A stretch of 64,000 nucleotides of DNA from assembly GCA_021827715.1 (NCBI GenBank), contig JAKAUO010000019.1, positions 3,290-67,289 on the forward strand. Direction: 5' to 3'. Below the pieces are notes generated by a model, which was given only the letters and a program-made list of their open reading frames with translations, was not told the DNA's origin and searched no databases. This DNA is from a bacterium (GTDB taxonomy: Bacteria > Babelota > Babeliae > Babelales > Babelaceae). A program made the translations under genes and the position numbers. This document shows positions 1 through 64,000 of the stretch, piece after piece (positions within the stretch are counted from its first letter, which is position 1; every line of letters begins with the position of its first letter).

Positions 1-49
1 TTTTTCAAATTTTACGGTAAAATAGAGACAAAAACTATAAGGAGTCGCA

Positions 50-349
50 ATGAAATCGTCGATTATTCTCTCTTTAACCCTAGTGAGCCTCTCCCCAATA
101 TATGGAGTCCAACGCGAAATTTTTATTACCCTGCCTGAAGGAACCATCCCAAATGTGGAAAAAATCGTACATATCACCCCCCTTATTGCAGTAACCAGTG
201 TTATTACCTGCCTTTCTGCCTACCAACTTTTCATAAAAACACCTGCCAAAAAGGCTCAAGAACGGCAGATTTTAGTCGATTGGGCGCTTCCTTCAGCGGG
301 GCTTGCTGGTGGCCTTCTAGCGTTGATTTTGATCAGTAAAAACCTATAA
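50..349 (+). CDS. small hypothetical membrane protein (99 aa)
   Basis: ORF track. aaggag RBS at 39-44. Hydrophobic N-terminus (IILSLTLVSLSPIYG) and hydrophobic C-terminal stretch (GLAGGLLALILI). Confidence 0.4.
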   Translation: MKSSIILSLTLVSLSPIYGVQREIFITLPEGTIPNVEKIVHITPLIAVTSVITCLSAYQLFIKTPAKKAQERQILVDWALPSAGLAGGLLALILISKNL

Positions 350-453
350 AATTCACCATTTAATTACAATCTGAAAAATACTTGACTTATCTTCCTCCTG
401 GTATATACTATATTTTATAGCATTAATAAAACCAGTTAAAAGACGGGAAAATA

Positions 454-846
454 ATGAAAAAAAATATATTATTTCTAGCAAGCATACTTATATGCTCATT
501 AACCTCTGCACAGGCAGCAATTCCATCTATTAATATCCCTTTAAGCGCGCCAAACCATTATAAAATCGACTTAAAGCTAGATTCTAACCATATTTTAAAG
601 GCATCTGAAAACGTACAAGATGGCTTAAAGAGTACCTCTTTATTAGCCACGCAAATGGGCTTTGTTGGTGTTGGCTTAGGGATAAGCTACTATTCATTGT
701 CGCTTTTAAAAAATCTCGCTCTTAAGAACCAAAAAGACGCTCAAAAGACTTGTTTTTCAGATCGAACAATGGGTATTTTCGGTGGAGTAGGCTTACTTTC
801 AGGCCTGGGCTTAATTTACTTTAGTAGTAAATTGGCACGTATATAA
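454..846 (+). CDS. hypothetical secreted/membrane protein (130 aa)
   Basis: ORF track. Signal-peptide-like N-terminus ending LTSAQA. Two Gly-rich hydrophobic segments (GFVGVGLGISYY, GIFGGVGLLSGLGLIYF). Confidence 0.45.
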   Translation: MKKNILFLASILICSLTSAQAAIPSINIPLSAPNHYKIDLKLDSNHILKASENVQDGLKSTSLLATQMGFVGVGLGISYYSLSLLKNLALKNQKDAQKTCFSDRTMGIFGGVGLLSGLGLIYFSSKLARI

Positions 847-849
847 AAA

Positions 850-1329
850 TTACTCTAAAAACGCACGGAGCATCCAGGCCATTTTTTCGTGACGTTCCAT
901 CATATCACATAAAAAGTTATTGGTGCCCGCGTCACCAAGTTCCATCGTAGCGTCAACTTCTTTACGAATCAAACGAATAATTATTTCATGGTCATGAAGT
1001 AAAATTTCTAACATGCCCTTTTCGTGGGGATTCTCACCAGGATTTTCAACAATTTCTGCTGTTTTTAAATACTCTTGCGCCGTTCCTGGGGCCATGTGGC
1101 CCAATGCACGAATACGTTCGGCAACTTCGTCAACCATTTCTAAAAGGTCTTCATACTGTTCTTCAAAAAAAAGATGGAGCGGTTTAAAATCTGACCCGCG
1201 TACGTTCCAATGGAATTTAAGGGTCTTGATATAAAGTAAAAATTGATTTCCTAAAATATGTGACAATTTTTGGCTTACTACTTTACGTGTTTCATCCGAA
1301 AGTCCAATAGCAATGTGCGTCATCTTCAT
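850..1329 (-). CDS. dps: Dps family DNA-protection/ferritin-like protein
   Basis: Dps-type motifs HWNVRGSDFKPLHLFFEEQYEDL and DEVAERIRALG. Start moved to the MKMTH methionine, which has an AGGAG RBS just upstream on the minus strand. Confidence 0.85.
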   Translation of the reverse strand: MKMTHIAIGLSDETRKVVSQKLSHILGNQFLLYIKTLKFHWNVRGSDFKPLHLFFEEQYEDLLEMVDEVAERIRALGHMAPGTAQEYLKTAEIVENPGENPHEKGMLEILLHDHEIIIRLIRKEVDATMELGDAGTNNFLCDMMERHEKMAWMLRAFLE

Positions 1330-1452
1330 GTCTCCTATGGTTATATTCCTCATGTACTGTATCAAAAAATGGGTGGTTCTGACAAGTATCTATAAAAGAT
1401 TGCGTGCATTGCCTCATACAAGCTACTCTAAAAAATAGGGGAGGACTTGTAG

Positions 1453-2577
1453 ATGAAGTATAAAGCAGTATTGCCACTGATACTTTTTGTATCACTCGGC
1501 GCACTTAACGGTACCACAAAAAAAACAAAGACATATGCCTTAATACGGTATCCTGTTGTTGATCTTTTTAGTTCAGCCGCTATCCCAACCACGGTTTCGG
1601 CAGCAACTCGTACACCTACACCGTGTCTTCGCATACATCAGGCCCTTTTTAATGAAGTTTTTGAAATAGAACAGACAGAAGGTCAAGCAACCGCGCTCAT
1701 TATTCCCTGGGCACGCTATGGTTATGACGCGCAAGGTAAAGCCCAAGCACGTTATTGGGTTTCCAATAACGATATTATCGTTCTTTCAAAAATCTGCATA
1801 CCTGATTTTCACAACGCATTGCCCTTTTTTAATAGTCATACGGTTACGCTCAAAAAACCCTTACTGATTAACAAAGTTACTTATTCAGTCGGTACACAAT
1901 TTGTGCGTACTTTCAACGACACAGCTGATGATATTTCCATCAAGTATATAGATAGTGTTGCCAAGAATATTCAACACTGCACCATCCCACGCTCAGCGGT
2001 TCTTAAAACCCCTCCGCATCCCTCGCGTAAAGAGTTTGTGCGCGTGCTTACTGAATTTATTAAAGATATACAGAGCCAGAACCCCGGTGCTATCCCCTAT
2101 GTTTGGGGTGGCAGTAGCTTTCTGCGGCCCTATAGTGCCAGTTATACAGAAGATTCACAAGGGTTTCATCGTGCTGAAAACGAAACCGTTCCTTTAGCAG
2201 GCTATGACTGCTCTAACCTTATTTTACGCTTTGCGCATATGATGAACATACCCTATTTTTTTAAAACTACGTCAATGCTTGAAAAGTATGGGAAAAAATT
2301 AACGCGGCATGATAAACTACAAGAAGGTGATCTCATTTGGCTTCAGGGACATGTTGCGGTTATTACTGATCTTGCCAATACACTTATCCTAGAAAGTAGT
2401 GGCTATGAAAATAGCGTAGGCAGAATTCGCATAGTAAAACTTTCTGAATTTCTTAAAAATATCAAAACGTGGGACGATCTTTTAAAGGCCTATCGCAACA
2501 ATCAAATCGTTGTTCGGCTTGATTCCCAAGGTAATGATTATAAAGAGTCTCCTGTAAAGATATTTAAGTTGTATTGA
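1453..2577 (+). CDS. secreted NlpC/P60-family (papain-fold) cell-wall hydrolase with an unknown N-terminal domain
   Basis: Signal peptide. C-terminal Cys/His core: GYDCSNLILRF, then GDLIWLQGHVAVITD. Confidence 0.7.
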   Translation: MKYKAVLPLILFVSLGALNGTTKKTKTYALIRYPVVDLFSSAAIPTTVSAATRTPTPCLRIHQALFNEVFEIEQTEGQATALIIPWARYGYDAQGKAQARYWVSNNDIIVLSKICIPDFHNALPFFNSHTVTLKKPLLINKVTYSVGTQFVRTFNDTADDISIKYIDSVAKNIQHCTIPRSAVLKTPPHPSRKEFVRVLTEFIKDIQSQNPGAIPYVWGGSSFLRPYSASYTEDSQGFHRAENETVPLAGYDCSNLILRFAHMMNIPYFFKTTSMLEKYGKKLTRHDKLQEGDLIWLQGHVAVITDLANTLILESSGYENSVGRIRIVKLSEFLKNIKTWDDLLKAYRNNQIVVRLDSQGNDYKESPVKIFKLY

Positions 2578-2616
2578 AACAGTGGCGCGTACTGCAATAG
2601 TGTAGTAATTTTTCTG

Positions 2617-2937
2617 GTGTCATTTTATACTTATAGTATGAATAACAAGTTTTTGCCTTTATATAAAAAAATTATTGTCGATAGTGTTACGCAAGTGCTT
2701 CCTAAGTGCTCTATTTATCTTTTTGGTTCTCGTGCTCGTAATACTAACCGAGAAGGCGCTGATATCGATGTTGCTTTAGATAATCAAAAAGTAATATCAT
2801 TTCAGGACTTGATGACCATACGCAATAACCTTGAGGATTCTCATATCCCAGTCAATATGGATATAGTTGATTTACATGCAGTATCACAAGATTTTAAAAA
2901 TAAAATTTTACCGGAAATAGTTGTATGGAAAAAATAA
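2617..2937 (+). CDS. minimal nucleotidyltransferase (MNT-type antitoxin)
   Basis: LFGSRARNTNREGADIDVALD matches the GSxAR...DxD pol-beta NTase signature. Overlaps the next ORF by 13 nt. The true start may be ATG 2638. Confidence 0.8.
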   Translation: MSFYTYSMNNKFLPLYKKIIVDSVTQVLPKCSIYLFGSRARNTNREGADIDVALDNQKVISFQDLMTIRNNLEDSHIPVNMDIVDLHAVSQDFKNKILPEIVVWKK

Positions 2938-3386
2938 ATTCAAAAAAAGAACTTCTTGATAAATATTCGATACTTCAAGATGCATTGGATACCTTAGATT
3001 TTATTGTTAAGCGTTATCAAGATACTGTTGAAAAGACTGATATTGATGACCATGATGGCATGCAAGTACTTCGTATCGAACGAGATTCACTTATTCAGCG
3101 TTTTGAATATTCTTATGAGTTATTCTGGAAATTTTTAAAAAAATATGCAGAACATCAATTTATAAGACTTGAATCAGCTTCGCCTCGCGGAATTATCCGT
3201 ATTTGTGTTCAAAGTGGTATTCTTACAGAAGAACAAGGTTTACTCGCGGCAGAAATGCATGAATATCGAAATAAAACATCACACATGTATCGTGAGGAAA
3301 TCGCTGATAGTATAAGCGAACACGTTCCTGAATTTTATATGTTTATGCGAACAGTATCTCAGCATTGTATGCAGATATTAAGCTAA
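2925..3386 (+). CDS. HEPN-domain protein, HI0074-type nucleotidyltransferase substrate-binding protein (toxin partner of the MNT)
   Basis: RDSLIQRFEYSYELFWKFLKKY and the Rx4H HEPN motif RNKTSH. Translationally coupled to the MNT gene. Confidence 0.8.
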   Translation: MEKINSKKELLDKYSILQDALDTLDFIVKRYQDTVEKTDIDDHDGMQVLRIERDSLIQRFEYSYELFWKFLKKYAEHQFIRLESASPRGIIRICVQSGILTEEQGLLAAEMHEYRNKTSHMYREEIADSISEHVPEFYMFMRTVSQHCMQILS

Positions 3387-4408
3387 AAATAAGGCACGAT
3401 AACATACGCTAAGCGGTAACGATTTTCCCATGCCTGAACAAACGGCTTAAGTGGATAGCGCACTGCTTTCTGCACATTTTTCTCTGCCGTATCATGGCAT
3501 ATAATTTCTCTTTTATTCAAATCAATACCCACTACCGTAATCAAATGTCCTTTATCATAAGGCTTCAGTGCACCGGGCAATAATTCAGATGAGCAAATAC
3601 TCAAAATTACCGGACATCCTCGCTTAAGTAATCGAATGATATCCTTCAATGAGTTTAAACGTGCAACATAGCAAAGATATCCCGGTAAATAGACGCCGGC
3701 AAGTGCGGTATTAAAGGGCCAACTTCCGTAAATAGAAAGTTTTGAATCAAAAACTTCCTGTGCTAGTGTCGCTACATCATAAGATTTATTGGTATAAAAC
3801 CCTATCACTTGAGCAATTGACGCTGGTGAGCACCAACCGGTACTTTCTGTATAGTCAGCACTATGTTGTGATAAAATGGGTACGCCTTGAATGTAAAGCG
3901 GTTTGACATTTTTGGGATAATCATCTATAGGTTCGGGCTTAAAAAGTGCAAGATCGGAGGCGCATACACTGATGCTACGAAGCACCTGGGTATCAGCGCC
4001 TTTGTACCCCTGCACGTTAATACGAAACTGATGATATTTTCTTCCATGAGCACCTTCAAAGCGCACATGAACATAGCGCGCGCTTGAAGAAGGATCTTTT
4101 TCTAAAAATGAATGGTTAATCCCTTTACCCCATTCATACATTTTATAGGTTGACCATTTGTGTAACTTTTCATCAAACACTTCTAAAGAAAAGCGTAAAT
4201 ACCCTTTTGCAGGAAGATCTGCGGTCCATGAAACTAACAGTTGGTTAAAGGGTTGCGCTCCTTTTTTTTCAACAGTAACGTTACCCGTTTTACGAATAAA
4301 GGCTTCTGGGAAAAAATGGTATGTTTTTGTCCACGTATGCGCATGCATATATCCAATGCTGCTCAGTATAATTAAATAGATACTATTTTTTTTCATACCT
4401 GTTCTCAA
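3383..4408 (-). CDS. secreted peptidase C39-like (papain-fold) protein with an unknown N-terminal beta-rich domain
   Basis: Signal peptide. Candidate catalytic Cys in GWCSPASIAQVIGFY and His in KGHLITVVGID. Confidence 0.55.
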   Translation of the reverse strand: MRTGMKKNSIYLIILSSIGYMHAHTWTKTYHFFPEAFIRKTGNVTVEKKGAQPFNQLLVSWTADLPAKGYLRFSLEVFDEKLHKWSTYKMYEWGKGINHSFLEKDPSSSARYVHVRFEGAHGRKYHQFRINVQGYKGADTQVLRSISVCASDLALFKPEPIDDYPKNVKPLYIQGVPILSQHSADYTESTGWCSPASIAQVIGFYTNKSYDVATLAQEVFDSKLSIYGSWPFNTALAGVYLPGYLCYVARLNSLKDIIRLLKRGCPVILSICSSELLPGALKPYDKGHLITVVGIDLNKREIICHDTAEKNVQKAVRYPLKPFVQAWENRYRLAYVIVPYF

Positions 4409-4414
4409 TGTATC

Positions 4415-5569
4415 CTACAAAACATGGATATCAAAAAGCTCTTCAAATCTTTTAAAATTATAGAGCATCTCAATAACTTGTAATCGAGAACGGTTCCACA
4501 CGGGTAACATATCCAATGCATGTTGCATAAAACTATTAAGACCTATTTTATATTCAGTGTTTCCTGCTTGATCAACAATAACTTCAGGAAACGCGATACC
4601 TATACCAAAAAGTCCCGGTGCGATAAAGCCTGTTTGGGTATTATATTCCATATCAGGATTACAACCGGGAATAGGATTACGTTCATACCCTGCAGCATAA
4701 ATAATTTTTGTACACAAAGGCAGCCATGCCTTACGCGCCTTTTCTGAATTATAAATTCTGGCTAAATTGCAGGGTGGGTTTTTTTCTAATACATTTTTTG
4801 CCCATTCAGCAGCAATACCCTTAAGCCCAGAACTACTATACAAAAGCCAACCACCCATGTCCTGCGTATAGACAAAAGGTTTTTTATAAAAATTGATAAT
4901 ACGCGAAACCGGAAGTTCACTTAAAAATTTAAGAACTAAAACCGCAGAATGTGCGCTGCCAATAACAGCAACAGTATCTTCTGGGTTTACCAATTGCCCA
5001 AGAAGATCTTTATTTAAGGCATAGTCAAGGGGAATTTCTTCTGCACATTCTTGATACTGTAAGGATCGGGGATGCGCTCCTGTTGCAAGCACTACCCGTT
5101 GGGCATCAAATTCTTTTCCATCGGCAAGCTCTATGTGCCAAGTATCCGCACTATATTCTAAACCTGTCAATAAGGTCTGATGCGAAGTAACTTTAAAGCG
5201 CATACAATTGGTGATATCTTGAAGCGGTTTTACAATAATAGAAAGTGGGTACTCTTTTACCAAATTATAATTATATAATTCTTGTACTGCGTGCGGTGCG
5301 CATTCCTGAAACGCTTTACACGCCTGTATAAAATCAATATATAAGGAAGTTTTTGTATTGCCCGGCACTGTTTGGTAATAGTGCCCAATACGTCCTACGT
5401 TAAATTCAGGATCCACCCAGACAATATCTTTTTTAGGAATACCCAAATCAAGTAATAACCCAACAACTACTATACCTGCAGGTCCGGCTCCCACTACGCA
5501 CCATTGAACTGCATTAACCTCTAATAGACCCATACAAATAAGGGCTAAAAAAATTTTCTTAAGATTCAT
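4415..5569 (-). CDS. FAD/NAD(P)-binding oxidoreductase (two Rossmann motifs) with a hydrophobic N-terminal leader
   Basis: VVGAGPAGIVVVG directly follows a hydrophobic leader. Second dinucleotide motif VAVIGSAHSAV. The alternative start at M13 would remove the leader. Confidence 0.6.
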   Translation of the reverse strand: MNLKKIFLALICMGLLEVNAVQWCVVGAGPAGIVVVGLLLDLGIPKKDIVWVDPEFNVGRIGHYYQTVPGNTKTSLYIDFIQACKAFQECAPHAVQELYNYNLVKEYPLSIIVKPLQDITNCMRFKVTSHQTLLTGLEYSADTWHIELADGKEFDAQRVVLATGAHPRSLQYQECAEEIPLDYALNKDLLGQLVNPEDTVAVIGSAHSAVLVLKFLSELPVSRIINFYKKPFVYTQDMGGWLLYSSSGLKGIAAEWAKNVLEKNPPCNLARIYNSEKARKAWLPLCTKIIYAAGYERNPIPGCNPDMEYNTQTGFIAPGLFGIGIAFPEVIVDQAGNTEYKIGLNSFMQHALDMLPVWNRSRLQVIEMLYNFKRFEELFDIHVL

Positions 5570-5620
5570 TATCTATCCCCCCTAAAACGACTCCTTTTAA
5601 CTTTACCCAAAATGGTGCAC

Positions 5621-7351
5621 TTATTGCAAGACACGCAATGCTACATCGACGCCTTGGAGTTCGAGTGAAACTTTACCGTTCCAATGGTTTTCAGTTATAT
5701 ACGCAGCTATAGAAAAAGAATTATCTTGGTTGCAAGAAAACCATTCATATAATTCTGGACGGTTGAAAAAAATCACTGACTTAATGACGCCTTCAGAAAA
5801 TATACGTATTTTACAATGCTGCTCTTTAAGCAAATGCGGTGGTTCAAGAAGTGTTACCTGTTCTATAAAAAAAAGTGGCTGGGCATTTTCACAGCCAAAG
5901 GGTTCTAAATAATGAAGCCCATGGGAAAGCTGTTGGGTGATATCGGTAAGCAGTAAGGGCGCATCACAAGTGATTCTTTTAATAAGTGTTTCAGCCGTTA
6001 CATACTGCATAATATATTCAGATAAACGCTTTTTAAAAAGGTCAAAATGTTCTTCTTTTAAGGAAAGCCCTGCCGCCATAGGGTGACCACCAAAACTTAT
6101 TAAAAGATCTTTCACCGATGTTAATGCTTTGAAGATATCACATTCTGGAATTGACCGGCATGATCCCTTTAAAATTCCGCCCGCTGTTTTATGTAATAAA
6201 ATAGTAGGAACATTATAAGCATTCATAAGTTTACCTGCCACCAACCCGATAACACCTGATGGCCAATCATCATTGCAAGCAATAATCATGCGCGATTCAT
6301 GGGGACGAATGGCGCCCTGACTAATATGCTGTTGCACCGCTTCAAAAATGCTCCTTTCAATCTGCTTACGCGTTTCATTTAATTGATGCAAGAGGCTTCC
6401 GACCGCTTCTGTAACCGCATCATCGCTTCCCACCAGGAATTTAACGCCTGAACGCGCATCTTCCAAGCGCCCGAGCGCATTAATTTGAGGAGTAATAAAA
6501 AAACCTATATCCAATGAATTCAAAAGAGGCTTAGTAACACGCGCATTGCGCTTGAGAACGGTTAACCCGTAACTGTGACCTTGCGTAATTTTTTTCAACC
6601 CATGCCGCACCCAATACCTATTTTCCCCGGTAAGCGGCACCACATCAGCAACGGTTCCTAAGAGTAACAATTCATACACTTGGTATGGTAACTCTTTACC
6701 CAGTCGCTTATAAAGTAAAGACATAAGTTTAAAGCTCACGCCCACCCCGGCAAAAAATTTATAGGGGTATGAGCAATCTTCCTGGTGGGGGTCAATCACT
6801 GCAAAGGCAGCAGGAACTTTACCATGTGGTCTGTGATGATCAGTAATAATAAGATCAATACTGAGTTGCTGTGCACGCTCAGCCGGCTCAAAAGCGCTAA
6901 TGCCGTTATCTACGGTAATAATAATTTTATAGCCATTCTGATGAGCACGCTCAATAGTTTTACACGATAACCCGTACCCATCTTTTACGCGATGCGGTAA
7001 AAAGAAATTTACCTGCGCACCCAGCGGCAACAAACAGATCATCATAAGCGCTGAGGAGGTTATCCCGTCAACATCATAATCACCGGAAATTAAAATTTTT
7101 TCAGAATGCTCAATTGCTTTTAGTAAACGATCAACGGCTTTTTCTGCGTCTTTAAGTAATGCAGGATCCGCGACATCTTTTTCATAAGAGCTTATTAAAT
7201 AATCTTGTAAATGCTCTTTTTGAGTAAATCCTCGACTATACAAAGCATAAGTTAATGCTATCGGAAGCGCCACTTGTGTAGCAAGATTGGCAACCTGCTG
7301 GGTATCAACTTCAGGGATTTTCCACTGATATTTAAGGCCTTGCACAATCAC
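5621..7351 (-). CDS. recJ: single-stranded-DNA-specific exonuclease RecJ
   Basis: DHH-family motifs: GDYDVDGITS, TVDNGI, ITDHH, and GGHPMAAG (DHHA1). Confidence 0.9.
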   Translation of the reverse strand: MIVQGLKYQWKIPEVDTQQVANLATQVALPIALTYALYSRGFTQKEHLQDYLISSYEKDVADPALLKDAEKAVDRLLKAIEHSEKILISGDYDVDGITSSALMMICLLPLGAQVNFFLPHRVKDGYGLSCKTIERAHQNGYKIIITVDNGISAFEPAERAQQLSIDLIITDHHRPHGKVPAAFAVIDPHQEDCSYPYKFFAGVGVSFKLMSLLYKRLGKELPYQVYELLLLGTVADVVPLTGENRYWVRHGLKKITQGHSYGLTVLKRNARVTKPLLNSLDIGFFITPQINALGRLEDARSGVKFLVGSDDAVTEAVGSLLHQLNETRKQIERSIFEAVQQHISQGAIRPHESRMIIACNDDWPSGVIGLVAGKLMNAYNVPTILLHKTAGGILKGSCRSIPECDIFKALTSVKDLLISFGGHPMAAGLSLKEEHFDLFKKRLSEYIMQYVTAETLIKRITCDAPLLLTDITQQLSHGLHYLEPFGCENAQPLFFIEQVTLLEPPHLLKEQHCKIRIFSEGVIKSVIFFNRPELYEWFSCNQDNSFSIAAYITENHWNGKVSLELQGVDVALRVLQ

Positions 7352-8154
7352 GTCGGCCCCACTGCATCTTGGGTGTTTTTAGAAATAAGTGAACAATAAG
7401 AAAGATTATTCAGATCATACAGCGGATCAACTACCACTTCATATAAATAGCCTAAATTATTAAGAGTAAAATTCTTAATGCGTCCTACGGCTAACCCTTG
7501 AGGATAGAGTAACCCGTCACCACTGGTAAGTATTAATTCATCAAGCACCAGCGGTTCTAGGTGACTTATAAAATCAATCTGATTGCCATGAAAAACACCA
7601 TGCGCTCCTGACTGCGCACACACCACGGGAACATGACACTGCTGATCGGTAATGGGCATAACGCGAGCATGCCACGGATATACGCTTACTACCCTGCCTA
7701 ATAAAACATTATTCAAAGTGGCTAACATATTAAGTGCAATGCCATCAGAAGAACCTTTATCAATAATAAAAAATGAATCTTTTTGTTGTAATTGTTTATA
7801 GATAATTTGCGCAGTACCGCAATAGTTTAGAGGTTGCCTTTGCTCATACACAATTCCCAAAGCATGCATCTGCTTGCAACGCATCAATTCTGCTTGTGCT
7901 TTAATAACATCTTGCAATAATAAGGAACGCTCATGATAATTACGTTCTATAAGCAGATGATACTCTTTATGGCTTTTAAATCGATAATAAGCATCTTGCA
8001 TGGGCTGCACCGTATAGGCATACAGACATACCAATATATAGAGCACCGCACTGACCAGCACCGAAAAGGGATAAAGTACCACCTGCGGGTGCTTGATGAC
8101 TCCGTACAATAAAAAAAGTACTATACTGAAGGCTACAACATTTCTTATACGCAT
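7348..8154 (-). CDS. mreC: rod-shape-determining protein MreC
   Basis: N-terminal TM, coiled-coil region, then MreC-like LLGRVVSV...ITD...LTSGDGLLYPQGLAVGRI. 4-nt overlap with recJ. Confidence 0.7.
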   Translation of the reverse strand: MRIRNVVAFSIVLFLLYGVIKHPQVVLYPFSVLVSAVLYILVCLYAYTVQPMQDAYYRFKSHKEYHLLIERNYHERSLLLQDVIKAQAELMRCKQMHALGIVYEQRQPLNYCGTAQIIYKQLQQKDSFFIIDKGSSDGIALNMLATLNNVLLGRVVSVYPWHARVMPITDQQCHVPVVCAQSGAHGVFHGNQIDFISHLEPLVLDELILTSGDGLLYPQGLAVGRIKNFTLNNLGYLYEVVVDPLYDLNNLSYCSLISKNTQDAVGPT

Positions 8155-8168
8155 ACACTTTAAAACTA

Positions 8169-8966
8169 TTAAAAACGTTTTTCATAAGAAAGCGCCAGAG
8201 CGCCTGATTTGTTTACCAGAATATCATAGGTGCGTTCATGATGTAAGCCGTTCTTTACAACTTTTTCAGAAGCAGCGCCAAAGACACACCCTAAGGCAGC
8301 GCCAGCAACCACTTGAGACACGGTATGCCGATTAATAGCAACTGACTGAATCGCAACAAGAAGCGCAAAAGCGCTTAACGGAATAGCATAATCTTTTCCT
8401 AATTCTGCACCAAATAAAAAAGCCATAAAGGCTACTTCAAACATATGTCCAGAGGGAAACCCACCGTAATATTTTTTGCAGGGAGAAAAATATTCATTTT
8501 TTGGCCTGAGTGATCCTTTGATAGGAATCAATTTAAGCGCATCTTTATACAGCCACAAAAAGGGGAGCGCTGCTAAAAAGGTATTAGAGGTCAGACGAGT
8601 ACGCTCATCAGATGAAAAAAATTGTAATAAAATAAGGGCAGTAAAAGATATGCCCATCAGCGGATCAACACTATATTTAAAGACAGGGGCAATTTCATGA
8701 ATATTGCGGTGTTTTTTTTTATTATAAAAATAGGCGTGCGTCGGTGCGTCTGCCGCCCGCCCGGCCATATAAAATGGTGCGCTTTCTAATAAAATTTTAT
8801 AGGTATCTGCCGTTCCAAAAAGATATTTATTGAAATTAATCATGCCATGAATAGTTTGCTGCATAAAGATAGAAAGCGGGTTACCACACAGCGGTGCTAG
8901 CGTAATTATCACAATAATCCGTATAAAAAAACGCGCACGCGCCATTGCAAGCCCCATAAGAAACAT
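8169..8966 (-). CDS. PAP2-superfamily membrane phosphatase-like protein (third motif degenerate)
   Basis: Multi-TM. GSLRP and GFPSGH match PAP2 motifs 1 and 2. Motif 3 reads INRHTVSQVVAG, so the canonical SR and the D of SRx5Hx3D are not conserved. Confidence 0.55.
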   Translation of the reverse strand: MFLMGLAMARARFFIRIIVIITLAPLCGNPLSIFMQQTIHGMINFNKYLFGTADTYKILLESAPFYMAGRAADAPTHAYFYNKKKHRNIHEIAPVFKYSVDPLMGISFTALILLQFFSSDERTRLTSNTFLAALPFLWLYKDALKLIPIKGSLRPKNEYFSPCKKYYGGFPSGHMFEVAFMAFLFGAELGKDYAIPLSAFALLVAIQSVAINRHTVSQVVAGAALGCVFGAASEKVVKNGLHHERTYDILVNKSGALALSYEKRF

Positions 8967-9014
8967 CCCTATGGTAGAGCTTACAACAGCAAGCGTGCAA
9001 CCTTCAATAGCTTT

Positions 9015-10469
9015 CTAGAAACCGTTTGGCCTCATGGTGTGCCATTGAGTCTGTTGTTCATATGCATACGCAGCTTGAAGTAGTAACCCTTCAGACAAAT
9101 CAGGGCCCATTAATTGAAACCCAATAGGCATACTTTCAGCTGTAAATCCTGCAGGAACTGAAAGTGCCGGTATGCCCGTTAAATTTGCAGATGCGTTAAA
9201 ATAATCTTGTAAATCCATTTTTAACCGGTCATTATCAAAAGCACCAAATTTAAAAGCACCGGATGGGGTCGTAGGCATTAATAAAAGATCTACTTCTTTA
9301 AAAGTCTGTAGGAATTGTTCACGCATCAAGGCTTGAACCGTTTTAGCACTTTGATAGTAGGCCTCTGCATGTCCACTGGATAATGCATAGTTACCAATTA
9401 AAATACGTCGTTTAACTTCTGCTCCAAATCCTTTGGAACGGTCATGTATGTAGACATCAGATAACGTTTGCGCTTGTGTATCACGGTAACCATACCGTAT
9501 CCCATCAAAACGTGCCAAGTTGGACGCTGCTTCAGCACGGCTAACCATAAAATATACAGCAGCACCATAATCCATAGCAGGCAAGCTTAAACGCTTAATC
9601 GTGGCACCAGATTTTTCATACACTGCCACTACGTCATCTAAAATCTTACGAACATCATCTTCTATGCCTTCTGCTTGAAAGGCATTGGTTACAATACCAA
9701 TTTTTAACCCTGCCGGAAGTTTTCCATTTAAATATTGTGTATAATCAATTTTTTTAACGCGCAAGCTGGTAGCATCACGTGCATCATGGCCCACAATCTC
9801 AGACAACACCAGAGCACTATCATAGACATTCCGGGTAAGCACTCCAATTTGATCCAATGATGAAGCATAGGCAATTAATCCATACCGCGAGACTAATCCA
9901 TACGTAGGTTTTACTCCCACTAAATTACAAAATGAAGCAGGTTGACGGACAGAACCACCCGTGTCACTTCCTAAGGACCAAGGCACTAAGCCTGCTGCAA
10001 CACATGCTGCCGATCCGCCGCTGGAACCACCAGGCACTCGTGAAACGTCCCATGGATTTGCCGTCTTAAAAAAAGCAGATGTCTCGGTAGAGCTTCCCAT
10101 AGCAAACTCGTCCATGTTTGCGCGCCCAATGAGCGGTGCACCTACTGCCTTGAGCCGCTCTATAACCGTTGCATCATAGGAGGCACGATACTGCTCAAGC
10201 ATCTTTGAAGCGCATGAGGTAATACGCCCCTGCTGACAAATATTATCTTTAATAAGTCCCGGGATACCACTTAATACACTCACCTGCGTAGCTTTTTCCA
10301 GACCCTTTTCAATAGATTCGACAGAAAATATTTCTAAAGCGCTTTTAACGCTGCCATCTTGGGTGGAAAAACGTTCTGAAAAAAAAGTAATAAGCTCAGA
10401 GACTGAAATTTTTTTCTGTTTAAGTGCTTCAGCTAACTCTGAAATAGAAGCAAATGCTAAATCTTTCAT
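9015..10469 (-). CDS. gatA: Glu-tRNA(Gln)/Asp-tRNA(Asn) amidotransferase subunit A
   Basis: Amidase signature GGSSGGSAACVAAG. Length and context (gatC immediately upstream) fit. Confidence 0.92.
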   Translation of the reverse strand: MKDLAFASISELAEALKQKKISVSELITFFSERFSTQDGSVKSALEIFSVESIEKGLEKATQVSVLSGIPGLIKDNICQQGRITSCASKMLEQYRASYDATVIERLKAVGAPLIGRANMDEFAMGSSTETSAFFKTANPWDVSRVPGGSSGGSAACVAAGLVPWSLGSDTGGSVRQPASFCNLVGVKPTYGLVSRYGLIAYASSLDQIGVLTRNVYDSALVLSEIVGHDARDATSLRVKKIDYTQYLNGKLPAGLKIGIVTNAFQAEGIEDDVRKILDDVVAVYEKSGATIKRLSLPAMDYGAAVYFMVSRAEAASNLARFDGIRYGYRDTQAQTLSDVYIHDRSKGFGAEVKRRILIGNYALSSGHAEAYYQSAKTVQALMREQFLQTFKEVDLLLMPTTPSGAFKFGAFDNDRLKMDLQDYFNASANLTGIPALSVPAGFTAESMPIGFQLMGPDLSEGLLLQAAYAYEQQTQWHTMRPNGF

Positions 10470-10488
10470 AAAAATGGAGTGCTCCTGG

Positions 10489-10791
10489 TTATGACTGCTT
10501 GATAATCACGGGTACAACAAAGTAATTATTTTCATGAACGCGCGCACTTTCTACAAGAGGTTGCGTGCATAAGAGCGCATGATCTTGACGAAAAACATTA
10601 ACCCAGGCTTCGCTTTCTTGAGCTGCGCCGGGCAGGCTGTCATGGTATTGCGCTGCTATACCTTTCAACCGAGAAGCGTATTCTAAAACCGCCTCTAAAC
10701 TTTGTCGCAAAGGCTCAACTTCGTCTGTTTCCAGTTTAATGCAGGAAAGCGTAGCTAATTTTAATAATTCTTCTTGCGTGATTAACGCCAT
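10489..10791 (-). CDS. gatC: amidotransferase subunit C
   Basis: About 100 aa, directly upstream of gatA. Begins MALITQEELLKLA and has a GatC-like FRQD motif. Start set at M6 of the ORF. Confidence 0.8.
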   Translation of the reverse strand: MALITQEELLKLATLSCIKLETDEVEPLRQSLEAVLEYASRLKGIAAQYHDSLPGAAQESEAWVNVFRQDHALLCTQPLVESARVHENNYFVVPVIIKQS

Positions 10792-12185
10792 GATAATTTC
10801 TTCCAATCTTCTGAACGGAACCGCATAAGATAAATAATACCCATGAGCCCGTTACCAATATAAAATGAACTATATACCAGAATAAACTTAATAAGCGTAT
10901 TTTCAAGAGGCAGCATCGATAAAAGGTATGAAACGGGCATGAAAAACGCAAGCAGCGAGATTAAACGCACCCACATTACCACCCGTACATTCGATGCACC
11001 GCGTAAAGCCGCCGCCAAAATAAGCTGCAAAATATCAAAAAATACCAGAACGCTAATAATAGGGAACGCCGTAGCAGCAAAATCAGTAAAAACCTGCTTA
11101 CTATCAAATAACCCGATAACCACCTGAGGCATAAGGGAAAAGAGACACAATATAGTAAGCACCATCACTGAACTTAAAAAAAGAACTTTTTTAATGGTAC
11201 TTTTAATACCTAACCAATTTTTACTTCCATAATCATTACTTACTAATAACGTCACCACCTGGGCAAAGGCAACTGCCGGAGCAAAGGCAAATTGTTCCAT
11301 GTCTTTTATTACATGAAAGGTTCCCATGGCAACTTTTCCTAAGGGGTTAATCAGGCTACACAACCACATTTTAGCAATGGCTAACGTGGCCTTATCAATC
11401 ATAACCGGAACACTCACTACAAAGATCTTGCCCATAAGGGTAATTACGTGCCTATTTAAAAAGGGCACCTCGTACAAGGTATGGTACCTGCTTATGAAGA
11501 GATATATAAGCCCGGAGATGCAAATTACCCCATATTGTATCACTGCTGCCCATGCCGAGCCCATAATACCTAATGGTGGAAAACCACATTTACCAAAAAT
11601 AAGAAGATAGTCGAGAATAACAAATAACGCCGCCCCGCCCAAAAAGAGATTCATGGGAACACGCGTATTTTTAACACCCCGCAAAAAACCAACGATTCCA
11701 TAACTTATAAACATACAAAAAATGCTTAAGCAGCGTACTTTTAAATAGGAAGTGCCGATAAGGACCAATCGGTCTGGCACCTGATACCATCTAAAAATAG
11801 CATGAGCACCAAAAAACAGCCCTAATGCAATAAGGCCGCCTACCATCATGGACACCCATAACGCGGCGCTCAAAGAATTACCCACATTTTTTTTATCATC
11901 CGCCCCATTATAATGGCCACACATAATAACGGCACCCACAGAAAGCCCTTCAGCTATTTTAGTAACCGTATGTAATAAGGTATAGGTCACGCCCAATGCG
12001 GTATATAAAGAGGTTGAATTAAGCTGCGCTATAAATTTCGCATCAAGAATATTGATCATTAAAACGAAAGCGGTAATCAGCTCAGGAAAAAAGAGTGCTA
12101 AAATAGTGGAATACGAATTACCGTTATCAGAATCTTTGATGCCAAAAAGATAACTTGAAAAAAGCGTTTGAGTTTGTTTTATCAT
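10782..12185 (-). CDS. MATE-family efflux transporter (about 12 TM)
   Basis: 467 aa and uniformly hydrophobic, with a MATE-like layout and size. Family call comes from topology and size only. Confidence 0.6.
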   Translation of the reverse strand: MIKQTQTLFSSYLFGIKDSDNGNSYSTILALFFPELITAFVLMINILDAKFIAQLNSTSLYTALGVTYTLLHTVTKIAEGLSVGAVIMCGHYNGADDKKNVGNSLSAALWVSMMVGGLIALGLFFGAHAIFRWYQVPDRLVLIGTSYLKVRCLSIFCMFISYGIVGFLRGVKNTRVPMNLFLGGAALFVILDYLLIFGKCGFPPLGIMGSAWAAVIQYGVICISGLIYLFISRYHTLYEVPFLNRHVITLMGKIFVVSVPVMIDKATLAIAKMWLCSLINPLGKVAMGTFHVIKDMEQFAFAPAVAFAQVVTLLVSNDYGSKNWLGIKSTIKKVLFLSSVMVLTILCLFSLMPQVVIGLFDSKQVFTDFAATAFPIISVLVFFDILQLILAAALRGASNVRVVMWVRLISLLAFFMPVSYLLSMLPLENTLIKFILVYSSFYIGNGLMGIIYLMRFRSEDWKKLSWR

Positions 12186-12221
12186 GAACTCTCCCTATGT
12201 GAAAAGATATGCTGCCTTATC

Positions 12222-12869
12222 TTAGCGCTGTGCAGAAAAAATGCAATAGTTACGTTGACGATCGCCCACCGCATAGGAATAACATTTTTTTAAGTAATAC
12301 TCCTGCTTGGCATTCGGTTGCCATTCATGGGATGCCCAATAGACAAAGACACTTTTTTCATATCTTCCCCCTTGTGCAAAAATACGCAACAATTCATCAG
12401 GCTGCAAAGAGGCGCGTGCGCAAAAAAGGTCTATAGGCTCGGTGCTTTTTCTTAAAAATGTCCGCCAATCAAGATCACAGGTTTTAATACCAGTAAGCCC
12501 CAAGGTTTCTATAACGTCATTAAGAAAAGCAACTTTTTTTTGAGTTACCTCAATAAGAGTTACGTTAAGATGGGGGTACATAATTTTTAAAGGTATCCCG
12601 GGAAACCCGCCACCGGTACCAACATCAGCGATACTATTAATGGCAGTTAGATCAATTTTTTTACCCAGTATGAGCGAATCTTCAAAATGGTACGCAAGTA
12701 CCGATTCAAGATCCGTGATTGCAGTGATATTAAAAAGCTCATTGGCCTTAATTAATAAAGAATAATAGCACTGAAATTGCTCAAACTGCTTGCCTGTAAG
12801 ATTATTTTTTTTGGCAAATTGTTTCCAGGGGATCTCGGCTACCGATAGAATCTGTGATTTTCCTGTCAT
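12222..12869 (-). CDS. rsmG: 16S rRNA (guanine527-N7)-methyltransferase RsmG/GidB
   Basis: SAM motif DVGTGGGFPGIPLKI. 215 aa. Confidence 0.85.
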   Translation of the reverse strand: MTGKSQILSVAEIPWKQFAKKNNLTGKQFEQFQCYYSLLIKANELFNITAITDLESVLAYHFEDSLILGKKIDLTAINSIADVGTGGGFPGIPLKIMYPHLNVTLIEVTQKKVAFLNDVIETLGLTGIKTCDLDWRTFLRKSTEPIDLFCARASLQPDELLRIFAQGGRYEKSVFVYWASHEWQPNAKQEYYLKKCYSYAVGDRQRNYCIFSAQR

Positions 12870-12875
12870 ACTTTT

Positions 12876-13295
12876 TCATATCCCTATTAAATATGCCCCA
12901 ATAACCATACAAACAGCCCCAACAATATGCCAGATATTAAACTTTGATTGTAAAATAATAATCGATAGTACTGCGACATACACGACGCTGAGACGGTCAA
13001 TTGCTACTACATAATTGAGTGGTCCATGCTTGAGAGCAAGAAAATATGATAAATATCCAAGTCCTGCAAAAAAACCGGTGAATACGAGCGCAATAACGTC
13101 TGTCATAAGCACGTTTTTCAAACTCAGTCCCTCGAACTTTTTTGATGCAAAACAGGCTATAATAAACAGCGTTGTCATAATCATACAAAATAAAGAAGTC
13201 ATCAATAAAGCATCATGCTCTTTTAATTTAGCATTAATAATAATAGCCATCAATGCGGAACTTAAGCCTGAAATAATCGCATATATATACCACAT
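12876..13295 (-). CDS. small EamA-like (DMT superfamily) membrane protein
   Basis: 139 aa with 4-5 TM helices and a single EamA-type half-transporter layout. Confidence 0.5.
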   Translation of the reverse strand: MWYIYAIISGLSSALMAIIINAKLKEHDALLMTSLFCMIMTTLFIIACFASKKFEGLSLKNVLMTDVIALVFTGFFAGLGYLSYFLALKHGPLNYVVAIDRLSVVYVAVLSIIILQSKFNIWHIVGAVCMVIGAYLIGI

Positions 13296-13445
13296 AAGAT
13301 TTCCTTAAGTATAAAGAGTTATGTTGCTGCTGATAAAACAGTATACCAAGCACCTTCCATCAGAGCAACCGCATCTGGGAATGATTCATCTCTAGATCTT
13401 TACGTTTAACAACAGGTAAACTTATAATAAAAAGATGGGGAGTAC

Positions 13446-14177
13446 ATGGAAAAAAAACTTTTATTCGTAATGGCTCTTTTTGCTATGAGCCAAGCATTGC
13501 TGTCTGCACTTTCAGCGCCAACACCGCACATAATAAGCTTCTTTATGATCCCCTGTGCCTTAAATAAAGCATGCGCGCAAAAATTTCCCCAGGATAAATT
13601 GGAAGATATCATAGGCTCACATACAGAAATGGCCCAAGAAATTTTAAAAAAGCATCTTGCAAGCCCCCTCGTACAAGGTATCTATGTCAATTATTTAGGG
13701 TATATAACGTATACGGATTATAATGGGCAAATTATGCTCCCGAATAAAGAAAGCCAGAATGAATTAACGGTGGTTGTTACCAGTCAGATATATCCGGTGA
13801 TGTTACAAGACAATACTGTGCACCATTTTGAAATACCTCAAGAAGTGGATGCCCATTTTTATCAGTATAATCTCAAGCAGGATGACGGGCATAAAAAGTG
13901 GCACTGGACCATTAAAAAGATCGATCGTCCAGCACCATCAAAAATACCTGTTCATGCTTTAATTATTATGGCAAAACCAAAAGACTTAGAAATTACCCCG
14001 GGAACATTTCCTGCTCATGAAGCGCCAAATTTTATTCTGCCTGACATCTATGTGCACGCCGGCATTGACACACCATTCTGCGTTTTGAAATTTTTAAATA
14101 TTAATCGTTTTTTTGAACCGTTGGTAATAGAAAAACAATATAAAGAACAATCCTATATACAAGCGCCATTGCCATAA
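13446..14177 (+). CDS. hypothetical secreted protein (243 aa)
   Basis: ggggag RBS. Signal peptide MEKKLLFVMALFAMSQALLSALSA. No recognisable domain. Confidence 0.45.
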   Translation: MEKKLLFVMALFAMSQALLSALSAPTPHIISFFMIPCALNKACAQKFPQDKLEDIIGSHTEMAQEILKKHLASPLVQGIYVNYLGYITYTDYNGQIMLPNKESQNELTVVVTSQIYPVMLQDNTVHHFEIPQEVDAHFYQYNLKQDDGHKKWHWTIKKIDRPAPSKIPVHALIIMAKPKDLEITPGTFPAHEAPNFILPDIYVHAGIDTPFCVLKFLNINRFFEPLVIEKQYKEQSYIQAPLP

Positions 14178-14263
14178 AATGGGTATCATAGATAATTAAA
14201 TCTATTGCTGCTATACTTGGTTATAATAAAAACCTTTTCTACCCGTTAAAGGATTATTACGAT

Positions 14264-14887
14264 ATGAAACTGCACATTGCTTTTGATCTTACGGATCTTG
14301 ACCACGCCCTTTCTATAGCACAATCCATTCACCACCATGCTGATATTTTTGAAGTGGGCTCACTGCTGATTTACAAAAATGGCATGCAAGCTGTTTCACG
14401 ATTCAAGCAACAATTTCCCCATAAAACTATCTTGGCTGACCTAAAAATCGCCGATCGAGCAAAAGAGGCAACTATTTTATGCTCTGATTCTGGTGCAGAT
14501 TGGATAACGGTATTAGCGGGTGCCCGTTACAATAGTATCCATAGCGCATGCAATACTGCTCATGAACGCGGGAAAAAAATAATGCTCGATCTTATTGATG
14601 CAAGCTCACTCGGACAATCTGCTCTAGAAGCAAAAAGCTTTGGTGTCGATGCGCTGTTACTTTCAATCCCCAACCAAGATTCTTCACAACTTACCTTCTT
14701 AGAGACATGGGATATGGTTAAAGGCAACACCCCACTGCCTGTTTATATTTCAGGGAATATATCATTAGAGACACTAGCAACGATTATGGATTTAAACCCA
14801 GCAGCTATTGTTATTGGCAAAGAGATAACTTCAGCCGCTAACCCTGCTGCTGAAGCTGAAAAATTCTACACATTAATTCACCGTTAA
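14264..14887 (+). CDS. 3-hexulose-6-phosphate synthase / KGPDC-type OMP-decarboxylase-fold enzyme
   Basis: KLHIAFDLTDLDHAL...ADLKIADRAKEA and C-terminal IVIGKEIT, typical of the HPS/UlaD family. 207 aa. Confidence 0.7.
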   Translation: MKLHIAFDLTDLDHALSIAQSIHHHADIFEVGSLLIYKNGMQAVSRFKQQFPHKTILADLKIADRAKEATILCSDSGADWITVLAGARYNSIHSACNTAHERGKKIMLDLIDASSLGQSALEAKSFGVDALLLSIPNQDSSQLTFLETWDMVKGNTPLPVYISGNISLETLATIMDLNPAAIVIGKEITSAANPAAEAEKFYTLIHR

Positions 14888-16327
14888 AGACGGTATACTC
14901 ATATAACTTTTAATCACTGACCATATTGTGTCACTATTTTGCGCGCATGCTGCGTACATGAGTCCACTCATCTGATCAACCTGTTGCGGTGTATATTGGA
15001 TATTAAATGTATTAGTGAAACCAGCAGTTAAAGGATCCCATCCATTTTGATAGTTCTGATTGCTCACCAACGGAAAATAGATAATAGTAGGCGTTCCTGA
15101 TCCAGGATCACCAGGATGCACAGAGCAAACATTATTAAGTATTTTTGTATTGATATGAGGAAACGGTAAACCATTTGCTAACGCATAGGCCTGCATACAT
15201 TCTAATTGCGATGCTGTGTCCGTCTCCATGGTCAGGTCAACAACAATAATAATATCAATTTTTCGCAACGGATCTAATGCGGGCGGCAAAGGTAGGTTAC
15301 ATAACATGCCGCAATCCACAAAAGTTAACGACTCTTTTTCAGGTAAAACAGCATCAACTATTTTATAGTTCCAATTGGGTAACTGCGCTGGCAATGCACG
15401 CACGCTGGTAAGATCATTAAGAACAACATCAGTCTGTAAACTCTGTTGAATCATATCAAGAATTATCTGTTCATATCCAGAAGCATTACTTATAAGCGCA
15501 CCTATAACATCTTGAATATCTGCAGAGATAACTGATCCCCAAATACCTTGACATAAACTTAATGAAAGCGGCTCTGTAGCTAAAGTAACGCTCCCCTTAT
15601 TAAATGTTGAACCTAAGTATGAAACAGGAATAGCTGTTTTTAAAAATGGACATCTCACATCAAATGGGGTCCATTCTACCCAACGGTAACAGGTATCAGT
15701 CATAGAATCAAGTGGGGTAACACAATTGTAAATAGGTAACGGTAATGAACTATCAGCAGGCATAGGACAATACGTATCTATCCTAATCTGTGTAAGATCG
15801 TGCATTGCAGGATAGTCTAAAACTTTTTGGGCAATTAAACTGCCCCAAATATCATCAAGTGAAATGGATTGTCCATTTTCAAATTTCTTGAAAAGCTCCT
15901 TTATAATACTATCAACGTCAACGTTTCCCAATAAACCGGCATTTAAGCCAGGCTTAAGGAATGTTATATAATCTGAAAGAGCTTTATGCGATTGCAGCCA
16001 TCCGCTTATTGCCCAGGTTGAACCAGAAAGTCCACACAAATAACTGGTAAGATCTAAAAGTCCATCTTGGCTAAATGCCTGCAAAAAGCCCAAGCCACCG
16101 ATCATGGCCCGTAACCCACCACCCGATATACAAACGGCTATTTTGGGAACACGACCAATAGGATTGGTAATTTTTTTTTCCCATGCAGCCTGTGCATACT
16201 CAACACGCTTGGCGCTATATGCAATTTCTTCTGGACTCAGTGCAGTTACCGATGTAACGTATGAAAGCGAATTAAGGTGACCATTTATACAAAGACCTAT
16301 AGAAGGCAAAAAAAATTTTATATTCAT
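14873..16327 (-). CDS. cPLA2/lysophospholipase (PLA2_B)-family lipase with an N-terminal signal-like segment
   Basis: CISGGGLRAMIGG (oxyanion/Arg motif), LCGLSGSTWA (GxSGS nucleophile) and FVDCGMLCNLPLPP...KIDIIIVVD (Asp of the dyad). These match the eukaryotic cPLA2 blocks SGGGFRAM / GLSGSTW / DSGLTFNLPYP. Confidence 0.75.
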   Translation of the reverse strand: MNIKFFLPSIGLCINGHLNSLSYVTSVTALSPEEIAYSAKRVEYAQAAWEKKITNPIGRVPKIAVCISGGGLRAMIGGLGFLQAFSQDGLLDLTSYLCGLSGSTWAISGWLQSHKALSDYITFLKPGLNAGLLGNVDVDSIIKELFKKFENGQSISLDDIWGSLIAQKVLDYPAMHDLTQIRIDTYCPMPADSSLPLPIYNCVTPLDSMTDTCYRWVEWTPFDVRCPFLKTAIPVSYLGSTFNKGSVTLATEPLSLSLCQGIWGSVISADIQDVIGALISNASGYEQIILDMIQQSLQTDVVLNDLTSVRALPAQLPNWNYKIVDAVLPEKESLTFVDCGMLCNLPLPPALDPLRKIDIIIVVDLTMETDTASQLECMQAYALANGLPFPHINTKILNNVCSVHPGDPGSGTPTIIYFPLVSNQNYQNGWDPLTAGFTNTFNIQYTPQQVDQMSGLMYAACAQNSDTIWSVIKSYMSIPSLTVN

Positions 16328-16453
16328 GAGACCACCTACACTTTTAAAAAAAATAAAAAATAAAGATCTATGACCTCAACACAGTGTAGAATGCTGAATG
16401 TTCATAAATCAAGTTATTTGCCCTGAATACCCAGGGCGTATGCACCAAAAGAA

Positions 16454-18208
16454 TTATTTATTTTTTGCTTCTGCCTTTTTAAGATAGCTGTTATTAAACA
16501 TATGTTTAATTTCATCAACTGTAGTAGCCTGATCAGGGCTTTTATCAAACCGTTGTTCAATAGCACGAGGAAAGCGCAGCGCATATCCCTGTTCATGCTC
16601 AGTCTTGCCTGCTGTATGCAATGGTGACCTGGTTATTTCATCTGCGATGACCACCCATATCAGATGCGGCTCTACCCACACATCGGGATACAATTCTTTT
16701 GCACATACCACATTAAAAGGTTTATGATCGACTGTATAGTCATCACATAATTTTTTAATATCTTTAAACCCTTGGTCACTTAACCCCGTGCCTACTTTTG
16801 CAATCGTTTCATAGCGGTCATTTTTTTTATCATAAACACCCACTAAAAAAGCTCCTATGCCAAACGCTGCACGTCGTCCACGGCCAACGTAATACCCGAG
16901 TACCACTGCATCGATGGTGTCTATAAGCGTGCCCGATTCTTGCGTGCGTTTAAGCTTGATCCAGTTAAAATTTCTTTTACCAGGCTGATAGTGCGCATTC
17001 ATTTTTTTTACCACAAGTCCTTCAAGCCCTTCATGCATACATTCTAAAAAATAATCTTCAAGCTGTTCAGTGGTAGTAACCTCGCGCTCATCAATTAATG
17101 AAATAGTCTCATAATGATCAGCAGTAATAAAGCTCAGTGCCACTTTGCGACGAGCCTCATGCCCTTTGTTAAGCATTGATTCACCATTAAGATACAGAAG
17201 GTCAAAGACAAAAAGTTTTAAAGGGAACTCTTGCGCCATGGTTTCAATGCCATGTTTCCGTTTGCGTTTTACCGTCTGCTGAAAAGGTAAAAAAGCACCG
17301 GTTGATTCATCAAAAACAATGGCTTCACCTTCAAAGATAGCATCTTGTACTTTAAGCTGCTGAGCAGCCTGAGTAAGTTCAGGAAACATGCTTGTCATAT
17401 TAATTAAGTTTCTTGAATAGAACCACACCTGATTATTTTTAACATGTATTTGTAATCTAAAACCATCAAGCTTTGGTTGCGCGGCACAATGGCCAAGTTT
17501 TTCGATAATCTCTGCAGCAGTGGGCAACCGTTCAGCAAGTGAAGGTAAAATAGGAATTCCCACGGTAATATGAATATCAGAAAGGCCCTGTGCACCATTT
17601 TTTTTAAGCGTTGCTGCAATAAGTCCTAAATCTGCACATACATTATAGGCGTGCTCAATGTCTTTTCGTAAACTTTTGTTGCCAACTAACATCCAAGAAA
17701 ACGCATCGATCATGGTCATGTCAGAAAAACCGGTACGTAATTTACCCAAGATAATGCGTATAACAAAACCGCCTTCTGCAGGCGTCAGAATGCGCAGCAA
17801 CGCCTTCAGAAATTTTGCACGTTCTTCTTGCGAACCTTCACCAGAAATAGTTTGTAGTTCTATCAGCTGCTGAAAGACTTCTTTAAGACTCAAGTCTTCT
17901 TGCTGTGCTTTTGCAGAGAAACTTGCTAAAAAAGATCCAAGGTCACCCTTTTGCTTAACACCCACAGTAAACTCTTCAAGCGGAAGATCGACTATTTCTT
18001 GAATAACTTTTTTAATGGTTTTTTCAGCTATATTAAATTGATTGCCTAAATACGTTGGTCGCACTTGGCCGAGGGATAAATAGGTAATCATTTGTGCTTG
18101 CTCTGGCGTTGCCTTATGAAAAAGCGCCGCCAATAATTCCATTATCTGATTACGGGAAGTAAGCTCTTCTATTGCCTGTAATACGTTAACGACTTCTTGA
18201 AACTTCAT
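16454..18208 (-). CDS. ATP-dependent DNA ligase, Lig1/archaeal type with an N-terminal DNA-binding domain
   Basis: Motif I KLDGFR, III EGEAIVFD, IIIa LFVFDLLYLNG, IV EGLVVKK, V NWIKLK. 584 aa. Confidence 0.88.
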   Translation of the reverse strand: MKFQEVVNVLQAIEELTSRNQIMELLAALFHKATPEQAQMITYLSLGQVRPTYLGNQFNIAEKTIKKVIQEIVDLPLEEFTVGVKQKGDLGSFLASFSAKAQQEDLSLKEVFQQLIELQTISGEGSQEERAKFLKALLRILTPAEGGFVIRIILGKLRTGFSDMTMIDAFSWMLVGNKSLRKDIEHAYNVCADLGLIAATLKKNGAQGLSDIHITVGIPILPSLAERLPTAAEIIEKLGHCAAQPKLDGFRLQIHVKNNQVWFYSRNLINMTSMFPELTQAAQQLKVQDAIFEGEAIVFDESTGAFLPFQQTVKRKRKHGIETMAQEFPLKLFVFDLLYLNGESMLNKGHEARRKVALSFITADHYETISLIDEREVTTTEQLEDYFLECMHEGLEGLVVKKMNAHYQPGKRNFNWIKLKRTQESGTLIDTIDAVVLGYYVGRGRRAAFGIGAFLVGVYDKKNDRYETIAKVGTGLSDQGFKDIKKLCDDYTVDHKPFNVVCAKELYPDVWVEPHLIWVVIADEITRSPLHTAGKTEHEQGYALRFPRAIEQRFDKSPDQATTVDEIKHMFNNSYLKKAEAKNK

Positions 18209-18761
18209 TTACGCCCATCACTTTTTTAAAATACCAATAAGCAGAATAATAGGATACACCGAGTGTTACTGTAGATAAAGAAATAAAGCTCAGACAATCA
18301 AAAATTCTAAAATCATAATAGCTCATATACGGAGTAAAATATAAACAATCTTTTATTAATAACCACCCAAAAAAGATGATCTGGAGCGCTGTCTTTACTT
18401 TTGCAGAATAAATAACCGGCAAAAAGATATTTTTTTGCATTCCATACTCACGTAACCCCATCACGAAAAGCTCGCGTATTGCTAATGCAAGCGCCATCCA
18501 CCAGGTACATTGCCAGGTATACACGGTTGCAATCATCACAGAAAATAAAAATATCTTATCGGCAAATTGATCCAAAAATGCGCCTAAGGCGGTGGTTTTT
18601 TTGAGTCTTCTTGCTAAAAACCCATCAAAAAAATCGGTTGCCGCTAAAAGACAATAACACGAAAACGTAAGAAAAATTGGAGCATGCCAGGTAATAAGAG
18701 GCGCTAATAGAAGTGGGGATAGAAAAAGACGAAGACAGGTAAGGATAAGAGAGATATTCAT
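18186..18761 (-). CDS. pgsA: CDP-diacylglycerol--glycerol-3-phosphate 3-phosphatidyltransferase (CDP-alcohol phosphatidyltransferase family)
   Basis: DFFDGFLARRLKKTTALGAFLDQFADK matches Dx2DGx2ARx8Gx3Dx3D. Multi-TM. 23-nt overlap with the ligase gene. Confidence 0.8.
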   Translation of the reverse strand: MNISLILTCLRLFLSPLLLAPLITWHAPIFLTFSCYCLLAATDFFDGFLARRLKKTTALGAFLDQFADKIFLFSVMIATVYTWQCTWWMALALAIRELFVMGLREYGMQKNIFLPVIYSAKVKTALQIIFFGWLLIKDCLYFTPYMSYYDFRIFDCLSFISLSTVTLGVSYYSAYWYFKKVMGVNEVSRSR

Positions 18762-18773
18762 AAAGCTCCGAAG

Positions 18774-18824
18774 GGCCGTGTCAGGCGTAGTTTGCCGAGG
18801 CTAAAGCCCCGGATAAACGAAGCC
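18774..18824 (-). repeat. GC-rich structured trailer abutting the CCA end of tRNA-Met (family 1)
   Basis: About 51 nt, roughly four-fifths identical by eye to 20397-20447. The shared core is ttgccgagRctRaagccccggataaRcgaagcctggtg. Minus-strand RNA can fold CCGGGGC-UUUA-GCCUCGG. Confidence 0.6.
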
Positions 18825-18901
18825 TGGTGGCGGCGCAGGGACTCGAACCCCGGACCTACGGGTTATGATTCCGTCGCTCTAACCAGCTGAGCTACGCCGC
18901 C
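18825..18901 (-). tRNA. tRNA-Met (anticodon CAT, elongator-like), CCA encoded
   Basis: Reverse complement reads GGCGGCGTAGCTCAGCTGGTTAGAGC...ATCATAA...GGTTCGAGTCCCTGCGCCGCCACCA. Cloverleaf folded by eye. Confidence 0.85.
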
Positions 18902-18932
18902 TAATATTTTCAAAAAAACTACAGTTAGTATA

Positions 18933-20333
18933 CTATATCCATAGTTTTTGTATACCAAGAGTTGAGGTATAGAATTCAAAGATGGCACGAAGTAATAAAA
19001 GACCCGTCAAAAGCGTCGCAATAATACCAATAATCATAGTCACTGCGAACCCTTGAATAGGCCCCGCTCCAAGGTAATACAGAACAATTGCTACTAAAAA
19101 GTGAGTGATATTAGCATCTAAGATAACCACCAAAGCACCAGAAAACCCTTCATCTACAGCCTTTTTAAGAGATGCTCCCGATGTTAACACTTCTTTTATC
19201 CGCTCATAAATTAAAATTGAAGCATCAATAGCCATACCGATACTTAAAACTATACCGGCAATCCCCGGAAGTGTAAGCGCTGCTTGAAACCAGGAAAGAG
19301 CAAAAAGAATTAATAGAAGATTGTAGAGCAACACGATAAAGGCAAAAAGACCTGCAACTTTGTAAAATAAAATACTGAATAAAAAGAGAAGACTCAAGCC
19401 AATTAAACACGAAATAAGCCCTTGATGTACAGCGGTTTCACCTAATGACGGCCCGATATGGCGCTCTTCTATAACTTCTACCGGGGCAGTGAAAGCTCCA
19501 GAGCGAAGCATAAGAGCGATATCTTTTGCTTCCTGCATATCAAAATCACCTTCTATTTGCCCAGAGCCATTAATAGCTGAATTAACTTTAGGAGCAGAGA
19601 TAACCTCGCCATCAATAATTAATGCAATTCTTTTTCCGATGTTATTTTTTGTTAATTGGTAGAACTGAGAAACCCCATCACCCTTAAATTCAAAAGCGAT
19701 GACCGGTGACATAGTAAGATTTTTAGAATCGCCCAAACGCGCTTGTGCCGTTTTAAGCAATTTACCGGTAAGTTCAGTAAATTTAGGAACGATATGGTAC
19801 ATGGTCGAAGAGTTACTACCATGGCCACGCACTTCTTTAACAATTATTTTGTTATCTGGCAATACACCATTATATTTTTTCAACAACTCTTCTTGCGAAT
19901 CTCCTGAAGCCTCCACGAGCTTTACTTCGAGCAATGCAGACTTACCGATCATAGCTTTTGCTTGTTCAGGGTTGTGCACATTAGGAAGCTCAATCAAAAT
20001 ATTTTTGTCGCCATAGGCAGCAATAGTTACTTCACCCACACCAGATTTATCTAAACGGGAACGCAATACCTCAATATTATCATGAACAGCATTTCTAATG
20101 ACTTCCTGGGATTCTCGTTCGGTTAATGGCTTGCCTGATGGCCCGCGAAGAGAACGTTCATGCTCTAAAAGCAAATCAGTTTTTACTTCAAGAGTTATAT
20201 AGGTACCACCGACAAGATCGATACCAAAATTTAAATTTTTACGCAGATCCATCAAAAAATAGACACCAAAGAGTGTAATGATCAACCAGACACTTAATTG
20301 GGAAAATACGATACGCTTTAAAGAAATTGTCAT
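18933..20333 (-). CDS. secD: protein-export membrane protein SecD
   Basis: N-terminal TM, FGIDLVGGTYITLEV, a large periplasmic domain and a 6-TM C-terminus. No secF adjacent. Confidence 0.85.
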   Translation of the reverse strand: MTISLKRIVFSQLSVWLIITLFGVYFLMDLRKNLNFGIDLVGGTYITLEVKTDLLLEHERSLRGPSGKPLTERESQEVIRNAVHDNIEVLRSRLDKSGVGEVTIAAYGDKNILIELPNVHNPEQAKAMIGKSALLEVKLVEASGDSQEELLKKYNGVLPDNKIIVKEVRGHGSNSSTMYHIVPKFTELTGKLLKTAQARLGDSKNLTMSPVIAFEFKGDGVSQFYQLTKNNIGKRIALIIDGEVISAPKVNSAINGSGQIEGDFDMQEAKDIALMLRSGAFTAPVEVIEERHIGPSLGETAVHQGLISCLIGLSLLFLFSILFYKVAGLFAFIVLLYNLLLILFALSWFQAALTLPGIAGIVLSIGMAIDASILIYERIKEVLTSGASLKKAVDEGFSGALVVILDANITHFLVAIVLYYLGAGPIQGFAVTMIIGIIATLLTGLLLLRAIFEFYTSTLGIQKLWI

Positions 20334-20396
20334 ACTCAGAACCCTTTTATAAAATACTTACATAAGAAGATTGGCTCAAGCTAAATGTCGTAGACT

Positions 20397-20447
20397 GGCC
20401 GTGCCGGACATAGCTTGCCGAGACTGAAGCCCCGGATAAGCGAAGCC
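20397..20447 (-). repeat. GC-rich structured trailer abutting the CCA end of tRNA-Leu (family 1)
   Basis: Paralogous to 18774-18824. Contains a GCGAAGC mini-hairpin motif. Confidence 0.6.
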
Positions 20448-20535
20448 TGGTGCGGAAGAGAGGACTCGAACCTCCACGGGATTTCTCCCACAGCCACCTC
20501 AAGGCTGCGTGTATGCCATTTCACCACTTCCGCGC
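20448..20535 (-). tRNA. tRNA-Leu (anticodon GAG), long variable arm, CCA encoded
   Basis: Reverse complement reads GCGCGGAAGTGGTGAAATGG...CAGCC-TTGAGGT-GGCTG, then the variable arm, then GGTTCGAGTCCTCTCTTCCGCACCA. Confidence 0.85.
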
Positions 20536-20583
20536 TATTCATTATTCTAATCTATCAGATAACAAAAAACACGCAACTTTTAT

Positions 20584-21660
20584 TTACGCAAAAAAGCCTT
20601 TAAACCATGCTATAATTGCTGAAAAAAAATTTTGAATCTTAAGCAATATTCCGCTAAAAAAACCGGGAGCTTCTGCCTCTTTCTTTTCAGGAGTTTCAAC
20701 ATAAGAAGCCCTTTCTTCTTTGACTTTTAAAAGATCAACGCCTCGCTCTTTAAGCGCAGTAAGTTGTTGCTGGATCAATGCCATTGATTTAGTAATATTA
20801 TCTGACAACTCATCAAAATAATGGGAAAAATCACCCTTAATATAGTCGGCAATGCCGATAATATTTTCCCGAGAAGCAATAATTTCAGTATATAATTGCT
20901 CAGCCACCTGGTCACTCAATACTTGAGCAATTTTTTCATAATTATCAAAGGCTTTCTGCTCAAAATTATGGCTGATCGTGATCTGCTGCATTAAGACATT
21001 CATCGCTTGATCAATGGCTTTATACAATTCGGTAAGAGCATCAAAATCTTTTTTAAGTTGTACCAAGGCTTCTTTAGTTTCTTGAGCCTGAGCCAATTGC
21101 ACGCGATCTTGTTGCGTGAGTTGGCCCTCAGGCTTTTGCAAGGTTTCAAGCCGTTCAATTTCTTCAAACAACGTTTGATAAATGCCATTAATAGCACCAC
21201 CTAATGCTTGGGAAAACTCTTCAAACTTATTAGTAAGAACATTTTTTTTGGTTATAAAAGTATTCTCAAACTGCTCAACCAATGCCTCTTTCTGACGCAC
21301 CTCTTGATACACGTCATGAGCATGCTTTAATGTTTGTTGTTTTTTATACCAGTTACCCCGTGCATATTCTGGTGATTCAAACATGTCTGTGTCGTTAGAA
21401 TCAATTTCTTCATCGTCTTCATTTTCATCAGTATCAACGGTATCATCAGAAGAGTCATCGGAATCAAGATCAATTGGCGCAACGTGTTCTGGCACGACCG
21501 CAGGAGATTCAGTAATCTCTGAACCCTCAACAGGAGTTTGCGCTTCCGACTCTTGCGTAGAACTTTCTGATTCTAAGGGAACGTCCTCAGCCACGACCGT
21601 CTGCTGAGTATAAGAAATTATAGGAAATACTAATCCAATATAAAGTAATTTTTTATCCAT
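20584..21660 (-). CDS. secreted acidic coiled-coil protein with a C-terminal amphipathic/hydrophobic tail
   Basis: Start set at MDKKLLYIG (GGAGCA RBS upstream). Signal peptide, D/E-rich tract (DLDSDDSSDDTVDTDENEDDEEID), then long heptad-like regions. Confidence 0.5.
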   Translation of the reverse strand: MDKKLLYIGLVFPIISYTQQTVVAEDVPLESESSTQESEAQTPVEGSEITESPAVVPEHVAPIDLDSDDSSDDTVDTDENEDDEEIDSNDTDMFESPEYARGNWYKKQQTLKHAHDVYQEVRQKEALVEQFENTFITKKNVLTNKFEEFSQALGGAINGIYQTLFEEIERLETLQKPEGQLTQQDRVQLAQAQETKEALVQLKKDFDALTELYKAIDQAMNVLMQQITISHNFEQKAFDNYEKIAQVLSDQVAEQLYTEIIASRENIIGIADYIKGDFSHYFDELSDNITKSMALIQQQLTALKERGVDLLKVKEERASYVETPEKKEAEAPGFFSGILLKIQNFFSAIIAWFKGFFA

Positions 21661-21670
21661 CCGGTGCTCC

Positions 21671-22132
21671 TTATAGCGTACGAGCAAGCTCTTTAAGCTC
21701 ATCCATTAACGCAACTGATAATTCTTCTGCTTCTGGTGAAGTATAACTCCAACGAACACCAGAATCAACTCGCGTAATAATAGAACGATCACATTTAATA
21801 TCAATGATATCAATACGAACAACGTTCATAAGCGGATGCACCAAAGAAGGAGCGCGAACTACACCAGCCCGACCCAATACACTGTAGGCTACATTGCCTT
21901 CATCAAGAAAGTTCAACATAACTTTTTTCTGCCATACCATATTATGGTAACCCAAATGATCCTTATTAATAGTAAGGAGAATACTTTCAAGTCCTTTTGG
22001 ATAAATTGATTGTATCGGTGTTGTATGAGGAAGACCCTTTTCAGAAAAAGTTGCTAAAATCGCAACCGTTTTTTCTTGCTTGAGAACCTTTACTAAATCT
22101 TCTGGCAATTTAATGCCTACATTTTTTGCCAT
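21671..22132 (-). CDS. pyridoxamine-5'-phosphate-oxidase-like (FMN-binding split-barrel) protein
   Basis: N-terminal pattern LKQEKTVAILATFSEKGLPHTTPI resembles PNPOx-like proteins. 153 aa. Confidence 0.45.
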   Translation of the reverse strand: MAKNVGIKLPEDLVKVLKQEKTVAILATFSEKGLPHTTPIQSIYPKGLESILLTINKDHLGYHNMVWQKKVMLNFLDEGNVAYSVLGRAGVVRAPSLVHPLMNVVRIDIIDIKCDRSIITRVDSGVRWSYTSPEAEELSVALMDELKELARTL

Positions 22133-22190
22133 TTAAGTATCCTCTCATATAAGTAGTGCACGGTTGCACCATGGTTTATTTATTATTTTT

Positions 22191-23357
22191 CTAGTGCAAT
22201 AATGCAACAACAATTTCATTTTCAACGGCTCGACCTAACGTAGTAAGCCAAAAATGGGTCTGATTATTATCCACATACCCCAATTGGATAAACTCCCCAA
22301 TTTTTGCTTCAAAACGTTCTCTTTCTTGTTCCGATAATCTATTTCGAACCAACTGCCAAGAAAGACCCTTTTTTTGCCGTAACCCCAACATAAGTTGCTC
22401 GAGCCAAACCTGACTTTCTGTTAAGGTTTCTGACACTATAGAAAGTTTTTCAAGTTCTTGCATAGAGTTTGCAGCTTCAACAACCGTTAAATAATTCATC
22501 AAATTCTTTTCGCTCTGAAAACGTGATGCTCCATCAAAAGAACATGCGCCCATTCCAAACCCTTTATACGGCAAACGCTTCCAATAAACACTATTGTGTC
22601 TCGATTCAAACCCAATTTTTGCAAAATTTGAAACTTCATACTGCAAAAAACCATGCTCCTCTAATGTTTTTGCCGTCCATTCATAAAGAGCCACCATGGC
22701 ATCATCGGTGGGTAAAGCGATCTTTTTTCGCGCCACTCCATAATAGAGGGGCGTATCCTCATGCACCGTTAAAAAATAAACAGAAAGATGCTTAATGGGC
22801 CACGTCATCGCTTTTTGAATAAGCTCATACCATTCTTGCTGACTAATGCCGGGCAACCCCAAAATTAAATCAATAGAAAGTACTTCAAACTCAGAAGCTG
22901 CCATATCGAGCAAGTGTAAAACATCATCAGCTTTTTGATGTCGATTTAAAGATGTCAAAACCTGGTTATTTAAACTTTGTACGCCTATGCTCAATCGAGT
23001 GATCCCTAACTTTTTCCAAGCAGAAATCTTTTCTTGTGTCACGGTTCCGGGATTAACCTCTAAACTAATTTCAGGGGCACCAGCAAATTCAAAGGTATTA
23101 TTAAGTATACCAAACATGTCAAGTAGCAGTTCCGGTGGATACGTGCTGGGTGTCCCTCCGCCGAAGAAAATTGTCTCAATAGGCCGTTTAAATGCATAAT
23201 CACCATACAGTTTAATTTCTTTTATAAGAGCTTCATGATATCGTTCCATAAAATGATCATGACTTGCAAGCGCAACAAAAGGACAAAAATGGCATTTATA
23301 GGGGCAAAATGGCCAATGAATATACAGGGATGCAACGTCACATGATGAATTAAACAA
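22191..23357 (-). CDS. hemW: radical SAM heme chaperone HemW (HemN-like)
   Basis: LYIHWPFCPYKCHFCPF (CxxxCxxC), GGGTPS, and an HemN C-terminal-like domain. 388 aa. Confidence 0.85.
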   Translation of the reverse strand: MFNSSCDVASLYIHWPFCPYKCHFCPFVALASHDHFMERYHEALIKEIKLYGDYAFKRPIETIFFGGGTPSTYPPELLLDMFGILNNTFEFAGAPEISLEVNPGTVTQEKISAWKKLGITRLSIGVQSLNNQVLTSLNRHQKADDVLHLLDMAASEFEVLSIDLILGLPGISQQEWYELIQKAMTWPIKHLSVYFLTVHEDTPLYYGVARKKIALPTDDAMVALYEWTAKTLEEHGFLQYEVSNFAKIGFESRHNSVYWKRLPYKGFGMGACSFDGASRFQSEKNLMNYLTVVEAANSMQELEKLSIVSETLTESQVWLEQLMLGLRQKKGLSWQLVRNRLSEQERERFEAKIGEFIQLGYVDNNQTHFWLTTLGRAVENEIVVALLH

Positions 23358-23373
23358 AACAAACCTTTAGCGA

Positions 23374-24612
23374 TTAAAATTGTATTGAAATATTTTTTAA
23401 GCTCTCGGGCCATACTATAGATCCATCAGCCTGCTGATAGGTTTCCATAAGCGCTACCATCAGTCGCGGTACGGCTAAAGAAGAAGTATTAAGGGTATAA
23501 GCATACTGAGCTTTATCCTGCGCGTGCCGCTTGAATCGGATACCGGTTCTTCGCGCTTGAAAATCAGTACAATTACTTGAAGAAGATACCTCATAGTAAG
23601 CTTTTTGACCGGGCATCCACACCTCAATATCATACGTTTTAGATGATGCAAAGGAACAATCCTGCGCCGCAAGCAGACTTACACGGTAATGCAAACCTAA
23701 GCTTTTCAAAATAGATTCTGCACAAGCAACCATACGTTCATGTTCTTCCTGAGCCGATTCGGGAGTACACACCGTATAAAGTTCCACCTTTTCAAATTGA
23801 TGTATACGAATAAGACCACGTTCATGAGCACCGTGCGTACCAGCTTCACGCCTAAAACAACTGGTCCATGCTGTGGAACGCTCTGGTAGTTGATCAATGG
23901 TTAAGATAGTATCACGATACAGGTTAGTAATATTTACTTCTGCCGTGGGGGTTAAGTAGAGCTTATCTTCAGGAACTGCATATACGCTGTCTTTGAAAAT
24001 AGGAAAATTACTTGCATTAATAAGGGACTGTTCATTGACCAAATAAGGCGGTAGTACTGGGTTAAACCCATGCTTAACATTATTATTTAACATCATAATA
24101 GTTAAAGAATAGAGCATCCGTACTGCGTCACCTTTATATAAAGCAAAATTAGTACCGGTCATAGTCGCAGCTGCTTCAAAATCGAACCAACCCAATTTTT
24201 TACCCAGTTCAACATGATTTTTAGGCTCAAAAGTAAAATGTGGCTGCTGACCAACTGTTTTAATGACCTTATTAGCCTCTTTATTCCCTTCTGGGATATC
24301 TTCAGCCGGAATATTGGGGCAATGGAGATAGAGGTCTTTAAATTCTGCTTCTATTTTTTCAAAGAAGGGTTCCATCTGCTTAAGTTCAGCGCTTATTTTT
24401 TGCGATTCTTGGCGAATTTCAGGCGTAATTCCCTTTTGCGCCTCTTTTGCCAGTCTATTTTTTTCAGCGCGAAGTTGTTCAATTTCACGTTGAGCAACGG
24501 AAACTTGCTTTTCTAGGCTTATAAAACGATCAATAGGAAAACTTGGGCTTTTACGAAGTATGAGTCTCTTGAAATCTTCGGGGTGCTCACGCACAAAAAT
24601 CAAATTAATCAT
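23374..24612 (-). CDS. serS: seryl-tRNA synthetase
   Basis: N-terminal coiled-coil arm. Class II motifs LTPTAEV, FRREAG, HQFEKVE. Confidence 0.92.
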   Translation of the reverse strand: MINLIFVREHPEDFKRLILRKSPSFPIDRFISLEKQVSVAQREIEQLRAEKNRLAKEAQKGITPEIRQESQKISAELKQMEPFFEKIEAEFKDLYLHCPNIPAEDIPEGNKEANKVIKTVGQQPHFTFEPKNHVELGKKLGWFDFEAAATMTGTNFALYKGDAVRMLYSLTIMMLNNNVKHGFNPVLPPYLVNEQSLINASNFPIFKDSVYAVPEDKLYLTPTAEVNITNLYRDTILTIDQLPERSTAWTSCFRREAGTHGAHERGLIRIHQFEKVELYTVCTPESAQEEHERMVACAESILKSLGLHYRVSLLAAQDCSFASSKTYDIEVWMPGQKAYYEVSSSSNCTDFQARRTGIRFKRHAQDKAQYAYTLNTSSLAVPRLMVALMETYQQADGSIVWPESLKNISIQF

Positions 24613-24677
24613 ATAATTCTCTCATTTCTTTAAAGATATTTTAAACAGGATACTTCAAAAAATAAAAGTTAGCAAAG

Positions 24678-24704
24678 AAAAAGCCGCTTTTTAAGCGGCT
24701 TTTT
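24678..24704 (-). terminator. rho-independent terminator downstream of the HU gene (bidirectional shape)
   Basis: AAAAAGCCGC-loop-GCGGCTTTTT. Perfect stem flanked by an A-run and a T-run. Confidence 0.7.
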
Positions 24705-24741
24705 GAAAGGGTAAAAGCTTGTTATTTAAAGTAACAGTTAC

Positions 24742-25020
24742 TTAAACTTGACGTACAGCTTCTTTAAAATTTTTACCTGCTTTAAATTTAGGAACATTCG
24801 TTTGTGGAAGACGAATTTTTTCTTTAGTTGCAGGGTTAATTCCATTACGTTCTGGACGTTGTGCTAAAGAAAATGTTCCAAAGCCTGACCATTGTAATTT
24901 ATTACCTTTTTTTAACGTACGCATAACGATACGTGTAAGTGCATCAAGTACACGGGTAATATCTTTTTTACTGAATGTTGTTTCTTCGCTTAGCGAATCT
25001 ATTAACTCAGTCTTATTCAT
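24742..25020 (-). CDS. hup: HU/IHF-family DNA-binding protein
   Basis: MNKTELIDSL...GFGTFSLAQRPERNGINPATKEKIRLP...KFKAGK. AAGGAG RBS. Confidence 0.9.
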   Translation of the reverse strand: MNKTELIDSLSEETTFSKKDITRVLDALTRIVMRTLKKGNKLQWSGFGTFSLAQRPERNGINPATKEKIRLPQTNVPKFKAGKNFKEAVRQV

Positions 25021-25080
25021 AAGACGCTCCTTGAGATATAGGTTTGTTTGTTTGTACCACTGTTTATAATCATCAAAACT

Positions 25081-25111
25081 TACTTATCATTTGACTCCCT
25101 TATGATAAGTA
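25081..25111. promoter_or_regulatory. 10-bp perfect inverted repeat in the HU/tatD divergent intergenic region
   Basis: tacttatcat (25081-25090) and atgataagta (25102-25111), separated by 11 nt. Lies 60-90 nt upstream of the HU start. Confidence 0.3.
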
Positions 25112-25199
25112 GCTTATTATGATCACTAAAATATACTAATTTTATTTAATACTTTGTCAATAAAAAAATAAAAAAAAATTGTAACATAAAGAGAAATAT

Positions 25200-26027
25200 A
25201 TGCTTTCATCTCATGCAAATTACCAACTTGTCGATACTCATTGCCACATTTTACATATGATCAATAAATCGACTCAAGGAGCATTTTCGTCAGAAGAAAT
25301 TCAGGAGATCAGAAAAATATTATATCAAGCAGAACTTAAAAGTGTTACCTCAATTTTTGAAATTGGAACTACAAAAATAGAGAGCATGTTAAGTGTTGAA
25401 CTTGCAAAAATTTTCCCAACTATTTTTTCTGTTATTGGTATTCATCCCCATGAAGCAAAAGAATATCAAAAAGAAGATGTCATTTTTTTAAAAAATCTTT
25501 TACAGCAACATCATGAAAAAATTGTTGGTATTGGGGAATGTGGTCTTGATAAACATTATCCTGATCATCATCTTGCCGCTCAAAAAGATTTGTTTAAAGC
25601 TCAAATCGAATTAGCAATTCAGTATAATAAAGCATTAGTTGTACATACACGCGATGCAGAAGATGAGACATATGAAATTCTTGAACAGTATAAGCACCAA
25701 TTAAAAAGAGTAACTATTCATTGTTATTCCAATTCACTTGCGTTTGCTCAGAAAGTAACCTCTTGGGGATGGTTTTTGGGAATTGGCGGAACAGTAACGT
25801 ATCCCAAAAATAATCTATTACGCGAAATAGTTAAAACCATTGGCCTTAATTCATTAGTTCTTGAAACAGATGCACCATTTTTACCGCCACAAATAATACG
25901 GGGCAAGCAAAATTCACCCGAACAAATTTCAACCATAGCACACTATGTTGCAGAATTATTAGACACTGCCATAGAGACAGTCGCTACTCAAACAACCCAT
26001 AACGCACATCAATTATTTATTCCGTAA
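25200..26027 (+). CDS. tatD: TatD-family metal-dependent hydrolase/DNase
   Basis: VDTHCHI, GECGLD, VHTRDA, ETDAPF motifs. Confidence 0.85.
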   Translation: MLSSHANYQLVDTHCHILHMINKSTQGAFSSEEIQEIRKILYQAELKSVTSIFEIGTTKIESMLSVELAKIFPTIFSVIGIHPHEAKEYQKEDVIFLKNLLQQHHEKIVGIGECGLDKHYPDHHLAAQKDLFKAQIELAIQYNKALVVHTRDAEDETYEILEQYKHQLKRVTIHCYSNSLAFAQKVTSWGWFLGIGGTVTYPKNNLLREIVKTIGLNSLVLETDAPFLPPQIIRGKQNSPEQISTIAHYVAELLDTAIETVATQTTHNAHQLFIP

Positions 26028-26903
26028 AAAAAGTTGTTTATTATGAAGCAACGCAAAAAATGAACCTTTATTTTTATAGGCATCTTCCAAATAATATTGT
26101 GATGCATTACTAAAAAGATCTTTATAGCATAATACGGTTTCTAATGCCTTTTCATCATTATTGCCGGTTTTTTGTTCGCGCCACCAATAACCATTTGGGT
26201 TATAAAAATGCCAATAAAAAGCGTCTTTTAATAAAACAATTTTTCCACCCGTTGCATAAATTTTAAAACCGAAGCGAAACGTATCTGATCCATGATCCTC
26301 TGGATAGCCACCTACACGATCATAGGCAGAACGCCGGAAAAGAAAATTACCGGACATTGCCGGGTCATGGGCCGCAGAAATGCAATGATTCAAATCACAG
26401 ATACGGTTGGGAGCTTCATACCGCATGATCGCCTTGATATCTTTATTTCCTTCAAAAAGGATCATATATTCTACCATGGCTGCATCACACCCTGTGTTAC
26501 CTAGAATTTCTACTAAGCGATTGATCGTATTATGCGACGCGCCGGCTAAGATATTATCGGCATCAAGCCTAAAGAGTAAATCCCCTTCGGCATGCTTTAT
26601 GCAGGTGTTTGCAGCTGCTCCGGCGCCTTTATTATATGCATGCTTTGCAATTTTTAAGTTGGGAAATCTTTTTTTACAATGCCTTAAAACGGCAAGTGTC
26701 TCATCTGTTGAGGCATCATTACAGCAGATAACTTCAAAGGGATAGGCGATAGTTTGGGCATAAATACTTTCAATAGCCTTTTCTACTTTATCGACGCAAT
26801 TATAGCAGGGCATAATAAATGAAATAAAATGATCAGTGGCCTGTATCGCGGCCATTAAGCCTACAAAGACACTGTACAAACAGATTTTTTGATAAAAAAA
26901 CAT
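26013..26903 (-). CDS. family 2 glycosyltransferase with an N-terminal TM
   Basis: ISFIMPCYNCVDKVEKAIESIYAQT...CNDASTDET...RLDADN (DxD-like). Confidence 0.75.
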   Translation of the reverse strand: MFFYQKICLYSVFVGLMAAIQATDHFISFIMPCYNCVDKVEKAIESIYAQTIAYPFEVICCNDASTDETLAVLRHCKKRFPNLKIAKHAYNKGAGAAANTCIKHAEGDLLFRLDADNILAGASHNTINRLVEILGNTGCDAAMVEYMILFEGNKDIKAIMRYEAPNRICDLNHCISAAHDPAMSGNFLFRRSAYDRVGGYPEDHGSDTFRFGFKIYATGGKIVLLKDAFYWHFYNPNGYWWREQKTGNNDEKALETVLCYKDLFSNASQYYLEDAYKNKGSFFALLHNKQLFLRNK

Positions 26904-26925
26904 GGTAAAAACTCCTCTTTTTGTT

Positions 26926-26965
26926 ACGCCCCGCTCGCCCTGAGCGTAGTCGAATGGGTACGAGC
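26926..26965. repeat. isolated GC-rich hairpin element
   Basis: GCTCG-CCC ... GGG-TA-CGAGC arms around ctgagcgtagtcgaat. Sharp GC island in an AT-rich spacer. Confidence 0.45.
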
Positions 26966-27038
26966 AATCATGGGTCCAGTATAGTAAAAAACAAAAATTG
27001 AGCTAGGTGCCCTTTTGATAAGCGTATTCATAGCACTA

Positions 27039-27066
27039 TTGACAAAATTTATATATAATTTATATT
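27039..27066 (+). promoter_or_regulatory. sigma70-like promoter for the tandem paralog genes
   Basis: TTGACA (27039-27044), 16-nt spacer, TATATT (27061-27066). About 50 nt upstream of ATG 27115. Confidence 0.4.
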
Positions 27067-27114
27067 AGAAATAATACCAAAATAAATAAAATAGAGTAAT
27101 ATAGGGTTATTTTC

Positions 27115-28803
27115 ATGAAAATAGTACAAAAATGCATATATAGCATTCTCTTTGCGTCATTCTTTGCGGCATCGGCTGATCAAGCAATTCCCCAAAAGCA
27201 TTCCCTTCTTGAGTCGGATTTGGTGATTCAGATTAAAGCTAGTTTCAGTCAATATGATATTCAGCAATGCATGGAAGATATTACCGGACGATACCTGTCT
27301 AACAGCCTTACCATCGACCAATATTTTTCATATGTTGAATACCTATTGGACCATAAAAAAGATTTATTTGTGCCCACTTGCCAAGGCTGGATCTATTTTC
27401 TTCTTAAAGAATTTTATACTGAAAAACAAACGCCTGCTTTATTTACCCAATTATGCAAAAAATATCCTGAATTCCTTGATGCATTTATTAATTTTGCAAT
27501 GAACCAGTTTCCTTTTAGAACTCGCTATACATTGGAAGGAAAAGGTGATCTCTATTTGATGCACATTATACTCGAGCACAAAGATCTGTGTGATTTATTT
27601 TTTTCCAGATTAGGACAAAATACAACCCTTCAAAAAATATATCTTACCCCTTCAATTATTAATGAGTTTTCATCAAAAAAATATTCTCTCGAGCACTTTT
27701 TTGAATCGGCAAAAAAAGAGCTTTTAAAGCCAATTTTACATCTTATTCAAGAACAGAAACGGCTCAAAGAAGAATTCAAAAAAATTGTAAAAAATCATGC
27801 AGAATCAGTTTCTTCATACCATATCAGCAAAGTAGAAAAATATACACGACAAAAGATAAAACAATCTGCTTGCTTTAATCAATTTATAAAAGCGTTACAT
27901 AAAGAAAAAGAACTTACCAAACAAGGATACATCTGTTTTTACCACGGACAAATGCGCGACTACGCTGTGATGTCAGATCTTGGAAATATTCTTTTTAACG
28001 AATTAGTGCAAAAACAAGCACAATCAGATTTTTATTTCATGCAATTTAGAAAAAATGATTTTGACCATGTCAAACAGTCAATAACAGGGCAGAAAAAATT
28101 GCCCGCGATTATCACAGAAATAAAAAATGAACATGCTTCGATGCTTTTTGGAAGAGATTATTATAATGAACGCTACAGACACCCATGGCGACTATCATTA
28201 AATATCTTTGCCTTTGGTAATTGTAATAACTGGGGAAGTAATACTTTCAATTTTGTTGAGACAAATAGCAACATTAATGAAAGTAAAAATATTTTCAAGC
28301 TTACCTGTGATAATTTTAATATTCCAGAGACTATATCTTTAAAATATGAAACAAGAATGCGGGATCTCATTCAAAAGTATACTAATTTATATAGCACCGG
28401 CAGGCTTATTCTCTTTGCTTTCCCTGCAGCAAAGGTCGATACCTATGCCTATATAGCCGAAGTTGGCGCATATCGCTATAAGCCTTACTTAGACAATAGG
28501 TACATAGAGAGCGTCACCGATTTATTGACTGTCGTGCAAAAACAGAATATTCCGTTTTATGACTTAGATTCGCTAGAGTTTGCAACACCGCTTACTCCCG
28601 CAGGAGCCCTCAATCCTTACAGAGGTATCAAGCTCTTTGTCTTTGAAAATGAACAATGCGATAAACAACGTGAACAGCAACTCCATGCAGAACGTCAAAC
28701 GCTGATCAATGATCTCATTGCAGACCTTAAACAGCAGAATCTCTTAAGTGAGTGTCAATGGATAGCCAAAGAATTTGATAAGTTATTGAAGATGTGTGCA
28801 TAG
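27115..28803 (+). CDS. secreted protein of unknown function, paralog A (562 aa)
   Basis: Signal peptide. Shares many blocks with the next gene: KPILHLIQEQK, CFYHGQ, FMQFR, PWRLSLNIF..GN, TGRLILFAFP, AYIA, EFDKLL..CA. Confidence 0.7.
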   Translation: MKIVQKCIYSILFASFFAASADQAIPQKHSLLESDLVIQIKASFSQYDIQQCMEDITGRYLSNSLTIDQYFSYVEYLLDHKKDLFVPTCQGWIYFLLKEFYTEKQTPALFTQLCKKYPEFLDAFINFAMNQFPFRTRYTLEGKGDLYLMHIILEHKDLCDLFFSRLGQNTTLQKIYLTPSIINEFSSKKYSLEHFFESAKKELLKPILHLIQEQKRLKEEFKKIVKNHAESVSSYHISKVEKYTRQKIKQSACFNQFIKALHKEKELTKQGYICFYHGQMRDYAVMSDLGNILFNELVQKQAQSDFYFMQFRKNDFDHVKQSITGQKKLPAIITEIKNEHASMLFGRDYYNERYRHPWRLSLNIFAFGNCNNWGSNTFNFVETNSNINESKNIFKLTCDNFNIPETISLKYETRMRDLIQKYTNLYSTGRLILFAFPAAKVDTYAYIAEVGAYRYKPYLDNRYIESVTDLLTVVQKQNIPFYDLDSLEFATPLTPAGALNPYRGIKLFVFENEQCDKQREQQLHAERQTLINDLIADLKQQNLLSECQWIAKEFDKLLKMCA

Positions 28804-28813
28804 AGACTATTTT

Positions 28814-30535
28814 ATGAAAATAATACAAAAATATTTATGCATAGCCGTCGCTCTCAGCACCTTTACGCTGCTGCCTGACCAGGCAATCAGCCAGAAATAT
28901 CCCTCTCTTGAGCCGGAATTAGTAGCTAAACTTAATGTCACTGATGAATACCTATTAGCCGATTTACTGTGCTACGCATCTCATTCTTATATCGGTTATC
29001 CCATAATAGATATCGACAATTTTATTCCCATCATTACCCATATTTTAAAAAATAATAAAGCCACGTTTATCTCAAGTTGCGCAAAATACAACAGCCATAT
29101 AGTTACTTTATTTTATACTATTCTCTTAGCTGATCAGGCACCGCTAGAAAAAAAATATAAAATTACAGAAGAATTTGGTACTCTTTGCAGTAAGCATAAA
29201 GACTTTTTTGATGCTTTTATCAAACATATCCCCTCAAAACATTTTGCCTATAATACTTCACAACCCAGAGAGCTACTATCTTTCTTATTACAGAATAAAA
29301 ATATCCTAGAGCTTTTTTTAGTTGAAGTTAAAAGCAAAATTAATACTATACACATTAAAAAATTTCTTATCTTAGAATTTTCACGTAAAGAATATCCGCT
29401 CGAGTTCTTTTTTGAAGAAACAAAAAAAGAACTTTTTAAGCCGATTCTCCATCTTATTCAAGAGCAAAAAAAGATCAAAGAACAACTCAATGACTTAATT
29501 CAAAAACAAAATACGCTCTCTTGTTCTCATGCAATCTTAACAAAAAATAATTTTTTGCAAGAAGTTATCAATTCACAAAGCGGTAAGCAATTGCTTCAGG
29601 CCCTGCAAACAGAAAAAAACCTTACCACTAAAAGACATGTCTGTTTTTACCATGCCCAAAGTCGCCATTTTTCGATTGTATCTGATATTGCAAATGCCCT
29701 TTTTTATGCCTTATTACAGAAAAAAGAGTATCCAGATTTCTTTTTTATGCAATTCCGACCACATGATTTCACCACAGTCCAAAAACTCATACGAAAAAAT
29801 ATTGCACAAAATACGGTAATCTCTGATATAAAAAAGGAACATAAAAAGTTACTCAAAGGATGTATTAACGGTGAATTCAGAAAACCTTGGCAACTTTCAT
29901 TGAATTTATTTGTTTTAGGCAATAGCAACCAACCAGGCGCGCAAACCTTTAATTATTTAGAATCCAATTACAATTGCAGCTATCCTCATGATGGGATCAT
30001 TGAAACTATTTTTGAAAATTTTAATATCCCTCGATCAATTTTTGAAAAATATACTATACGTATAAAAGAGTTACAAGAAGAGGCTTGCGATATCTATGCA
30101 ACCGGCCGCCTTATAGTCTTTGCCATTCCTAAAAAAATTGTGAATAACGTTGCCTATATAGCTGGACATGATGTTGATCAAGGACGCTATGACTATAAAG
30201 AAACCCCTTCATTTGATAATAAAAAGATTAAATCTGTTACAAAATTGATTGATTTTGTTAAACAGGGAACATCTCTTAAGGCCCACTTTCCCGTTATTGA
30301 TGAACTTGAATATGTTCTTTCATTAACGCCTGCAAGCGGGCTTAATCCCCATATTGGCATAAAGATGTTTGCTTTTGACGGTGAACCTTTTAATGCTCAT
30401 GCTGCAAAGAAATTAAAAGCGGATACCAATGATCTTGTACAAGCTCTTATTTCCGACTTGCATAAACATAATCTCTTAAAAGAGTGCCGAGCCCTAGCCC
30501 AAGAATTTGATAAGTTATTGGTCGCTTGTGCGTAA
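28814..30535 (+). CDS. secreted protein of unknown function, paralog B (573 aa from MKIIQKYL)
   Basis: Start set at the ATG that parallels paralog A (tattttATGAAAATA in both). Same conserved blocks. Confidence 0.7.
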   Translation: MKIIQKYLCIAVALSTFTLLPDQAISQKYPSLEPELVAKLNVTDEYLLADLLCYASHSYIGYPIIDIDNFIPIITHILKNNKATFISSCAKYNSHIVTLFYTILLADQAPLEKKYKITEEFGTLCSKHKDFFDAFIKHIPSKHFAYNTSQPRELLSFLLQNKNILELFLVEVKSKINTIHIKKFLILEFSRKEYPLEFFFEETKKELFKPILHLIQEQKKIKEQLNDLIQKQNTLSCSHAILTKNNFLQEVINSQSGKQLLQALQTEKNLTTKRHVCFYHAQSRHFSIVSDIANALFYALLQKKEYPDFFFMQFRPHDFTTVQKLIRKNIAQNTVISDIKKEHKKLLKGCINGEFRKPWQLSLNLFVLGNSNQPGAQTFNYLESNYNCSYPHDGIIETIFENFNIPRSIFEKYTIRIKELQEEACDIYATGRLIVFAIPKKIVNNVAYIAGHDVDQGRYDYKETPSFDNKKIKSVTKLIDFVKQGTSLKAHFPVIDELEYVLSLTPASGLNPHIGIKMFAFDGEPFNAHAAKKLKADTNDLVQALISDLHKHNLLKECRALAQEFDKLLVACA

Positions 30536-30556
30536 TTTGATTTTTACTTATTAGAT

Positions 30557-30599
30557 GGATCCTGAATCAAGTGGTGCGAAGCGCACTGTTTTAGGATGA
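30557..30599. repeat. GC-rich nested hairpin element between convergent genes
   Basis: Inner GTGCG-AAG-CGCAC (30574-30586) and outer ATCCTGAA / TTTAGGAT arms. Confidence 0.45.
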
Positions 30600-30612
30600 C
30601 ACACTTTGTTAA

Positions 30613-31068
30613 TTAAAATCCCAATTTAAAGCCTCTATCTGCCCACAGATGGGAAAAGACCCCTGCTAAAAAGAAAAGCATATTATAGGCCATTTTAATG
30701 GTATATGCCGGATAATACATATGCGTAGCAACGATAGCAGAGACTCCCAGGAAGATTAAAAAAATAAGAGAATGAAATAATGTGCGATGATGCACCATTA
30801 AAGGTATGCAGGCGAATATCCCCATTGCCGTGGCTGCGCCATATTGTTTGGTGTACGCAAGCAGCACCAATAATACAAAAAAGAAAATATACAAAATTCT
30901 TTGGATTTTACTTTTTGTATCAATGTCAGGAAAAAGCGCACCGATAAGTGTGTACATAAGCAATTCAATCTTCCGTTCAAAGCCAAGCGGTCCTAAAAAA
31001 AGAATCAAATATATTGCTACCATATATGATAAAAATCCAACAAATAAATGTGTTTTATGCTGTGGCAT
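30613..31068 (-). CDS. membrane-bound metal-dependent hydrolase, YdjM/DUF457-like
   Basis: THLFVG, FPDIDTKS, HRTLFHS, SHLWAD motifs in a 4-5 TM protein. Confidence 0.6.
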   Translation of the reverse strand: MPQHKTHLFVGFLSYMVAIYLILFLGPLGFERKIELLMYTLIGALFPDIDTKSKIQRILYIFFFVLLVLLAYTKQYGAATAMGIFACIPLMVHHRTLFHSLIFLIFLGVSAIVATHMYYPAYTIKMAYNMLFFLAGVFSHLWADRGFKLGF

Positions 31069-32164
31069 CGTATGGCTCCGTTACCAATTTCATAAGCGTT
31101 GTCCCTGGATAATAATAATCCAATATCTCTTTAAATAAAAAACCCTGCTTGGCCATGGTACGCACGCCCCATTGGCATACTCCCATATGATGCCCAAAGC
31201 CCTTGCCGGTAAAAATAATATTTTTACCCTCTTTTTTTATGGTATAACAAAAACTTCTGACATCCTTGCATAATCGATACATGAGTGTCCCTGAAATTTT
31301 TTTGTGAAACCTACCGGCTTTAACATTTACCTGCATAACTTTACCCGCTTTATCTGATTCATGCACATGGATCTCTTTTATAAAAGATAGATCAGGAAAC
31401 TCTTGCTGCAAAATGGTTACGAGTAATTCCTGAGGATAAACAATCTTCCAATTATAAAGTTTACATTCCGTACAAAAAGTACAGGCATAAGGGCGCGCCA
31501 AATAAGGGTTACTCTTAAAATCGAAGCCCGATATATGCGCCGGAACAATCCCGCCGCAACAGGAATCATACATGGCAACAATAGGTTCTTTATTATACGT
31601 TATAATGATATCATGCGTCTCATTCACCGCTTGCAAAAGGTGTTCAAAATCATGGACACCTTTATAGGTCTGATGAATATTAGTGGCTTTAATATCAAAA
31701 AGCTGTTTTTTCTTTGATTTTTTAGCCACCATCATTTTATGTACAGCATAGGTGCGTACCATAATGGCAAAGACTTTATTCACCTCAAGGGGCCAACCTG
31801 GCCAGCTTTCAGAACGCAAGACACTATATACATACTCATCTAACGAAATATTATTAATAACATACCAATGGTTATCCTGAATAATTAAGGCTATCTGGCC
31901 CGCATACACAATATCCTGGTACCGGCAACGATTATCATCCGCACTTATTCGTACGGCTTTTTTTCCTAATGGCTTACCATTACAAAACAGGCTTCCCTCT
32001 GAATAAAGGCATAAAAAACTTTTTTTTGACGTGGTAAAGTGCCATTCAGAAGATTCATTGAGTTCGCCTTCAGCTAATAATACACGAACATTCCCCTGAG
32101 CAAGCACCGCGCCACAAAAGAATACCCCGACAATGAGTTTAAGCATGATCAACCAGAGGTTCAA
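31055..32164 (-). CDS. SpoIID/LytB-domain protein (peptidoglycan-remodelling)
   Basis: Signal peptide. YDSCCGG and GFGHHMGVCQWG, characteristic of the SpoIID family. Confidence 0.75.
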   Translation of the reverse strand: MNLWLIMLKLIVGVFFCGAVLAQGNVRVLLAEGELNESSEWHFTTSKKSFLCLYSEGSLFCNGKPLGKKAVRISADDNRCRYQDIVYAGQIALIIQDNHWYVINNISLDEYVYSVLRSESWPGWPLEVNKVFAIMVRTYAVHKMMVAKKSKKKQLFDIKATNIHQTYKGVHDFEHLLQAVNETHDIIITYNKEPIVAMYDSCCGGIVPAHISGFDFKSNPYLARPYACTFCTECKLYNWKIVYPQELLVTILQQEFPDLSFIKEIHVHESDKAGKVMQVNVKAGRFHKKISGTLMYRLCKDVRSFCYTIKKEGKNIIFTGKGFGHHMGVCQWGVRTMAKQGFLFKEILDYYYPGTTLMKLVTEPYDATA

Positions 32165-32621
32165 GAGATTTGGGTAAATAAATTTTCTGATCTAAAGCTT
32201 TGTTAGCAAGCATATCGGCATGGGTATTATGCGCACGCAAGACATGCGTCACTCGATGAGGGATCGTTTTTAATATATTTTTTGCACGCATAAAAAGTTT
32301 CTGCAAAATTGGGTCTTTTACTCGATAATGGCCATTAATTTGTTTAACTAACAGCTCAGAATCAGAAACAATAAGTAACTCGTCTGACAGTGTGATATGG
32401 TTAACCACAAAATGAAGTCCTATTAATAATGCTGCATATTCAGCCTGATTATTAGTTTTTTTTCCAATATAATATCCATGCTCTTCAAGTATCAGGTCAC
32501 CGGCTTTTATAACACATCCAACAGAGGAATACCCAGGGTTGCCACGCGATGCACCGTCAATATAAAGACTAATGCTTTTTTTTAAGACAGGCTTGGAGGG
32601 AAAAAGAGACATTTGATTCAT
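32139..32621 (-). CDS. rnhA: ribonuclease HI-family protein
   Basis: DEDD residues in DGASRGNPG, NNQAEYAAL, SDSELLV, HNTHADMLAN. Confidence 0.8.
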   Translation of the reverse strand: MNQMSLFPSKPVLKKSISLYIDGASRGNPGYSSVGCVIKAGDLILEEHGYYIGKKTNNQAEYAALLIGLHFVVNHITLSDELLIVSDSELLVKQINGHYRVKDPILQKLFMRAKNILKTIPHRVTHVLRAHNTHADMLANKALDQKIYLPKSLEPLVDHA

Positions 32622-32624
32622 ACA

Positions 32625-33326
32625 TCAGATAGGTGTATAGAGTAACCGAAAACAATTTTGGCACGGAACCAGCTTATGCTTGCGAATACTGACCAAGTCT
32701 TGCGTGGAAATTGCATTAAAACAGGCCGAGCAGGCATTTTTATCAACCGGCACTACCGGATTTTCAATCATCTCTTTCATAGAAACAAATTTTTCAAGCA
32801 TATCGGGGTTTACATGATGTTTAAGTTCATCATAAAGAGCGGTATGTTCTTCCAAAATAGTTTTTTCCGCTGCTATAGTTTGATCAATCTGCGCAGTTTG
32901 CTCATGCGCTTGCGCACGTGCGGTAACCATCTGAAAATCTGTTTCACCCATTTTTTTTTCGAGAGTTTCATAGGTTTCAAAAAGATCAAAAAGTTTATTT
33001 TCCTGAGTATCGATATCCTGTGCGATAGTTTTAAGCTCAGTTTCTAAAGAAAAATATTCTTTTGGAGAACTCGATGATTCTAATTTATTTTTTAATGAAC
33101 GTTGACGGTCACGTAATATTTTTATTTCAAGCTCCTGCGCATCGAGATTTTTTTTAGCGGTATGCGCTTTAAGCTGCGCATCTTTCAATACCTCTTCAAG
33201 TTTCTTAAGATCATCAATGAATGTCTGCCTATTAAAAGAAAGCTGCGCTATTTTTTTCTGACTTTGCAGGATAGCAGCATCTTGGGTTACAAAGGCAAGA
33301 AAGGTGAAAAATGGATCTGAGTTCAT
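32625..33326 (-). CDS. coiled-coil protein with a C-terminal C4 zinc ribbon (COG1579-like)
   Basis: Long heptad region, then CSACFNAIS...CQNC. Confidence 0.7.
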   Translation of the reverse strand: MNSDPFFTFLAFVTQDAAILQSQKKIAQLSFNRQTFIDDLKKLEEVLKDAQLKAHTAKKNLDAQELEIKILRDRQRSLKNKLESSSSPKEYFSLETELKTIAQDIDTQENKLFDLFETYETLEKKMGETDFQMVTARAQAHEQTAQIDQTIAAEKTILEEHTALYDELKHHVNPDMLEKFVSMKEMIENPVVPVDKNACSACFNAISTQDLVSIRKHKLVPCQNCFRLLYTPI

Positions 33327-33365
33327 ACTATTTCTCTATTTTTATGTCACATGAGGACTTAGATT

Positions 33366-33445
33366 CCGGTTCAAGCCCGGAAGGACACCTATCAGTAGCT
33401 AGGTGTAGGATGGCCTGCCATCCGGAGCTCCGAAGGAGCGCAGGA
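33366..33445 (-). repeat. GC-rich multi-hairpin trailer abutting the CCA end of the tRNA
   Basis: Four consecutive hairpins: CCGG-7-CCGG (33366-33380), ACACCTA-8-TAGGTGT (33385-33406), GGATGG-CCTG-CCATCC (33408-33423), GCTCC-GAA-GGAGC (33427-33439). Confidence 0.6.
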
Positions 33446-33522
33446 TGGTGGGCCCACCAGGACTTGAACCTGGGACCTTTCGGTTATGAGCCGACTGCTC
33501 TGACCGACTGAGCTATGGGCCC
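33446..33522 (-). tRNA. tRNA with CAT anticodon (resembles tRNA-Ile2/lysidine type; could be Met), CCA encoded
   Basis: Reverse complement reads GGGCCCATAGCTCAGTCGGTCAGAGC...CTCATAA...GGTTCAAGTCCTGGTGGGCCCACCA. Resembles E. coli ileX by memory. Confidence 0.8.
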
Positions 33523-33563
33523 TTCCAACATGATGTTATACTACCGTATTTTCTTTTTATTGT

Positions 33564-34574
33564 CTAACGTGCCCCTATAAGAAAATCTTTAATGCGGTTG
33601 CTATATGCCCATTCATTATCGTACCACCCATATAACCTTACTAATGAGCCTGCACTAACGGTCATGGTGGTATCAAAAATAACTGAATGGCTATTACCCA
33701 TGAAATCGCTTGAAACTAAGGGCTGATAAGAAACTGAAAGTATATTTTTTAAAACGGTCCGGGAAGCCTCGGCAAACCATTCATGCAGGGTATCTACTGC
33801 CACAGGCTTTTCTAATAAAAAAGTAACATCTGCCAAAGAAACCACCGGTATAGGCACCCGTAAAGCGCTTGCTGAAAGAATATTTTTATACTCGGGAAAC
33901 ACTGCAGCTATAGATACGGCAGCGCCGGTAGAAGCGGGAATAATATTTAACGCTGCGGCTCTGGATTTACGTACATCCTTATGTCCAGGATTAACATCGA
34001 GCAATGTCTGTGTATTAGTATAAGCATGCACTGTTGAAGCTAACATCTGGTTAATATGAGTATGCATCTTCATAACATGGATAAGAGGAACCATAGCGTT
34101 AGTAGTGCAACTTCCTAAGGAAATAATAGTATGTTTTTGAGCGTCATAGTGCGATTGATTGACCCCCATGACAATGGTGATATCCTCGCCGTGCGCTGGA
34201 GCTGTAATAACTACCTTTTTTGCGCCACTTTTAATATGTTGTTGAGCATCTTGTGCATGGGTATAATGTCCCGTAGCATCAACCACAAAATCAATCTGTA
34301 GATCGGCCCATGGGAGTTTTGAAGCATCTGTTTCTTGCAAGAGGATAATCTTAAAGTTATCAATCATAAGAAGGCCATCTTTGACAATCACCGGTTTTGT
34401 GTATGCGCTCAAAAGAGAATCATAAGCAATCATATAAGGAACTTCTTCAATATAGACATTGCCGATATTTATGGCAACCAGGGAAAATTTCTTATGTGCT
34501 TGACTATCTTGTAAATATGCGTGAAGAAAATTTTTGCCTATTCTTCCAAAGCCGTTAAGGGCTACTTTTTTCAT
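33564..34574 (-). CDS. gap: glyceraldehyde-3-phosphate dehydrogenase
   Basis: NGFGRIGKNF. Catalytic SCTTN. 336 aa. Confidence 0.92.
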   Translation of the reverse strand: MKKVALNGFGRIGKNFLHAYLQDSQAHKKFSLVAINIGNVYIEEVPYMIAYDSLLSAYTKPVIVKDGLLMIDNFKIILLQETDASKLPWADLQIDFVVDATGHYTHAQDAQQHIKSGAKKVVITAPAHGEDITIVMGVNQSHYDAQKHTIISLGSCTTNAMVPLIHVMKMHTHINQMLASTVHAYTNTQTLLDVNPGHKDVRKSRAAALNIIPASTGAAVSIAAVFPEYKNILSASALRVPIPVVSLADVTFLLEKPVAVDTLHEWFAEASRTVLKNILSVSYQPLVSSDFMGNSHSVIFDTTMTVSAGSLVRLYGWYDNEWAYSNRIKDFLIGAR

Positions 34575-36013
34575 ACTATTTCTTTCATGGTAAGACGTTC
34601 ATGCACACTATTTTTTACTGGTGGCTCGCTAGGCAGATCTTTACATGCCTGAGCTAATGCACGCTCGGTAAGTTCTTTAATAGTCTGCAACCCTTGCACA
34701 GTAAACGCTTCATAACGAACGCATAAAGCGGGTTGCGTGTTAGATACGCGAATAAGGCCCCAACTGTCTTGATCTTCAAAGCGTATCCCATCCTCAAATG
34801 AAAGAGTATAGGATGTGTTTGCGGCTACATATTTTTTTATATTTTCAATTACCTGAGCCTTTTGATCATCTTTGCAAAAAATACGCATTTCAGGAACACT
34901 ATGCGTTTGGGGAAACTGAGATACCAAATCAGTAAGATTTTTTTGTTTAGTATGCACGAGACGTAATAGGCGCAAAAAGGCATAAATCCCGTCATCATAT
35001 CCAAAATATTCGTCGGCAAAAAAGAAGTGGCAACTTAATTCACCACCTAAAAGAGCGCCATGCTCACGCATAGCTGTTTTTATAATAGAATGGCCCGAAG
35101 GCGACCTGAAATAACGGCCCCCATATTTTTTGATCGTATCGGGAACCATCAGCAAACATTTACTATCAAAAATAATTTTTGCTCCGGAGCGCCGTGATAA
35201 TACATCTATTGCAAAAAGTGATAATAACTGATCTCCGGCAAGCAGCGTTCCCTCTTGTGTGATTGCTGCCATACGGTCACCATCACCATCAAAACCCACT
35301 GCTAAAAAAGCATTATTTTTTTTAACTTCTTCGATCACATGAAGCATATTTTCTAATTCAACAGGATTTGCTAAATGATTCGGGTAAGTACCATCAACCG
35401 CTTCACATAAAATAGAAACAGTTGATAACCCTACCGCTTCAAGCACATCACGCAGGAGAGACCCTACCGCACCATTACCACAATCAGCTAAAATGGGTTT
35501 ATCAAAGTTTTTCAAATCAGAAAAAGCGGTGGCCATATATTCACAATATTGTTGTTGCAAAGTGACGCGTTGATACAGTCCCGCGCCGCGAGCAACACTT
35601 TTTGCTTGTTGCAGATACAATTTTTGAATCTCTTGAATTTCATCACCCCATATTGAATTTTTCCCTAAACACATTTTCAGTCCATTATATTCAGGGCCAT
35701 TATGAGAAGCGGTAATCATAACCGCAGCATCATAGGCATGAGTATGTGTTGCAAAATAAACCAATGGCGTAGGACAAATTCCTGTATCATCTATCTGAAA
35801 ACCAGAATCAAATAATGCTTGTACAAATTGCCGATGTATCTCGGGTGAATGGGTGCGGCCATCTCTTCCCAGGATAATTCTTTTTGCTTGCGGGTTTTTT
35901 TGAAGAACATATGCAGCAAAAGCCCGTCCGAGAGTATACATGTGCGCAATAGGAAACTCATGCGTTACTGTTCCACGTATATCATAGTGTCTAAATGCAT
36001 TAGGGGCAATCAT
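34571..36013 (-). CDS. phosphomannomutase/phosphoglucomutase
   Basis: TASHNGPEYNGLK (phosphoserine loop), GFDGDGDR (Mg site), GGELSCH. Confidence 0.85.
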   Translation of the reverse strand: MIAPNAFRHYDIRGTVTHEFPIAHMYTLGRAFAAYVLQKNPQAKRIILGRDGRTHSPEIHRQFVQALFDSGFQIDDTGICPTPLVYFATHTHAYDAAVMITASHNGPEYNGLKMCLGKNSIWGDEIQEIQKLYLQQAKSVARGAGLYQRVTLQQQYCEYMATAFSDLKNFDKPILADCGNGAVGSLLRDVLEAVGLSTVSILCEAVDGTYPNHLANPVELENMLHVIEEVKKNNAFLAVGFDGDGDRMAAITQEGTLLAGDQLLSLFAIDVLSRRSGAKIIFDSKCLLMVPDTIKKYGGRYFRSPSGHSIIKTAMREHGALLGGELSCHFFFADEYFGYDDGIYAFLRLLRLVHTKQKNLTDLVSQFPQTHSVPEMRIFCKDDQKAQVIENIKKYVAANTSYTLSFEDGIRFEDQDSWGLIRVSNTQPALCVRYEAFTVQGLQTIKELTERALAQACKDLPSEPPVKNSVHERLTMKEIV

Positions 36014-36095
36014 GAATCTCCTTTGGGTAAGATAGCTGTGATAAAGTTCTAACGTATCATTTTAAAAATTGCAAGATCATGATAAACTTCTGCGT

Positions 36096-38705
36096 ATGAT
36101 TCCCTTAAAACTATCTTTAAAAAATTTTCTCAGTTACGGACAAACCACCCAATATATCGATTTTGAACCGTATAACCTTATTTGTCTTTCGGGGAAAAAC
36201 GGACATGGAAAATCAGCTCTTCTTGATGCTATTACCTGGGCATTATGGGGACAAGCGCGCAAGACGCAAGGATCTGCTCGCGGGGATGAAAATCTTATTC
36301 GTTTAGGACAAAGCCATATGATGGTTTGTCTTGAATTTATGAGCAATAGCACCATTTATCGTGTACGTCGGGAACTTACCCTTACGAGTAATAAGATACA
36401 AACTACACTTGATTTGGGAATAATTGATCCAGAAAAAAATCAGATTAAAGGGCTTACTGACAAAACGATTCGGGCGACCCAAGAAAAAATTATAACCGCT
36501 CTAGGTCTTGATTATGAAAGCTTTATTAATTCTGTTTTTTTGCGTCAAGGATCTTCTAATGAATTTTCAAAAAAATCGCCTAAAGAACGTAAAGAAATTC
36601 TCAGTTCCATGTTGGGCATTACCCAATTTGAATTAATCAAAAAAAGGGCGATTGAAAAGGGAAAGACCGCGGCCACACAAAAAGATACACTCTTGCCCAT
36701 TCATGAACGATTATCCCATGATATTCTTCAAAGAGAATCACTTGAGCGCGCGTTGCAACAAACAACCCTGCAGGAAAAATTAGCAGAAGAAAAACAAACG
36801 CAGTTACAGCAACAACTTCAACGCGCTGATACCAACCTTGAGCACTTTAAGCAAGATGCTCTTGAATTACACAATGTGGCTATGGCACTCGAAAAATTAC
36901 GTATCACCTGGCAAAAAGGTGTGGAAGAACTGTCTGAAGCACGAGCAGAATTTAAAAAAATACTCACTAAAAGAATTACGCGTGACCATACATCTTCTTC
37001 AGATCTTGCTGAATTAGAAAAAGAACTTGATACAATCCAGCATGAGGAAATACAACATTTGGCATTACAGCAAGAGGCATTGAAACTTGAGCATGCACTG
37101 TCTCAATTAGCTTCAGATATTCAGACTGCACATACTCTTAAAATGCATACTGCAGATATGCACAGGCAGCATAGTGAGTCTCGTCTGCATTTGCAACAAA
37201 AACAATTAACTGTCATTAATGAAAAAATAAGCGTGTTACAACAGACGATTGAAAAAAAAACAGTCACACTTGACCGTCAAAATATCTTTAAAAAATATGA
37301 AAAACATCGAGAATATTATCAAAAATTCGTAACGCAAAAAAATAATCTTTTACTTGCGGTACAACAGTATGACCAGACCGTAAAAAGGCTGAGCCAAAAA
37401 ATAGCGCCGGCGTGTCCCATGTGCCAGCAACCTTTACAGGAAAACAAAAAAAAACTTATATGTTCAGAACAGCAGCAAAGAAGTTCACTTGCTGAGCATC
37501 AATTAAAAAGATTTCAGACGGTATTGCCCGCACTTAAGCAAACTATTATAGAGCTGCATGCTCAAGGAGAAATTCTTAAAGAAGCTGAACATTTAGAAAA
37601 GCAATTACAAGAACTTATTGATGAAGAAAAAAAACTTAACGCTGAATATACTCAAGAGAAAAATAGTGTAGAAAAAGCGCATCAAGAAAAAGAGCTTTTG
37701 ATTAAGGAACAAACGTTACTTTTATCAAACAATATCCCCTACCAGGACCTTTTACAAAAACATCATCTTCTTATGCAACAGCTTTCTTTACAAAAATCTC
37801 TTGCTGAACGTAAACTTGAATTGATACAAAAAATTAAACTCAGAAAATCAGATAATGAGCTCAATCCAGAAACTATACAAGCTCTTTTACCCCATATAAA
37901 AAAAAGAATTCATACTCTTGTTGCTCATCTTCGTTCAATAAAAAATGAGCGCCAGGAGTTAAATCAAAAAATTGCTCTTTTAAAAGAAAAAAATTCTCAA
38001 ATACCCCTGCTTGAAGAATCTATTGCTCAGATACGCAGAGAATTGAACCTATGCAATCAAGAAATAAATACCTTACTGCGTGATACGGGTTCCTATAAAG
38101 AACAACTTACACGGCTAGAGCTTCAACAAAAAGAATTAAATAGAGTTGATGTAACTATTCAAGATTGCACTAAAAGCCATGAACTATATCAAACTATTGC
38201 CCATGTTCTGGGGAAAGATGGAATACAAGCGCTCTTAATAGAACAGGCAATCCCTGAAATAGAACAGGAAGCCAATAACCTTTTGGAAAAATTAACCGAT
38301 AATCAGGCACATCTTTTTATTGAATCGGTACGTGACTTAAAAAGTGGTAAATCCAAAGAGACCCTTGATATTCATATTTCTGATGCAATAGGCATTCGGT
38401 CTTACGAGCTTTTTTCTGGTGGTGAAGCATTTAGAATAGATTTTGCTTTACGGATTGCACTTTCTAAACTTTTAGCGCGTCGTGCAGGAACCTCCTTACA
38501 AACACTTATTATTGATGAGGGTTTTGGATCACAAGATGAGGAAGGTCTTTCTCATATTATGGACGCATTGTATAAAATCCAAGATGATTTTGCAAAAATT
38601 ATTATTGTTTCGCATTTGCCCTATATGAAGGACCAGTTTCCTGTACACTTTGTCGTACATAAAACGGGTCAGGGAAGTTCTATCAAAATTATTGAACAGG
38701 GATAA
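36096..38705 (+). CDS. sbcC: SbcC/Rad50-family ATPase with a CxxC zinc hook
   Basis: Walker A GKNGHGKSALLDAI, long coiled coils, hook CPMCQQPL, signature LSGGEAFR, Walker B LIIDEGFG. Start set at ATG 36096 (MIPLKL). No sbcD adjacent. Confidence 0.8.
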   Translation: MIPLKLSLKNFLSYGQTTQYIDFEPYNLICLSGKNGHGKSALLDAITWALWGQARKTQGSARGDENLIRLGQSHMMVCLEFMSNSTIYRVRRELTLTSNKIQTTLDLGIIDPEKNQIKGLTDKTIRATQEKIITALGLDYESFINSVFLRQGSSNEFSKKSPKERKEILSSMLGITQFELIKKRAIEKGKTAATQKDTLLPIHERLSHDILQRESLERALQQTTLQEKLAEEKQTQLQQQLQRADTNLEHFKQDALELHNVAMALEKLRITWQKGVEELSEARAEFKKILTKRITRDHTSSSDLAELEKELDTIQHEEIQHLALQQEALKLEHALSQLASDIQTAHTLKMHTADMHRQHSESRLHLQQKQLTVINEKISVLQQTIEKKTVTLDRQNIFKKYEKHREYYQKFVTQKNNLLLAVQQYDQTVKRLSQKIAPACPMCQQPLQENKKKLICSEQQQRSSLAEHQLKRFQTVLPALKQTIIELHAQGEILKEAEHLEKQLQELIDEEKKLNAEYTQEKNSVEKAHQEKELLIKEQTLLLSNNIPYQDLLQKHHLLMQQLSLQKSLAERKLELIQKIKLRKSDNELNPETIQALLPHIKKRIHTLVAHLRSIKNERQELNQKIALLKEKNSQIPLLEESIAQIRRELNLCNQEINTLLRDTGSYKEQLTRLELQQKELNRVDVTIQDCTKSHELYQTIAHVLGKDGIQALLIEQAIPEIEQEANNLLEKLTDNQAHLFIESVRDLKSGKSKETLDIHISDAIGIRSYELFSGGEAFRIDFALRIALSKLLARRAGTSLQTLIIDEGFGSQDEEGLSHIMDALYKIQDDFAKIIIVSHLPYMKDQFPVHFVVHKTGQGSSIKIIEQG

Positions 38706-38708
38706 CCT

Positions 38709-39713
38709 TTAATCAATCCCACGTAAATAGGCAACAGCATCTAAAGCGGCTTTTGCTCCATCACCACTGGCAACGACTGCCTGCCGATAGCGGTCATCTG
38801 TAGCATCACCTGCCGCAAATATACCCTCGACAGATGTTTTTTGACGCTCAAGCAATGTTATGTACCCATACTTATCGCACGCAAGTAAATTTTTAATAAA
38901 ATCTGTTTCAGGTATTTGACCTATCGCCAAAAAAAGTCCCTCTGCATGAATTATTTCATGCGCCAGGGTAGATTTATTAAATATTTTAATACCGGTCATA
39001 CCTGTATCATCACCCAGGATTTCTTCTACCTCAACATCATTGCGGTATGAAATATGATTATAATTTCTTATTTTTTCTTGCATACGAGGGCTTGCTCTAA
39101 ATTCAGCACTGCGCAATAACAGCGTAATACTTTTTGCATATGACGCAAGCTGAAGAGCCTCTTCTATGGCAGAATCGCCACCACCAACAATCACCACATC
39201 TTTACCTTGAGCAAGGGTACAATCACAAACAGCACAGGTTGAAACCCCTTTTCCCCAAAATTCAGACTCTCCCGGTATACCAAGAGTGCGCGGACGTGAA
39301 CCGGTAGCAATTACTATCGCGTCAGCATAATACGTTATTCCTTCACTGGTAATTAAGGTAAAACGAGGACCCTCATCTGCAATAGAAATTGAAACCACGG
39401 CTTCATACACTATTTTCGCACCAAAAGATTCCGCCTGTTGCTCCAAACGATCAATAATAGACATACCATATTGAGGAACCACCCCAGGCATATTTTCTAC
39501 TGTTCCTGCAATAGCCAATTGTCCACCAGGCCGCGGCCCGACAAAAACCAGGGTTGATTCTCCTGAATTACCGCCATATATGCCTGCGGAATAGCCGGCA
39601 ACACCCCCGCCAATCACCGCAAGGCGCGTGCAGATCGCTTGTTTGAAATTATCAGCACTACACAGCAGTGCTGGCATGCCACCCATGATCAAAAGTGTTT
39701 TAAAAAAATTCAT
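38709..39713 (-). CDS. trxB: thioredoxin reductase (low-Mr type), possibly with a hydrophobic N-terminal leader
   Basis: VIGGGVAGYSAG, redox CAVCD, GGGDSAIEEA, AAGDATD. The leader MNFFKTLLIMGGMPALLC depends on start choice. Confidence 0.85.
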   Translation of the reverse strand: MNFFKTLLIMGGMPALLCSADNFKQAICTRLAVIGGGVAGYSAGIYGGNSGESTLVFVGPRPGGQLAIAGTVENMPGVVPQYGMSIIDRLEQQAESFGAKIVYEAVVSISIADEGPRFTLITSEGITYYADAIVIATGSRPRTLGIPGESEFWGKGVSTCAVCDCTLAQGKDVVIVGGGDSAIEEALQLASYAKSITLLLRSAEFRASPRMQEKIRNYNHISYRNDVEVEEILGDDTGMTGIKIFNKSTLAHEIIHAEGLFLAIGQIPETDFIKNLLACDKYGYITLLERQKTSVEGIFAAGDATDDRYRQAVVASGDGAKAALDAVAYLRGID

Positions 39714-39716
39714 AGA

Positions 39717-41162
39717 TTACTCAGTTATAAAACGACTTGCAAAATCAAAAAATTCTCGCTTGGTCATTACGTCATTATAGCGCCCAACTACCAACCCATC
39801 TTTTATAACGACAAAATAAGGAACTGTCGTAACACGGTAACGGTCCTTAAGTTCGGCCATTTTCTCTATATCTACTTTAACACATACTAATTTATCTTTC
39901 AGCTGTGTACCAATAGCTTGAATATAAGGCATTATTTGCAAGCATGAAGAACAAAATTTAGTATAAAAATCGATAATAACAGGAACCTTGCTTTCTAGTA
40001 CAACGCTTTTAAATTGATCCATAGATTCAATGGCAGTAATTTCAATCAGATTAGTAGCAACAACGGGATCATACAATTTCCGCTCAATTTTTTTAGCAAA
40101 AATTTCATCAAAACCGATACGTTGTAAAAATCTTTCAGCATCCAAAGCCGCCTTAACCCCATCACCACTGGCAACAGCCGCTTGGCGGTAACGTTCATCT
40201 GAAACATCCCCTGCAGCAAAAACACCTTCTTGTGACGTCTCTTGAGTTCGACATGAATGCGCAATATATCCTAAAGGCGTAAACGCTATCTGTCCCTTAA
40301 AAAGCTCGGTATTAGGCTTATGCCCTATAGCTAAAAATACACCATCAATAGGCATATGGTCAGAACCTTGGGCTGTTTTAAGTTTTATACCCGTTACACG
40401 CGATCCATCACCCTCTATTTCAGTAATAGAGGTGTTATACCTAATTTTTATGTAATCAAATTTCTTAAGACGATCCTGCATGGCAACTGAAGCGCGCATT
40501 TTATCTCCGCGGACCAGAAGGGTAATGTGTCGAGCATATGCAGTAAGCTGTAGGGCCTGTTCCGCTGCCGAATCACCTCCTCCTACCACGACCACATCTT
40601 TATCCTTGAAGAATGCCGCATCGCAAATAGCACACGCAGTTACCCCTTTGCCCCAGTGTTCTACTTCCCCTGGTACATCTTTTAGACGCTCAGGAAAAGC
40701 TCCGGTGGAAATGATTACCGATAAGGCATGCACTTGGGAATCCTCAGAAGTGACAAGTTGATACGGCCAGACAGAAAAATCTACTTTTTTTATACTTTCA
40801 TTCACCAGCACCGCCCCAAAATGCTGTGCTTGCTCTTGCACCGCTTTAATAATTTCAGGACCCTGTTTTTTGCCCATACCTGGCCAATTTTCTACTTCAC
40901 TGGTGCTCATAAGCTGTCCTCCAGCTTGCGGACCTTGGAAAACCACCGTATGCAAATGGGCCCGGGAGGTATATAATGCCGCGCTTAAACCCGCTGGCCC
41001 TGAACCGATAATGGCAACGGGAATAATATTTTTAGAGCCTTCCACCCTTTTCCAATCATAGGTTCCCGCCGGTGGCGTTTTCCCGGTAAAGCCATACCAA
41101 TAAAGTCCGCCGCACACCAAAAGCCCCAGAGTAAGCCCTAAAAAAACTGAATAAATCTTCAT
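39717..41162 (-). CDS. membrane-anchored thioredoxin reductase fused to a C-terminal thioredoxin domain
   Basis: N-terminal TM (VFLGLTLGLLVCGGLYWYG) with no internal ATG before the Rossmann motif IIGSGPAG. CAICD, GGGDSAAEQA. C-terminal Trx fold with FCSSC and cis-Pro TVPYF. Confidence 0.8.
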   Translation of the reverse strand: MKIYSVFLGLTLGLLVCGGLYWYGFTGKTPPAGTYDWKRVEGSKNIIPVAIIGSGPAGLSAALYTSRAHLHTVVFQGPQAGGQLMSTSEVENWPGMGKKQGPEIIKAVQEQAQHFGAVLVNESIKKVDFSVWPYQLVTSEDSQVHALSVIISTGAFPERLKDVPGEVEHWGKGVTACAICDAAFFKDKDVVVVGGGDSAAEQALQLTAYARHITLLVRGDKMRASVAMQDRLKKFDYIKIRYNTSITEIEGDGSRVTGIKLKTAQGSDHMPIDGVFLAIGHKPNTELFKGQIAFTPLGYIAHSCRTQETSQEGVFAAGDVSDERYRQAAVASGDGVKAALDAERFLQRIGFDEIFAKKIERKLYDPVVATNLIEITAIESMDQFKSVVLESKVPVIIDFYTKFCSSCLQIMPYIQAIGTQLKDKLVCVKVDIEKMAELKDRYRVTTVPYFVVIKDGLVVGRYNDVMTKREFFDFASRFITE

Positions 41163-41263
41163 AATAAAAGCCTATTTACCAATATATAACTTTCAAATTT
41201 TACGTATTCTAGTATACTTAAAAAGGTATAGTAAATAAATGTTTAATATTTAGGTATGGACTC

Positions 41264-43570
41264 ATGAATATAAAAAAATTTCTTATACTGATTTTATCAG
41301 TGTTTTCATTCACTACAGCCTCGCTCAAGCCAGAAGCTCCCGTTCAAGCAATAACGCTTGAAAACTCGCAGGAAATTCAACAAGAAGCCGCGCTTCAGGA
41401 AGACGAATTAATTTCCATTTGTCAACAAATACAAAAGGAGTGCTCTAAGCAAATCGATTTTTTAACCTCTATTTTGCAGCAAACAATTGGGTCTGTTCAA
41501 AAGGGTTCTATTAAAGCATCGCTTGATAAAAAAGCACTTTCACAAAAATTGTATGAGTACATAAGTCTTATGCATCTTTTGCAGGGCATGAGTGTAATGA
41601 CCGCCAATCATGAAACATTGATGCAAGTAACGGTTATCTTAAAAAATGTGATAGATAGACTGACGGTTGCTTTTGACGCGCAACTTACCATTCTTGAGGT
41701 TCCTGATATTGAAGACCTTTTGGTTACCGATAAAAACTTCACCCCTACTTTTGAGTACCTTTTTAAGCTTCTTACAAAAAATGAGAGGCGTCTTAATGAA
41801 CTTGTTCTTAAAAGCACTTCATTAGGGTTAACTACTATCAATAAGACTATTAGGTCCTTAGAAAATTTTTGTCAAAACTACAAATGGCCGCTTTTTATGG
41901 CTGGTTGCGCTGGCGCCGGGCTTATGTTTTATCAATGGCAAAAAATGCCCTTGACTATTGAGTCTCCTAATCAGACTAATGGTTCCTGGCTGTATGATAT
42001 CATAAAGAACCACTCGCCTAGTTTTGATTCTGCAGCTTTGACTGTAGCAGTAGTAAGTGGTTTATTTAAAGATCAGCTAACCCTCGTGGGTAATTACGTC
42101 GTAAATACAGCATATAAATCGATTACAAAAAAATATAACAAAATAAAAACATTTTGTGCTGAAAGTTATGATGTCTTAAAAGGCATAAATAATGTCAAGC
42201 GCGAAGGGCTTGCAACATCTCTTGATAACGTACCCGATCTTGATGACGAATCTCTGATTGGGCTAGAAGATCAAAAAAAGGAACTTTATAAAATTTTAGA
42301 GTATCTCGGGGACCCAGAACTGTATATCCGCTCAGATAATGAAATTGCTAAATGCATTATGGCAATAGGACCTTCACGATGCGGAAAAACAGCCTTGATT
42401 AAAGCACTTGGTGCAACTATCAATAAACATTATGAAGAAGTCGGTTCAAGCCTAAAAATTAAATTTATTGAGATTAATTATCTCATGATTAATTCTGCGC
42501 CCGGCATGCTCCAAGAAATCATTGAATATGCCAAAGCAAGTGCCCCATGCATATTATTTATTGATGAGATTCATCTTCTTGGGTTGCAAAAAACCGGAGA
42601 TAAAGGACTTCTTAATGATTTCTTAACACAACTTACTGAATTACATAAAATTAAAGATCCATTAAAACAAGTATTTATTATTGCAGCAACAAATCACCCT
42701 GAGCTTCTTGCGCCGGAACTCTTTAAACATGAACGTTTTGGTAAGGTGATCAGGTTTAAAAAACCGGGCATTACCGAACGTGCAAACTTCTTCTTATCAA
42801 GCTTTAAAAAGTATGGAATTAACCCTGAAGTAATTGATTTAAAAAGTATTGTTCTACAAACAAAAGAATGTGATTTTGGTCATCTTCAGCAAATTATTAA
42901 AGATGCCCGTTTTGAAGCGCGTGCCCGTGGACAAGGCGTAAATCAAGAACATTTACAGCGTGCTATAAATTCTCTTGTTCATGGATTGAATTCAACGGCA
43001 GAATTAAGTAAAGAAGAAACCCTTATTGCAGCCATTGACCAGGCAGGAAAAATCGTTACTCATTATGCCTTGGGCATTCATGAAACAATTCATCTTGCAA
43101 CGATAAATAAAGTTGATGGTAAAATTGAAGAAGATATCTTGTGGATCTCCGACAAAAAAGACACTGAGGTTATTCCTGCGCGTTATGGAACTATTATCTC
43201 TACTTCTAACCGTGAGGAAATTCCTTTTTCAGATGCAATCGAACTTGAAAAACTGTGTAAGCGCTATCTTTCTGGAATAGCGGCCCAGCAAATAATCTTA
43301 GGAACGTACTATATCGATTATACCGCACAAGATTATAGAAATGCTTTTGATATTGCCCAAAAAATAGTTCTCAAGGGATTAACACTTAAAACACTCCCTC
43401 CTGAGCAGCAAGATCGAATATTTCAAGAAACGCAAAAGCTGATGACTCAATTCGAAGCAGAAATACTGGAACTGCTGAAAACTCAGAAATCACTCATTGA
43501 AAAACTCGTTAAGGAGCTGATCAAAGACCGTTGCTTAACTGGAAAAGATATTGAAAGTATAGTACAATAA
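41264..43570 (+). CDS. FtsH-like membrane AAA+ protein with an inactivated M41 peptidase domain
   Basis: Walker A GPSRCGKT, Walker B APCILFIDEIH, IIAATNHPELLAPELF. E. coli FtsH has AYHEAGHA where this protein has AIDQAGKIV, and the downstream AEE is AQQ, so no zinc ligands remain. Confidence 0.8.
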   Translation: MNIKKFLILILSVFSFTTASLKPEAPVQAITLENSQEIQQEAALQEDELISICQQIQKECSKQIDFLTSILQQTIGSVQKGSIKASLDKKALSQKLYEYISLMHLLQGMSVMTANHETLMQVTVILKNVIDRLTVAFDAQLTILEVPDIEDLLVTDKNFTPTFEYLFKLLTKNERRLNELVLKSTSLGLTTINKTIRSLENFCQNYKWPLFMAGCAGAGLMFYQWQKMPLTIESPNQTNGSWLYDIIKNHSPSFDSAALTVAVVSGLFKDQLTLVGNYVVNTAYKSITKKYNKIKTFCAESYDVLKGINNVKREGLATSLDNVPDLDDESLIGLEDQKKELYKILEYLGDPELYIRSDNEIAKCIMAIGPSRCGKTALIKALGATINKHYEEVGSSLKIKFIEINYLMINSAPGMLQEIIEYAKASAPCILFIDEIHLLGLQKTGDKGLLNDFLTQLTELHKIKDPLKQVFIIAATNHPELLAPELFKHERFGKVIRFKKPGITERANFFLSSFKKYGINPEVIDLKSIVLQTKECDFGHLQQIIKDARFEARARGQGVNQEHLQRAINSLVHGLNSTAELSKEETLIAAIDQAGKIVTHYALGIHETIHLATINKVDGKIEEDILWISDKKDTEVIPARYGTIISTSNREEIPFSDAIELEKLCKRYLSGIAAQQIILGTYYIDYTAQDYRNAFDIAQKIVLKGLTLKTLPPEQQDRIFQETQKLMTQFEAEILELLKTQKSLIEKLVKELIKDRCLTGKDIESIVQ

Positions 43571-43609
43571 GAGGCAATCACCGCTTGTTTAATTTTTTAA
43601 GGAATTTAC

Positions 43610-44881
43610 ATGAAGAAATTATTTTTAATTGCATTGGCTTTTTGCCTGAGTCTCTCATATTTTTGCTTTGGAGAATCGCAGCAAGCAGTAGATAAAGTAT
43701 ATAAGCAGCAGCAGGATTTTGTCATAAGTCTTCTTAAGCAATGCAAAGAGCGGCAGACTCAAAAGGCCGCTCGTGAATCGCTTGAAACATTAAGCGGCTT
43801 TCTTAAACAATTTCCTTCTGCGCTTGAATGTGTTATTGATACCTTTCAAGTCTGTCTCGATCACAACTGTAAGGATATTCCGGCACATGTTACTAAATGC
43901 ATAGACAACTTTAGAGCAACCTCTGCAAATAAAGACTTCATGGATTACCCTGATATTCATATGGTGCAGCCGAAATTAAATGCTTTAATAATCTGTTACT
44001 TTAATTTTCAACTCAGCCCACTCGGCGCAGTTGATCATTATGGCCAGAGTTTTTTACAAAGAACTAATCTTGATACCTATCTTTCACTTGCTCAACCTAT
44101 TATTACCTTTATAGGAATTTATGCATTATTAAGCTATAGCATTAATTACTTGAACAACACTTTTGAAATAAACTATAAGCATGACAAAAACCCTTTCTTG
44201 CAAGAGGCAACATCAACTACTTTTAAGGCAATTACAGCAAGCCTTTTCGTACCGGAAATACGTCCAAGTCTTGAGAGAACCCAAAAGTATATTAAAGAAA
44301 CTTTCAGCAAAAACTACGCCCAAATTATTAATAAAAATCGCAAATCGGGTTATCCTGCAAAACCAGCAAAAGAATCATTTAGCACCATTAAAGGTTACGG
44401 TGACACTAAATTACTGCTCACGCCGTATATCGATTTTTGCGCCCATTTGACTGAATACAGATCTGCAGATTTAAGAATAGCACGCGGGATTTTACTTGAA
44501 GGTGATTTAGCCGATGGAAGAAGAATTGCTCAAGCCTTTGCCGGTGAAATAACTCAAAAATACAAATCACTCGGATCCAGCACGCAATGTCTTGTCTATG
44601 AAATTCATGGCTCATCTTTGGTTGATAAGAAATTGGATAAGGTCCTTGAAGAATGCTTAGAATTCGCCCCCTGCGTATTGATTATTAATAACCTTGATTG
44701 GGTATACAAGCAAAAAGATGTTGCCCCTGAAGTATATGCTCATATTATTAATAAGCTCAACCGCTACTTGGCTCAAGATAGCAATTTCCCTGTTACTATT
44801 TTTGCTACCTCTCAAGATCACACCGTTTTGGACCCAGTGCTTCTTGAATTTAATAAGTTTGAAGTGATTCCACTCGCTTAA
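43610..44881 (+). CDS. FtsH/AAA-like paralog with degenerate Walker A and B motifs and no peptidase domain
   Basis: RGILLEGDLADGRRIAQAFAGE (vs GPPGTGKT), APCVLIINNLD (vs IFIDEID), IFATSQDHTVLDPVLL. Signal/TM, periplasmic domain and TM topology like the upstream gene. Confidence 0.6.
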   Translation: MKKLFLIALAFCLSLSYFCFGESQQAVDKVYKQQQDFVISLLKQCKERQTQKAARESLETLSGFLKQFPSALECVIDTFQVCLDHNCKDIPAHVTKCIDNFRATSANKDFMDYPDIHMVQPKLNALIICYFNFQLSPLGAVDHYGQSFLQRTNLDTYLSLAQPIITFIGIYALLSYSINYLNNTFEINYKHDKNPFLQEATSTTFKAITASLFVPEIRPSLERTQKYIKETFSKNYAQIINKNRKSGYPAKPAKESFSTIKGYGDTKLLLTPYIDFCAHLTEYRSADLRIARGILLEGDLADGRRIAQAFAGEITQKYKSLGSSTQCLVYEIHGSSLVDKKLDKVLEECLEFAPCVLIINNLDWVYKQKDVAPEVYAHIINKLNRYLAQDSNFPVTIFATSQDHTVLDPVLLEFNKFEVIPLA

Positions 44882-45312
44882 AAGGTATCAATCAGAGCTA
44901 ACCGTTCAGCATAACGGCCACCTTTAAATTCGGCATTTAACCAGCAGGAGATTATTTCCTTAGTCTCCTGCTGCGTCACATAATCAGCCGGTATCACTAA
45001 AACATTACAATTATCATCTTCTTTTGCCTTCTGAGCAATCATTGCTTTCCAGGCTACGCACGCAAAAACTCCTTTAAATCTATTGGCGGCGATAGCCATG
45101 CCATTGCCACTACCGCACAAAAGAATAGCGCCCTCAATCTTATCCTGGTGCATTTGTTGAATCGCTTGATGTGCAAAAAGAGGATAATCGGAACGTTCGG
45201 CAGTAAAAGCACCGATATCAAGCCAGAGTCCAGGCAACGATTTAATATATTCTTTTAACTCAAAACCCCGATGGTCGGATCCTAAAATTATTTTTTTTGC
45301 TTGCAGTTTCAT
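44878..45312 (-). CDS. rpiB: ribose-5-phosphate isomerase B
   Basis: LGSDHRGFELK and CGSGNGMAIAANR. 144 aa. Confidence 0.85.
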   Translation of the reverse strand: MKLQAKKIILGSDHRGFELKEYIKSLPGLWLDIGAFTAERSDYPLFAHQAIQQMHQDKIEGAILLCGSGNGMAIAANRFKGVFACVAWKAMIAQKAKEDDNCNVLVIPADYVTQQETKEIISCWLNAEFKGGRYAERLALIDTF

Positions 45313-45415
45313 ACATCGCCTTTTTTGTCTACCTTCTGAACTCTCACTTAATCTAAAAAAAGAAGATATACTTACACAAGAGACCTAACATTTTATAGAG
45401 GAACATTGTGAGCCT

Positions 45416-46645
45416 ATGATAAGACTTATAATTCGACTTGCCTTAGCCCATATTTACCGTGCGACTGGTCAAAAAAATATATCTCTTATGATAAAAATTT
45501 GTTTTGCTGCGCTGACCATAAGCACCTTTTCACTTACTTTAGTGGTGGCTGTTATGAATGGATTCCAGAAAGAAACCGCCAAGAAATTACAAGGAATTCA
45601 TGCAGACATTATCATTAAAGCGCCAGCAGAAGCTTTAGATTATGAAAAACTTATCACGGTTATAAAAAAAGAATTTATCGCTGAGATTCAACAGGCATCT
45701 CCCCAGGCTATCAGCAATGTTATCCTTAAATCTAACAAGCATGACACTCTTTCTCCGTTGAGTGTATGTATCGGCATTGATCCACAACGCGAGAACGAGG
45801 TAACAACTCTTTTTAGCATGTTGAGCTCACCTGAAAATCCATTGCTGCAAATAGCGGGCAATCGGATCCTGATTGGAAAAACTGCAGCTCAAGTATTAGA
45901 TGCCACACCCCAAGAGCCTATAAGCTTGTTATATATCCCTGAAGAACCACAAAAAAGAAAAATTACGCTGGAAGAAACACACGCTGTTATTGGCGGCACG
46001 TTTAGAACAGGAATTGAAGAATTTGATACTGCAGTAGTATTTTGTAATCTCGATTTTTTTAAAAAAACATTTAAAAATAGTGATGTTTCCCAGATAGTTC
46101 TTAAGTGCAAGCCGGGTATAAATCTTGAGCAGTGCGCTCACGCGTTAAAAAAACGCTTTGGGCAACTTGAAGTTTATACCTGGAAAGAGTTATATCCCGC
46201 ACTTGTTTCTGCATTAGCGCTTGAAAAATATGCCGCCTTTATTATTTTAGCACTCTGTGCATTGATTGCAGCAATGAATTGCCTGGCACTTATCTTTATG
46301 TTTATCACCCAGAAAAAAATGGAAATTGTGATACTCAAAACCATGGGCATGCGTGATAAGGATATCAGCTTAATCTTTCTTCTTATCGGCTTTATGATCA
46401 CCTTAGCGTCCACTATATTCGGCATTATTCTTTCTGCAGGTGCCGGATGGTTCTTGCAGCGCTATCCGCTTATTACCTTACCAGATGCCTATTACGTTGA
46501 TCATTTACCGGTTGATTTAGATTTCCCTTTAATACTTGCTGTTTTTTGTACCATGCTTGCCTTAGGGACTTTCGCTTCATACATTCCTTCACGCAGGATA
46601 CATACTTTTTCTATAGCGCATCTTCTTAAATTTGGAGCCGAATGA
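45416..46645 (+). CDS. LolC/LolE-type (FtsX-family) ABC transporter permease
   Basis: N-terminal TM + VMNGFQKE, a MacB-like periplasmic domain, and 3 C-terminal TMs (FtsX fold). Confidence 0.75.
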   Translation: MIRLIIRLALAHIYRATGQKNISLMIKICFAALTISTFSLTLVVAVMNGFQKETAKKLQGIHADIIIKAPAEALDYEKLITVIKKEFIAEIQQASPQAISNVILKSNKHDTLSPLSVCIGIDPQRENEVTTLFSMLSSPENPLLQIAGNRILIGKTAAQVLDATPQEPISLLYIPEEPQKRKITLEETHAVIGGTFRTGIEEFDTAVVFCNLDFFKKTFKNSDVSQIVLKCKPGINLEQCAHALKKRFGQLEVYTWKELYPALVSALALEKYAAFIILALCALIAAMNCLALIFMFITQKKMEIVILKTMGMRDKDISLIFLLIGFMITLASTIFGIILSAGAGWFLQRYPLITLPDAYYVDHLPVDLDFPLILAVFCTMLALGTFASYIPSRRIHTFSIAHLLKFGAE

Positions 46646-47697
46646 TGAAACGCATTCCAATGCTGGACTGGAAGTTAATGAACAAAAGAGTGTTTGTACG
46701 TGCCGATTTGAACACCAAACTTTCAGGAACATCGGTTCCTCACAGTTTAAAATTTAAACGACTACTGCCTACGCTTGCCTATCTTAAAAAAGCTGGGGCG
46801 CAAATCACCCTTGCAACACATATTGATCGGCCTACGCATTTTCAACCCGAATTTTCAACACGACAACTGACCCATTTTTTAAATCAAGAAGGGTTTTCTT
46901 GTCTGTATAGTACCCCAGAAAGTCTTTCAGCTCTTTTAGAACATGAACATGATATTATGCTGCTTGAAAACCTGAGGTTTTACCCAGAAGAAGAGACCAA
47001 TTCTCGAAATTTTGCTCATAAAATAACACAAAAATGTGACTACTTTGTCGAAGATGGCTTTGGTGTGTTAGCGCGCAAGGAAACCTCACACACCCCCGCT
47101 GCCGAGCTTTTCAAGCCAGAAAAAAGATCTATTGGGCTTTTGGTTGCAGAAGAATTGGAACATTTACAGCCCGTGAAAAAAAATCCCAAACAGCCTTATT
47201 TAGTCATGGTTGGCGGCGGAAAAGGTGAAGAAAAAATCAAGACACTGTATCATTTTCTTGATAAAGCTACTCATATTGCGCTTTTGCCGGGGCTTTCGGA
47301 ATTGCCGGAAGCGTATGATTTCATTCAGGACGCGCACAAGCATTCTGTTACCCTTTTGCTCCCTGAAGATTATGTAATGATTGATGATAAAAAAATCAGT
47401 ATTGGCACTCAGACACTAAAACAATGGCGCCCTATTATTCTTTCTATGCAGACCATCATTTACAATGGGTTGATGGGTTTTATCTCAGAACCAGAAACTA
47501 CTGCTATGACGCATGCTTTATTTGAACTTTTTAAGCAAAGTGAAGCTGAAAAAATTATTATTGCCGGGGGCGATACCACCTTTGCTGCACAACAATGGCA
47601 TATCCATGGGGAGAAGATTTTTCTTTCAACAGGCGGCGGCGCCACCTTAAGTTATCTCGCGGGTCAAAAATTGCCCGGGCTTAAGATTGTGACGTAA
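46642..47697 (+). CDS. pgk: phosphoglycerate kinase (short, divergent)
   Basis: VRADLN, ENLRFYPEEE, VGGGKGEEKI, YNGLMGF, AGGDT, STGGGATLSYLAGQKLPG. 351 aa vs about 390-400 typical. ATGA overlap with the preceding gene. Confidence 0.8.
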   Translation: MMKRIPMLDWKLMNKRVFVRADLNTKLSGTSVPHSLKFKRLLPTLAYLKKAGAQITLATHIDRPTHFQPEFSTRQLTHFLNQEGFSCLYSTPESLSALLEHEHDIMLLENLRFYPEEETNSRNFAHKITQKCDYFVEDGFGVLARKETSHTPAAELFKPEKRSIGLLVAEELEHLQPVKKNPKQPYLVMVGGGKGEEKIKTLYHFLDKATHIALLPGLSELPEAYDFIQDAHKHSVTLLLPEDYVMIDDKKISIGTQTLKQWRPIILSMQTIIYNGLMGFISEPETTAMTHALFELFKQSEAEKIIIAGGDTTFAAQQWHIHGEKIFLSTGGGATLSYLAGQKLPGLKIVT

Positions 47698-47833
47698 TGA
47701 ACTAACAACGTACATTATTATAAAATCTCAGCTCGAAGCAACAAATTACAGGTTTGTCGCAACAGAAAAATAATAATTGCGCAACGCGTCTAGAGGGGTA
47801 AAGCAACATGTTCCAATTAAAATTCTATGACAT
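47632..47833 (+). repeat. direct repeat copy A (pgk 3' end plus about 135 nt downstream)
   Basis: Aligns with 48911-49114. The core 47665-47833 vs 48947-49114 differs at about 7 positions by eye. Confidence 0.85.
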
Positions 47834-47895
47834 ATACTTATACGAAAAGGAAGAGTAGTTCGTTTTTTTAAACCTATTACTCAAAAGGAGTGATC

Positions 47896-47955
47896 ATGTT
47901 ACAATGGTCAAAGAATAATTCAACATTTTTAAAAAAAGGCAGCTATTTACTTTGA
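47896..47955 (+). CDS. 19-codon leader ORF with the only strong RBS of the cassette (possible 5' part of a recoded gene)
   Basis: aaggag at 47885-47890, 5 nt before the ATG. Contains A7 run 47931-47937 in A_AAA_AAA register. Confidence 0.3.
   Translation: MLQWSKNNSTFLKKGSYLL
47931..47937 (+). other. A_AAA_AAA heptamer (potential -1 frameshift / poly-A slippage site 1)
   Basis: In the frame of ORF 47896 the codons are tta aaa aaa ggc. The -1 frame is open from here into ORF 47958. Confidence 0.4.
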
Positions 47956-47957
47956 TT

Positions 47958-48089
47958 ATGCATACTATCAGAGCTAAATCGATCGCCATGTATTTTATAG
48001 CATTCTTGTGCTTGAATATATGTGCATCTGAACTTATGATACATGAAAAAGGCCTATTAACATCTGAAAAATTTGATGTAAAAAAATAG
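47958..48089 (+). CDS. 43-codon ORF with a signal-peptide-like segment (middle part of a possible recoded gene)
   Basis: MHTIRAKSIAMYFIAFLCLNICASE.... Ends gta aaa aaa tag, an A7 run immediately followed by a stop codon. Confidence 0.3.
   Translation: MHTIRAKSIAMYFIAFLCLNICASELMIHEKGLLTSEKFDVKK
48080..48086 (+). other. A_AAA_AAA heptamer followed by a TAG stop (potential -1 frameshift / slippage site 2)
   Basis: The -1 frame from 48086 reads IVKSKDDYFILTKHGVHKVHRHDVSQSLRE and runs without a stop into ATG 48176. Confidence 0.4.
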
Positions 48090-48175
48090 TAAAAAGCAAA
48101 GACGACTATTTTATTCTTACCAAACATGGAGTTCATAAGGTTCATAGACATGACGTTTCTCAATCATTAAGAGAA

Positions 48176-48508
48176 ATGAATGACGAACAATTGACCCATT
48201 TCTTGAATGGTAATAATGGCGTTATCAAGGTTTGTCGTTTCGCTAATGGTGAATTCAAGCTTGATAGACATGTTCGTGGAAATGGTGGCGGCGCTATAGG
48301 GGCGGCTGTGGGAGTTGTGGCTGGAACTGCTGTGGTGCAAGGAGTTGCTCATGGAACAATTTGGACAATTGCTGCATGCACCGGCCCATTCGTATTTTTC
48401 GTTGGATATGCACTTGAAGCTGCGTGTGCCCCTGCTATTGCCTCTGCAACTGTATATGCAGCCGCAGTTGGTGGTTTGACTGGCGCAGTTGCAACAGGCC
48501 CCATTTGA
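48176..48508 (+). CDS. Gly/Ala-rich hydrophobic (glycine-zipper, bacteriocin-like) membrane peptide
   Basis: 110 aa. GNGGGAIGAAVGVVAGTAVVQGVAHG...AAAVGGLTGAVATGPI. The reading frame is open upstream to 48075. Confidence 0.55.
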   Translation: MNDEQLTHFLNGNNGVIKVCRFANGEFKLDRHVRGNGGGAIGAAVGVVAGTAVVQGVAHGTIWTIAACTGPFVFFVGYALEAACAPAIASATVYAAAVGGLTGAVATGPI

Positions 48509-48520
48509 TAGGGAAGTACT

Positions 48521-48625
48521 ATGTTTTATTGGTATGAACAAGTGCTACTATCATTTCCTATGGTAGTATTACTATACTTCCTGAAGTTTTATGTCATATT
48601 ACCTTACCTGAGAAATAAAAAATGA
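48521..48625 (+). CDS. 34-aa hydrophobic mini-protein
   Basis: MFYWYEQVLLSFPMVVLLYFLKFYVILPYLRNKK. ggaag 5 nt upstream. The stop overlaps the next ATG (ATGA). Confidence 0.35.
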   Translation: MFYWYEQVLLSFPMVVLLYFLKFYVILPYLRNKK

Positions 48626-48753
48626 CGCAGTTTGAACATAATATGATTGCCGGCGTTATACACATAATTCTTTGGATGTTTGTTTATCAACATCATTTTT
48701 ATGATGAAGAAGAACATCAATGGTGGATGAAATTCTGGAGTAAATTCTTTTAA
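48622..48753 (+). CDS. 43-aa mini-protein with one TM segment
   Basis: MTQFEHNMIAGVIHIILWMFVYQHHFYDEEEHQWWMKFWSKFF. ATGA coupling to the preceding mini-ORF. Confidence 0.35.
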   Translation: MTQFEHNMIAGVIHIILWMFVYQHHFYDEEEHQWWMKFWSKFF

Positions 48754-48784
48754 TAAAATCTTATCACATTTGGCCTATAATTTT

Positions 48785-48836
48785 ACAAAAGAGAAGTACT
48801 GAACAGCATTAAATCTGCAAAGTGCTTCTCTTTTGT
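48785..48836 (+). terminator. long hairpin downstream of the cassette ORFs (terminator-like)
   Basis: acaaaagagaagtact (48785-48800) pairs with agtgcttctcttttgt (48821-48836): 16 bp with one G-U. No clean T-run after it. Confidence 0.35.
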
Positions 48837-48910
48837 ATATCCATAAAACATATTCTTTAATTTTGCCAAGAACATCTCACTGTTATTTATTAGTGCAAAG
48901 TTTTATTTCT

Positions 48911-49114
48911 GGAGGCCAATGGACGCTATTTAAGCTACTTGCGGGACAAAAATTGCCCGGGCTTAAGATTGCGACGTAATGAACTAACAACGTACATTAT
49001 TATAAAATCTCAGCTCAAGCAACAAATTACAGGTTTGTCGCAATAGAAAAATAATAATTGCGCAACACGTCTAGAGGGGTAAAGCAACATGCTTCAATTA
49101 AAATTCTATGCCAT
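48911..49114 (+). repeat. direct repeat copy B, including a decayed pgk 3' relic (48911-48979)
   Basis: Encodes GGQWTLFKLLAGQKLPGLKIAT* vs the pgk C-terminus GGGATLSYLAGQKLPGLKIVT*. The downstream 135 nt are near-identical to copy A. Confidence 0.85.
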
Positions 49115-49233
49115 CAGGACTTTGCTCTAATACAATAACCGCCATCTAATCTCTGTTATTTAAAAAATAACCCATGTTTTTTGAAACGATTTTACGATTG
49201 AATCGAATATCTTAATGAATTTATTAGAAATCA

Positions 49234-49741
49234 TCATGTCAAACTCTTGACTGAATCAAATAAAAATGGCTCACTTTTTTTGTCAAAGAAAAACGAATTT
49301 TTCAAAAAATCTGATTTTAACCAGTAACTCTCTACTAGATTGGATCTCTTAGAATCGACCCTATCAATACTTTTATAATATCCAGCATGAGAAACTTTAA
49401 AAACTGATGATCTATTCAAGAAAAACAAAAAGCCTAAAAGTCGCCAGAGCGGTGAAAATGACGACACAATCGCAAAAACATTTCAAAATCACCATAGACC
49501 ATTTTCATATTATAGCGATACAATCAGCTTTATCATGCATTAGTCAAAGTCCTGCTAATATTTCATCTTTCGCTGTTCTACTTGAATCTTTAACTATTGA
49601 TTCAAAGAGCTTTTCATTATCAATCTTAAAAGCAAATGCCGCAGCACTGAAAGTAAAAAGGATATCGCGCGTAAGAGGTCTATAGCGCATTAAATTCATA
49701 AATTTATTATGGTGGATCACCGATCGAGTCGGGGATGACAC
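49234..49741 (-). pseudogene. possible fragmented gene remnant (two out-of-frame ORF pieces)
   Basis: ORFs 49544-49741 and 49234-49467 lie on the same strand in different frames, with no RBS or recognisable domain, in a low-coding-density region next to repeat copy B. Confidence 0.2.
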
Positions 49742-49779
49742 TTTGAAGGTGTCAACGTGCCAAGTTTTGCACTAGGAAA

Positions 49780-49947
49780 CTATTTAGTTCTTGGGAACCA
49801 TTTGTCCTGGAGGTAGTTGCCCATATTAGAGCCCCTATTTTGATGCTTCTCATCATATTGCTTATCAAGATGGTCAACATCTTTACGACTATTTTCACCT
49901 TTAGTATGCTTAGACGAATTCTTTTTATTCTTTTTAACTAATTTCAT
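49780..49947 (-). CDS. 55-aa basic hydrophilic mini-protein
   Basis: aaggag RBS 7 nt upstream of the ATG. MKLVKKNKKNSSKHTKGENSRKDVDHLDKQYDEKHQNRGSNMGNYLQDKWFPRTK. Below the ORF-track cutoff. Confidence 0.35.
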   Translation of the reverse strand: MKLVKKNKKNSSKHTKGENSRKDVDHLDKQYDEKHQNRGSNMGNYLQDKWFPRTK

Positions 49948-50008
49948 TACCCTACTCCTTAAAATTATAACTATATACTTTAAGGATACATAATAAAAGA
50001 TTAAAAAA

Positions 50009-50920
50009 TCAACGGTTTTTCAAAGTTTTAGAGCCAAATTGGTCGATATAAAAGACCAGCAGGCCTAAAAAGATAAGGCCGCCGCCGAGTATAATCGGCC
50101 AACTTACGGGTTCCGCCAAGAAAATATAGGCAAAAAAGGTGACTAATAAGGGAATAGAAAAGCCAGCAAGTGAAACAAGCGTGGCAGAATGGTGCTTAAG
50201 GCTTTGGGCATACAGGGTGTAACCCACAATATTGCCTCCAATAATAGTAAAAAGAAAAGCGGCAAAAAAGTAAGGGTAAGACGTTATATCATACACCTTC
50301 AGCTGGCCATTTAACGCGGCGCCTGCCAGCGCCATAACCCCGGCGCTTAATTGCATTAAAGTATTAATTTGTATTGGCGTATAATGGCCCTTGCGCAACA
50401 ACGATTGGACCAATATCCAACCATACCTACTGAGGATAACGGCACTTAAAATAGCAAGTTCAGGGTAAGAGATGCGCCAAAGCCACTCATACCCCATTTC
50501 AGGAGAAGACTTGGAAAGAATCACTACGAAAGTGCCTATTAAACCGATAACCATTCCTAATGTTTTAGTTATGGTAATTTTTTCATTAAACATGCAATAA
50601 ACCATAAAGGCGGTAATAAAAGGGTCAATACTTCCTAAAAGGGATTGTTTGCTTGCAAGCATATGTTTTAAAGACCATGCCTTGAGTAAAGCAGGTACCA
50701 AGGTGGTGCACGCTGCAATGATAAGCAAAAGAACCCTATCATTTTTTACTCGTTCATAGGTTAACCGTTCAGTCTGGTGCCAATGGTATACCATGAGTAT
50801 GCTTCCAGAAATGAGCATACGGAGCGCTACAAAAAATTCTGCAGAAATGCTGGAAAGTATATATTTATTACACACAATTCCGGCAGCAAGAAAAAGATAA
50901 GCAAGAAAGATATCGAGCAT
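50009..50920 (-). CDS. EamA-family (DMT) transporter, 10 TM
   Basis: 303 aa with two EamA-like 5-TM halves. Confidence 0.75.
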   Translation of the reverse strand: MLDIFLAYLFLAAGIVCNKYILSSISAEFFVALRMLISGSILMVYHWHQTERLTYERVKNDRVLLLIIAACTTLVPALLKAWSLKHMLASKQSLLGSIDPFITAFMVYCMFNEKITITKTLGMVIGLIGTFVVILSKSSPEMGYEWLWRISYPELAILSAVILSRYGWILVQSLLRKGHYTPIQINTLMQLSAGVMALAGAALNGQLKVYDITSYPYFFAAFLFTIIGGNIVGYTLYAQSLKHHSATLVSLAGFSIPLLVTFFAYIFLAEPVSWPIILGGGLIFLGLLVFYIDQFGSKTLKNR

Positions 50921-50955
50921 AATGTCCTGATTTTTTTAATATATTTTTAAGTATA

Positions 50956-51492
50956 TTAAAAAACAGGGCAAAATCCTAAAAAGCAGGTGCCTCGGGCGAA
51001 AACTTCCATATCCTCAATCTGAGATTCGTGTTTATCATAGACAAAGAGTCCCTGGTTTCCGTGCTTAAGGGGAAATCTATGAAAGCCCAAGTCACGTACA
51101 TCTAATTGATGAGCAATATCTTGCAGATAATCTTCAGGGTTTTTATGTTTACCATCGACTTGATCAGCATTCCCCTGCTGAATTGCGCGAACTTTCTGGT
51201 TAAAAGCATTATTCTGCATAAATTGGGTAAAATTTTCAGGTTCGTCCCAGAGAGAATGGTATTCTGGGTGTTCTTTTTTATTGTAGCCCGCTATACCTTT
51301 AAAACATTTAAAATCTGGGTTATCAATAAAAAAAGCTGCTTTAGGCATATTAAAACAATTTTCATGGCACAGTTCATACAAAATAAATTCCGAAACATTT
51401 TCTGTTCCATGAAGGCGTAAAATTTTTTCCGGAATAGTACTTAAAGACCTGAGAACTTGGGCATCGCGTGATAAGATTTCTGTGTTCTTCAT
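50956..51492 (-). CDS. hypothetical cytoplasmic protein (178 aa)
   Basis: Start set at MKNTEIL (AAGGA RBS 5 nt upstream). No recognisable motif. Confidence 0.5.
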   Translation of the reverse strand: MKNTEILSRDAQVLRSLSTIPEKILRLHGTENVSEFILYELCHENCFNMPKAAFFIDNPDFKCFKGIAGYNKKEHPEYHSLWDEPENFTQFMQNNAFNQKVRAIQQGNADQVDGKHKNPEDYLQDIAHQLDVRDLGFHRFPLKHGNQGLFVYDKHESQIEDMEVFARGTCFLGFCPVF

Positions 51493-51731
51493 GGACATCC
51501 TTTTTAAAAGGGGTTTACACATCTCACATGAATTAGTGTAACAACGAATAAAAATAAAAATCAAATTTCAATTATGAACCCCAGAAGAACAACTTATTTT
51601 ATAGCACCTCTTGATAAAGGCTCTCTGGATCAATACAATTGAATACATAATCGTAACTTGCTATCGCCAGATTCCCTGTGCTATTTTAAAGCGAGAACGT
51701 TAAATAGTCTTGGCCACTAACTATACTGTGT

Positions 51732-52793
51732 ATGCGTTATTTAAAATTACTCCTTGTACTCGTTTTCATTCTGACTTCATGTCGCCGCAGTGTGCACAGG
51801 CCTCAGAATAAAAAATTTCCAGAAATAGTAACATGTTGGCAAGATAATCCTGCTCAAACATTTCACTTAAAGAATTCTCATTTAGAACCAGCTCTGTTTT
51901 CGGTCTATAATAAAGAATATTTGGACTCAAAAAAATTACCTGCTGTTATAACTGATAGGCATCAATCTGGTATATTCTATCAGACCAACCTTCTTATAAA
52001 TGACTTAGAAGAAGTGGTCACACAGTTACAAAAAAGTAAGAAAAAAATTAAAAAATTAGATAATTTTACTATCCTTAAGCAGACCGATTATAATTACCTT
52101 AAACATACAGGCCTCATGGTGTTACGCCATAAAAAATATCCTTTTGTGGTAAAACTTTTCATGGAAACTCCTGAAAACTTTGTCAAACCCTTTAGCAGGG
52201 GAATAGAAGAATGTGCCTTCTTTGTGATGGGCGGCGGAATGAACCGTTATCTTGCCGGGTTTACCCGCATTCCTAACCGCAACGAAATTCAAAAAAAAAT
52301 TGAGAGCAATAGATACTGGAAAAGTTTGATAGATACCCCACGCAAATGGTTTTGGGAACCTCAAGAGAATCGCCGAATTTTCATACAAGGTAAAAATATC
52401 GGAACTCAGCAAAAGAGTATGGTACTTCCTAGTATTTATGCAATAGTCTGTGATGCTATAGAATCTGATCACGGCTTTAGTATTTTACGCCAAAATGATA
52501 GACATCTAGCGCTCTCAATAACGGAATTTTTAGGGATAAGAATCGACCCTCATATCAATAATTTTATGGTGGAAAAAGAGACTCAAAAAATTATTATCAT
52601 AGACACTGAGCATTTTCCGACCTTGATCGGCATAAAAGATGATTTTACTATTAATGATTTTATTACCTATTACTCACGATTAACCTTCAGATTCTTCACC
52701 AAAAAACTTTTATTTGATAAAAAAAACCTCAATGCGCTGCAAACACATCCGAGACCTGTTGTGTATCCATATGAGATTCATGGTGAAAAATAA
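51732..52793 (+). CDS. lipoprotein with a protein-kinase-like fold signature
   Basis: Lipobox FILTSC. YPFVVKLF (possible VAIK-like Lys). RIDPHINNFMV...IIIIDTEHF resembles the HxDxxxxN...D catalytic and Mg loops. Confidence 0.5.
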   Translation: MRYLKLLLVLVFILTSCRRSVHRPQNKKFPEIVTCWQDNPAQTFHLKNSHLEPALFSVYNKEYLDSKKLPAVITDRHQSGIFYQTNLLINDLEEVVTQLQKSKKKIKKLDNFTILKQTDYNYLKHTGLMVLRHKKYPFVVKLFMETPENFVKPFSRGIEECAFFVMGGGMNRYLAGFTRIPNRNEIQKKIESNRYWKSLIDTPRKWFWEPQENRRIFIQGKNIGTQQKSMVLPSIYAIVCDAIESDHGFSILRQNDRHLALSITEFLGIRIDPHINNFMVEKETQKIIIIDTEHFPTLIGIKDDFTINDFITYYSRLTFRFFTKKLLFDKKNLNALQTHPRPVVYPYEIHGEK

Positions 52794-54248
52794 TTAATTT
52801 TGCAAAGTACGCTCAAGTTCTTGCAAAATATGTTCAAGCTGACTGTCATTCTTTTTATGGGCATCAATTTTTTCGTAAGCATGTAACACGGTCGAATGAT
52901 CCTTTCTTGATAAGAATGCACCAATTTCCTTCAGAGACCTATCCGTATGCTTTTTCATCAAATAAAAGGCAATATGTCGCGCCTTTGATAGTTCCTTATC
53001 TCGCTTTTCAGAGCGCAATTCTGCAAGCGTTACATTAAAATGATTCATTACTGATCGCACCACTTTGGGTAAATCAAGCGCCTGACGTGATTGATAGGAC
53101 GAATTCTTAAAAAGAACTTTATCCACAAGTTCTTGTGTAATAGGCTGCCTTGTCAATGAAGCACAGGCAAGAACACGAATAAGAGCGCCCTCTAATTCGC
53201 GAATACTGGACGTTGCAGACTGTGCAATACATTCTGCAATCGCATCAGTAATAACTTCATTATGCATTTCCGCTTTCTTTTTTAAAATGGCAATCTTTGT
53301 TTCCAAGGTTGGCATACAAATATCAGCAACTAGTCCCCATTCTAATCGAGAACGCATCCGCTGCGCTAAACCGGCAATATCGCCAGGCAACGCATCACTG
53401 GTGCATACAATTTGTTTTTGTGTTTGATGCAAGGTATTAAAAATATGAAAAAAAGCCTCTTGCGTCTGCTCTTTATGAGAAATAAATTGAATATCATCCA
53501 TTAAAAGAACATCTATATTTTTATATTTTGCTTCAAAAATATGCGTTTTATTAAATCGAATAGCATGAATAAATTCTTGTACAAAACGATCTGCAGTTTG
53601 ATATACAATAATCGCTTTTTTATTATTTTTTTTAATGGCATGGCCTATAGCATGCAAAAGGTGTGTTTTGCCCAAACCTGAAGGCCCATACATAAAAAAT
53701 GGATTATAGAGTATTCCAGGCTTTTCAGCAGCAGCTACTGCGGCAGCATAAGCAAGAGAATTACTCGGGCCCACCACAAAAGTATCAAATGTGTAGATTT
53801 CATGGAACATGGCACGGGCAGATGACTTTTCATTGCTTCTTACAACGGTACGAATTGAACCTTTTACTAATTCATGTCTTGAATGGCCCGTACTATGGGC
53901 CGTAGTGTGCGACACTGAAATGGGCTGAAGACCCGGAATAACCTGCGCAGGGATTATCGTTGGCGCACAATCTTCGTGCTTTTTTGATGATTCTTGAGGC
54001 ATACTATCAACAAATTGAATAGTAATTGTTTGTTCGCCTAAAAGACGTGCTAAATGTTTCTGCAAAAGAGGCAGATAATGTTTAACGATCCAATCTTTAA
54101 TAAAGTGATTCGGCGCCTTTAAATAGATGATTTTCTTATGCGTATCCCAAAAAAGACATGATATGGCCTTAAACCACGTTTCAACAACGGGGCTGCCTGC
54201 CTCTTCACGCGCAATAGCTAAAAATTCACGCCAAATCTGGTTGACCAC
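52794..54248 (-). CDS. dnaA: chromosomal replication initiator DnaA
   Basis: GPSGLGKTHLLHAIG, LLMDDIQF, IRELEGAL, HSTVLHAYEKI. GTG start with an AAGAGG RBS. Confidence 0.93.
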   Translation of the reverse strand: MVNQIWREFLAIAREEAGSPVVETWFKAISCLFWDTHKKIIYLKAPNHFIKDWIVKHYLPLLQKHLARLLGEQTITIQFVDSMPQESSKKHEDCAPTIIPAQVIPGLQPISVSHTTAHSTGHSRHELVKGSIRTVVRSNEKSSARAMFHEIYTFDTFVVGPSNSLAYAAAVAAAEKPGILYNPFFMYGPSGLGKTHLLHAIGHAIKKNNKKAIIVYQTADRFVQEFIHAIRFNKTHIFEAKYKNIDVLLMDDIQFISHKEQTQEAFFHIFNTLHQTQKQIVCTSDALPGDIAGLAQRMRSRLEWGLVADICMPTLETKIAILKKKAEMHNEVITDAIAECIAQSATSSIRELEGALIRVLACASLTRQPITQELVDKVLFKNSSYQSRQALDLPKVVRSVMNHFNVTLAELRSEKRDKELSKARHIAFYLMKKHTDRSLKEIGAFLSRKDHSTVLHAYEKIDAHKKNDSQLEHILQELERTLQN

Positions 54249-54314
54249 ACAAACCTCTTAAATATTTTTTAGATGCTCTTCAATGTACCAGAACTACTGC
54301 TGTTTCTCAATAAC

Positions 54315-55190
54315 TCATGTAAGTATCTTTTTGCCCGCCATTAAAGCGCGTGACCACCCATTATGGACACGTGGTTGCGCAGTGCAATCACCCACTACCT
54401 TGCAGTGTAATTCATACTCGGGCCGAACGCGCAGAATATATCCATCAAAAGTCATTTCAGTTACAGAATTCAAAAATTGTGAATCGGGGCTACTGCCTAA
54501 AGCGAGTAATACCATATCCACGCGCACAACACGAGTATCGAGGGTTAACACAAATTCGTTCGTGTCTCTTGTGCAGGTAATTACCTTGGACGAACAGATC
54601 ATCTTAATGGCTGCACCATTCAAAGTATCTTCTAAATTCTTTTGAATGTCTTCAGATTCTAAAGAAAGAATTTTTGGCTCTTTTTCAAAAAGAGTTACTT
54701 CAAGGCCCCGTTGCCTGCAAGCAAACGCGGCTTCAACCCCGCTTAAGCCGCCCCCAATAATTGCAACCGAAGTAATGTTTGTGCTTGCACTATACTTGGT
54801 AATATCTTCAACATCATCAAGCGTATGATAAGTAAAAACCCCTTTATGAAGATACGTTTTAAATAATTCAGGAACTCTCGGACGAGTTCCAATACCAATA
54901 ATTATCGTATCATAGCCAAATACTTGCCCATTGTGCGTTACCACCATTTTTTGATCAGGATCAATTTCTACCACCCTCTGCTGCAGATACAGTTGTGCAT
55001 GTGCCGGCAGTTTTAAAAATGTCTGTTCCTTCGGCCATACACCGGCTAAAACATGTTTAATGGAACAGGTATTATTGGGGTATTCACGTTGTTGCGTAAG
55101 AATAAGTAACTCTGCTTGAGGGTCATGTTTTGCTAAGGTATGTGCTGCTGAAACACAGGCTGCCGAAGCGCCTATAAAAATATATCTCAT
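54315..55190 (-). CDS. FAD/NAD(P)-dependent pyridine nucleotide-disulfide oxidoreductase (short form, 291 aa)
   Basis: MRYIFIGASAACVSAA and VAIIGGGLSGVEAAFA dinucleotide motifs. Lacks a C-terminal dimerisation domain. Confidence 0.7.
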   Translation of the reverse strand: MRYIFIGASAACVSAAHTLAKHDPQAELLILTQQREYPNNTCSIKHVLAGVWPKEQTFLKLPAHAQLYLQQRVVEIDPDQKMVVTHNGQVFGYDTIIIGIGTRPRVPELFKTYLHKGVFTYHTLDDVEDITKYSASTNITSVAIIGGGLSGVEAAFACRQRGLEVTLFEKEPKILSLESEDIQKNLEDTLNGAAIKMICSSKVITCTRDTNEFVLTLDTRVVRVDMVLLALGSSPDSQFLNSVTEMTFDGYILRVRPEYELHCKVVGDCTAQPRVHNGWSRALMAGKKILT

Positions 55191-55300
55191 AATTATAGAA
55201 TACCATAAAGATTTTCTTATATCTTGCCTTTTTATCCAAGTTTTGTGTAACTTTATAAGTGATGTTTAAAAATTACACAATTTCTTGGGAGGTCTTTTAT

Positions 55301-56461
55301 ATGTTTATACAGCGTGAAATTACCGATTATGTTATTAAATTTTCAGAATTTTTCCCTGTTTTAGCGATCCTCGGACCGAGACAATCAGGAAAAACTACCC
55401 TTGCCCAGCATATCTTCAAGAACTACCATTACATAAATCTTGAAAACTTAGATATACGGGAAGCGGCATTGCTCGATCCAAGGGGTTTTCTTGAAAAATT
55501 ATTACATTTCCCTGGGGTTATTATTGATGAATTTCAAAATGCGCCAACCCTTCTTTCTTATATGCAGGTTATTGTCGATCGCGAAAAACGACAAGGTTTT
55601 TTTATCCTGACCGGATCTCAAAATTTTCTCATGAATCAATCCATAAGCCAGTCACTTGCAGGCAGAGTTGGTATTCTCACCTTACTTCCTCTTTCAAATA
55701 GCGAAATTAAAAATGCAGGGCTCCAGGCAAAATTTAGTGAAAATGCCATTTTTAAGGGATGTTATCCCCGTATCTTTGAAAAAAATAAACTCGAACCGGA
55801 ATATGTATACCCATCTTACATTCAAACCTATATTGAACGAGACGTTCGATCCATTATAAAAGTGAGCGATCTTACCCTCTTTAAGAAATTTTTAGGTTTG
55901 TGCGCAGCACGTATAGGTCAACTTTTAAATATCTCTGCGCTCGCCACTGAATGTGGAATGAGCATGCAAACAGTTAATTCATGGCTTTCAATTTTACAAG
56001 CAAGCTATATCATATTTTTATTACAACCTTATCATAATAATTTTAATAAAAGGCTGGTAAAAAGTTCAAAGCTCTTTTTTTATGATACAGGTGTAGTATC
56101 ATCGCTGCTTGGTATCGAAACCGTTGAACAATTAGAACAACATTATCTGCGGGGTTCACTTTTTGAAAACTTCATTATTGCGGATATACAAAAGCAATTT
56201 TTTAATAGAGCAAAAAATCCTTCTATCTATTTTTGGCGAGACAGCCACGGCCATGAGGTTGATTGCATTATTGAGAAAGGGACAACTCTTATACCTATAG
56301 AGATCAAAGCAGGCATGACTTTCGATAAAAATTTTATTAAGGGCTTGACCTATTGGCAAGAACTTTCTGGGAAAACAAATGGTATGCTTATATACGGCGG
56401 AGATGAAGAATTGCATATTAAAGATTGCGATATTCAAGGTTGGAAGAACTTCAAAGTTTAA
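55301..56461 (+). CDS. AAA ATPase of the COG1373 type (AAA_14 + DUF4143-like)
   Basis: ILGPRQSGKTTLA, VIIDEFQ, C-terminal WRDSHGHEVDCIIE. Start set at ATG 55301 (GGGAGG RBS). Confidence 0.75.
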   Translation: MFIQREITDYVIKFSEFFPVLAILGPRQSGKTTLAQHIFKNYHYINLENLDIREAALLDPRGFLEKLLHFPGVIIDEFQNAPTLLSYMQVIVDREKRQGFFILTGSQNFLMNQSISQSLAGRVGILTLLPLSNSEIKNAGLQAKFSENAIFKGCYPRIFEKNKLEPEYVYPSYIQTYIERDVRSIIKVSDLTLFKKFLGLCAARIGQLLNISALATECGMSMQTVNSWLSILQASYIIFLLQPYHNNFNKRLVKSSKLFFYDTGVVSSLLGIETVEQLEQHYLRGSLFENFIIADIQKQFFNRAKNPSIYFWRDSHGHEVDCIIEKGTTLIPIEIKAGMTFDKNFIKGLTYWQELSGKTNGMLIYGGDEELHIKDCDIQGWKNFKV

Positions 56462-56495
56462 AAATTGCACAAAATTGCTATAATAAAAACATAAT

Positions 56496-56667
56496 GCGCC
56501 CGTAGCTCCCAGCCTACGCGCAAGGCTTCGGCGGGCAGGCAATTGGATAGTTCCTGAAATTCAAGTAAAATATAAACATACGCGCCCGTAGCTCCCAGCC
56601 TACGCGCAAGGCTTCGGCGGGCAGGCAATTGGATAGTTCCTGAAATTCAAGTAAAATATAAACATAC
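56496..56667 (+). repeat. perfect 86-bp tandem repeat x2, each unit a truncated tRNA-Arg 5' fragment split by a 32-nt GC-rich insert
   Basis: Unit: gcgcccgtagctc + ccagcctacgcgcaaggcttcggcgggcaggc + aattggatag + ttcctgaaattcaagtaaaatataaacatac. The intact tRNA starts at 56668 in the same phase. A TGcTATAAT extended -10 lies at 56476-56484. Confidence 0.9.
56629..56657 (+). promoter_or_regulatory. sigma70-like promoter for tRNA-Arg built from repeat-unit sequence
   Basis: TTGGAT (56629-56634), 17-nt spacer, TAAAAT (56652-56657). The tRNA 5' end lies 11 nt downstream. The same arrangement occurs in unit 1. Confidence 0.4.
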
Positions 56668-56744
56668 GCGCCCGTAGCTCAATTGGATAGAGTGCCGGAC
56701 TTCGAATCCGTAGGTTGCAGGTTCGAGCCCTGCCGGGCGCACCA
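56668..56744 (+). tRNA. tRNA-Arg (anticodon TCG), CCA encoded
   Basis: GCGCCCGTAGCTCAATTGGATAGAG...CTTCGAA...GGTTCGAGCCCTGCCGGGCGCACCA. Confidence 0.88.
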
Positions 56745-56821
56745 GCCTACGCCTGTGTAGGGCTACGGCTGGGTGAACCACGGCATAGCTGCATAGCAGC
56801 GACGACGGGCGGGCCAGTTTT
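56745..56821 (+). repeat. 76-77-nt GC-rich trailer after tRNA-Arg(TCG) (family 2)
   Basis: Identical to the reverse complement of 61393-61466 except for a 2-nt indel (ctgtgtaggg vs ctgtaggg). Ends in GGCCAGTTTTT. Confidence 0.85.
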
Positions 56822-56941
56822 TATCAGAAAAAGGTCACAATCAATTGTCTTATGATGAATGCATGAAGCTCATAAAAGATATTATTTCAATTGTTGAGCG
56901 AGCTATACGGAATAAGCCGCATACACCGGGATTTATTGTTG

Positions 56942-57298
56942 TTATCGTTTTGCAAGCTCGTTTTGAATTTTCAGCATAATCTGATTAATGCCTGCAAGCT
57001 TTGTCTTTGTTTCTTCGCGTAAAATAATAGTTGTATATTCGGTTTGGGTAAGCTTCTTTCGAGCTTTTTGTGCCACGTGGTGCGAACGTTGTAAAAAAAT
57101 TCTGCATTCATCATTTTTTTGCTCAAGGTGCATTAAACGTTCATGGAGCTCAAGTTCGTGAAGATTTTGTCTATAAGAGCGAAACTGCATGCCAGAAACC
57201 AAAAACTTTAAAAGTGATGGAGCTTTAGGAAAAATGGGCATCACCGAATGATGACAAAAAAATACACTTATAAGTGTAACAAGAATTCCTTTTTTCAT
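56942..57298 (-). CDS. hypothetical secreted/anchored coiled-coil protein (118 aa)
   Basis: N-terminal hydrophobic segment. No recognisable domain. Confidence 0.45.
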   Translation of the reverse strand: MKKGILVTLISVFFCHHSVMPIFPKAPSLLKFLVSGMQFRSYRQNLHELELHERLMHLEQKNDECRIFLQRSHHVAQKARKKLTQTEYTTIILREETKTKLAGINQIMLKIQNELAKR

Positions 57299-57468
57299 AA
57301 ACTCTCCTGGTGTAAAGCGCTACGTCCTTTTATAATCACTTTAGTATACAAAAGGCATTTTAGTTTTACTAGCAGATGTTAATACAAAAAAGCCATATGA
57401 GAAAAATTCTATATTTTAAAACATCTATATTTATATAATAAAAACAGGAGAACTAAGGAGAACGGACA

Positions 57469-58269
57469 ATGTTAAAACAATTTATTCTTACCCTATTGTG
57501 TTTATGTACTATACAAAACCTTTCAGCGGTCAGCAAAAAAGAGATTGAAACCATTGGTCAAAAAATTTGGCAGAATGAAGCAAAATGCGAAGAAGAACTT
57601 CTTGTATTTTGGAACAAAAATGAATCGTTCCCTTCATTGGGCATTGGCCATAATATCTGGTTTCCCGAAGGTTGGCTTACAAAAAATCCTGATGTGAGAT
57701 TTACAGAAAGTTTTCCCCTACTATGTAATTATTTAGAAAAAAATAAGGTGGTTCTTCCTGCTTGGTTAAAAAAAGCAAAAAATAGTGGCGCTCCCTGGAA
57801 ATCTCGTGAAGACTTTTATAAAGACGAACAACGGTTACAAGAATTACGGACTCTTTTGGTAAAAACTACCGCATTACAAGCTCATTATATGATCGACCGG
57901 CTTGAAGAAAAATTACCAAAAATTATAGAAAAAGCGCCTATCAGTCAACGAAAAAAAATAAGTAAAAATATTACTTTGATGCGATCAACGTTTTTAGGAA
58001 CCTACGCATTAGTCGATTATCTCAATTTTAAAGGCGATGGACTTAATTCAAGAGAAGCAACTAAAGGTCAAGGGTGGGGATTACTTGCCGTATTACTTGA
58101 TATGCCAGACAATCTGAATAAAAATAATGTAACGAAAGCGTTCACGGTATCAGCAGCAAAAAAACTTATAACCCGCATTGAAAATTCGGCACCCTATTAT
58201 GCACCTCTAGTGTTTTTTGAAGGCTGGATGAAACGAATAAGCACCTATAGTGAAGAAAAAGCATGTTAA
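57469..58269 (+). CDS. hypothetical secreted protein (266 aa), probably co-transcribed with the GH3 gene
   Basis: aaggag RBS and signal peptide. 20-nt overlap with the downstream GH3 gene. Confidence 0.5.
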   Translation: MLKQFILTLLCLCTIQNLSAVSKKEIETIGQKIWQNEAKCEEELLVFWNKNESFPSLGIGHNIWFPEGWLTKNPDVRFTESFPLLCNYLEKNKVVLPAWLKKAKNSGAPWKSREDFYKDEQRLQELRTLLVKTTALQAHYMIDRLEEKLPKIIEKAPISQRKKISKNITLMRSTFLGTYALVDYLNFKGDGLNSREATKGQGWGLLAVLLDMPDNLNKNNVTKAFTVSAAKKLITRIENSAPYYAPLVFFEGWMKRISTYSEEKAC

Positions 58270-59920
58270 AAAAAGTTTTTATTTTACTGCCTACTTTGCT
58301 ATAAGCACTCTTGTTGCACAGCAAGCACTAGATCCAGAAAAAACGCTTGAGCAATTAACACTGCGCGAAAAAATTGGTCAACTGTTTATGGTAGCTGCAG
58401 CATCAAATTTTAATGCGCCGACAGAACAACTTGCAAGCTTAATGCAAACATGCCCCTATACGATGGAACAGGACCATGTCATGAAAATGATCACCGACCA
58501 TCATGTTGGTGGCGTTATCTTTTTATATAAAAGTGATCCTATAACCCAAATGACACTTACCCAAAAATTTCAAGATGTTGCACAAGTACCGCTCCTTATA
58601 GCACAAGACAGCGAATGGGGCTTAAGTATGCGTTTGGATAATGATCCTACAAAAGTTGTCCGCTATCCTCGCGCTATGACACTCGGTGCTCTTCATGATA
58701 GACAAAAAATATATGATGTTGGCTATGAAATCGGGAAACAGTGTGCCGCTATTGGCGTACATATGAACCTAGCACCCGTTGCTGATATCAACAATAATAG
58801 ACGGAACCCTGTCATACATGATCGTTCTTTTGGTAACAATCCATTAAAAGTCGCCCAGAGAGCAGCACTTTTTGCTAAGGGATTACAAGATGCTGGTGTT
58901 CTTGCGTGTGCAAAACATTTTCCTGGGCACGGTGACACAGAAGTTGATTCACATCTGGATTTGCCGGTTATTAAACATAATCGCGAACGTTTTAAAACAA
59001 CTGAGTTACTACCCTTTCAACACGTGGCGCATCAACGCATTGATGCAATTATGCATGCACATATTTGTGTGCCTGCACTCGATGCAACAGGAAAACCATC
59101 AAGCCTATCGTACCCTATTGTTACCGGACTTCTTAAAAAAGAACTTAACTTTAATGGTCTTTCCATTACTGATGGTCTAGGTATGGATGCTGTGCGCAAA
59201 AATTATGCATCAGGTCAACTTGAACTTGAAGCATTTTTAGCAGGCAATGATTTGTTGCTTTGTCCACTTGATGTTCCCCAAGCCATGCAGAACATTGAAC
59301 AAGCTATTACCCATGGCGACGTTGATGAAGATGACCTAAATCAACGTGTACTTAAAATATTAAAAGCCAAAGCACGAGCTTTTGCACAGAGCAAAGCTTA
59401 CTTTTTTCAAGAAGCGCAAGCTTATCTTATACGTCCGCAGGCGTATGAACTTCAAAAAGATTTGTATCGCTCTGCCATTACATTGCTTACCTATAATAAT
59501 CAACTCCATTTTGATACCAACTTTTTTGATGAAAGCTGTATCATTCAAATAGGCGCACTCCCCGAAGACTATTTCAAAAATAGTTGCAGACACTATGGCA
59601 AAAAAGTTATTACCGGCTCAGTTTTACCTGAAGCTGCAGCAGATCATGATACGGTTGTTATTGCCATTGGCGACATGAATAAATTTGTTGATAAACAATT
59701 CGGTATTACTGACACACTGCTTGATGACATCAAACAATTAAAGAAAATTGGTAAAAAAGTTATTGTAGCTCTTTTTGGTACGCCGTATAGCATTCCCTTA
59801 TTTAAAGATGTCGATGCAATTATTGAAGCATATGAAGATGTACCGGTAGCCCAAGAGGCAGTTGTTGATACACTTCGTGGCATACTCAAACCAACAGGGA
59901 CATTGCCGATAATGCTTTAA
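58250..59920 (+). CDS. secreted glycoside hydrolase family 3 (NagZ-like beta-N-acetylhexosaminidase) with a C-terminal alpha/beta domain
   Basis: KHFPGHGDTEVDSHLDLP, SDSEWGL-like AQDSEWGL, ITDGLGM. GTG start and signal peptide. Confidence 0.85.
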   Translation: MKKKHVKKSFYFTAYFAISTLVAQQALDPEKTLEQLTLREKIGQLFMVAAASNFNAPTEQLASLMQTCPYTMEQDHVMKMITDHHVGGVIFLYKSDPITQMTLTQKFQDVAQVPLLIAQDSEWGLSMRLDNDPTKVVRYPRAMTLGALHDRQKIYDVGYEIGKQCAAIGVHMNLAPVADINNNRRNPVIHDRSFGNNPLKVAQRAALFAKGLQDAGVLACAKHFPGHGDTEVDSHLDLPVIKHNRERFKTTELLPFQHVAHQRIDAIMHAHICVPALDATGKPSSLSYPIVTGLLKKELNFNGLSITDGLGMDAVRKNYASGQLELEAFLAGNDLLLCPLDVPQAMQNIEQAITHGDVDEDDLNQRVLKILKAKARAFAQSKAYFFQEAQAYLIRPQAYELQKDLYRSAITLLTYNNQLHFDTNFFDESCIIQIGALPEDYFKNSCRHYGKKVITGSVLPEAAADHDTVVIAIGDMNKFVDKQFGITDTLLDDIKQLKKIGKKVIVALFGTPYSIPLFKDVDAIIEAYEDVPVAQEAVVDTLRGILKPTGTLPIML

Positions 59921-59921
59921 T

Positions 59922-61316
59922 TTATGAGATCATTTCATCAAGTAGCGGGTCAAGGTAGCGCAGGAGCGACTTCGCTCTATTGTGCCATATGCCCTCTTTT
60001 TTAAGATGCAGCAGCTGCTTTACTTCACGTGCATATCTTGCAGTATCGCCACCAAAAGTTGTTATATATTCGCGAATGAAGGGCTCATAAAAATCATTAA
60101 ACCATTTCCGGGTATCAACCTTTTTTGTTCTGATATTGGTTTCAAATATCAAGTTCCAGGGGAAGCCAAAAAAGGGAAATAGCAAAAGATAGCCTAAATC
60201 GATTGCCGGGCTCATAGGGCGCAAGATAGATTTACCCAACCGATCCAGATCTATCCAATATACACGATCTGTCAGTTCATCGTAGAAAATATTTTTTGGA
60301 TGCAAATCGCCATGCACCATGGTCATCCCCAAAAGAGAGCTGCTATCTGGCTTACCCTGTTCATTTTTCATAAACGCTTTATGAAAGTTCGCCAGAGTTT
60401 TTGCGCTCGCAGTATATGCTTTTTGTAATCGCATTTTATTACTATCTGACGGGTTATCTTTATAGGCATTCATATACGAATAAAGATCTGATCCAGAAGC
60501 CTTGGGTGTTATGGTAATAATATGTTTTCTTCGCCAACGGTAATACTCTAAGGTTGCAACCGGTAATGCCAGTATAGGAAAATCAGCCATGTAAGCGGGT
60601 GCGCTATATTTTTTTAATGGGTTGTATCGTGCTGCAATCGCTACATTAAATGCCTCATTTTTTCCCTTTGCAAGATCTTTGATAATATATTCTTGGCCCG
60701 TCTTTTGATTTTTAACCAAAAACAATTGCTTGGTTGCCATGCCGCCTTCTTCAGACTTTTTTCCCACAGGATGCAGGTTACGTATTTCAAGTTCCTCGAT
60801 ATGCTCAAATGCAGGGTCAACTATTTTTCCCGTGCTATAGGCCCGCGCTAAAAATGATTGTATCCCTTTATCAGAAAATTTTCCTCTATATGTCTCTTGG
60901 GGAGACACATAGACGCGCTTAATGATTTTATATTTATCATACACAGCAGCAACAAAATCATCGTCAGACTTACTGGATAGACCGCCTGCCGCTTTTAGTG
61001 CTAGAAGAGCATCATGAGTACATTCTTTTTTATCAAGGCAGGTGCGTATAATATCCTGTCCGCTTACTTTTGTATCAGTAATTTTATCAGACTCCTGGAC
61101 AATACAACAGGTACAGGCCGGCTCTATTTGGTTATCCCATGCTGATAAAGCACATGATTCAGAATCTGATACATCGCGTATCTCTTTAATAATCCCAGCA
61201 TCATCATTGAGCACCATAGGCCTATAAGCACCCATAAAACCTTTTTTAAGCATGCTGTAATCATCGGCATATACAAAAAATGGCAGCGCATATGCGCAAT
61301 AGAGCAGTATGATCAT
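59922..61316 (-). CDS. secreted kinase-fold protein (APH/choline-kinase-like)
   Basis: Signal peptide. QEYIIKDL (Lys). MVHGDLHPKNIFYD...VYWIDLDRLG is the Brenner-type HGDxHxxN...IDxD motif. Confidence 0.65.
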   Translation of the reverse strand: MIILLYCAYALPFFVYADDYSMLKKGFMGAYRPMVLNDDAGIIKEIRDVSDSESCALSAWDNQIEPACTCCIVQESDKITDTKVSGQDIIRTCLDKKECTHDALLALKAAGGLSSKSDDDFVAAVYDKYKIIKRVYVSPQETYRGKFSDKGIQSFLARAYSTGKIVDPAFEHIEELEIRNLHPVGKKSEEGGMATKQLFLVKNQKTGQEYIIKDLAKGKNEAFNVAIAARYNPLKKYSAPAYMADFPILALPVATLEYYRWRRKHIITITPKASGSDLYSYMNAYKDNPSDSNKMRLQKAYTASAKTLANFHKAFMKNEQGKPDSSSLLGMTMVHGDLHPKNIFYDELTDRVYWIDLDRLGKSILRPMSPAIDLGYLLLFPFFGFPWNLIFETNIRTKKVDTRKWFNDFYEPFIREYITTFGGDTARYAREVKQLLHLKKEGIWHNRAKSLLRYLDPLLDEMIS

Positions 61317-61392
61317 AATCTTTTCCCATCCAGTCTATAAATAAAGGTATATCGCATTCACTATAGCAAAACAAAAAGGAACATTGGTATAA

Positions 61393-61466
61393 AAACTGGC
61401 CCGCCCGTCGTCGCTGCTATGCAGCTATGCCGTGGTTCACCCAGCCGTAGCCCTACAGGCGTAGGC
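61393..61466 (-). repeat. 74-nt GC-rich trailer after tRNA-Arg(CCT) (family 2)
   Basis: Reverse complement matches 56745-56821. Confidence 0.85.
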
Positions 61467-61543
61467 TGGTGCGCCCGACTGGAATCGAACCAGTGGCCTA
61501 CAGTTTAGGAAACTATCGCTCTATCCTACTGAGCTACGGGCGC
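61467..61543 (-). tRNA. tRNA-Arg (anticodon CCT), CCA encoded
   Basis: Reverse complement reads GCGCCCGTAGCTCAGTAGGATAGAGC...TTCCTAA...GGTTCGATTCCAGTCGGGCGCACCA. The 5' end lies 2 nt downstream of the tlyA stop. Confidence 0.88.
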
Positions 61544-61545
61544 TT

Positions 61546-62280
61546 TCAGATCTTTACAAAATAGGCCAAGAACTCTTTGTTCCCCGATCCTCCAAGAATG
61601 GGCGATTCGGTAACACCCTTCAATTCAAAACCTATCGTCTGAATTGCATCGCAGACAGAAATAACCGCTTTCTGTTGAATCGCGCTGTCTTTGATAACAC
61701 CCTGATACCGCTGCGCGATCTCAAGACCAACTTCAAATTGCGGCTTAATAAGTGCAATAAGTATACCACCTGGCTTTAGAAGTTGGGCGGCTTGAATCAT
61801 AACTTTAGTAAGAGAGATAAATGAAAGATCCAACGTCATGCAATCTATGATGTCTGCAAGCACCGGCACCTGGCGAATATCTGTATTTTCCATAACAACA
61901 ACACGTATATCAGTAGATATCTTTGGATGCACCTGAGCGGTACCTACATCTATGCCGTATACTTTGCAAGCGCCATAGTACAATAAACAATCAGTAAACC
62001 CGCCGGTAGATAACCCCGCATCAAGACAAACAAGATCTTTTACCAGAATATTAAATTCTTTTAAAGCATGTTCAAGCTTAAGCCCCGAACGTGCAACAAA
62101 TTTTAATGCAGCAAGGTTTATTTCGATCGAGCAATCGAATGGAGCCAACAGACTACTTTGTGTGCAAATTTTTCCCTGCAATATTACTGAACCCTGCTCA
62201 ATAAGCTCTTGAATTTTAGAGCGCGATAATGAAGGGTATCGCGCTTGTATAAGTTTATCTAACCGTATTTTATGCACCAC
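61546..62280 (-). CDS. tlyA: TlyA-family rRNA 2'-O-methyltransferase (S4 + FtsJ domains)
   Basis: RLDKLI...SRSKIQELIEQGSVILQGK (S4) and LDAGLSTGGFTDCLL (SAM motif). Confidence 0.85.
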   Translation of the reverse strand: MVHKIRLDKLIQARYPSLSRSKIQELIEQGSVILQGKICTQSSLLAPFDCSIEINLAALKFVARSGLKLEHALKEFNILVKDLVCLDAGLSTGGFTDCLLYYGACKVYGIDVGTAQVHPKISTDIRVVVMENTDIRQVPVLADIIDCMTLDLSFISLTKVMIQAAQLLKPGGILIALIKPQFEVGLEIAQRYQGVIKDSAIQQKAVISVCDAIQTIGFELKGVTESPILGGSGNKEFLAYFVKI

Positions 62281-63922
62281 GAGCTTTTCTATCCTCTAAC
62301 ATAAGCTGTTGAGTAAATGGCGTTATCGTGTAAAAGAGCATACGGGAAAGCTTACTTTCATCTTCCAACATTTTTTTAAACGGAAGCGCTACAAATCTAT
62401 TTTCTGATGTTTTTATAGTCACATGATCCATACCGACACTTTTTCTGAACGCTTTGCGCACATCATGCAGATCTTTAATCGGCTCACCATTAATCTCAGA
62501 AATAATTTGCCCCCGCATTAATACAAAAGAGCGCAGTGCCGCAGAATCGGGCAATATATGTGCAAGCACCACAGCAGGCTCAAATTGATTTTTAAAATCA
62601 CCATATTTTGCAAGATGTGGGGCTGATTGAATAAGCTGAGGAATATGATCCAATGCTAAATCCATAAGCACCATACCACCGAATAACTCATAATCTATTT
62701 TTTCATACGGTGGAAATTTTTGGCGAACCGCGGGTAAATCGCATTGATTAAATACAAAGGATAGATTTACTGGTTTTCCTTGACGATACACGGTGACATG
62801 TATTTTATCACCCAGCATTAAACGGGAAATATAATCCACAATCGATACCTTATCTTCGCACCACGGAACATTCATTTCACCAAAGATATCTAAAGAATGG
62901 CCGTCGATACTGTAAATCATATCTCCAGCTTTTACGCCTGCCTTTTCCAACGGACTATTTTTATAGGTTTCAATAACATACAAACCACCCGGTAATGGAT
63001 TATTGAGAAACTTGGTAAGACTTTCACTTGCAGGATTAAAATGAACTCCTAAAAATGGCTTGCGCAAGAAAGTAATATTTGAAAAATCACCACAATGTAC
63101 CTGTTCAGCATGCCGCAAAAACTGAGTTACCTCATTACTTGGTATAATATAATTAACATTTTGGGCTGCAGCTGCAGCGAACCCTGCGGTATTAACCCCC
63201 ACCACACGAGCATCCTGGTTTAATGATGGGCCACCCGAGTTTCCCGGATTTATAGGAGCACTAATTTGAATCATATAATGGCCATCAATATGTTCGCGCC
63301 CACTAACCACGCCGGTGGTACTTTTCAACGATTGTTGCCCCAAAGGATAGCCCAATGTCATAATTTCATCAGAACGTCTTACTGCATCTGAGTCTCCAAA
63401 TCTTAAGTAAGGGACTTGTCCCAATGTCTCTTTAACGCGTTCGAGCGATTCTGAGGTTAAGCGGACCAGCGCAAGGTCCCGGTCAGGGTTTAATGCGATT
63501 ATGTCAGCTGCAAGACGCTGCTTGCCCATACTAGGGATTTGAACCTCGACTGCCACCGAACCGTTAATCACGTGAAAATTAGTAATAAATGATCCTTGTT
63601 CATCAATAAAAAACCCGCTTCCGGTAGCAAGTCCCTGTTGCGGAGTTTTATAAGGTTCAAGCCAATTGAATTCGATCTTTTGTACCCACACTTGAACAAC
63701 CGTGTCTTTTACTAATGGTTGAATATCCGACCAGCGCTTACTGACATCCGATGAACTTCCTGCTGGTAATTGCGCTTTTTCAGCACTCTCTTTAGGGTGC
63801 ATATGAGATTTAATTTTTTCAAAAAGATCGGCATAATAAGCGCGGTCCTGCTTATTTTGATAGACAAAAAAAAGTAAGCCGCCGGTAAGTAAGACAACAA
63901 GTGCTAAAAGCAATCTTTTCAT
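62270..63922 (-). CDS. HtrA/DegP-like periplasmic serine protease with PDZ region
   Basis: TM/signal. Triad contexts TNFHVI, DLALVRL, GNSGGP. PDZ-like GDMIYSIDG. Confidence 0.85.
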   Translation of the reverse strand: MKRLLLALVVLLTGGLLFFVYQNKQDRAYYADLFEKIKSHMHPKESAEKAQLPAGSSSDVSKRWSDIQPLVKDTVVQVWVQKIEFNWLEPYKTPQQGLATGSGFFIDEQGSFITNFHVINGSVAVEVQIPSMGKQRLAADIIALNPDRDLALVRLTSESLERVKETLGQVPYLRFGDSDAVRRSDEIMTLGYPLGQQSLKSTTGVVSGREHIDGHYMIQISAPINPGNSGGPSLNQDARVVGVNTAGFAAAAAQNVNYIIPSNEVTQFLRHAEQVHCGDFSNITFLRKPFLGVHFNPASESLTKFLNNPLPGGLYVIETYKNSPLEKAGVKAGDMIYSIDGHSLDIFGEMNVPWCEDKVSIVDYISRLMLGDKIHVTVYRQGKPVNLSFVFNQCDLPAVRQKFPPYEKIDYELFGGMVLMDLALDHIPQLIQSAPHLAKYGDFKNQFEPAVVLAHILPDSAALRSFVLMRGQIISEINGEPIKDLHDVRKAFRKSVGMDHVTIKTSENRFVALPFKKMLEDESKLSRMLFYTITPFTQQLMLEDRKARGA

Positions 63923-64000
63923 TTTTCCCTCTTTAAATTAGACGTTACAGTAGACTGAGTGTACTGCAAAAACAAAATATGATAAACTACTCTTTATAAA

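Follow-up and report, generated by a model that had tools for sequence, protein, structure and literature searches.

An FtsH-derived membrane AAA pseudo-protease of the Dependentiae and its catalytically inert tandem paralog

What use does a bacterium make of a membrane protein that has the ATPase module of FtsH and a ruined protease site, and of a smaller neighbour in which the ATPase site is ruined as well? The question is posed by two adjacent genes in a 64-kb stretch of DNA (64,000 nt, here the window) from a Dependentiae (Babeliaceae-like) bacterium. Gene 1 (41264..43570, + strand; 768 aa) and gene 2 (43610..44881, + strand; 423 aa) had been called in a sequence-only reading, and both open reading frames were recovered exactly. 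The 39-nt spacer between them (43571..43609, +) carries a Shine-Dalgarno-like AAGGAA motif at 43599-43604 and no terminator, and the adjacent genes are probably co-transcribed.

Gene 1 and its relation to FtsH

Gene 1 is of FtsH ancestry, as is gene 2. Pfam AAA matches gene 1 at residues 366-499 (E 5e-20), residues 319-767, covering the whole cytoplasmic part, align to Thermus thermophilus FtsH (2dhr), and profile-profile comparison (hhalign) of the gene 1 family with canonical FtsH gave a probability of 100% (E 6e-58, 559 columns). The AlphaFold model (pLDDT 84.6) has its best PDB matches in FtsH, YME1, AFG3L2 and Ycf2-FtsHi chains, over about 460-500 columns and with target-normalised TM-scores of up to 0.80. 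These searches agree with the initial description of gene 1 as an FtsH-like AAA protein with intact Walker motifs. The same Pfam check was negative for Peptidase_M41 (PF01434), which scored 14.8 bits (E 0.026) against a gathering score of 29.9; 10 of 25 family members reach a match to this domain, with a best E of 2e-12. The NCBIfam FtsH model TIGR01241 gave 92 bits against a 600-bit cutoff.

The predicted topology begins with a hydrophobic N-terminus (residues 1-21, MNIKKFLILILSVFSFTTASL; 41264..41326, +; Kyte-Doolittle peak 1.66) that is common to the aligned family members; by hydropathy, the N-terminal segments of both gene 1 and gene 2 resemble cleavable signal peptides. It is followed by a family-specific, all-helical and putatively extracytoplasmic domain (residues 34-205; 41363..41878, +; helices modelled by AF2 at a pLDDT of about 90), for which Pfam searches returned no match, including none to FtsH_ext (PF06480) in gene 1. 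A putative single transmembrane helix follows (residues 208-225, WPLFMAGCAGAGLMFYQW; 41885..41938, +; model helix 209-227). This second hydrophobic segment is weak (Kyte-Doolittle < 1.2), and a Gly/Ala-rich hydrophobic segment occupies the same column family-wide. The next stretch is a poorly constrained linker (residues 226-330; 41939..42253, +), with low pLDDT at 228-269 and a dN/dS of 0.40, whose conserved end, LKG...TLDDxxLIGLE, leads into the AAA domain; the family alignment shows G307 and G333 to be invariant.

The two remaining parts of gene 1 are the AAA module (dN/dS 0.027) and the pseudo-M41 domain (0.039). The AAA module (large subdomain and lid, residues 331-580; 42254..43003, +), supported by Pfam, the FtsH alignment and the family census, has Walker A GPSRCGKT (369-376), Walker B ILFIDEIH (430-437), sensor-1 N477 and the Arg finger R491. 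Within it, residues 405-414 (NYLMINSAPG; 42476..42505, +) are a remnant of pore-loop 1, in which hhalign places a 6-residue deletion that removes the FVGVGA segment of FtsH. In the pseudo-M41 domain (residues 581-768; 43004..43567, +), defined by the family alignment, hhalign and the census, DQAGK (592-596) occupies the HEAGH column and AAQQ (673-676) the AAEE column, with Q675 in place of the AEE Glu; the Asp-ligand column is retained (D690). Both substitutions had been noted by eye, and the FtsH alignment and hhalign place them in the same columns. By its motifs, then, gene 1 appears ATPase-competent and protease-dead.

An intact HExxH elsewhere in gene 1 would bear on this reading, and one such string does exist, HETIH at residues 606-610 (43079..43093, +). 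It pairs with TDPVH of FtsH, in the beta-strand past the active-site helix (model strand 607-617), and is present only in P0001-P0009, being missing from P0010-P0012 and from all distant members. Given this position and narrow distribution, we rejected HETIH as a relocated active site and regard it as a chance match to the pattern.

A conserved family and its genomic setting

A profile of gene 1 residues 24-326 found at least 364 clusters (50% identity), almost every one 750-950 aa long and with the N-domain at the same position, which amounts to a single architecture. Wherever the source names an organism, it belongs to the Dependentiae. The sequence-only reading had known of no characterised bacterial equivalent, and a literature search likewise found no paper on such an FtsH-derived family in bacteria.

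A count over 147 full-length members shows the residues of the ATPase site to be retained almost throughout: the Walker A Lys in 146/147, the Walker B DE and the sensor-1 Asn each in 142/147, and an Arg equivalent to R315 of Escherichia coli FtsH in 146/147. The column of E. coli FtsH R312, a second Arg that is important in FtsH, holds Gln, Lys or another residue in most members, so hydrolysis in the gene 1 family could be slow or partner-dependent. The catalytic Glu of the M41 site is present in 1 of the 147; the commonest form is HQAGH, and many members keep His-His-Asp around the Gln. Taken together, these are the marks of a large, conserved and undescribed family in which ATP is probably spent on work other than degrading proteins.

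The HQAGH members may, on their residues, still bind zinc and peptide in the pseudo-M41 domain, which would fit a substrate-holding role instead of a pure switch. The zinc ligands around Gln, which resemble a natural substrate-trap variant, also favour the idea that gene 1, alone or along with gene 2, serves a canonical active FtsH from another place in the genome as a regulatory or structural subunit or as a substrate adaptor. Mixed organelle FtsH rings, and FtsH12 with FtsHi, offer precedents; the M41-fold domain, the base of the hexamer in FtsH, is retained under the strong constraint noted above, and PMC6561590 lists an M41 peptidase for Chromulinavorax. However, no canonical ftsH was located in the 64-kb window or tied to the related genomes, the N-domain of gene 1 is unrelated to the periplasmic domain of FtsH, and the large indels in the AAA ring elements of the family (an 11-residue insertion and the shortened pore loops), along with the missing MDGF motif, would make mixed rings irregular. 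We consider a partnership with active FtsH rather unlikely.

Gene 1 and gene 2 are under strong purifying selection, with dN/dS values of 0.088 and 0.090, comparable to that of PGK (0.107). The value for gene 1 residues 1-230 is 0.05 and that for the dead AAA domain of gene 2 is 0.069. Loss of catalytic motifs from both genes and truncation of gene 2 might suggest that one or both are functionless, decaying remnants of FtsH, but the data refute this: dN/dS is about 0.09 in both and 0.04-0.07 in the dead domains, gene 1 has its hundreds of clusters, long blocks are invariant among the 15 homologs of gene 2, and the reading frames of both are intact in every genome examined. Gene 2 is therefore not the decaying pseudogene that it might have been, nor is the pair confined to a single genome, since it is conserved in others.

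In every related locus examined, gene 1 lies in a conserved housekeeping neighbourhood near dnaA, which is neither a mobile nor a defence island. A thioredoxin reductase-thioredoxin (TrxR-Trx) fusion of 481 aa with an N-terminal hydrophobic anchor (39717..41162, - strand; Pfam) lies divergently upstream of gene 1, and likewise of its homologs in L001, L003-L015 and L020 among the related loci, L002 being cut short on that side. An FtsX-type permease is also syntenic with the locus. The synteny of both may reflect a conserved near-origin genome backbone instead of a functional link. Anti-phage defence AAA proteins were considered as relatives and rejected, since the matches to IetA (E 4e-14) and IteA (42 bits, where the cutoff is 510) amount to generic AAA likeness and the neighbourhood is a housekeeping one.

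The setting also bears on whether the two proteins act outside the bacterium. In Dependentiae, which are intracellular parasites, signal sequences occur on 44% of the proteins, and 'M41' is listed among the secreted proteinases (PMC6561590). Along with the signal-peptide-like N-termini and the weak second hydrophobic segment of gene 1, this could indicate exported effectors, carried out of the cytoplasm by their signal peptides to work on the host, where they would have ATP at hand. Yet the housekeeping neighbourhood near dnaA is constant, the hydrophobic segment before the AAA module stands at an FtsH-like position family-wide and is clear in gene 2, and divergence is slow and uniform, which is not effector-like. 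We regard an effector role as very improbable.

Gene 2 and the pore loops

Gene 2 is a catalytically inert tandem paralog, as judged from its reading frame, 15 homologs, dN/dS, model and fold search. Its parts follow in the order of a signal-like N-terminus, a Cys-containing helical domain, a transmembrane segment, a linker and the large subdomain of AAA only. The helical domain (residues 24-151; 43679..44062, +; alignment and model) is putatively extracytoplasmic and has Cys at 45, 74, 82, 87 and 97, of which C82 and C87 are nearly invariant. It had been described as having an N-terminus related to that of gene 1, but the N-terminal domains of the two proteins have no detectable relationship (hhalign probability 12% or less). 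The putative transmembrane helix (residues 160-182; 44087..44155, +; model helix 162-185, of low confidence) is clearer than that of gene 1, with a Kyte-Doolittle value of 1.57.

The AAA large subdomain (residues 261-423; 44390..44878, +) is supported by alignment, model, fold search, profile comparison and dN/dS, and scores 28.9 bits with Pfam AAA, over the gathering score. Its Walker A column reads GDLADGRR (298-305) and its Walker B column IINNLD (358-363), dead at N360-N361; R304, in the column of the Walker A Lys, is invariant within the clade. The Arg-finger column holds K416 and varies among K, S, M and R in the homologs. Alignments and model thus agree with the original account of dead Walker motifs and a missing peptidase domain; the lid is absent too, as the model stops directly past strand beta5. 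The 15 homologs (41-92% identity) have long invariant blocks that include the altered P-loop. Against the AAA module of gene 1, that of gene 2 gave a probability of 98.8% (E 6e-17), and a family-specific insertion is common to both. Gene 2 arose by tandem duplication from a gene-1-like ancestor and has shrunk to an inert AAA large subdomain, carried on a membrane anchor of its own.

Partners resembling gene 2 are found in some lineages only and have decayed differently in each, and none is present in L011, L012 and L020, which keep gene 1. Of the two, gene 1 forms the core and gene 2 is accessory. With the partner missing from several lineages and the lid lost here, an obligate heteromeric ring is probably not the general state of the family.

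The sequence-only reading had suggested that the two proteins form a heteromeric ring acting as a membrane pulling or translocation motor, like the Ycf2-FtsHi import motor of chloroplasts. An FtsH-derived pseudo-protease with an intact ATPase site is what gene 1 offers such a motor, Ycf2-FtsHi chains are among the best structural matches, and the two genes are adjacent, probably co-transcribed and both strongly constrained. However, the pore-loop 1 segment has 4-6 residues in 135 of the 147 members, against 10 in FtsH, and deletions in pore-loops 1 and 2 are family-wide, as is loss of the MDGF inter-subunit motif; no conserved aromatic remains that could grip a chain. Loss of the pore loops argues against a pulling motor, and loop length is kept in plant FtsHi1. 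The hetero-hexamer analogy is further weakened by the three lineages that have no partner and by the missing lid of gene 2 and its Lys in the Arg-finger column. The neighbourhood of the two genes showed no giant subunit of the Ycf2 kind. Overall, a pulling motor is unlikely.

Proposed role and comparison with known systems

We propose instead that gene 1, joined by gene 2 where present, forms an ATP-driven membrane complex that neither degrades nor threads its clients, a reading of the sequences that we hold to be an even call. Like FtsH, gene 1 would form a ring held together by its AAA and pseudo-M41 domains, and would hydrolyse ATP without degrading or threading polypeptides. Its nucleotide cycle would serve as a conformational switch, which would either act by way of the membrane helix on the conserved helical domain outside or govern the binding and release of partner membrane proteins; gene 1 would be an envelope factor for assembly or scaffolding that does no degradation. 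In the Babeliaceae-like clade, the AAA large subdomain of gene 2 would bind to the gene 1 ATPase, with gene 2 serving as a catalytically silent subunit, either regulatory or structural, and bringing a second extracytoplasmic module to the complex.

A bolder extension, which we think doubtful, is that the family represents a new functional class of AAA+ protein: a single-ring descendant of FtsH that has given up both proteolysis and threading, and spends ATP on a conformational change passed through the inner membrane to a dedicated periplasmic helical domain. As a core envelope factor, it would serve a whole phylum of obligate intracellular parasites, and in one clade it would be governed by a Torsin/LAP1-like inert paralog, possibly with a redox-sensitive Cys module and possibly linked to the TrxR-Trx fusion.

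In common with FtsH, gene 1 has a classic-clade AAA module and then an M41-fold domain past a putative membrane segment, and its predicted topology would follow the same general layout of N-terminal hydrophobic segment, extracytoplasmic domain, membrane segment and cytoplasmic ATPase. It departs from FtsH (MEROPS M41; TIGR01241) in lacking the catalytic Glu, with the His ligands also gone in the gene 1 clade, and the family differs in its two shortened pore loops and lost MDGF, in the 11 residues inserted past the Walker A helix and the roughly 23 residues deleted from the M41 domain, and in an all-helical N-domain of about 170 residues that is unrelated to FtsH_ext.

The plastid FtsHi proteins of the Ycf2-FtsHi complex are likewise derived from FtsH, have lost HEXXH, keep their ATPase motifs and are membrane-bound alongside paralogs, features that for gene 1 are read from sequence. 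Chains of 8xku and 8xqw rank among the best fold matches. In contrast to the family, plant FtsHi1 (P0111) has canonical spacing, a full-length pore loop, LDGF and RPGRFDR, and none of the family indels; its identity to gene 1 is 22%, which is not above that of gene 1 to bacterial FtsH. The Ycf2-FtsHi complex also differs in that the gene 2 partner is optional across the family and has neither lid nor M41 domain. Common descent with plastid FtsHi was not borne out by the one FtsHi sequence compared, from which the indels are absent; we therefore read the gene 1 family as a separate lineage of independent origin and its resemblance to FtsHi as convergent.

Pore loops with no aromatic are also found in p97 D1 and NSF D2, classic AAA rings that serve in assembly and conformational control and not in translocation. 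Each belongs to a double-ring protein in which the other tier is a threading ring, whereas gene 1 has a single AAA module.

In Torsin with LAP1/LULL1, an active AAA+ protein is paired with a membrane-anchored, nucleotide-free AAA-like partner, which supplies the Arg finger that Torsin lacks. Gene 1 differs in keeping its own invariant Arg (R491), where gene 2 has Lys, and the compartment and ancestry of the two systems are unlike. The likeness lies in the partner: gene 2 is predicted to be membrane-anchored, has an AAA-like domain made up of the large subdomain only, has no usual ATP site and adjoins an ATPase-competent relative.

An FtsH-derived protein and its tandem paralogue

Gene 1 (41264-43570, + strand; 768 aa) is followed after 39 nt by gene 2 (43610-44881, + strand; 423 aa), both ORFs lying exactly where the sequence-only reading had placed them. 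The spacer carries AAGGAA 7 nt ahead of the gene 2 start and contains no terminator; promoter and terminator scans gave results at chance level only.

Gene 1 descends from FtsH. Residues 366-499 match Pfam AAA (E 5e-20), the Peptidase_M41 match falls below threshold (E 0.026), and the NCBIfam FtsH model, which has a cutoff of 600 bits, gives the protein a score of 92. In a PDB sequence search, p97/NVL was closest to the AAA domain by itself, but Thermus thermophilus FtsH aligned with residues 319-767, the entire cytoplasmic part. The top PDB matches of an AlphaFold model of gene 1 (53 input sequences; pLDDT 84.6, pTM 0.77) were all FtsH, YME1, AFG3L2 and Ycf2-FtsHi chains, over approximately 460-500 columns with target-normalised TM-scores of at most 0.80. 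Profile-profile alignment of the family (gene 1 and its full-length relatives) with canonical FtsH gave a probability of 100% (E 6e-58, 559 columns).

Walker A (GPSRCGKT), Walker B (ILFIDEIH), sensor-1 (N477) and R491 are intact in gene 1. In alignments with FtsH, the column of HEAGH holds DQAGK (592-596) and that of AAEE holds AAQQ, consistent with the proposal that the protein is AAA-competent but protease-dead. An intact HExxH does occur elsewhere in gene 1 (HETIH, residues 606-610). We rejected this string as a relocated active site: it falls in the column of FtsH 'TDPVH', its second His being the conserved His of 'PVHKVTI', it sits in the beta-strand after the active-site helix (model strand 607-617), and it is absent from three relatives (P0010-P0012) and from all distant relatives. 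HETIH is a chance string, not homologous to the active site.

Gene 2 matches Pfam AAA at 28.9 bits, above the gathering score. By hhalign, the AAA regions of genes 1 and 2 are paralogous (98.8%, E 6e-17). Both contain an insertion specific to the family, following the Walker A helix, and the C-terminal domain of the gene 2 model can be superposed on the ATPase domain of T. thermophilus FtsH at approximately 2.7-2.9 Å over some 185 columns. The dead motifs described earlier fall in the expected columns, GDLADGRR for Walker A and IINNLD for Walker B; the sensor-1 region reads ATSQD, and K416 stands in the Arg-finger column. The chain ends right after strand beta5 and so lacks the lid in addition to the peptidase domain, whose absence had been noted. 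Gene 2 is an inert, lineage-specific paralogue.

The topology is inferred. The N-termini of both proteins look like cleavable signal peptides; of the hydrophobic segments that come next, the one in gene 2 is clear (Kyte-Doolittle 1.57), the one in gene 1 weak (<1.2). Related N-terminal domains had also been proposed. Both are helical, but profile comparison (hhalign) gave a probability of at most 12%, and we rejected their homology. Just before its dead AAA domain, the Babeliaceae-type partner represented by gene 2 carries a nearly invariant basic motif, RKSGYPAKPSKESF (gene 2 residues 244-257; window 44339-44380), which is missing from the partner in another genome (locus L004).

A pseudo-protease family across the Dependentiae

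Named relatives of gene 1 come from metagenome-assembled genomes (MAGs) of Candidatus Babeliaceae, Babeliales or Dependentiae, and the family is found across the Dependentiae wherever the organism is named. A word-indexed search returned approximately 25 full-length relatives; when the N-terminal region specific to the family (residues 24-326) served as profile in an exhaustive search, 364 clusters emerged at 50% identity, with E ≤1e-10 for 227. Nearly all 364 are 750-950 aa long with the N-terminal domain at the same position, which ties this domain to one architecture. A GTDB scan with one narrow Walker B pattern, which returned mostly canonical FtsH and is no true census, also placed the family in Dependentiae/Babeliales MAGs. 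One member (P0008) bears the label 'Sphagnum balticum', and L012, a locus in which the thioredoxin reductase gene and gene 1 are arranged as in the family, that of 'uncultured Pseudomonadota'; both are probably mis-assigned Dependentiae DNA.

For a census of the family, 147 full-length members were aligned to canonical FtsH. The ATP site is conserved family-wide: the Walker A Lys is present in 146, the Walker B Asp-Glu and the sensor-1 Asn in 142 each, and an Arg corresponding to R315 of E. coli FtsH in 146/147. The R312-equivalent column holds Gln in 64, Arg in 31 and Lys in 22. The catalytic Glu of HEXXH remains in a single member and is Gln in 87, while the first His ligand is kept in 110, the second in 62 and the Asp ligand column in 113. 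HQAGH, a natural Glu-to-Gln version, is the commonest form of the zinc site, and the DQAGK of the window is a further-decayed form proper to its own clade. The segment of pore loop 1 (10 residues in FtsH) is cut to 4-6 residues in 135/147 and that of pore loop 2 (18 residues) to 10-11 in 131/147; the spacing from Walker A to strand beta2, 12 residues in FtsH, is 23-24 in 115/147, and no MDGF motif is left. Both pore loops and the catalytic base of the protease have been lost family-wide, and the N-terminal domain specific to the family is conserved.

The one member among these 147 with an intact site (P0224, VHEAGHAI) has the family N-terminal domain and may be basal and have stayed proteolytic. 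A further candidate for an active member, the FtsH-like protein P0110 (L089 8001-10283; 760 aa), has an intact HESGH, an equivalently placed Walker A, a long N-terminal region and no aromatic-x-Gly pore motif. We rejected it because it has no N-terminal similarity to the family and lies in a defence island of TIR-domain proteins and restriction enzymes; outside the family, it may be interesting in its own right.

Gene 2 homologues form 15 clusters (41-92% identity) on the same contigs as gene 1 homologues. The pair is not confined to this genome: a partner follows gene 1 in L001, L003, L004/L005, L008, L009, L010 and L014. There is none in L011, L012 and L020, where RpiB and/or FtsX-permease genes come directly after gene 1, nor in L006 and L007, where unrelated signal-peptide ORFs take its place. 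Partner decay differs by lineage. The L004 partner (576 aa) has GPLDTSKS with an intact Walker B (VVLDEID) and keeps the Arg and lid; that of L014 has lost P-loop and Walker B and keeps the Arg and lid; the Babeliaceae type has G.LADGR[KR] and an NN-like Walker B, with Lys replacing the Arg and the lid missing. The insertion and the pore-loop deletions typical of the family occur in all partners, which places the duplication inside the family, and the partners offer a graded series at different stages of nucleotide-binding loss. Within the pair the core member is gene 1, to which gene 2 is an accessory, one strongly conserved within its own clade.

Selective constraint and genomic neighbourhood

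Between the window and a sister genome (L008, 92% protein identity), dN/dS was 0.088 for gene 1 and 0.090 for gene 2, compared with 0.061 for the neighbouring thioredoxin reductase-thioredoxin (TrxR-Trx) fusion and 0.107 for PGK. Values were 0.039 for the pseudo-M41 domain of gene 1, 0.05 for its N-domain and 0.069 for the dead AAA domain of gene 2; relaxed constraint was confined to the gene 1 linker (231-330; 0.40). Neither gene is a pseudogene, and decay of the pair is refuted. This housekeeping-level conservation suggests that the family is important for Dependentiae biology.

Transcribed divergently from gene 1, the TrxR-Trx fusion (39717-41162, - strand; 481 aa) has a hydrophobic anchor at its N-terminus and lies upstream of gene 1 both here and in the related loci that were examined. 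Another TrxR-like gene (38709-39713, - strand), signal-like at its N-terminus, is restricted to the Babeliaceae-like clade. It would be unusual for flavoprotein reductases to be membrane-anchored or exported. Downstream of gene 1, these loci have an FtsX/MacB-type permease, usually with RpiB and PGK. The dnaA gene (52794-54248, - strand) lies approximately 8 kb downstream of the pair, and within approximately 8 kb in L001 and L006 also, so the region is probably near the replication origin. Since gene order throughout this region is conserved across the related loci, we discounted adjacency as evidence of a functional link between gene 1 and the TrxR-Trx fusion, permease, RpiB or PGK. No mobile-element or defence context surrounds the pair, and membership in a defence system was rejected, PADLOC having found generic AAA similarity only.

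The neighbourhood shows no Ycf2-like giant subunit. Elsewhere in the window, two large overlapping ORFs (27115-28803 and 28796-30535, both + strand; 562 and 579 aa) are unmatched in Pfam at E ≤1e-5. An ATP-dependent DNA ligase (16454-18208, - strand) combines DNA_ligase_A_N, _M and _C, which we take to be the archaeal/eukaryotic type, here in a bacterial genome. A DegP/HtrA-type serine protease with PDZ domains (62270-63922, - strand) and a family 3 glycoside hydrolase (58250-59920, + strand) are ordinary envelope-related content.

Proposed role and comparison with plastid FtsHi

Gene 1 would form a ring by way of its AAA domain and its pseudo-M41 domain, and would hydrolyse ATP; lacking pore loops it would not thread polypeptides, and lacking the Glu it would not cleave them. 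Its nucleotide cycle could instead serve as a conformational switch that is linked via the membrane helix to the helical domain outside the cytoplasm, or that controls capture and release of partner membrane proteins, with gene 2 as a silent regulatory or structural subunit. The His-His-Asp set around Gln in many members may point to a zinc-dependent peptide-holding role. The sequence-only reading was thus right in its observations and only partly in its interpretation: the pulling or translocation motor it considered plausible, which would thread its substrate, is disfavoured by the pore-loop deletions and by a partner that is optional across the family. An exported effector is unlikely given the genomic context and a hydrophobic segment at an FtsH-like position. 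As an alternative to the switch, gene 1 may act as a subunit or adaptor of canonical FtsH. A tblastn search of the window found no canonical ftsH, and we rejected P0086 as the canonical ftsH of these genomes on its tilS-hpt-ftsH-hsp33 context, presumably of Firmicutes type.

Members are currently labelled 'ATP-dependent Zn protease' or 'cell division protease FtsH'. 'M41' is listed among the secreted proteinases of Chromulinavorax (Deeg et al. 2019, PMC6561590) and may be this family misread as an active protease; annotations calling members proteases, possibly including that 'secreted M41 proteinase', call for correction. With its housekeeping-level conservation, the family would be a candidate marker and could be targeted for functional studies in the few Dependentiae isolates in culture.

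Our literature search found no relevant paper joining Dependentiae or TM6 with FtsH or AAA, and reviews of FtsH evolution discuss FtsHi for plastids only (PMC9020784, PMC8197885). Plant FtsHi1 (P0111) has none of the family's indels and keeps VLVGVGSA, LDGF and RPGRFDR; the family is therefore apparently an independent FtsH-derived lineage, not an orthologue of plastid FtsHi, in a comparison with one FtsHi sequence. As an FtsH-derived pseudo-enzyme, gene 1 is of a known kind; its occurrence in bacteria, its spread across the Dependentiae wherever the organism is named, the pore-loop loss and the decaying paralogues are notable. FtsH pseudo-proteases, hitherto treated as a plastid speciality, gain a second, bacterial lineage across a barely studied phylum of intracellular parasites, a natural experiment in the uses of the FtsH scaffold after loss of degradation and threading. 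Whereas plastid FtsHi pseudo-proteases, as seen in FtsHi1, keep the pore loop, the Dependentiae family has lost its pore loops too.

Follow-up and report, generated by a model that had tools for sequence, protein, structure and literature searches.

The 3' end of pgk occurs twice in the window (the whole 64,000-nt stretch of DNA analysed here), once at the end of the gene itself and again beyond a cassette of ~1.1 kb, and the question that this locus raises is how the two copies arose and whether they still mark the ends of a mobile element. Comparison with related sequences suggests that the locus is probably an old, now immobile insertion scar that was later reshaped by homologous recombination.

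Composition of the direct repeat

The genome that carries the window (G000) is a metagenome-assembled genome from the Babeliaceae (Dependentiae), in 54 contigs and 94% complete. The direct repeat that the sequence-only reading described around the cassette is real: as delimited by repeat search, MAFFT and BLAST, copy A (187 nt) and copy B (185 nt) are 94–95% identical (Table 1), although the outer limits given previously, 47632 and 48911, lie within a decayed zone and the core begins further in. Exactly two copies are present in the 1.0-Mb genome. One 1-nt indel falls within the non-coding part and the aligners place another near 48936; over the 136 non-coding nt, the copies disagree at 6 positions, close to the ~7 first counted. 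This divergence between copies A and B amounts to 4.4%, and that between copy A of the window and copy A of L048, a contig from a sister lineage, is 4.5% over the same stretch; the two divergences would thus be of similar age. The 60 nt that precede the two copies (47587-47646 and 48870-48929) share a weak likeness that is above chance, with a score equalled by 0.25% of shuffles and 0.33% of random 60-mers, and identity falls sharply from 95% to ~60% at the left edge of copy B. This drop is not predicted by plain neutral decay and needs either patchy gene conversion or a partly similar original junction.

The repeat is made up of two parts, the pgk end with its flank (first 89 nt) and the upstream region of the cassette itself (last 98 nt). 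The coding part of copy B has decayed, as described earlier, and its pgk-like end reads ...LLAGQKLPGLKIAT*, while the leader copy that follows stops short inside the promoter -10 region. Copy B is also a hybrid, the left part being B-type (GGACGC and GGGAC, as in copy B of L048) and the right part A-type. The 38-nt flank after pgk resembles the flank of G001 only at chance level (p about 0.06) and therefore cannot tell which copy is native. No tRNA, tmRNA or Rfam family was found in or near the repeats.

Table 1. Features of the pgk locus, in window coordinates
Feature	Position	Strand	Description
pgk (351 aa)	46642..47697	+	Intact; PF00162, E = 1.6e-59; last 51 nt open repeat copy A
Repeat copy A	47647..47833	+	pgk coding end 47647-47697; 38-nt flank 47698-47735; first 98 nt of cassette leader 47736-47833
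Cassette leader	47736..47895	+	Four GCAAC(A) boxes, conserved TTACAGGTTT motif, promoter-like ATATACTTATA region, AAAGGAG ribosome-binding site
GZ gene, broken into three frames	47896..48508	+	Signal peptide, small conserved domain, two-helix Gly/Ala-rich C-terminal domain
orf34, tiny one-helix membrane protein	48521..48625	+	tblastn: G001:C53 82%, C48 47%, L048 55%, also L043 and L047
orf43, tiny membrane protein	48622..48753	+	Conserved FYDEEEHQWW-KFW tail; tblastn matches in all cassette copies, 49–72%
Cassette-closing hairpin, terminator-like	48784..48837	+	17-bp stem; dG = -25.9 kcal/mol, z = -5.5, 0/200 shuffles as good
Tail and decayed pgk-like stretch into copy B (old right-hand junction)	48845..48929	+	97.6% identical to L048 6947-7028
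Repeat copy B	48930..49114	+	pgk-end pseudo-copy 48930-48979, stop 48977-48979; flank 48980-49016; leader copy 49017-49114
Stretch without recognisable gene or homolog (665 nt)	49115..49779	.	In place of the 240-aa-type secreted-protein gene of L048 and G001
orf55, conserved small basic protein	49780..49947	-	98% identical in L048; beside pgk in G002-G005

Contents of the cassette

The cassette consists of a leader, the GZ gene, two tiny membrane-protein genes and a terminator-like hairpin, and both the ORFs and a domain search bear out the earlier observation that the repeats enclose neither an integrase nor a transposase. The leader features were drawn from an alignment of leaders from 8 cassette loci, and GCAAC occurs 4 times in 98 nt of the leader versus 2.6 times per kb genome-wide. 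No signal of RNA structure was detected in the leader (z = 0.32), and scans for consensus promoters and terminators were uninformative. Positions 47733-47833 align upstream of GZ genes in L043, L047, L050 and L067, and partly on contig C48 of the same genome, none of which has an adjacent pgk; the leader thus belongs to the cassette. Over the stretch that follows, 47834-47900, identity to L048 is 100%.

The GZ gene carries two 1-nt deletions, each at or beside an A7 run (47931-47937 and 48080-48086), which emerged from three-frame translations compared with the intact 192-aa paralog on C48 and the intact 206-aa ortholog in L048; members of the family range from 174 to 212 aa. The same frameshifts recur in the Logan contigs L065 and L066. 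The 110-aa ORF at 48176-48508, previously termed bacteriocin-like, is the 3' remnant of this frameshifted gene of ~190–206 aa, and no bacteriocin family model matches it. The intact protein is predicted from the family alignment and an AF2 model (mean pLDDT 60.8) to have a Sec-type N-terminal helix. Foldseek comparison of the model with the PDB returned nothing at E <= 0.001, the GZ profile found nothing below E = 0.1 among PDB sequences, and the protein had no match in Pfam, NCBIfam or PHROG at E <= 0.1–1. Class II bacteriocin families with a double-glycine leader have a short prepeptide, and the length of the intact protein and its Sec-type helix, together with the lack of a family model match, led us to reject such an assignment. 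The GZ family is lineage-restricted and without annotation: a search of 5.8 billion clustered proteins gave only 13 hits, including the two copies of this genome. A literature search combining Dependentiae with 'glycine zipper' returned no papers.

Downstream of the GZ gene, the start of orf43 overlaps the stop of orf34, which is a conserved member of the cassette, and a self-inverted match at the hairpin is kept in L043, L048 and C48. The GZ proteins combine a conserved N part with discrete, shuffled C-terminal types, as in polymorphic toxins. Indeed, the C-terminal domain of the window copy is 89–91% identical to those of L067 and contig C53 of G001 and 43% identical to that of its positional ortholog in L048, whereas the N part is closer to that of L048 (82%) than to those of L067 and G001 C53 (64–67%). 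The small genes of G001 C53 co-vary with the C-terminal domain (orf34 82%, orf43 72%), and L067 pairs a C-terminal domain of the window type with small genes of the L048 type.

From this architecture we suggest that the most likely product of the cassette is a toxin-like or exclusion-like protein that inserts into membranes, accompanied by small partner proteins. Among polymorphic toxin and bacteriocin-immunity cassettes, those with membrane toxins of the glycine-zipper type are exemplified by Caulobacter CdzC/CdzD-CdzI and by class II bacteriocins. Likeness to polymorphic toxin or bacteriocin-immunity cassettes lies in the exported conserved N part with its swappable Gly/Ala-rich hydrophobic C-terminal domain, the tiny membrane-protein genes behind it, the occurrence in multiple copies and in tandem arrays within a genome and the carriage on phage-like and island DNA. 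In contrast to such cassettes, there is no match by sequence or fold, no dedicated exporter nearby and no strict co-variation of the small genes with the C-terminal domain, and the host belongs to an obligate intracellular symbiont lineage in which a bacteriocin role is not evident. A toxin/immunity reading is weak.

That the cassette is carried by mobile DNA is evident from the neighbours of its homologs, which comprise large serine recombinases (L043/44/46 and L050), a tyrosine integrase (L050), an rve transposase (L053) and a P22-type portal gene (L051/52). The family usually occurs as tandem units; G009 has three GZ genes with 5' parts 95–97% identical, in an array bracketed by a 174-nt direct repeat. 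No direct repeats flank the paralogous cassette on C48.

The pgk site in related genomes

Orthologs of pgk with the same neighbours are found in G001-G005 and L048. In four genomes of the same genus (G002-G005), a single pgk end leads into the orf55-EamA-dnaA block, with a gap to orf55 of 13–25 nt in G003 and G005 and an unrelated ~160-aa gene in this gap in G002 and G004. These empty sites indicate that DNA was inserted at pgk, between two copies of its 3' end, as had been proposed from the repeat. G001 also has a single pgk end, followed by a homolog (32% identity, E = 1e-12) of a convergent 240-aa gene present in L048. At pgk, the cassette is limited to the window and the sister L048, being absent from G001-G005, and further relatives were found neither in JGI metagenomes queried with the pgk protein and the 21-nt junction nor by searching for exact copies of that protein (351 and 350 aa).

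L048 has housekeeping proteins 89–96% identical to those of the window (89% at the nucleotide level) and the same order, namely pgk, cassette and, at 7026-7083, another pgk end that shares 79% identity with copy A of L048, with a tail-to-B junction 97.6% identical to that of the window. Since a lineage diverged by 11% in its DNA has the same layout and junction, the arrangement is old and not private to this genome. The tail and junction have no homolog in cassettes at other sites. Copy B of L048 is a complete pgk end whose stop lies 2 nt from the stop of the native convergent 240-aa gene, which fits the earlier proposal of a displaced original end together with a replacement end.

To the right of copy B, the 665-nt stretch of the window had no match by blastn, tblastx or tblastn, and the same searches found nothing to identify it as a decayed form of the 240-aa gene of L048 or of a second cassette. 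A dispersed 43-nt hairpin repeat lies at 49703-49745 and occurs also on C48 and in G001, G002, G004 and G029; a tRNA T-arm and acceptor end was considered for it and rejected, as it is unmatched by the 35 tRNAs and the tmRNA of the genome. Beyond it, orf55 is the first gene of the conserved orf55-EamA-dnaA block.

Alternative origins of the duplicated end

Integrative elements that target the 3' ends of genes restore the gene, and their integrase-less derivatives are termed cis-mobilisable elements (CIMEs), which are said to have been described for Streptococcus thermophilus ICESt1/ICESt3. The present locus is like a CIME in that the 3' end of the target stands twice as direct repeats around foreign DNA, one copy keeping the gene intact, and in that it has no recombinase inside, empty sites in relatives and signs of two tandem units. 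It is unlike a CIME in that no cognate integrase was found inside the element or elsewhere in the 94% complete genome, the repeat runs 98 nt into the regulatory region of the cargo, the element is only ~1.1 kb and the scar has stayed fixed through a split at species level. The recombinases identified genome-wide are two Xer-like PF00589 tyrosine recombinases and one 24-bit PF00239 resolvase fragment. A fuzzy search with the dif sites of E. coli and B. subtilis and with the dif core found no dif site in the genome and gave poor matches in the repeat. The empty target site in relatives agrees with a site-specific integrative element, and the repeats do derive from the pgk end, yet copy B adds 98 nt of internal leader and has a left edge that is ~60% similar. 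As these 98 nt are the cassette's own leader, a simple attL/attR pair, of the kind first envisaged, is not supported.

A related possibility is that the locus is an integrase-less element that can still be mobilised. Another island or phage would provide the recombinase in trans, with the repeats in the roles of attL and attR, and excision could release a circular 1.28-kb unit able to insert again at pgk ends. The duplicated pgk end, one copy of which completes the gene as at classical 3'-end attachment sites, is consistent with this, as are the large serine recombinases and tyrosine integrase beside homologous cassettes, the frequency of serine recombinases in the genus and a tandem pair of units, as might be expected if elements accumulate at a single site. 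However, the genome offers no candidate enzyme beyond the two Xer-like genes and the resolvase scrap, the internal cassette sequence in the repeat makes it no plain att core, a pgk-like segment usable as attP was not found at any other cassette locus, and the scar has kept its place across 11% DNA divergence while its cargo gene broke. In addition, large serine recombinases do not, to our knowledge, normally produce long direct repeats. We consider continued mobility of this kind, including the circular intermediate, unlikely.

Two other classes of element were rejected. A transposon or IS would bring a transposase domain, terminal inverted repeats and a target-site duplication, which is usually 2–15 bp; there is no such domain, there are no terminal inverted repeats at 47834/48929 and the duplication of 187 nt is far above that range. 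Integron gene cassettes depend on an attC hairpin, an IntI integrase and an attI platform and are usually promoterless; here, there is no third tyrosine recombinase, the cassette has its own leader and promoter region, and the 3' hairpin is a perfect 17-bp terminator-type stem.

It is less probable still that nothing was inserted and that the cassette was ancestral 3' of pgk in the genus and lost in the other species, the repeats reflecting local tandem duplication only. The slot between pgk and orf55 is indeed variable across the genus, with three kinds of content, and tandem duplication is frequent in the GZ family. However, the absence from G001-G005 would demand several independent clean losses, homologous cassettes occupy unrelated contexts with mobile elements, and the meeting of copy B with the native neighbour right at its stop codon in L048 would follow from duplication and deletion only by coincidence.

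In principle, assembly could have joined strain variants in tandem and so created the repeat artificially, as the fragmented metagenomic origin and the ~5% difference between the copies might suggest, but this reading is close to refuted and very improbable: L065 (SRR13205815) and L066 (ERR3200794, 3 samples) match the window at 100% from 47691/47705 to 49002, beginning in A-type and ending in B-type sequence, L071 (ERR3200803) equals 48987-54947 at 100%, so that both halves are reproduced by three contigs from different runs (possibly the very runs behind the genome assembly), and the same junction exists in L048, a separate species-level relative.

A model for the locus

An old insertion reshaped by recombination would account for the locus in three steps, the order of which rests on the single sister contig L048. 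In the first, which the comparison with relatives shows, a GZ cassette of ~1.1 kb entered the 3' end of pgk in the common ancestor with the L048 lineage and left two pgk ends, the upstream one completing pgk and the downstream one lying near the native neighbour, as in L048.

How the first duplication arose can be suggested only tentatively, and the candidate routes do not exclude one another. A recombinase acting in trans, which overlaps with the mobilisable element discussed above, is one possible route, and one-sided homologous plus illegitimate recombination of incoming DNA is another of comparable, limited likelihood; local tandem duplication followed by deletion is a further, somewhat more doubtful one. 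Homology-facilitated illegitimate recombination during uptake of foreign DNA has reportedly been described in Acinetobacter and Streptococcus pneumoniae. The present case is similar in that no integrase is needed and that a pgk anchor plus one illegitimate join could bring in a neighbour's DNA and duplicate recipient sequence, in keeping with the left edge of copy B, which is partly similar and microhomology-like. It differs in being deduced from an end-product, and no donor carrying pgk and cassette without the duplication was seen.

In the second step, the two pgk ends, being direct repeats, would permit copy B of one chromosome to cross over unequally with copy A of the sister chromosome, giving a hybrid repeat and a second cassette unit. 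Since the last 98 nt of the repeat are cassette leader, copy B represents the stump of a second, truncated unit, which unequal recombination between the two pgk ends would explain most simply. The window would have retained only these 98 nt of the second leader, the remainder of the unit and the 240-aa-type gene having been replaced by the 665 nt of unidentifiable DNA, in which nothing more of a second unit was recognised. The tandem duplication with replacement of the interior that the sequence-only reading offered as an alternative thus comes closer to our findings, but it would sit atop an older insertion. In L048, the second unit may never have been present or may have been cleanly lost by the reverse recombination. 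A single leader site (GCAAC-A-CG) hints at the latter: it is A in copy B, L043 and L047 and G in copy A of both the window and L048, so that the leader of copy B may predate the split from L048, in which case the loss in L048 would be secondary.

In the third step, which the sequences show, the cassette is decaying in this genome, as the two 1-nt deletions in the GZ gene indicate, and its variable core, comprising the GZ C-terminal domain and the small genes, has been exchanged relative to L048.

Implications

The repeat is real, but a simple attL/attR pair is not supported and the element is no recent arrival. In a single locus, DNA entered at the end of a gene and that end was duplicated, the copies recombined, the cassette core was exchanged and decay set in; the scar is instructive yet fairly ordinary.

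A broader and distinctly speculative reading, which we regard as improbable when taken as a whole, is that GZ cassettes form an undescribed family of swappable membrane-toxin-like modules of the Babeliaceae (Dependentiae) that move among phages, islands and chromosomes as units of ~1.1–1.3 kb and settle through a local duplication of 150–190 nt without a dedicated recombinase. If so, duplication would have affected a gene end in the case of pgk and a promoter region in that of G009, and tandem units would be gained and lost through the direct repeats so formed. Judging by the GZ architecture, mobile DNA of Dependentiae may carry a function in membrane damage or exclusion, and the locus offers a natural example of how reduced genomes of intracellular bacteria still acquire and reshuffle accessory cassettes.

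Direct repeats at the end of pgk

The sequence-only reading had proposed that a direct repeat of about 200 bp containing the pgk 3' end brackets the cassette, and this is borne out: copies A and B are 94–95% identical and spaced 1281–1283 nt apart, and copy A opens within pgk (PF00162, 351 aa, intact), of which it includes the final 51 nt. In the 60 nt located 5' of this high-identity core, the copies are weakly alike, yet above chance, with a similarity score that is reached by 0.25% of shuffles and 0.33% of random 60-mers. The genome to which the window belongs (G000; 1.0 Mb, 54 contigs, 94% complete) contains the repeat exactly twice, as copies A and B. An assembly artefact as the source of the repeat is ruled out by independent Logan contigs that reproduce both halves at 100% identity: L065 and L066, which derive from runs under two separate accessions, have A-type sequence at the start and B-type sequence at the end, and L071 covers the region from copy B onwards. 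All three contigs stop within a 44-nt stretch exactly common to A and B, as expected from an assembler with k = 31.

Coordinates of the repeat, the cassette and related features (window positions unless a contig is named)
Feature	Position	Remarks
Window	G000 C43:3290-67289	
L065, L066	47691/47705-49002	100% identity to window
L071	48987-54947	100% identity to window
Copy A	47647-47833	187 nt
pgk-specific part of repeat	47647-47735	51-nt coding end plus 38-nt flank
GCAAC(A) array	47736-47833	within cassette leader
Homology to C48 paralog	47866-48844	67-80% DNA identity
GZ gene	47896-48508	broken across three frames
A7 runs	47931-47937; 48080-48086	
Window versus L048	47700-48300	84-99% identity
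Window versus L048	48301-48700	50-63% identity
Window versus L048	48701-48930	82-94% identity
Low-identity core	48301-48720; L048 6420-6850	sharp edges
Cassette tail-to-copy B junction	48845-48929	97.6% identity to L048
Copy B	48930-49114	185 nt
Second pgk end of L048	L048 7026-7083	79% identity to L048 copy A
pgk-orf55 interval	47698-49779	2082 nt
Hairpin-containing sequence	49703-49745; C48:18777-18818	43 nt; copies 88% identical
orf55	49780-49947 (-)	55 aa, lysine-rich
GZ array of G009	L072 4705-9119	L072 = G009:C1:285000-297000
Direct repeats of L043	4290-4437; 7424-7571; 8495-8642	GC-rich, 120-148 nt
Resolvase-domain fragment	G000:C30:12522-12989	24 bits

The gene order at the locus is ORF423, rpiB (−), lolE-like permease, pgk, the repeat region, orf55 (−), EamA (−), orf202 (−), orf353 and dnaA (−). 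In four genomes of the same genus (G002–G005), the flanking genes are found in matching order with one pgk end each, and the pgk–orf55 interval is 13–25 nt in G003 and G005 and ~520 nt in G002 and G004, where it holds an unrelated secreted-protein gene of ~160 aa. A fifth genome, G001 (pgk 75% at the amino acid level), has a single pgk end followed by 105 nt and a convergent gene of 207 or more aa, where the contig stops before orf55. Comparison of the pgk–EamA interval in relatives, suggested by the sequence-only reading, thus reveals empty sites (G003 and G005), and the single pgk ends and short intervals indicate that DNA was added at the window locus. We note that the pgk–orf55 interval is a variable slot in the genus, with nothing in G003 and G005, the ~160-aa gene in G002 and G004, a secreted-protein gene of 207–240 aa in G001 and in L048, and the GZ cassette in the window and L048. 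The orf55 protein adjoins EamA in all genus genomes examined and is 98% identical to the window in L048 and 45–67% in G002–G005; it belongs to no assigned family.

The duplication is shared with a sister lineage

L048 is a 21.9-kb Logan contig that was reached via a homolog of a cassette protein, and its housekeeping proteins share 89–96% amino acid identity with those of the window (89% for flanking DNA). The layout is that of the window, namely pgk, cassette and second pgk end, followed by a convergent 240-aa gene, orf55 and EamA. In both lineages, the junction between the cassette tail and copy B contains the decayed stretch 'tttatttctggaggccaatggacgc'. The common layout and junction imply that the duplication predates the window/L048 split. 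Copy B of L048 reaches its stop codon, 2 nt before the stop of the convergent 240-aa gene. In G001, the native neighbour of the lone pgk end is a homolog of this gene (32% identity, E = 1e-12). In the simplest reading, copy B would represent the original pgk end in a displaced position, with copy A as its replacement. Sequence comparison establishes an insertion at the pgk end that duplicated this end and took place before the L048 lineage split off.

Copy B is a hybrid that contains the cassette leader

From ~47733–47736 onwards, the repeat aligns with DNA upstream of GZ genes that have no pgk nearby (contigs L043, L047, L050 and L067, and partly also the paralog on contig C48 of G000). In this cassette leader, a conserved TTACAGGTTT motif is accompanied by GCAAC(A) boxes, four within 98 nt compared with 2.6 per kb genome-wide; a promoter-like ATATACTTATA region and then a ribosome-binding site follow. 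The leader gave no RNA-structure signal (z = 0.32). The GCAAC(A) motif, present 4–5 times at a spacing of roughly 20 nt downstream of TTACAGGTTT, is common to the window and the leaders of C48, L043, L047, L050 and L067, and looks like a candidate binding-site array for a regulator. As judged by alignment, the first 98 nt of the leader are present in copy B, which is cut short within the −10-like region and would thus duplicate the left junction, where the pgk end meets the cassette start, rather than represent a plain second att site. Of the proposed insertion with attL/attR-like duplicates, the insertion at the pgk end and the duplication of that end stand, but the event is neither recent, being shared with L048, nor a simple att pair, since copy B contains the cassette leader.

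The left part of copy B bears B-specific states also seen in copy B of L048 (an extra A in GGACGC; GGGAC), and the right part is A-like and runs on into A-type flank and leader. The non-coding part differs by 4.4% between A and B, and by 4.5% between the A copies of the window and L048 over the same stretch, suggesting that the recombination step dates from about the time of the species split. A single site, at which copy B, L043 and L047 have A and both A copies have G, hints at a possibly older date and a secondary loss in L048. Unequal crossing-over between the B and A pgk ends would produce the B/A hybrid exactly as seen, together with a second cassette unit, of which only a stump would now be left. 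The second unit and the 240-aa-type gene would later have been lost and replaced by 665 nt, which match nothing. After copy B, the hairpin-containing sequence (GGTGGATCACCGATCGAGTCGGGGATGACAC...) also occurs in G001 (4 copies), G002 (2), G004 and G029; it resembles the T-arm and acceptor end of a tRNA, but matches no tRNA of G000.

Three routes would give the same product in the first duplication. An attachment site in the 3' end of pgk could have been used by a recombinase acting in trans; G000 shows only two Xer-like tyrosine recombinases and the resolvase fragment, each of the other genus genomes carries one to five serine recombinases, and no dif-like site could be defined. Incoming DNA could also have entered by one-sided homologous recombination, with pgk as anchor and an illegitimate join ~100 nt upstream of the stop. 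Finally, a tandem duplication could have been followed by deletion. Cassettes elsewhere contain no pgk-like segment, and the 38-nt flank after pgk gives no pointer as to which copy is native.

The cassette has a broken main gene and an exchanged core

The GZ gene is intact on C48 (192 aa) and in L048 (206 aa, single frame). Relative to L048, the window lacks one nucleotide at or next to each of the two A7 runs, and both frameshifts are reproduced at 100% in L065 and L066 and are thus not sequencing errors of one assembly. On this evidence the window GZ gene is a pseudogene, and the 110-aa bacteriocin-like ORF is its 3' remnant. Alignment and a low-confidence AF2 model (pLDDT 60.8) point to four parts of the GZ protein: a signal-like helix at the N terminus, a small beta/alpha domain, the invariant H-x-x-G-x-GG(G) motif and a Gly/Ala-rich helical hairpin of ~70 aa. 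Downstream are two tiny membrane-protein genes (34 and 43 aa) and then a hairpin with a 17-bp stem (dG = −25.9 kcal/mol, z = −5.5).

The core of low identity to L048 covers the C-terminal domain of GZ, orf34 and the greater part of orf43. The C-domain of the window is 89–91% identical to L067 and G001:C53 and 43% to L048, whereas the N part displays the reverse pattern (82% to L048, 64–67% to L067 and G001:C53); the small genes match G001:C53 at 82% and 72%. A variable core inside similar flanks, with a C-domain matching elsewhere, argues firmly for recombinational exchange of the cassette core. L067 combines a window-type C-domain with L048-type small genes, and the comparison thus falls short of showing a strict toxin-immunity pairing.

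The cassette family elsewhere

The GZ cassette family is unannotated: among 5.8 billion clustered proteins there are 13 matches, two from G000 itself, none with a name or Pfam domain, and NCBIfam, PHROG and PDB searches returned no match. A divergent 347-aa large serine recombinase and a Gp49/HTH pair accompany the cassette in L043, L044 and L046, the recombinase at a distance of 520 nt. In L050 (from G004), the cassette belongs to an island beside spoVG that also contains a 525-aa serine recombinase, HTH_17, AAA_25 and a tyrosine integrase. Elsewhere, it immediately follows an rve transposase (L053, from G005) or lies in a phage-like stretch together with a P22-type portal gene (L051, L052). 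The three L043 repeats bracket two units, one with the serine recombinase, GZ cassette and a 126-aa gene, the other with an Rce1-like protease gene; L045 has a different unit between such repeats. Short parts of the L043 repeat match G000 C7, C45 and C49, three matches lying beside or overlapping tRNA genes. The resolvase fragment of G000 directly follows tRNA-Lys and tRNA-Glu, and genes on this contig are homologous to genes 3' of the GZ cassette on G001:C53; the region may be the remnant of an island.

In G009, from another genus, three GZ genes stand in tandem (190, 189 and 177 aa), with 5' parts that are 95–97% identical and C-terminal domains that differ. Direct repeats of the local promoter region (174 nt, 90% identity) flank the array, and a downstream 591-aa gene reuses this region. 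Tandem units and long bracketing repeats thus recur in the GZ family. The window locus is a fixed, decaying insertion scar with a probable truncated second unit.

Follow-up and report, generated by a model that had tools for sequence, protein, structure and literature searches.

A gene of a conserved cassette behind pgk, probably inactivated recently by two one-base losses at poly-A tracts

Results

A three-gene cassette behind pgk

As judged by sequence comparison, the predicted genes A, B and C are a conserved, uncharacterised three-gene cassette sited right after pgk in the window, by which we mean the whole 64-kb stretch of DNA analysed here (Table 1). FtsX-type and EamA genes are its other neighbours. 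A conserved 5' UTR with a Shine-Dalgarno (SD) sequence precedes gene A, which is followed by gene B (34-38 aa) and gene C (43-45 aa). Both small genes are intact in the window, and the start of gene C overlaps the stop of gene B (ATGA). Gene B has an omega of 0.18 against locus L013, and the exact gene C sequence is present in public collections. Alignment of the upstream regions of seven cassettes identifies the SD and ATG 47896 as the usual start of the family.

Table 1 Features of the cassette and its borders; L001 is the orthologous locus of a sister genome.
Feature	Position	Strand	Description
Direct repeat, left copy (178 nt)	47656-47833	+	Last ~40 nt of pgk and the cassette's conserved upstream region; 95-96% identity to 48938-49114
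Gene A conserved upstream region and 5' UTR	47736-47895	+	Repeated GCAAC motifs, ...GAGTAGTT.GTTTTTTTAAACC.ATTACTCAA(A)GGAG.GATC; SD AAGGAG 47885-47890
Gene A fragment 1	47896-47937	+	Codons 1-14 (MLQWSKNNSTFLKK), original frame; aligned to the N-termini of P0001, P0002 and P0005
Site 1, A7 run	47931-47937	+	L001 orthologue: A8, TTA AAA AAA AGA
Gene A fragment 2, -1 frame	47937-48086	+	RQLFTLIMHTIRAKSIAMYFIAFLCLNICASELMIHEKGLLTSEKFDVKK, includes the signal-peptide-like segment; ORF2 ATG 47958 is GTG in L001
Site 2, A7 run then TAG	48080-48086	+	L001: A7+G, GTA AAA AAA GTA GTA
Gene A fragment 3, -2 frame relative to the start	48086-48508	+	IVKSKDDYF...GNGGG, glycine-zipper C-terminus ...ATGPI, TGA 48506-48508
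Gene B	48521-48625	+	34-aa hydrophobic peptide (MFYWYEQV...); 3' of gene A in 8/8 loci (window and seven others)
Gene C	48622-48753	+	43-aa peptide (MTQFEH...FYDEEEHQWWMKFWSKFF); kept in 8/8 loci (window and seven others)
Direct repeat, right copy	48938-49114	+	Remnant of the pgk 3' end and second copy of the cassette upstream region

In the place of gene A, the window presents three consecutive open reading frames. ORF1 is 19 codons long: it begins 5 nt downstream of the SD and ends at TGA 47953-47955. Its codons tta aaa aaa ggc contain the first run of seven A (site 1), after which the -1 frame is open and passes through ATG 47958, the start of ORF2; the remainder of ORF1 beyond 47937 is out-of-frame read-through. 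ORF2 begins like an ordinary signal peptide of the gene A family and ends with gta aaa aaa tag, where the second run (site 2) is directly followed by the stop codon. Past site 2, the -1 frame reads IVKSKDDYFILTKHG... and joins ORF3, called as a 110-aa ORF from ATG 48176 within the third gene fragment. With one more base in each run, a 204-codon frame results that is free of in-frame stops; its 204-aa product ends at the same TGA as ORF3. ORF2 and ORF3 are without good ribosome-binding sites, ATG 48176 having a weak AAGAG just 2-3 nt upstream. On all these points (the SD, ATG 47896, the positions and registers of both A7 runs, the three ORFs and the poor ribosome-binding sites of the downstream starts) an earlier note on this DNA proves accurate.

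Only 2 nt separate the ORF1 stop from ATG 47958, which makes termination-reinitiation a possible route into ORF2. This route is absent from the earlier note.

Three reading frames of one gene

Uninterrupted proteins align with the joined product along 100% of its length (best E value 4e-85), and 296 representative clusters match it at E<=1e-10. Its seven close homologues are all uninterrupted and cover 83-100% of it, five of the seven covering all of it. Each relative that was inspected and spans both junctions is a single uninterrupted ORF; in the alignment, P0001 and P0005 have no break across either junction.

The syntenic orthologue in the sister genome, L001, has ~89% DNA identity with the window and the gene order AAA-AAA-rpiB-FtsX-pgk-A-C-...-EamA-...-DnaA. 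It differs from the window by exactly one base per junction, A8 against A7 at site 1 and A7G against A7 at site 2, and its protein carries ...FLKKRQLF... and ...VKKVVKSK... within one frame. Because the joined sequence matches uninterrupted proteins and the orthologue differs by one base per junction, the three ORFs are one gene; at the level of sequence comparison, this establishes the one-gene ancestry of 47896-48508 (gene A) and the exact positions of the indels. The earlier note had proposed a single product of about 204 aa and the same one-base correction at both junctions, and had named an uninterrupted ORF at an orthologous locus as a check; all three hold. An intact orthologue with a one-base indel at the run, A8 against A7 at site 1 and an extra G after A7 in L001 at site 2, is also what characterises a homopolymer-frameshift pseudogene. 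Searches of JGI metagenome contigs, with protein patterns and with a DNA pattern across site 2, returned neither an intact A8 allele nor further relatives.

That the pieces are three separate functional small genes of 19, 45 and 110 aa is scarcely credible. Public records do annotate the 110-aa ORF and gene C (43 aa) as genes, but in those close relatives that were examined at the DNA level the three ORFs are contiguous and no matching boundary exists; independent conservation of the pieces, an outcome that the earlier note had considered, is not borne out. Two of the three ORFs have the poor start sites described above, and a protein made from ORF3 would be missing its signal peptide as well as half of the conserved beta domain, with the invariant residues T76, G79, K82, D87 and L92.

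The gene A family

Aligned at full length with its family, the joined product keeps all family-invariant residues. The 50 aligned members share the order of signal peptide, domain, GGG hinge and glycine zipper, with a hairpin terminus ATGP(V/I). Lengths in the family are mostly 170-220 aa, with a few shorter ones among the hits listed. In a structure model of the joined product (pLDDT 87), residues 47-127 form a beta domain, and two helices span 134-161 and 164-201. The intact product, ~200 aa long, would begin with a signal or anchor helix, continue as a beta-rich domain of ~80 aa and, past a conserved VRGxGGG hinge, end in a hairpin of two glycine-zipper helices. The signal-peptide-like segment, small domain and glycine-zipper C-terminus foreseen in the earlier note are thus common to the family. 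Altogether, gene A is predicted to encode a glycine-rich exported or membrane protein.

No significant match to a known family was found in Pfam, NCBIfam, PHROGs, PADLOC, PDB sequences, PDB folds or BFVD folds. The analysis thus exposes an uncharacterised and fairly large family, with a confidently predicted fold unmatched in the libraries searched, as a reasonable target for functional work in Dependentiae-like bacteria; two micro-proteins are its conserved partners, its regulatory leader is conserved too, and there are signs that modules have been exchanged. Some short members have no signal peptide (P0037, P0092, P0099 and others) and might be further split genes.

Rearrangement and probable module exchange around gene A

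The right copy of the direct repeat carries a remnant of pgk, which points to insertion of the cassette at the 3' end of that gene. The left-copy sequence is found in locus L010 too, and L001 has in the same place a shorter, older repeat remnant (58 nt, 79%). The neighbourhood has undergone rearrangement in this lineage: the direct repeat has been lengthened, and a gene of 233 aa found in L001 is missing, with no remnant of it in the window. Minus-strand ORF fragments at 49115-49770 were considered as a second decaying gene nearby and set aside, as neither homologues nor a Pfam hit turned up.

Identity between the window and L001 drops exactly at the GNGGG motif (~48292) and returns at ~48788, inside or after gene C. 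Such a collapse suggested a polymorphic toxin with its cognate immunity protein. Among eight loci, the B/C type does not strictly co-vary with the C-terminal type of gene A, type-2 B/C being found with C-terminal types A, B and D; strict toxin-immunity pairing is therefore rejected. What remains, from the sequences compared, is a probable exchange of C-terminal modules between relatives.

The A7/A7 state is genomic

We compared four assemblies, which stem from two or more sequencing projects: the window, the NCBI MAG GCA_027318235.1, and the Logan assemblies SRR13205815 and ERR3200794, the last with two further samples. The MAG has A7/A7 and differs from the window at 3 positions in 8,056 bp; the Logan assemblies (and the two further samples) match the window at 100% identity across the entire 1.3-kb cassette, the A7/A7 state included. 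Since four independent assemblies agree, the A7/A7 state is genomic, and both deletions are real changes fixed in one near-clonal lineage.

A sequencing or assembly artefact, with A8 at both runs of the true genome and gene A intact, is accordingly highly improbable. Homopolymers are classic sites of base-calling error and both lesions are one-base undercounts, but a systematic error of this kind would hit many genes. We scanned every A/T run of at least 6 in the 64-kb window for ORF fusion after +1 or -1, and no other gene is convincingly split at such a run despite 116 comparable ones. The earlier note had allowed for a simple intact gene with A8 at both sites, which the concordant assemblies render improbable. 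A genome-wide homopolymer problem was likewise dismissed: the scan gave site 2 and a dozen small gains, typically of 30-50 codons, which were judged trivial from their position or size and not one by one.

Poly-A runs by themselves are not special in the window. It contains 135 A/T runs of at least 7, of which 116 others lie in frame within 52 intact ORFs, so that A7-A9 is ordinary in this genome. A phase-variable contingency locus, switched reversibly ON and OFF by slipped-strand mispairing and sampled here in an OFF/OFF population, appears correspondingly improbable. Its attractions are a product predicted to be exported or membrane-bound, the A8 of the sister species at site 1, the frequency of A7-A8 tracts among gene A relatives and the undamaged state of the gene outside the tracts. 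Against these stand four of four assemblies with A7/A7 and no length variant, although consensus assemblies are blind to minority variants and make a weak test. Moreover, two OFF tracts would need two reversions, and tract positions vary across the family. Because of that variation, no slippery site is conserved either.

An intact paralogous A-B-C cassette (P0005, L003-L005) is present in the same three samples. It probably belongs to the same genome, as far as co-occurrence in the samples and a similar G+C, the only indications, can tell.

Selection on gene A

Outside the two runs, gene A carries no damage. Its C-terminal module has an omega of 0.05-0.15 against L013, L014 and L015, at dS of 0.5-1.5. 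Among the amino-acid changes that can be polarised as derived, two occurred on the window lineage and six on that of the intact L001. The omega of the N-domain against L001 is 0.44, with ~0.1 for flanking genes, a value not polarised to the window lineage. Neither the relaxed selection nor the further lesions of a typical pseudogene were observed.

As the gene is otherwise undamaged, the shifts must be either very recent or tolerated. Judging from these substitutions, among pseudogenes only a very young one would fit the absence of secondary decay, which would suit a young pseudogene and a gene selected in its joined frame equally well. ATG 47958, a GTG in L001, could be a compensatory change, given its position 2 nt past the ORF1 stop.

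Signals for recoding or slippage

The earlier note had advanced programmed -1 frameshifting or poly-A transcriptional slippage. Both runs do form an X_XXY_YYZ heptamer, A_AAA_AAA, in the zero-frame register. This register is a legacy of the parent codons xxA AAA AAA Nxx, whose phase explains why it is the same at both sites. When an in-frame xxA AAA AAA Axx loses one base, an in-register heptamer followed by a stop arises automatically, so the heptamer and stop pattern alone is not evidence for programmed frameshifting.

No stimulatory element accompanies the heptamers. Folding of the 80 nt downstream of each run is no more stable than that of shuffled sequences (z = -0.82 for site 1 and +1.50 for site 2), and a weak hairpin of -6.6 kcal/mol after site 1 occurs in the in-frame L001 too. 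No GGAG or AGGA lies within ~25 nt upstream of either run. The shifted arrangement is seen in one near-clonal lineage only, L001 and seven of seven close homologues being single ORFs. Nothing supports programmed recoding.

In E. coli, A_AAA_AAA is far less shifty than A_AAA_AAG (PMC5009743). Without stimulators its frameshifting is well under 1%, and heptamers lacking them reach only 2-10 times a background of ~0.05% (PMC4066793). By analogy, two bare heptamers in series would yield roughly 1e-6 to 1e-4 of full-length product. RNA polymerase is reported to slip efficiently where 9 or more A/T follow one another (PMC5009743), and on the A11 tract of tssM (PMC4256274). Measured against these thresholds (a run of ~9 or more, or a shorter one in the context of a nascent-RNA hairpin), both runs of gene A fall short with 7 A, which tells against transcriptional slippage. 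The insertion rate climbs exponentially with run length, and transcriptome-wide data from Buchnera show no rescue of reading frames (PMC5574713). Furthermore, slippage strong enough for rescue at A7 would harm the 83 in-frame sense poly-A runs of at least 7 in the genes of the window.

A useful full-length protein could still be made by corrective recoding, through a ribosomal -1 slip on A_AAA_AAA or the addition of an A by RNA polymerase at each run. In one variant, reinitiation at ATG 47958 bypasses site 1 and slippage is needed at site 2 alone. With such recoding, the indels would throttle expression of a potentially membrane-damaging protein. Several observations are in its favour: the identical -1 correction and exact register at both runs, the stop codon immediately after site 2, the short distance from the ORF1 stop to an ATG that opens a family-like signal peptide, the retained invariant residues with low C-terminal omega and unaccelerated protein evolution, and the intact genes B and C. 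Compensatory low-level frameshifting at 'savior' indels is, in addition, a documented concept (PMC5009743). Since gene A has no other damage, recoding keeps some probability; with in-frame relatives, no stimulators and weakly shifty heptamers set against it, we regard it as rather unlikely.

The more specific scenario of double 'savior' indels in one ORF, decoded at low efficiency (by slippage at both, or by reinitiation and then slippage) and throttling a membrane-active glycine-zipper protein to traces in a Dependentiae-like symbiont, seems to us an improbable one. Read-through, if it were seen in expression data, would place gene A among the rare cases in which one gene carries two compensated indels.

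Discussion

In our reading, gene A is probably a recently inactivated copy, disrupted through the loss of one base at each of two poly-A tracts. Site 1 would have gone from A8 to A7, and site 2 from A8 or A7+G to A7. Replication slippage at homopolymers is the commonest indel route in an A+T-rich genome and most likely produced both deletions, which would be evolutionarily very recent because gene A carries no other lesion. This copy of gene A has most likely lost its function. The strong SD would drive translation of ORF1, and ORF2 could be reached by termination-reinitiation to give a truncated peptide of 45 aa, while the membrane-active C-terminus would not be produced in useful amounts. 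The intact paralogous cassette of the same samples may make the loss tolerable. Because an identical correction at a slippery heptamer would mend either shift, some slippage product is to be expected. The A7 runs may slip spontaneously and give traces of full-length protein, which would be adventitious and not programmed.

Gene A resembles homopolymer-frameshift pseudogenes of reduced or host-associated genomes in its one-base A-run contractions relative to an intact orthologue, its restriction to one lineage, the available paralogue and the rearranged neighbourhood. It differs from ordinary ones in showing no secondary decay yet, and would be an unusually young case with two hits.

E. coli dnaX combines the heptamer A_AAA_AAG with an upstream SD and a downstream stem-loop. 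Like dnaX and IS3/IS911-type elements, gene A has an X_XXY_YYZ heptamer of lysine codons; unlike dnaX, it has the less shifty A_AAA_AAA (as measured in E. coli, PMC5009743), neither SD nor structure, and a shift that is not conserved. For the A+T-rich endosymbionts Buchnera and Blochmannia, poly(A)-frameshifted genes are described for which rescue by transcriptional slippage was proposed (reviewed in PMC5009743). Gene A shares with them an A+T-rich, probably host-associated background and an otherwise intact gene with a one-base tract indel, where one extra A restores the frame. Its tracts are only 7 A, in contrast to the ~9 or more of efficient slippage (PMC5009743), it needs two corrections per transcript, and it is the only affected gene in the window. 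A closer parallel in layout is tssM of Citrobacter rodentium and Yersinia, with a poly-A run before a stop and the C-terminal part in another frame (PMC4256274). There the tract is A11, its conservation extends to a second genus, and function depends on both length variants (PMC4256274), whereas the A7 tract of gene A is not conserved.

With regard to the protein itself, glycine-zipper membrane proteins and glycine-rich bacteriocins or microcins offer a comparison. Gene A has C-terminal helices rich in GxxxG/A after a GG motif, small hydrophobic partner genes downstream and exchange of C-terminal modules, as they do. In contrast to bacteriocins, what precedes its GGG is not a double-glycine leader of 15-25 aa but a folded, ~130-aa domain bearing a Sec-type signal. 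No C39-peptidase ABC exporter is adjacent to gene A, and searches by sequence or fold (Pfam, NCBIfam, PDB and folds) gave no match to a bacteriocin or microcin family, so it does not have the features of a double-glycine-leader bacteriocin or a class II microcin.

For annotation, the ORFs of 19, 45 and 110 aa should be combined into a single gene entry marked as frameshifted instead of being kept as separate hypothetical proteins.

A single gene interrupted at two poly-A runs

Gene A is probably a recently frameshifted copy that no longer functions. An AAGGAG Shine-Dalgarno sequence, separated by a 5-base spacer from the start codon, precedes ORF1, a frame of 19 codons whose codons 12-14 (tta aaa aaa) contain the A7 run of site 1. 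From there the −1 frame is free of stops through the ATG of ORF2 and ends in gta aaa aaa tag, which holds the other A7 run (site 2); the next −1 frame (IVKSKDDYFILTKHG...) runs on through the ATG of ORF3 to its TGA. One more base at each run gives a single frame of 204 codons. These elements are all in the sequence as the earlier note had described them. Runs of at least seven A or T are frequent in the window (135, at a G+C content of 38%), so that the A7 runs by themselves are unremarkable and the weight lies on sequence comparison.

Coordinates of gene A, its surroundings, related loci and the predicted domains of its product
Feature	Position	Strand	Remarks
Phosphoglycerate kinase gene (pgk)	46642-47697		351 aa
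Direct repeat, 178 nt	47656-47833 and 48938-49114		95-96% identity; flanks the A-B-C cassette
Gene A leader	47736-47895	+	Conserved across distant cassettes (L001, L003, L013, L014, L015, L019)
Shine-Dalgarno sequence	47885-47890
Gene A, joined frame	47896-48508		ORF1, ORF2 and ORF3
Site 1	47931-47937		A7
TGA of ORF1	47953-47955
ATG of ORF2	47958
Site 2	48080-48086		A7, at the end of the ORF2 frame
ATG of ORF3	48176
TGA of ORF3	48506-48508
Segment after the right repeat	49115-49770		About 650 nt
L001, repeated pgk end	5776-5833 and 7026-7083		58 nt, 79%
L003, paralogous cassette	6001-6828		192, 34 and 43 aa; also L004, L005
N-terminal helix	Residues 9-43		AlphaFold2 model
Beta-rich domain	Residues 47-127		AlphaFold2 model
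Two long helices, glycine-zipper hairpin	Residues 134-161 and 164-201		AlphaFold2 model

With the joined 204-residue product as query, seven matching proteins were found (E from 4e-85 to 3e-48), with 100% query coverage in five and 83-85% in two. The ORF is uninterrupted in every one of them, which leaves the reading as three separate genes hardly credible. P0001, encoded at the syntenic orthologous locus of a sister genome (L001), is continuous across both junctions (...TFLKKRQLFTL... and ...GVKKVVKSK...). Gene order at L001 is that of the window (AAA-ATPase, AAA-ATPase, rpiB, FtsX-type permease, pgk, gene A, small ORF, ..., EamA transporter, ..., dnaA), and the flanking genes share about 89% DNA identity. 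The comparison firmly supports one gene, as the earlier note had proposed, and the search of orthologous loci that it suggested finds at L001 a single ORF with one base more at each site: TTTTT-A8-G against the A7 of the window at site 1, and A7-G-TAGTAAAAAGC at site 2, where the window is one base short. Since the residue at the site 2 position is Ile, Val or Met elsewhere in the family, the immediate ancestor of the window perhaps read GTA AAA AAA ATA, and ancestral site 2 in this lineage may have been an A8 run.

The frameshifts are genomic

The A7/A7 state is genomic and not a one-off error, four assemblies being concordant. The Logan assemblies of SRR13205815 and ERR3200794 match the window at 100% over the whole 1.3-kb cassette, both runs included, and the contig of the latter is found in two further samples; the NCBI MAG GCA_027318235.1 has A7/A7 and, in 8,056 bp compared with the window, 3 mismatches. 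Every run of at least six A or T in the window was scanned with a correction of +1 or −1 and scored for ORF fusion. Apart from site 2, the scan picked out about a dozen runs, whose gains, typically 30-50 codons, were deemed trivial on position or size alone. In the window, 52 intact long ORFs contain in-frame A/T runs of 7-9 nt, 116 in all, of which 83 are sense-strand poly-A (54 A7, 23 A8 and 6 A9). A single gene is hit, which disfavours systematic homopolymer error and a genome-wide reliance on slippage; together with the concordant assemblies, it makes a sequencing artefact very improbable. Sense-strand poly-A runs average about 1.6 per gene, a large mutational target for frameshifts, and yet one gene alone is broken.

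Recoding and the undamaged state of the gene

The mechanism put forward in the earlier note, a double −1 ribosomal shift or poly-A slippage, finds support in none of the tests applied. The 80 nt after site 1 and after site 2 fold no better than shuffled sequence (z = −0.82 and +1.50, respectively), a small hairpin 3′ of site 1 is equally found in the in-frame L001 gene, and no Shine-Dalgarno-like element was found upstream of either site. Among the loci compared, the frameshifted arrangement is confined to one near-clonal lineage; poly-A tracts of other family members occupy different Lys-Lys positions, with no conserved slippery site. The register itself is no evidence, since loss of one base from xxA AAA AAA Nxx automatically gives A_AAA_AAA and, after site 2, a stop: the TAG derives from a former xTA GTA.

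Without stimulators, heptamers exceed a background of about 0.05% by a factor of only 2-10 (PMC4066793). Efficient slippage by RNA polymerase is reported at runs of 9 (PMC5009743) and, in tssM, at an A11 tract (PMC4256274); insertion frequency increases exponentially with run length, and frame restoration was not observed in Buchnera (PMC5574713). On these figures, two unassisted events in series would bring output down to roughly 1e-6 to 1e-4 of its normal level, E. coli-like behaviour being assumed.

Functionally relevant rescue by slippage or reinitiation is therefore unlikely, as bare A7 runs are expected to be inefficient, neither site has a stimulator and the shifts are unconserved; what speaks for it is the otherwise undamaged gene and a route by which site 1 might be bypassed. 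The joined frame has no internal stop and keeps all family-invariant residues, and genes B and C, on its 3′ side, are intact. The C-terminal module differs from those of three other family loci (L013, L014 and L015) mainly synonymously, with omega of 0.05-0.15 and dS of 0.5-1.5. For the N-terminal part against L001, omega is 0.44, and about 0.1 for the flanking genes. N-terminal differences polarised with ten outgroups comprise 2 derived on the window lineage, 6 on the intact L001 lineage and 16 ambiguous ones, with no acceleration of protein evolution in the frameshifted lineage. As for the bypass, the TGA of ORF1 and the ATG of ORF2 are 2 nt apart (47953-47960), the equivalent codon in L001 is GTG (Val), and the start of ORF2 much resembles the ordinary signal peptides of the family. 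This ATG may have arisen in compensation, as a start at which termination-reinitiation would yield a product with a normal signal peptide; site 2 would then be the sole true block.

The undamaged state would fit a very young pseudogene and a gene still selected in its joined frame alike. Indels in A8 tracts are far faster than point substitutions per site, with contractions favoured, so two hits free of other damage are unsurprising under neutral decay. Phase variation is a quite improbable further account of the two shifts. A frameshifted, probably non-functional gene A belongs to a familiar class of phenomenon, the homopolymer frameshift of A+T-rich genomes; of more interest, as a by-product, are the protein family and the cassette, both uncharacterised.

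There is also an intact paralogous A-B-C cassette, encoding P0005 and bordered by genes for a class A PBP and a peptidase S9. It is found in the three samples that also contain the window's organism, at equal G+C, and its counterpart of site 1 is an in-frame A7. It is probably part of the same genome and could make the window copy dispensable.

The gene A family

When 1.84 billion representative proteins were searched with a profile, 296 clusters matched at E ≤ 1e-10, mostly 170-220 aa long. Fifty aligned members share a short signal-like hydrophobic stretch at the N-terminus, followed by a domain of about 85 aa, then a near-invariant GGG in VRGxGGG and a Gly/Ala-rich C-terminus that closes with ATGP[VI]. 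The AlphaFold2 model built from this alignment has a mean pLDDT of 87. No significant match was found in Pfam, NCBIfam, PHROG, PADLOC, PDB sequences, PDB folds or BFVD folds, and the predicted product may represent a fold or family not yet described. In our working model, it would be exported by Sec, anchored or inserted through the glycine-zipper hairpin, and would act jointly with the two single-pass micro-proteins B and C; a pore-forming or bacteriocin-like activity is a possible prediction. Membership of a bacteriocin family failed every test run.

Several members (P0037, P0092, P0099, P0076 and P0126; 133-149 aa) begin within the beta domain and have no signal peptide. They might represent additional cases of gene splitting or truncation, in other lineages, or be artefacts of contig ends.

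Cassette, module exchange and flanks

Cassette context was examined at eight loci, the window and seven others, and gene A is followed in all by gene B (34-38 aa, M[WF][FY]..WYEQV...) and gene C (43-45 aa, MT.F.H...FYDEEEHQWW.KFW), with overlapping B/C stop and start. All eight also have a conserved leader 5′ of gene A, with repeated GCAAC motifs and then ...ATTACTCAAGGAG.GATCATG; its elements are several [T/C]GCAAC repeats (e.g. TTGCGCAAC), a T-run and the invariant ATTACTCAAGGAG..ATCATG. This leader, with no Rfam match at the gathering threshold, perhaps serves as operator and 5′ UTR element.

Identity between the window and L001 collapses exactly at the GNGGG codons (~48292) and recovers at ~48788, after gene C (L001 6405-6891), and the C-terminus, B and C of the window closely match those of L013. 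This points to recombination in which the glycine-zipper module was exchanged along with the micro-protein genes. Across the eight loci, B/C type and C-terminal type are not strictly linked.

The direct repeat consists of the pgk 3′ end and the cassette upstream region. A shorter and more diverged pgk-end remnant lies at the same place in L001, so entry of the cassette at the pgk 3′ end predates the split of the two species. The cassette, at which no integrase is present, looks like an ancient insertion into the pgk 3′ end that brought a replacement gene end. The segment after the right repeat is unrelated to L001, where a 233-aa gene sits instead; it has no ORF of at least 120 aa and no homologue in a collection of 5.8 billion proteins. 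The phosphoglycerate kinase itself is short and aligns with the Pfam PGK model in two separate parts; the best of these spans positions 3-212 of the 379 in the model.
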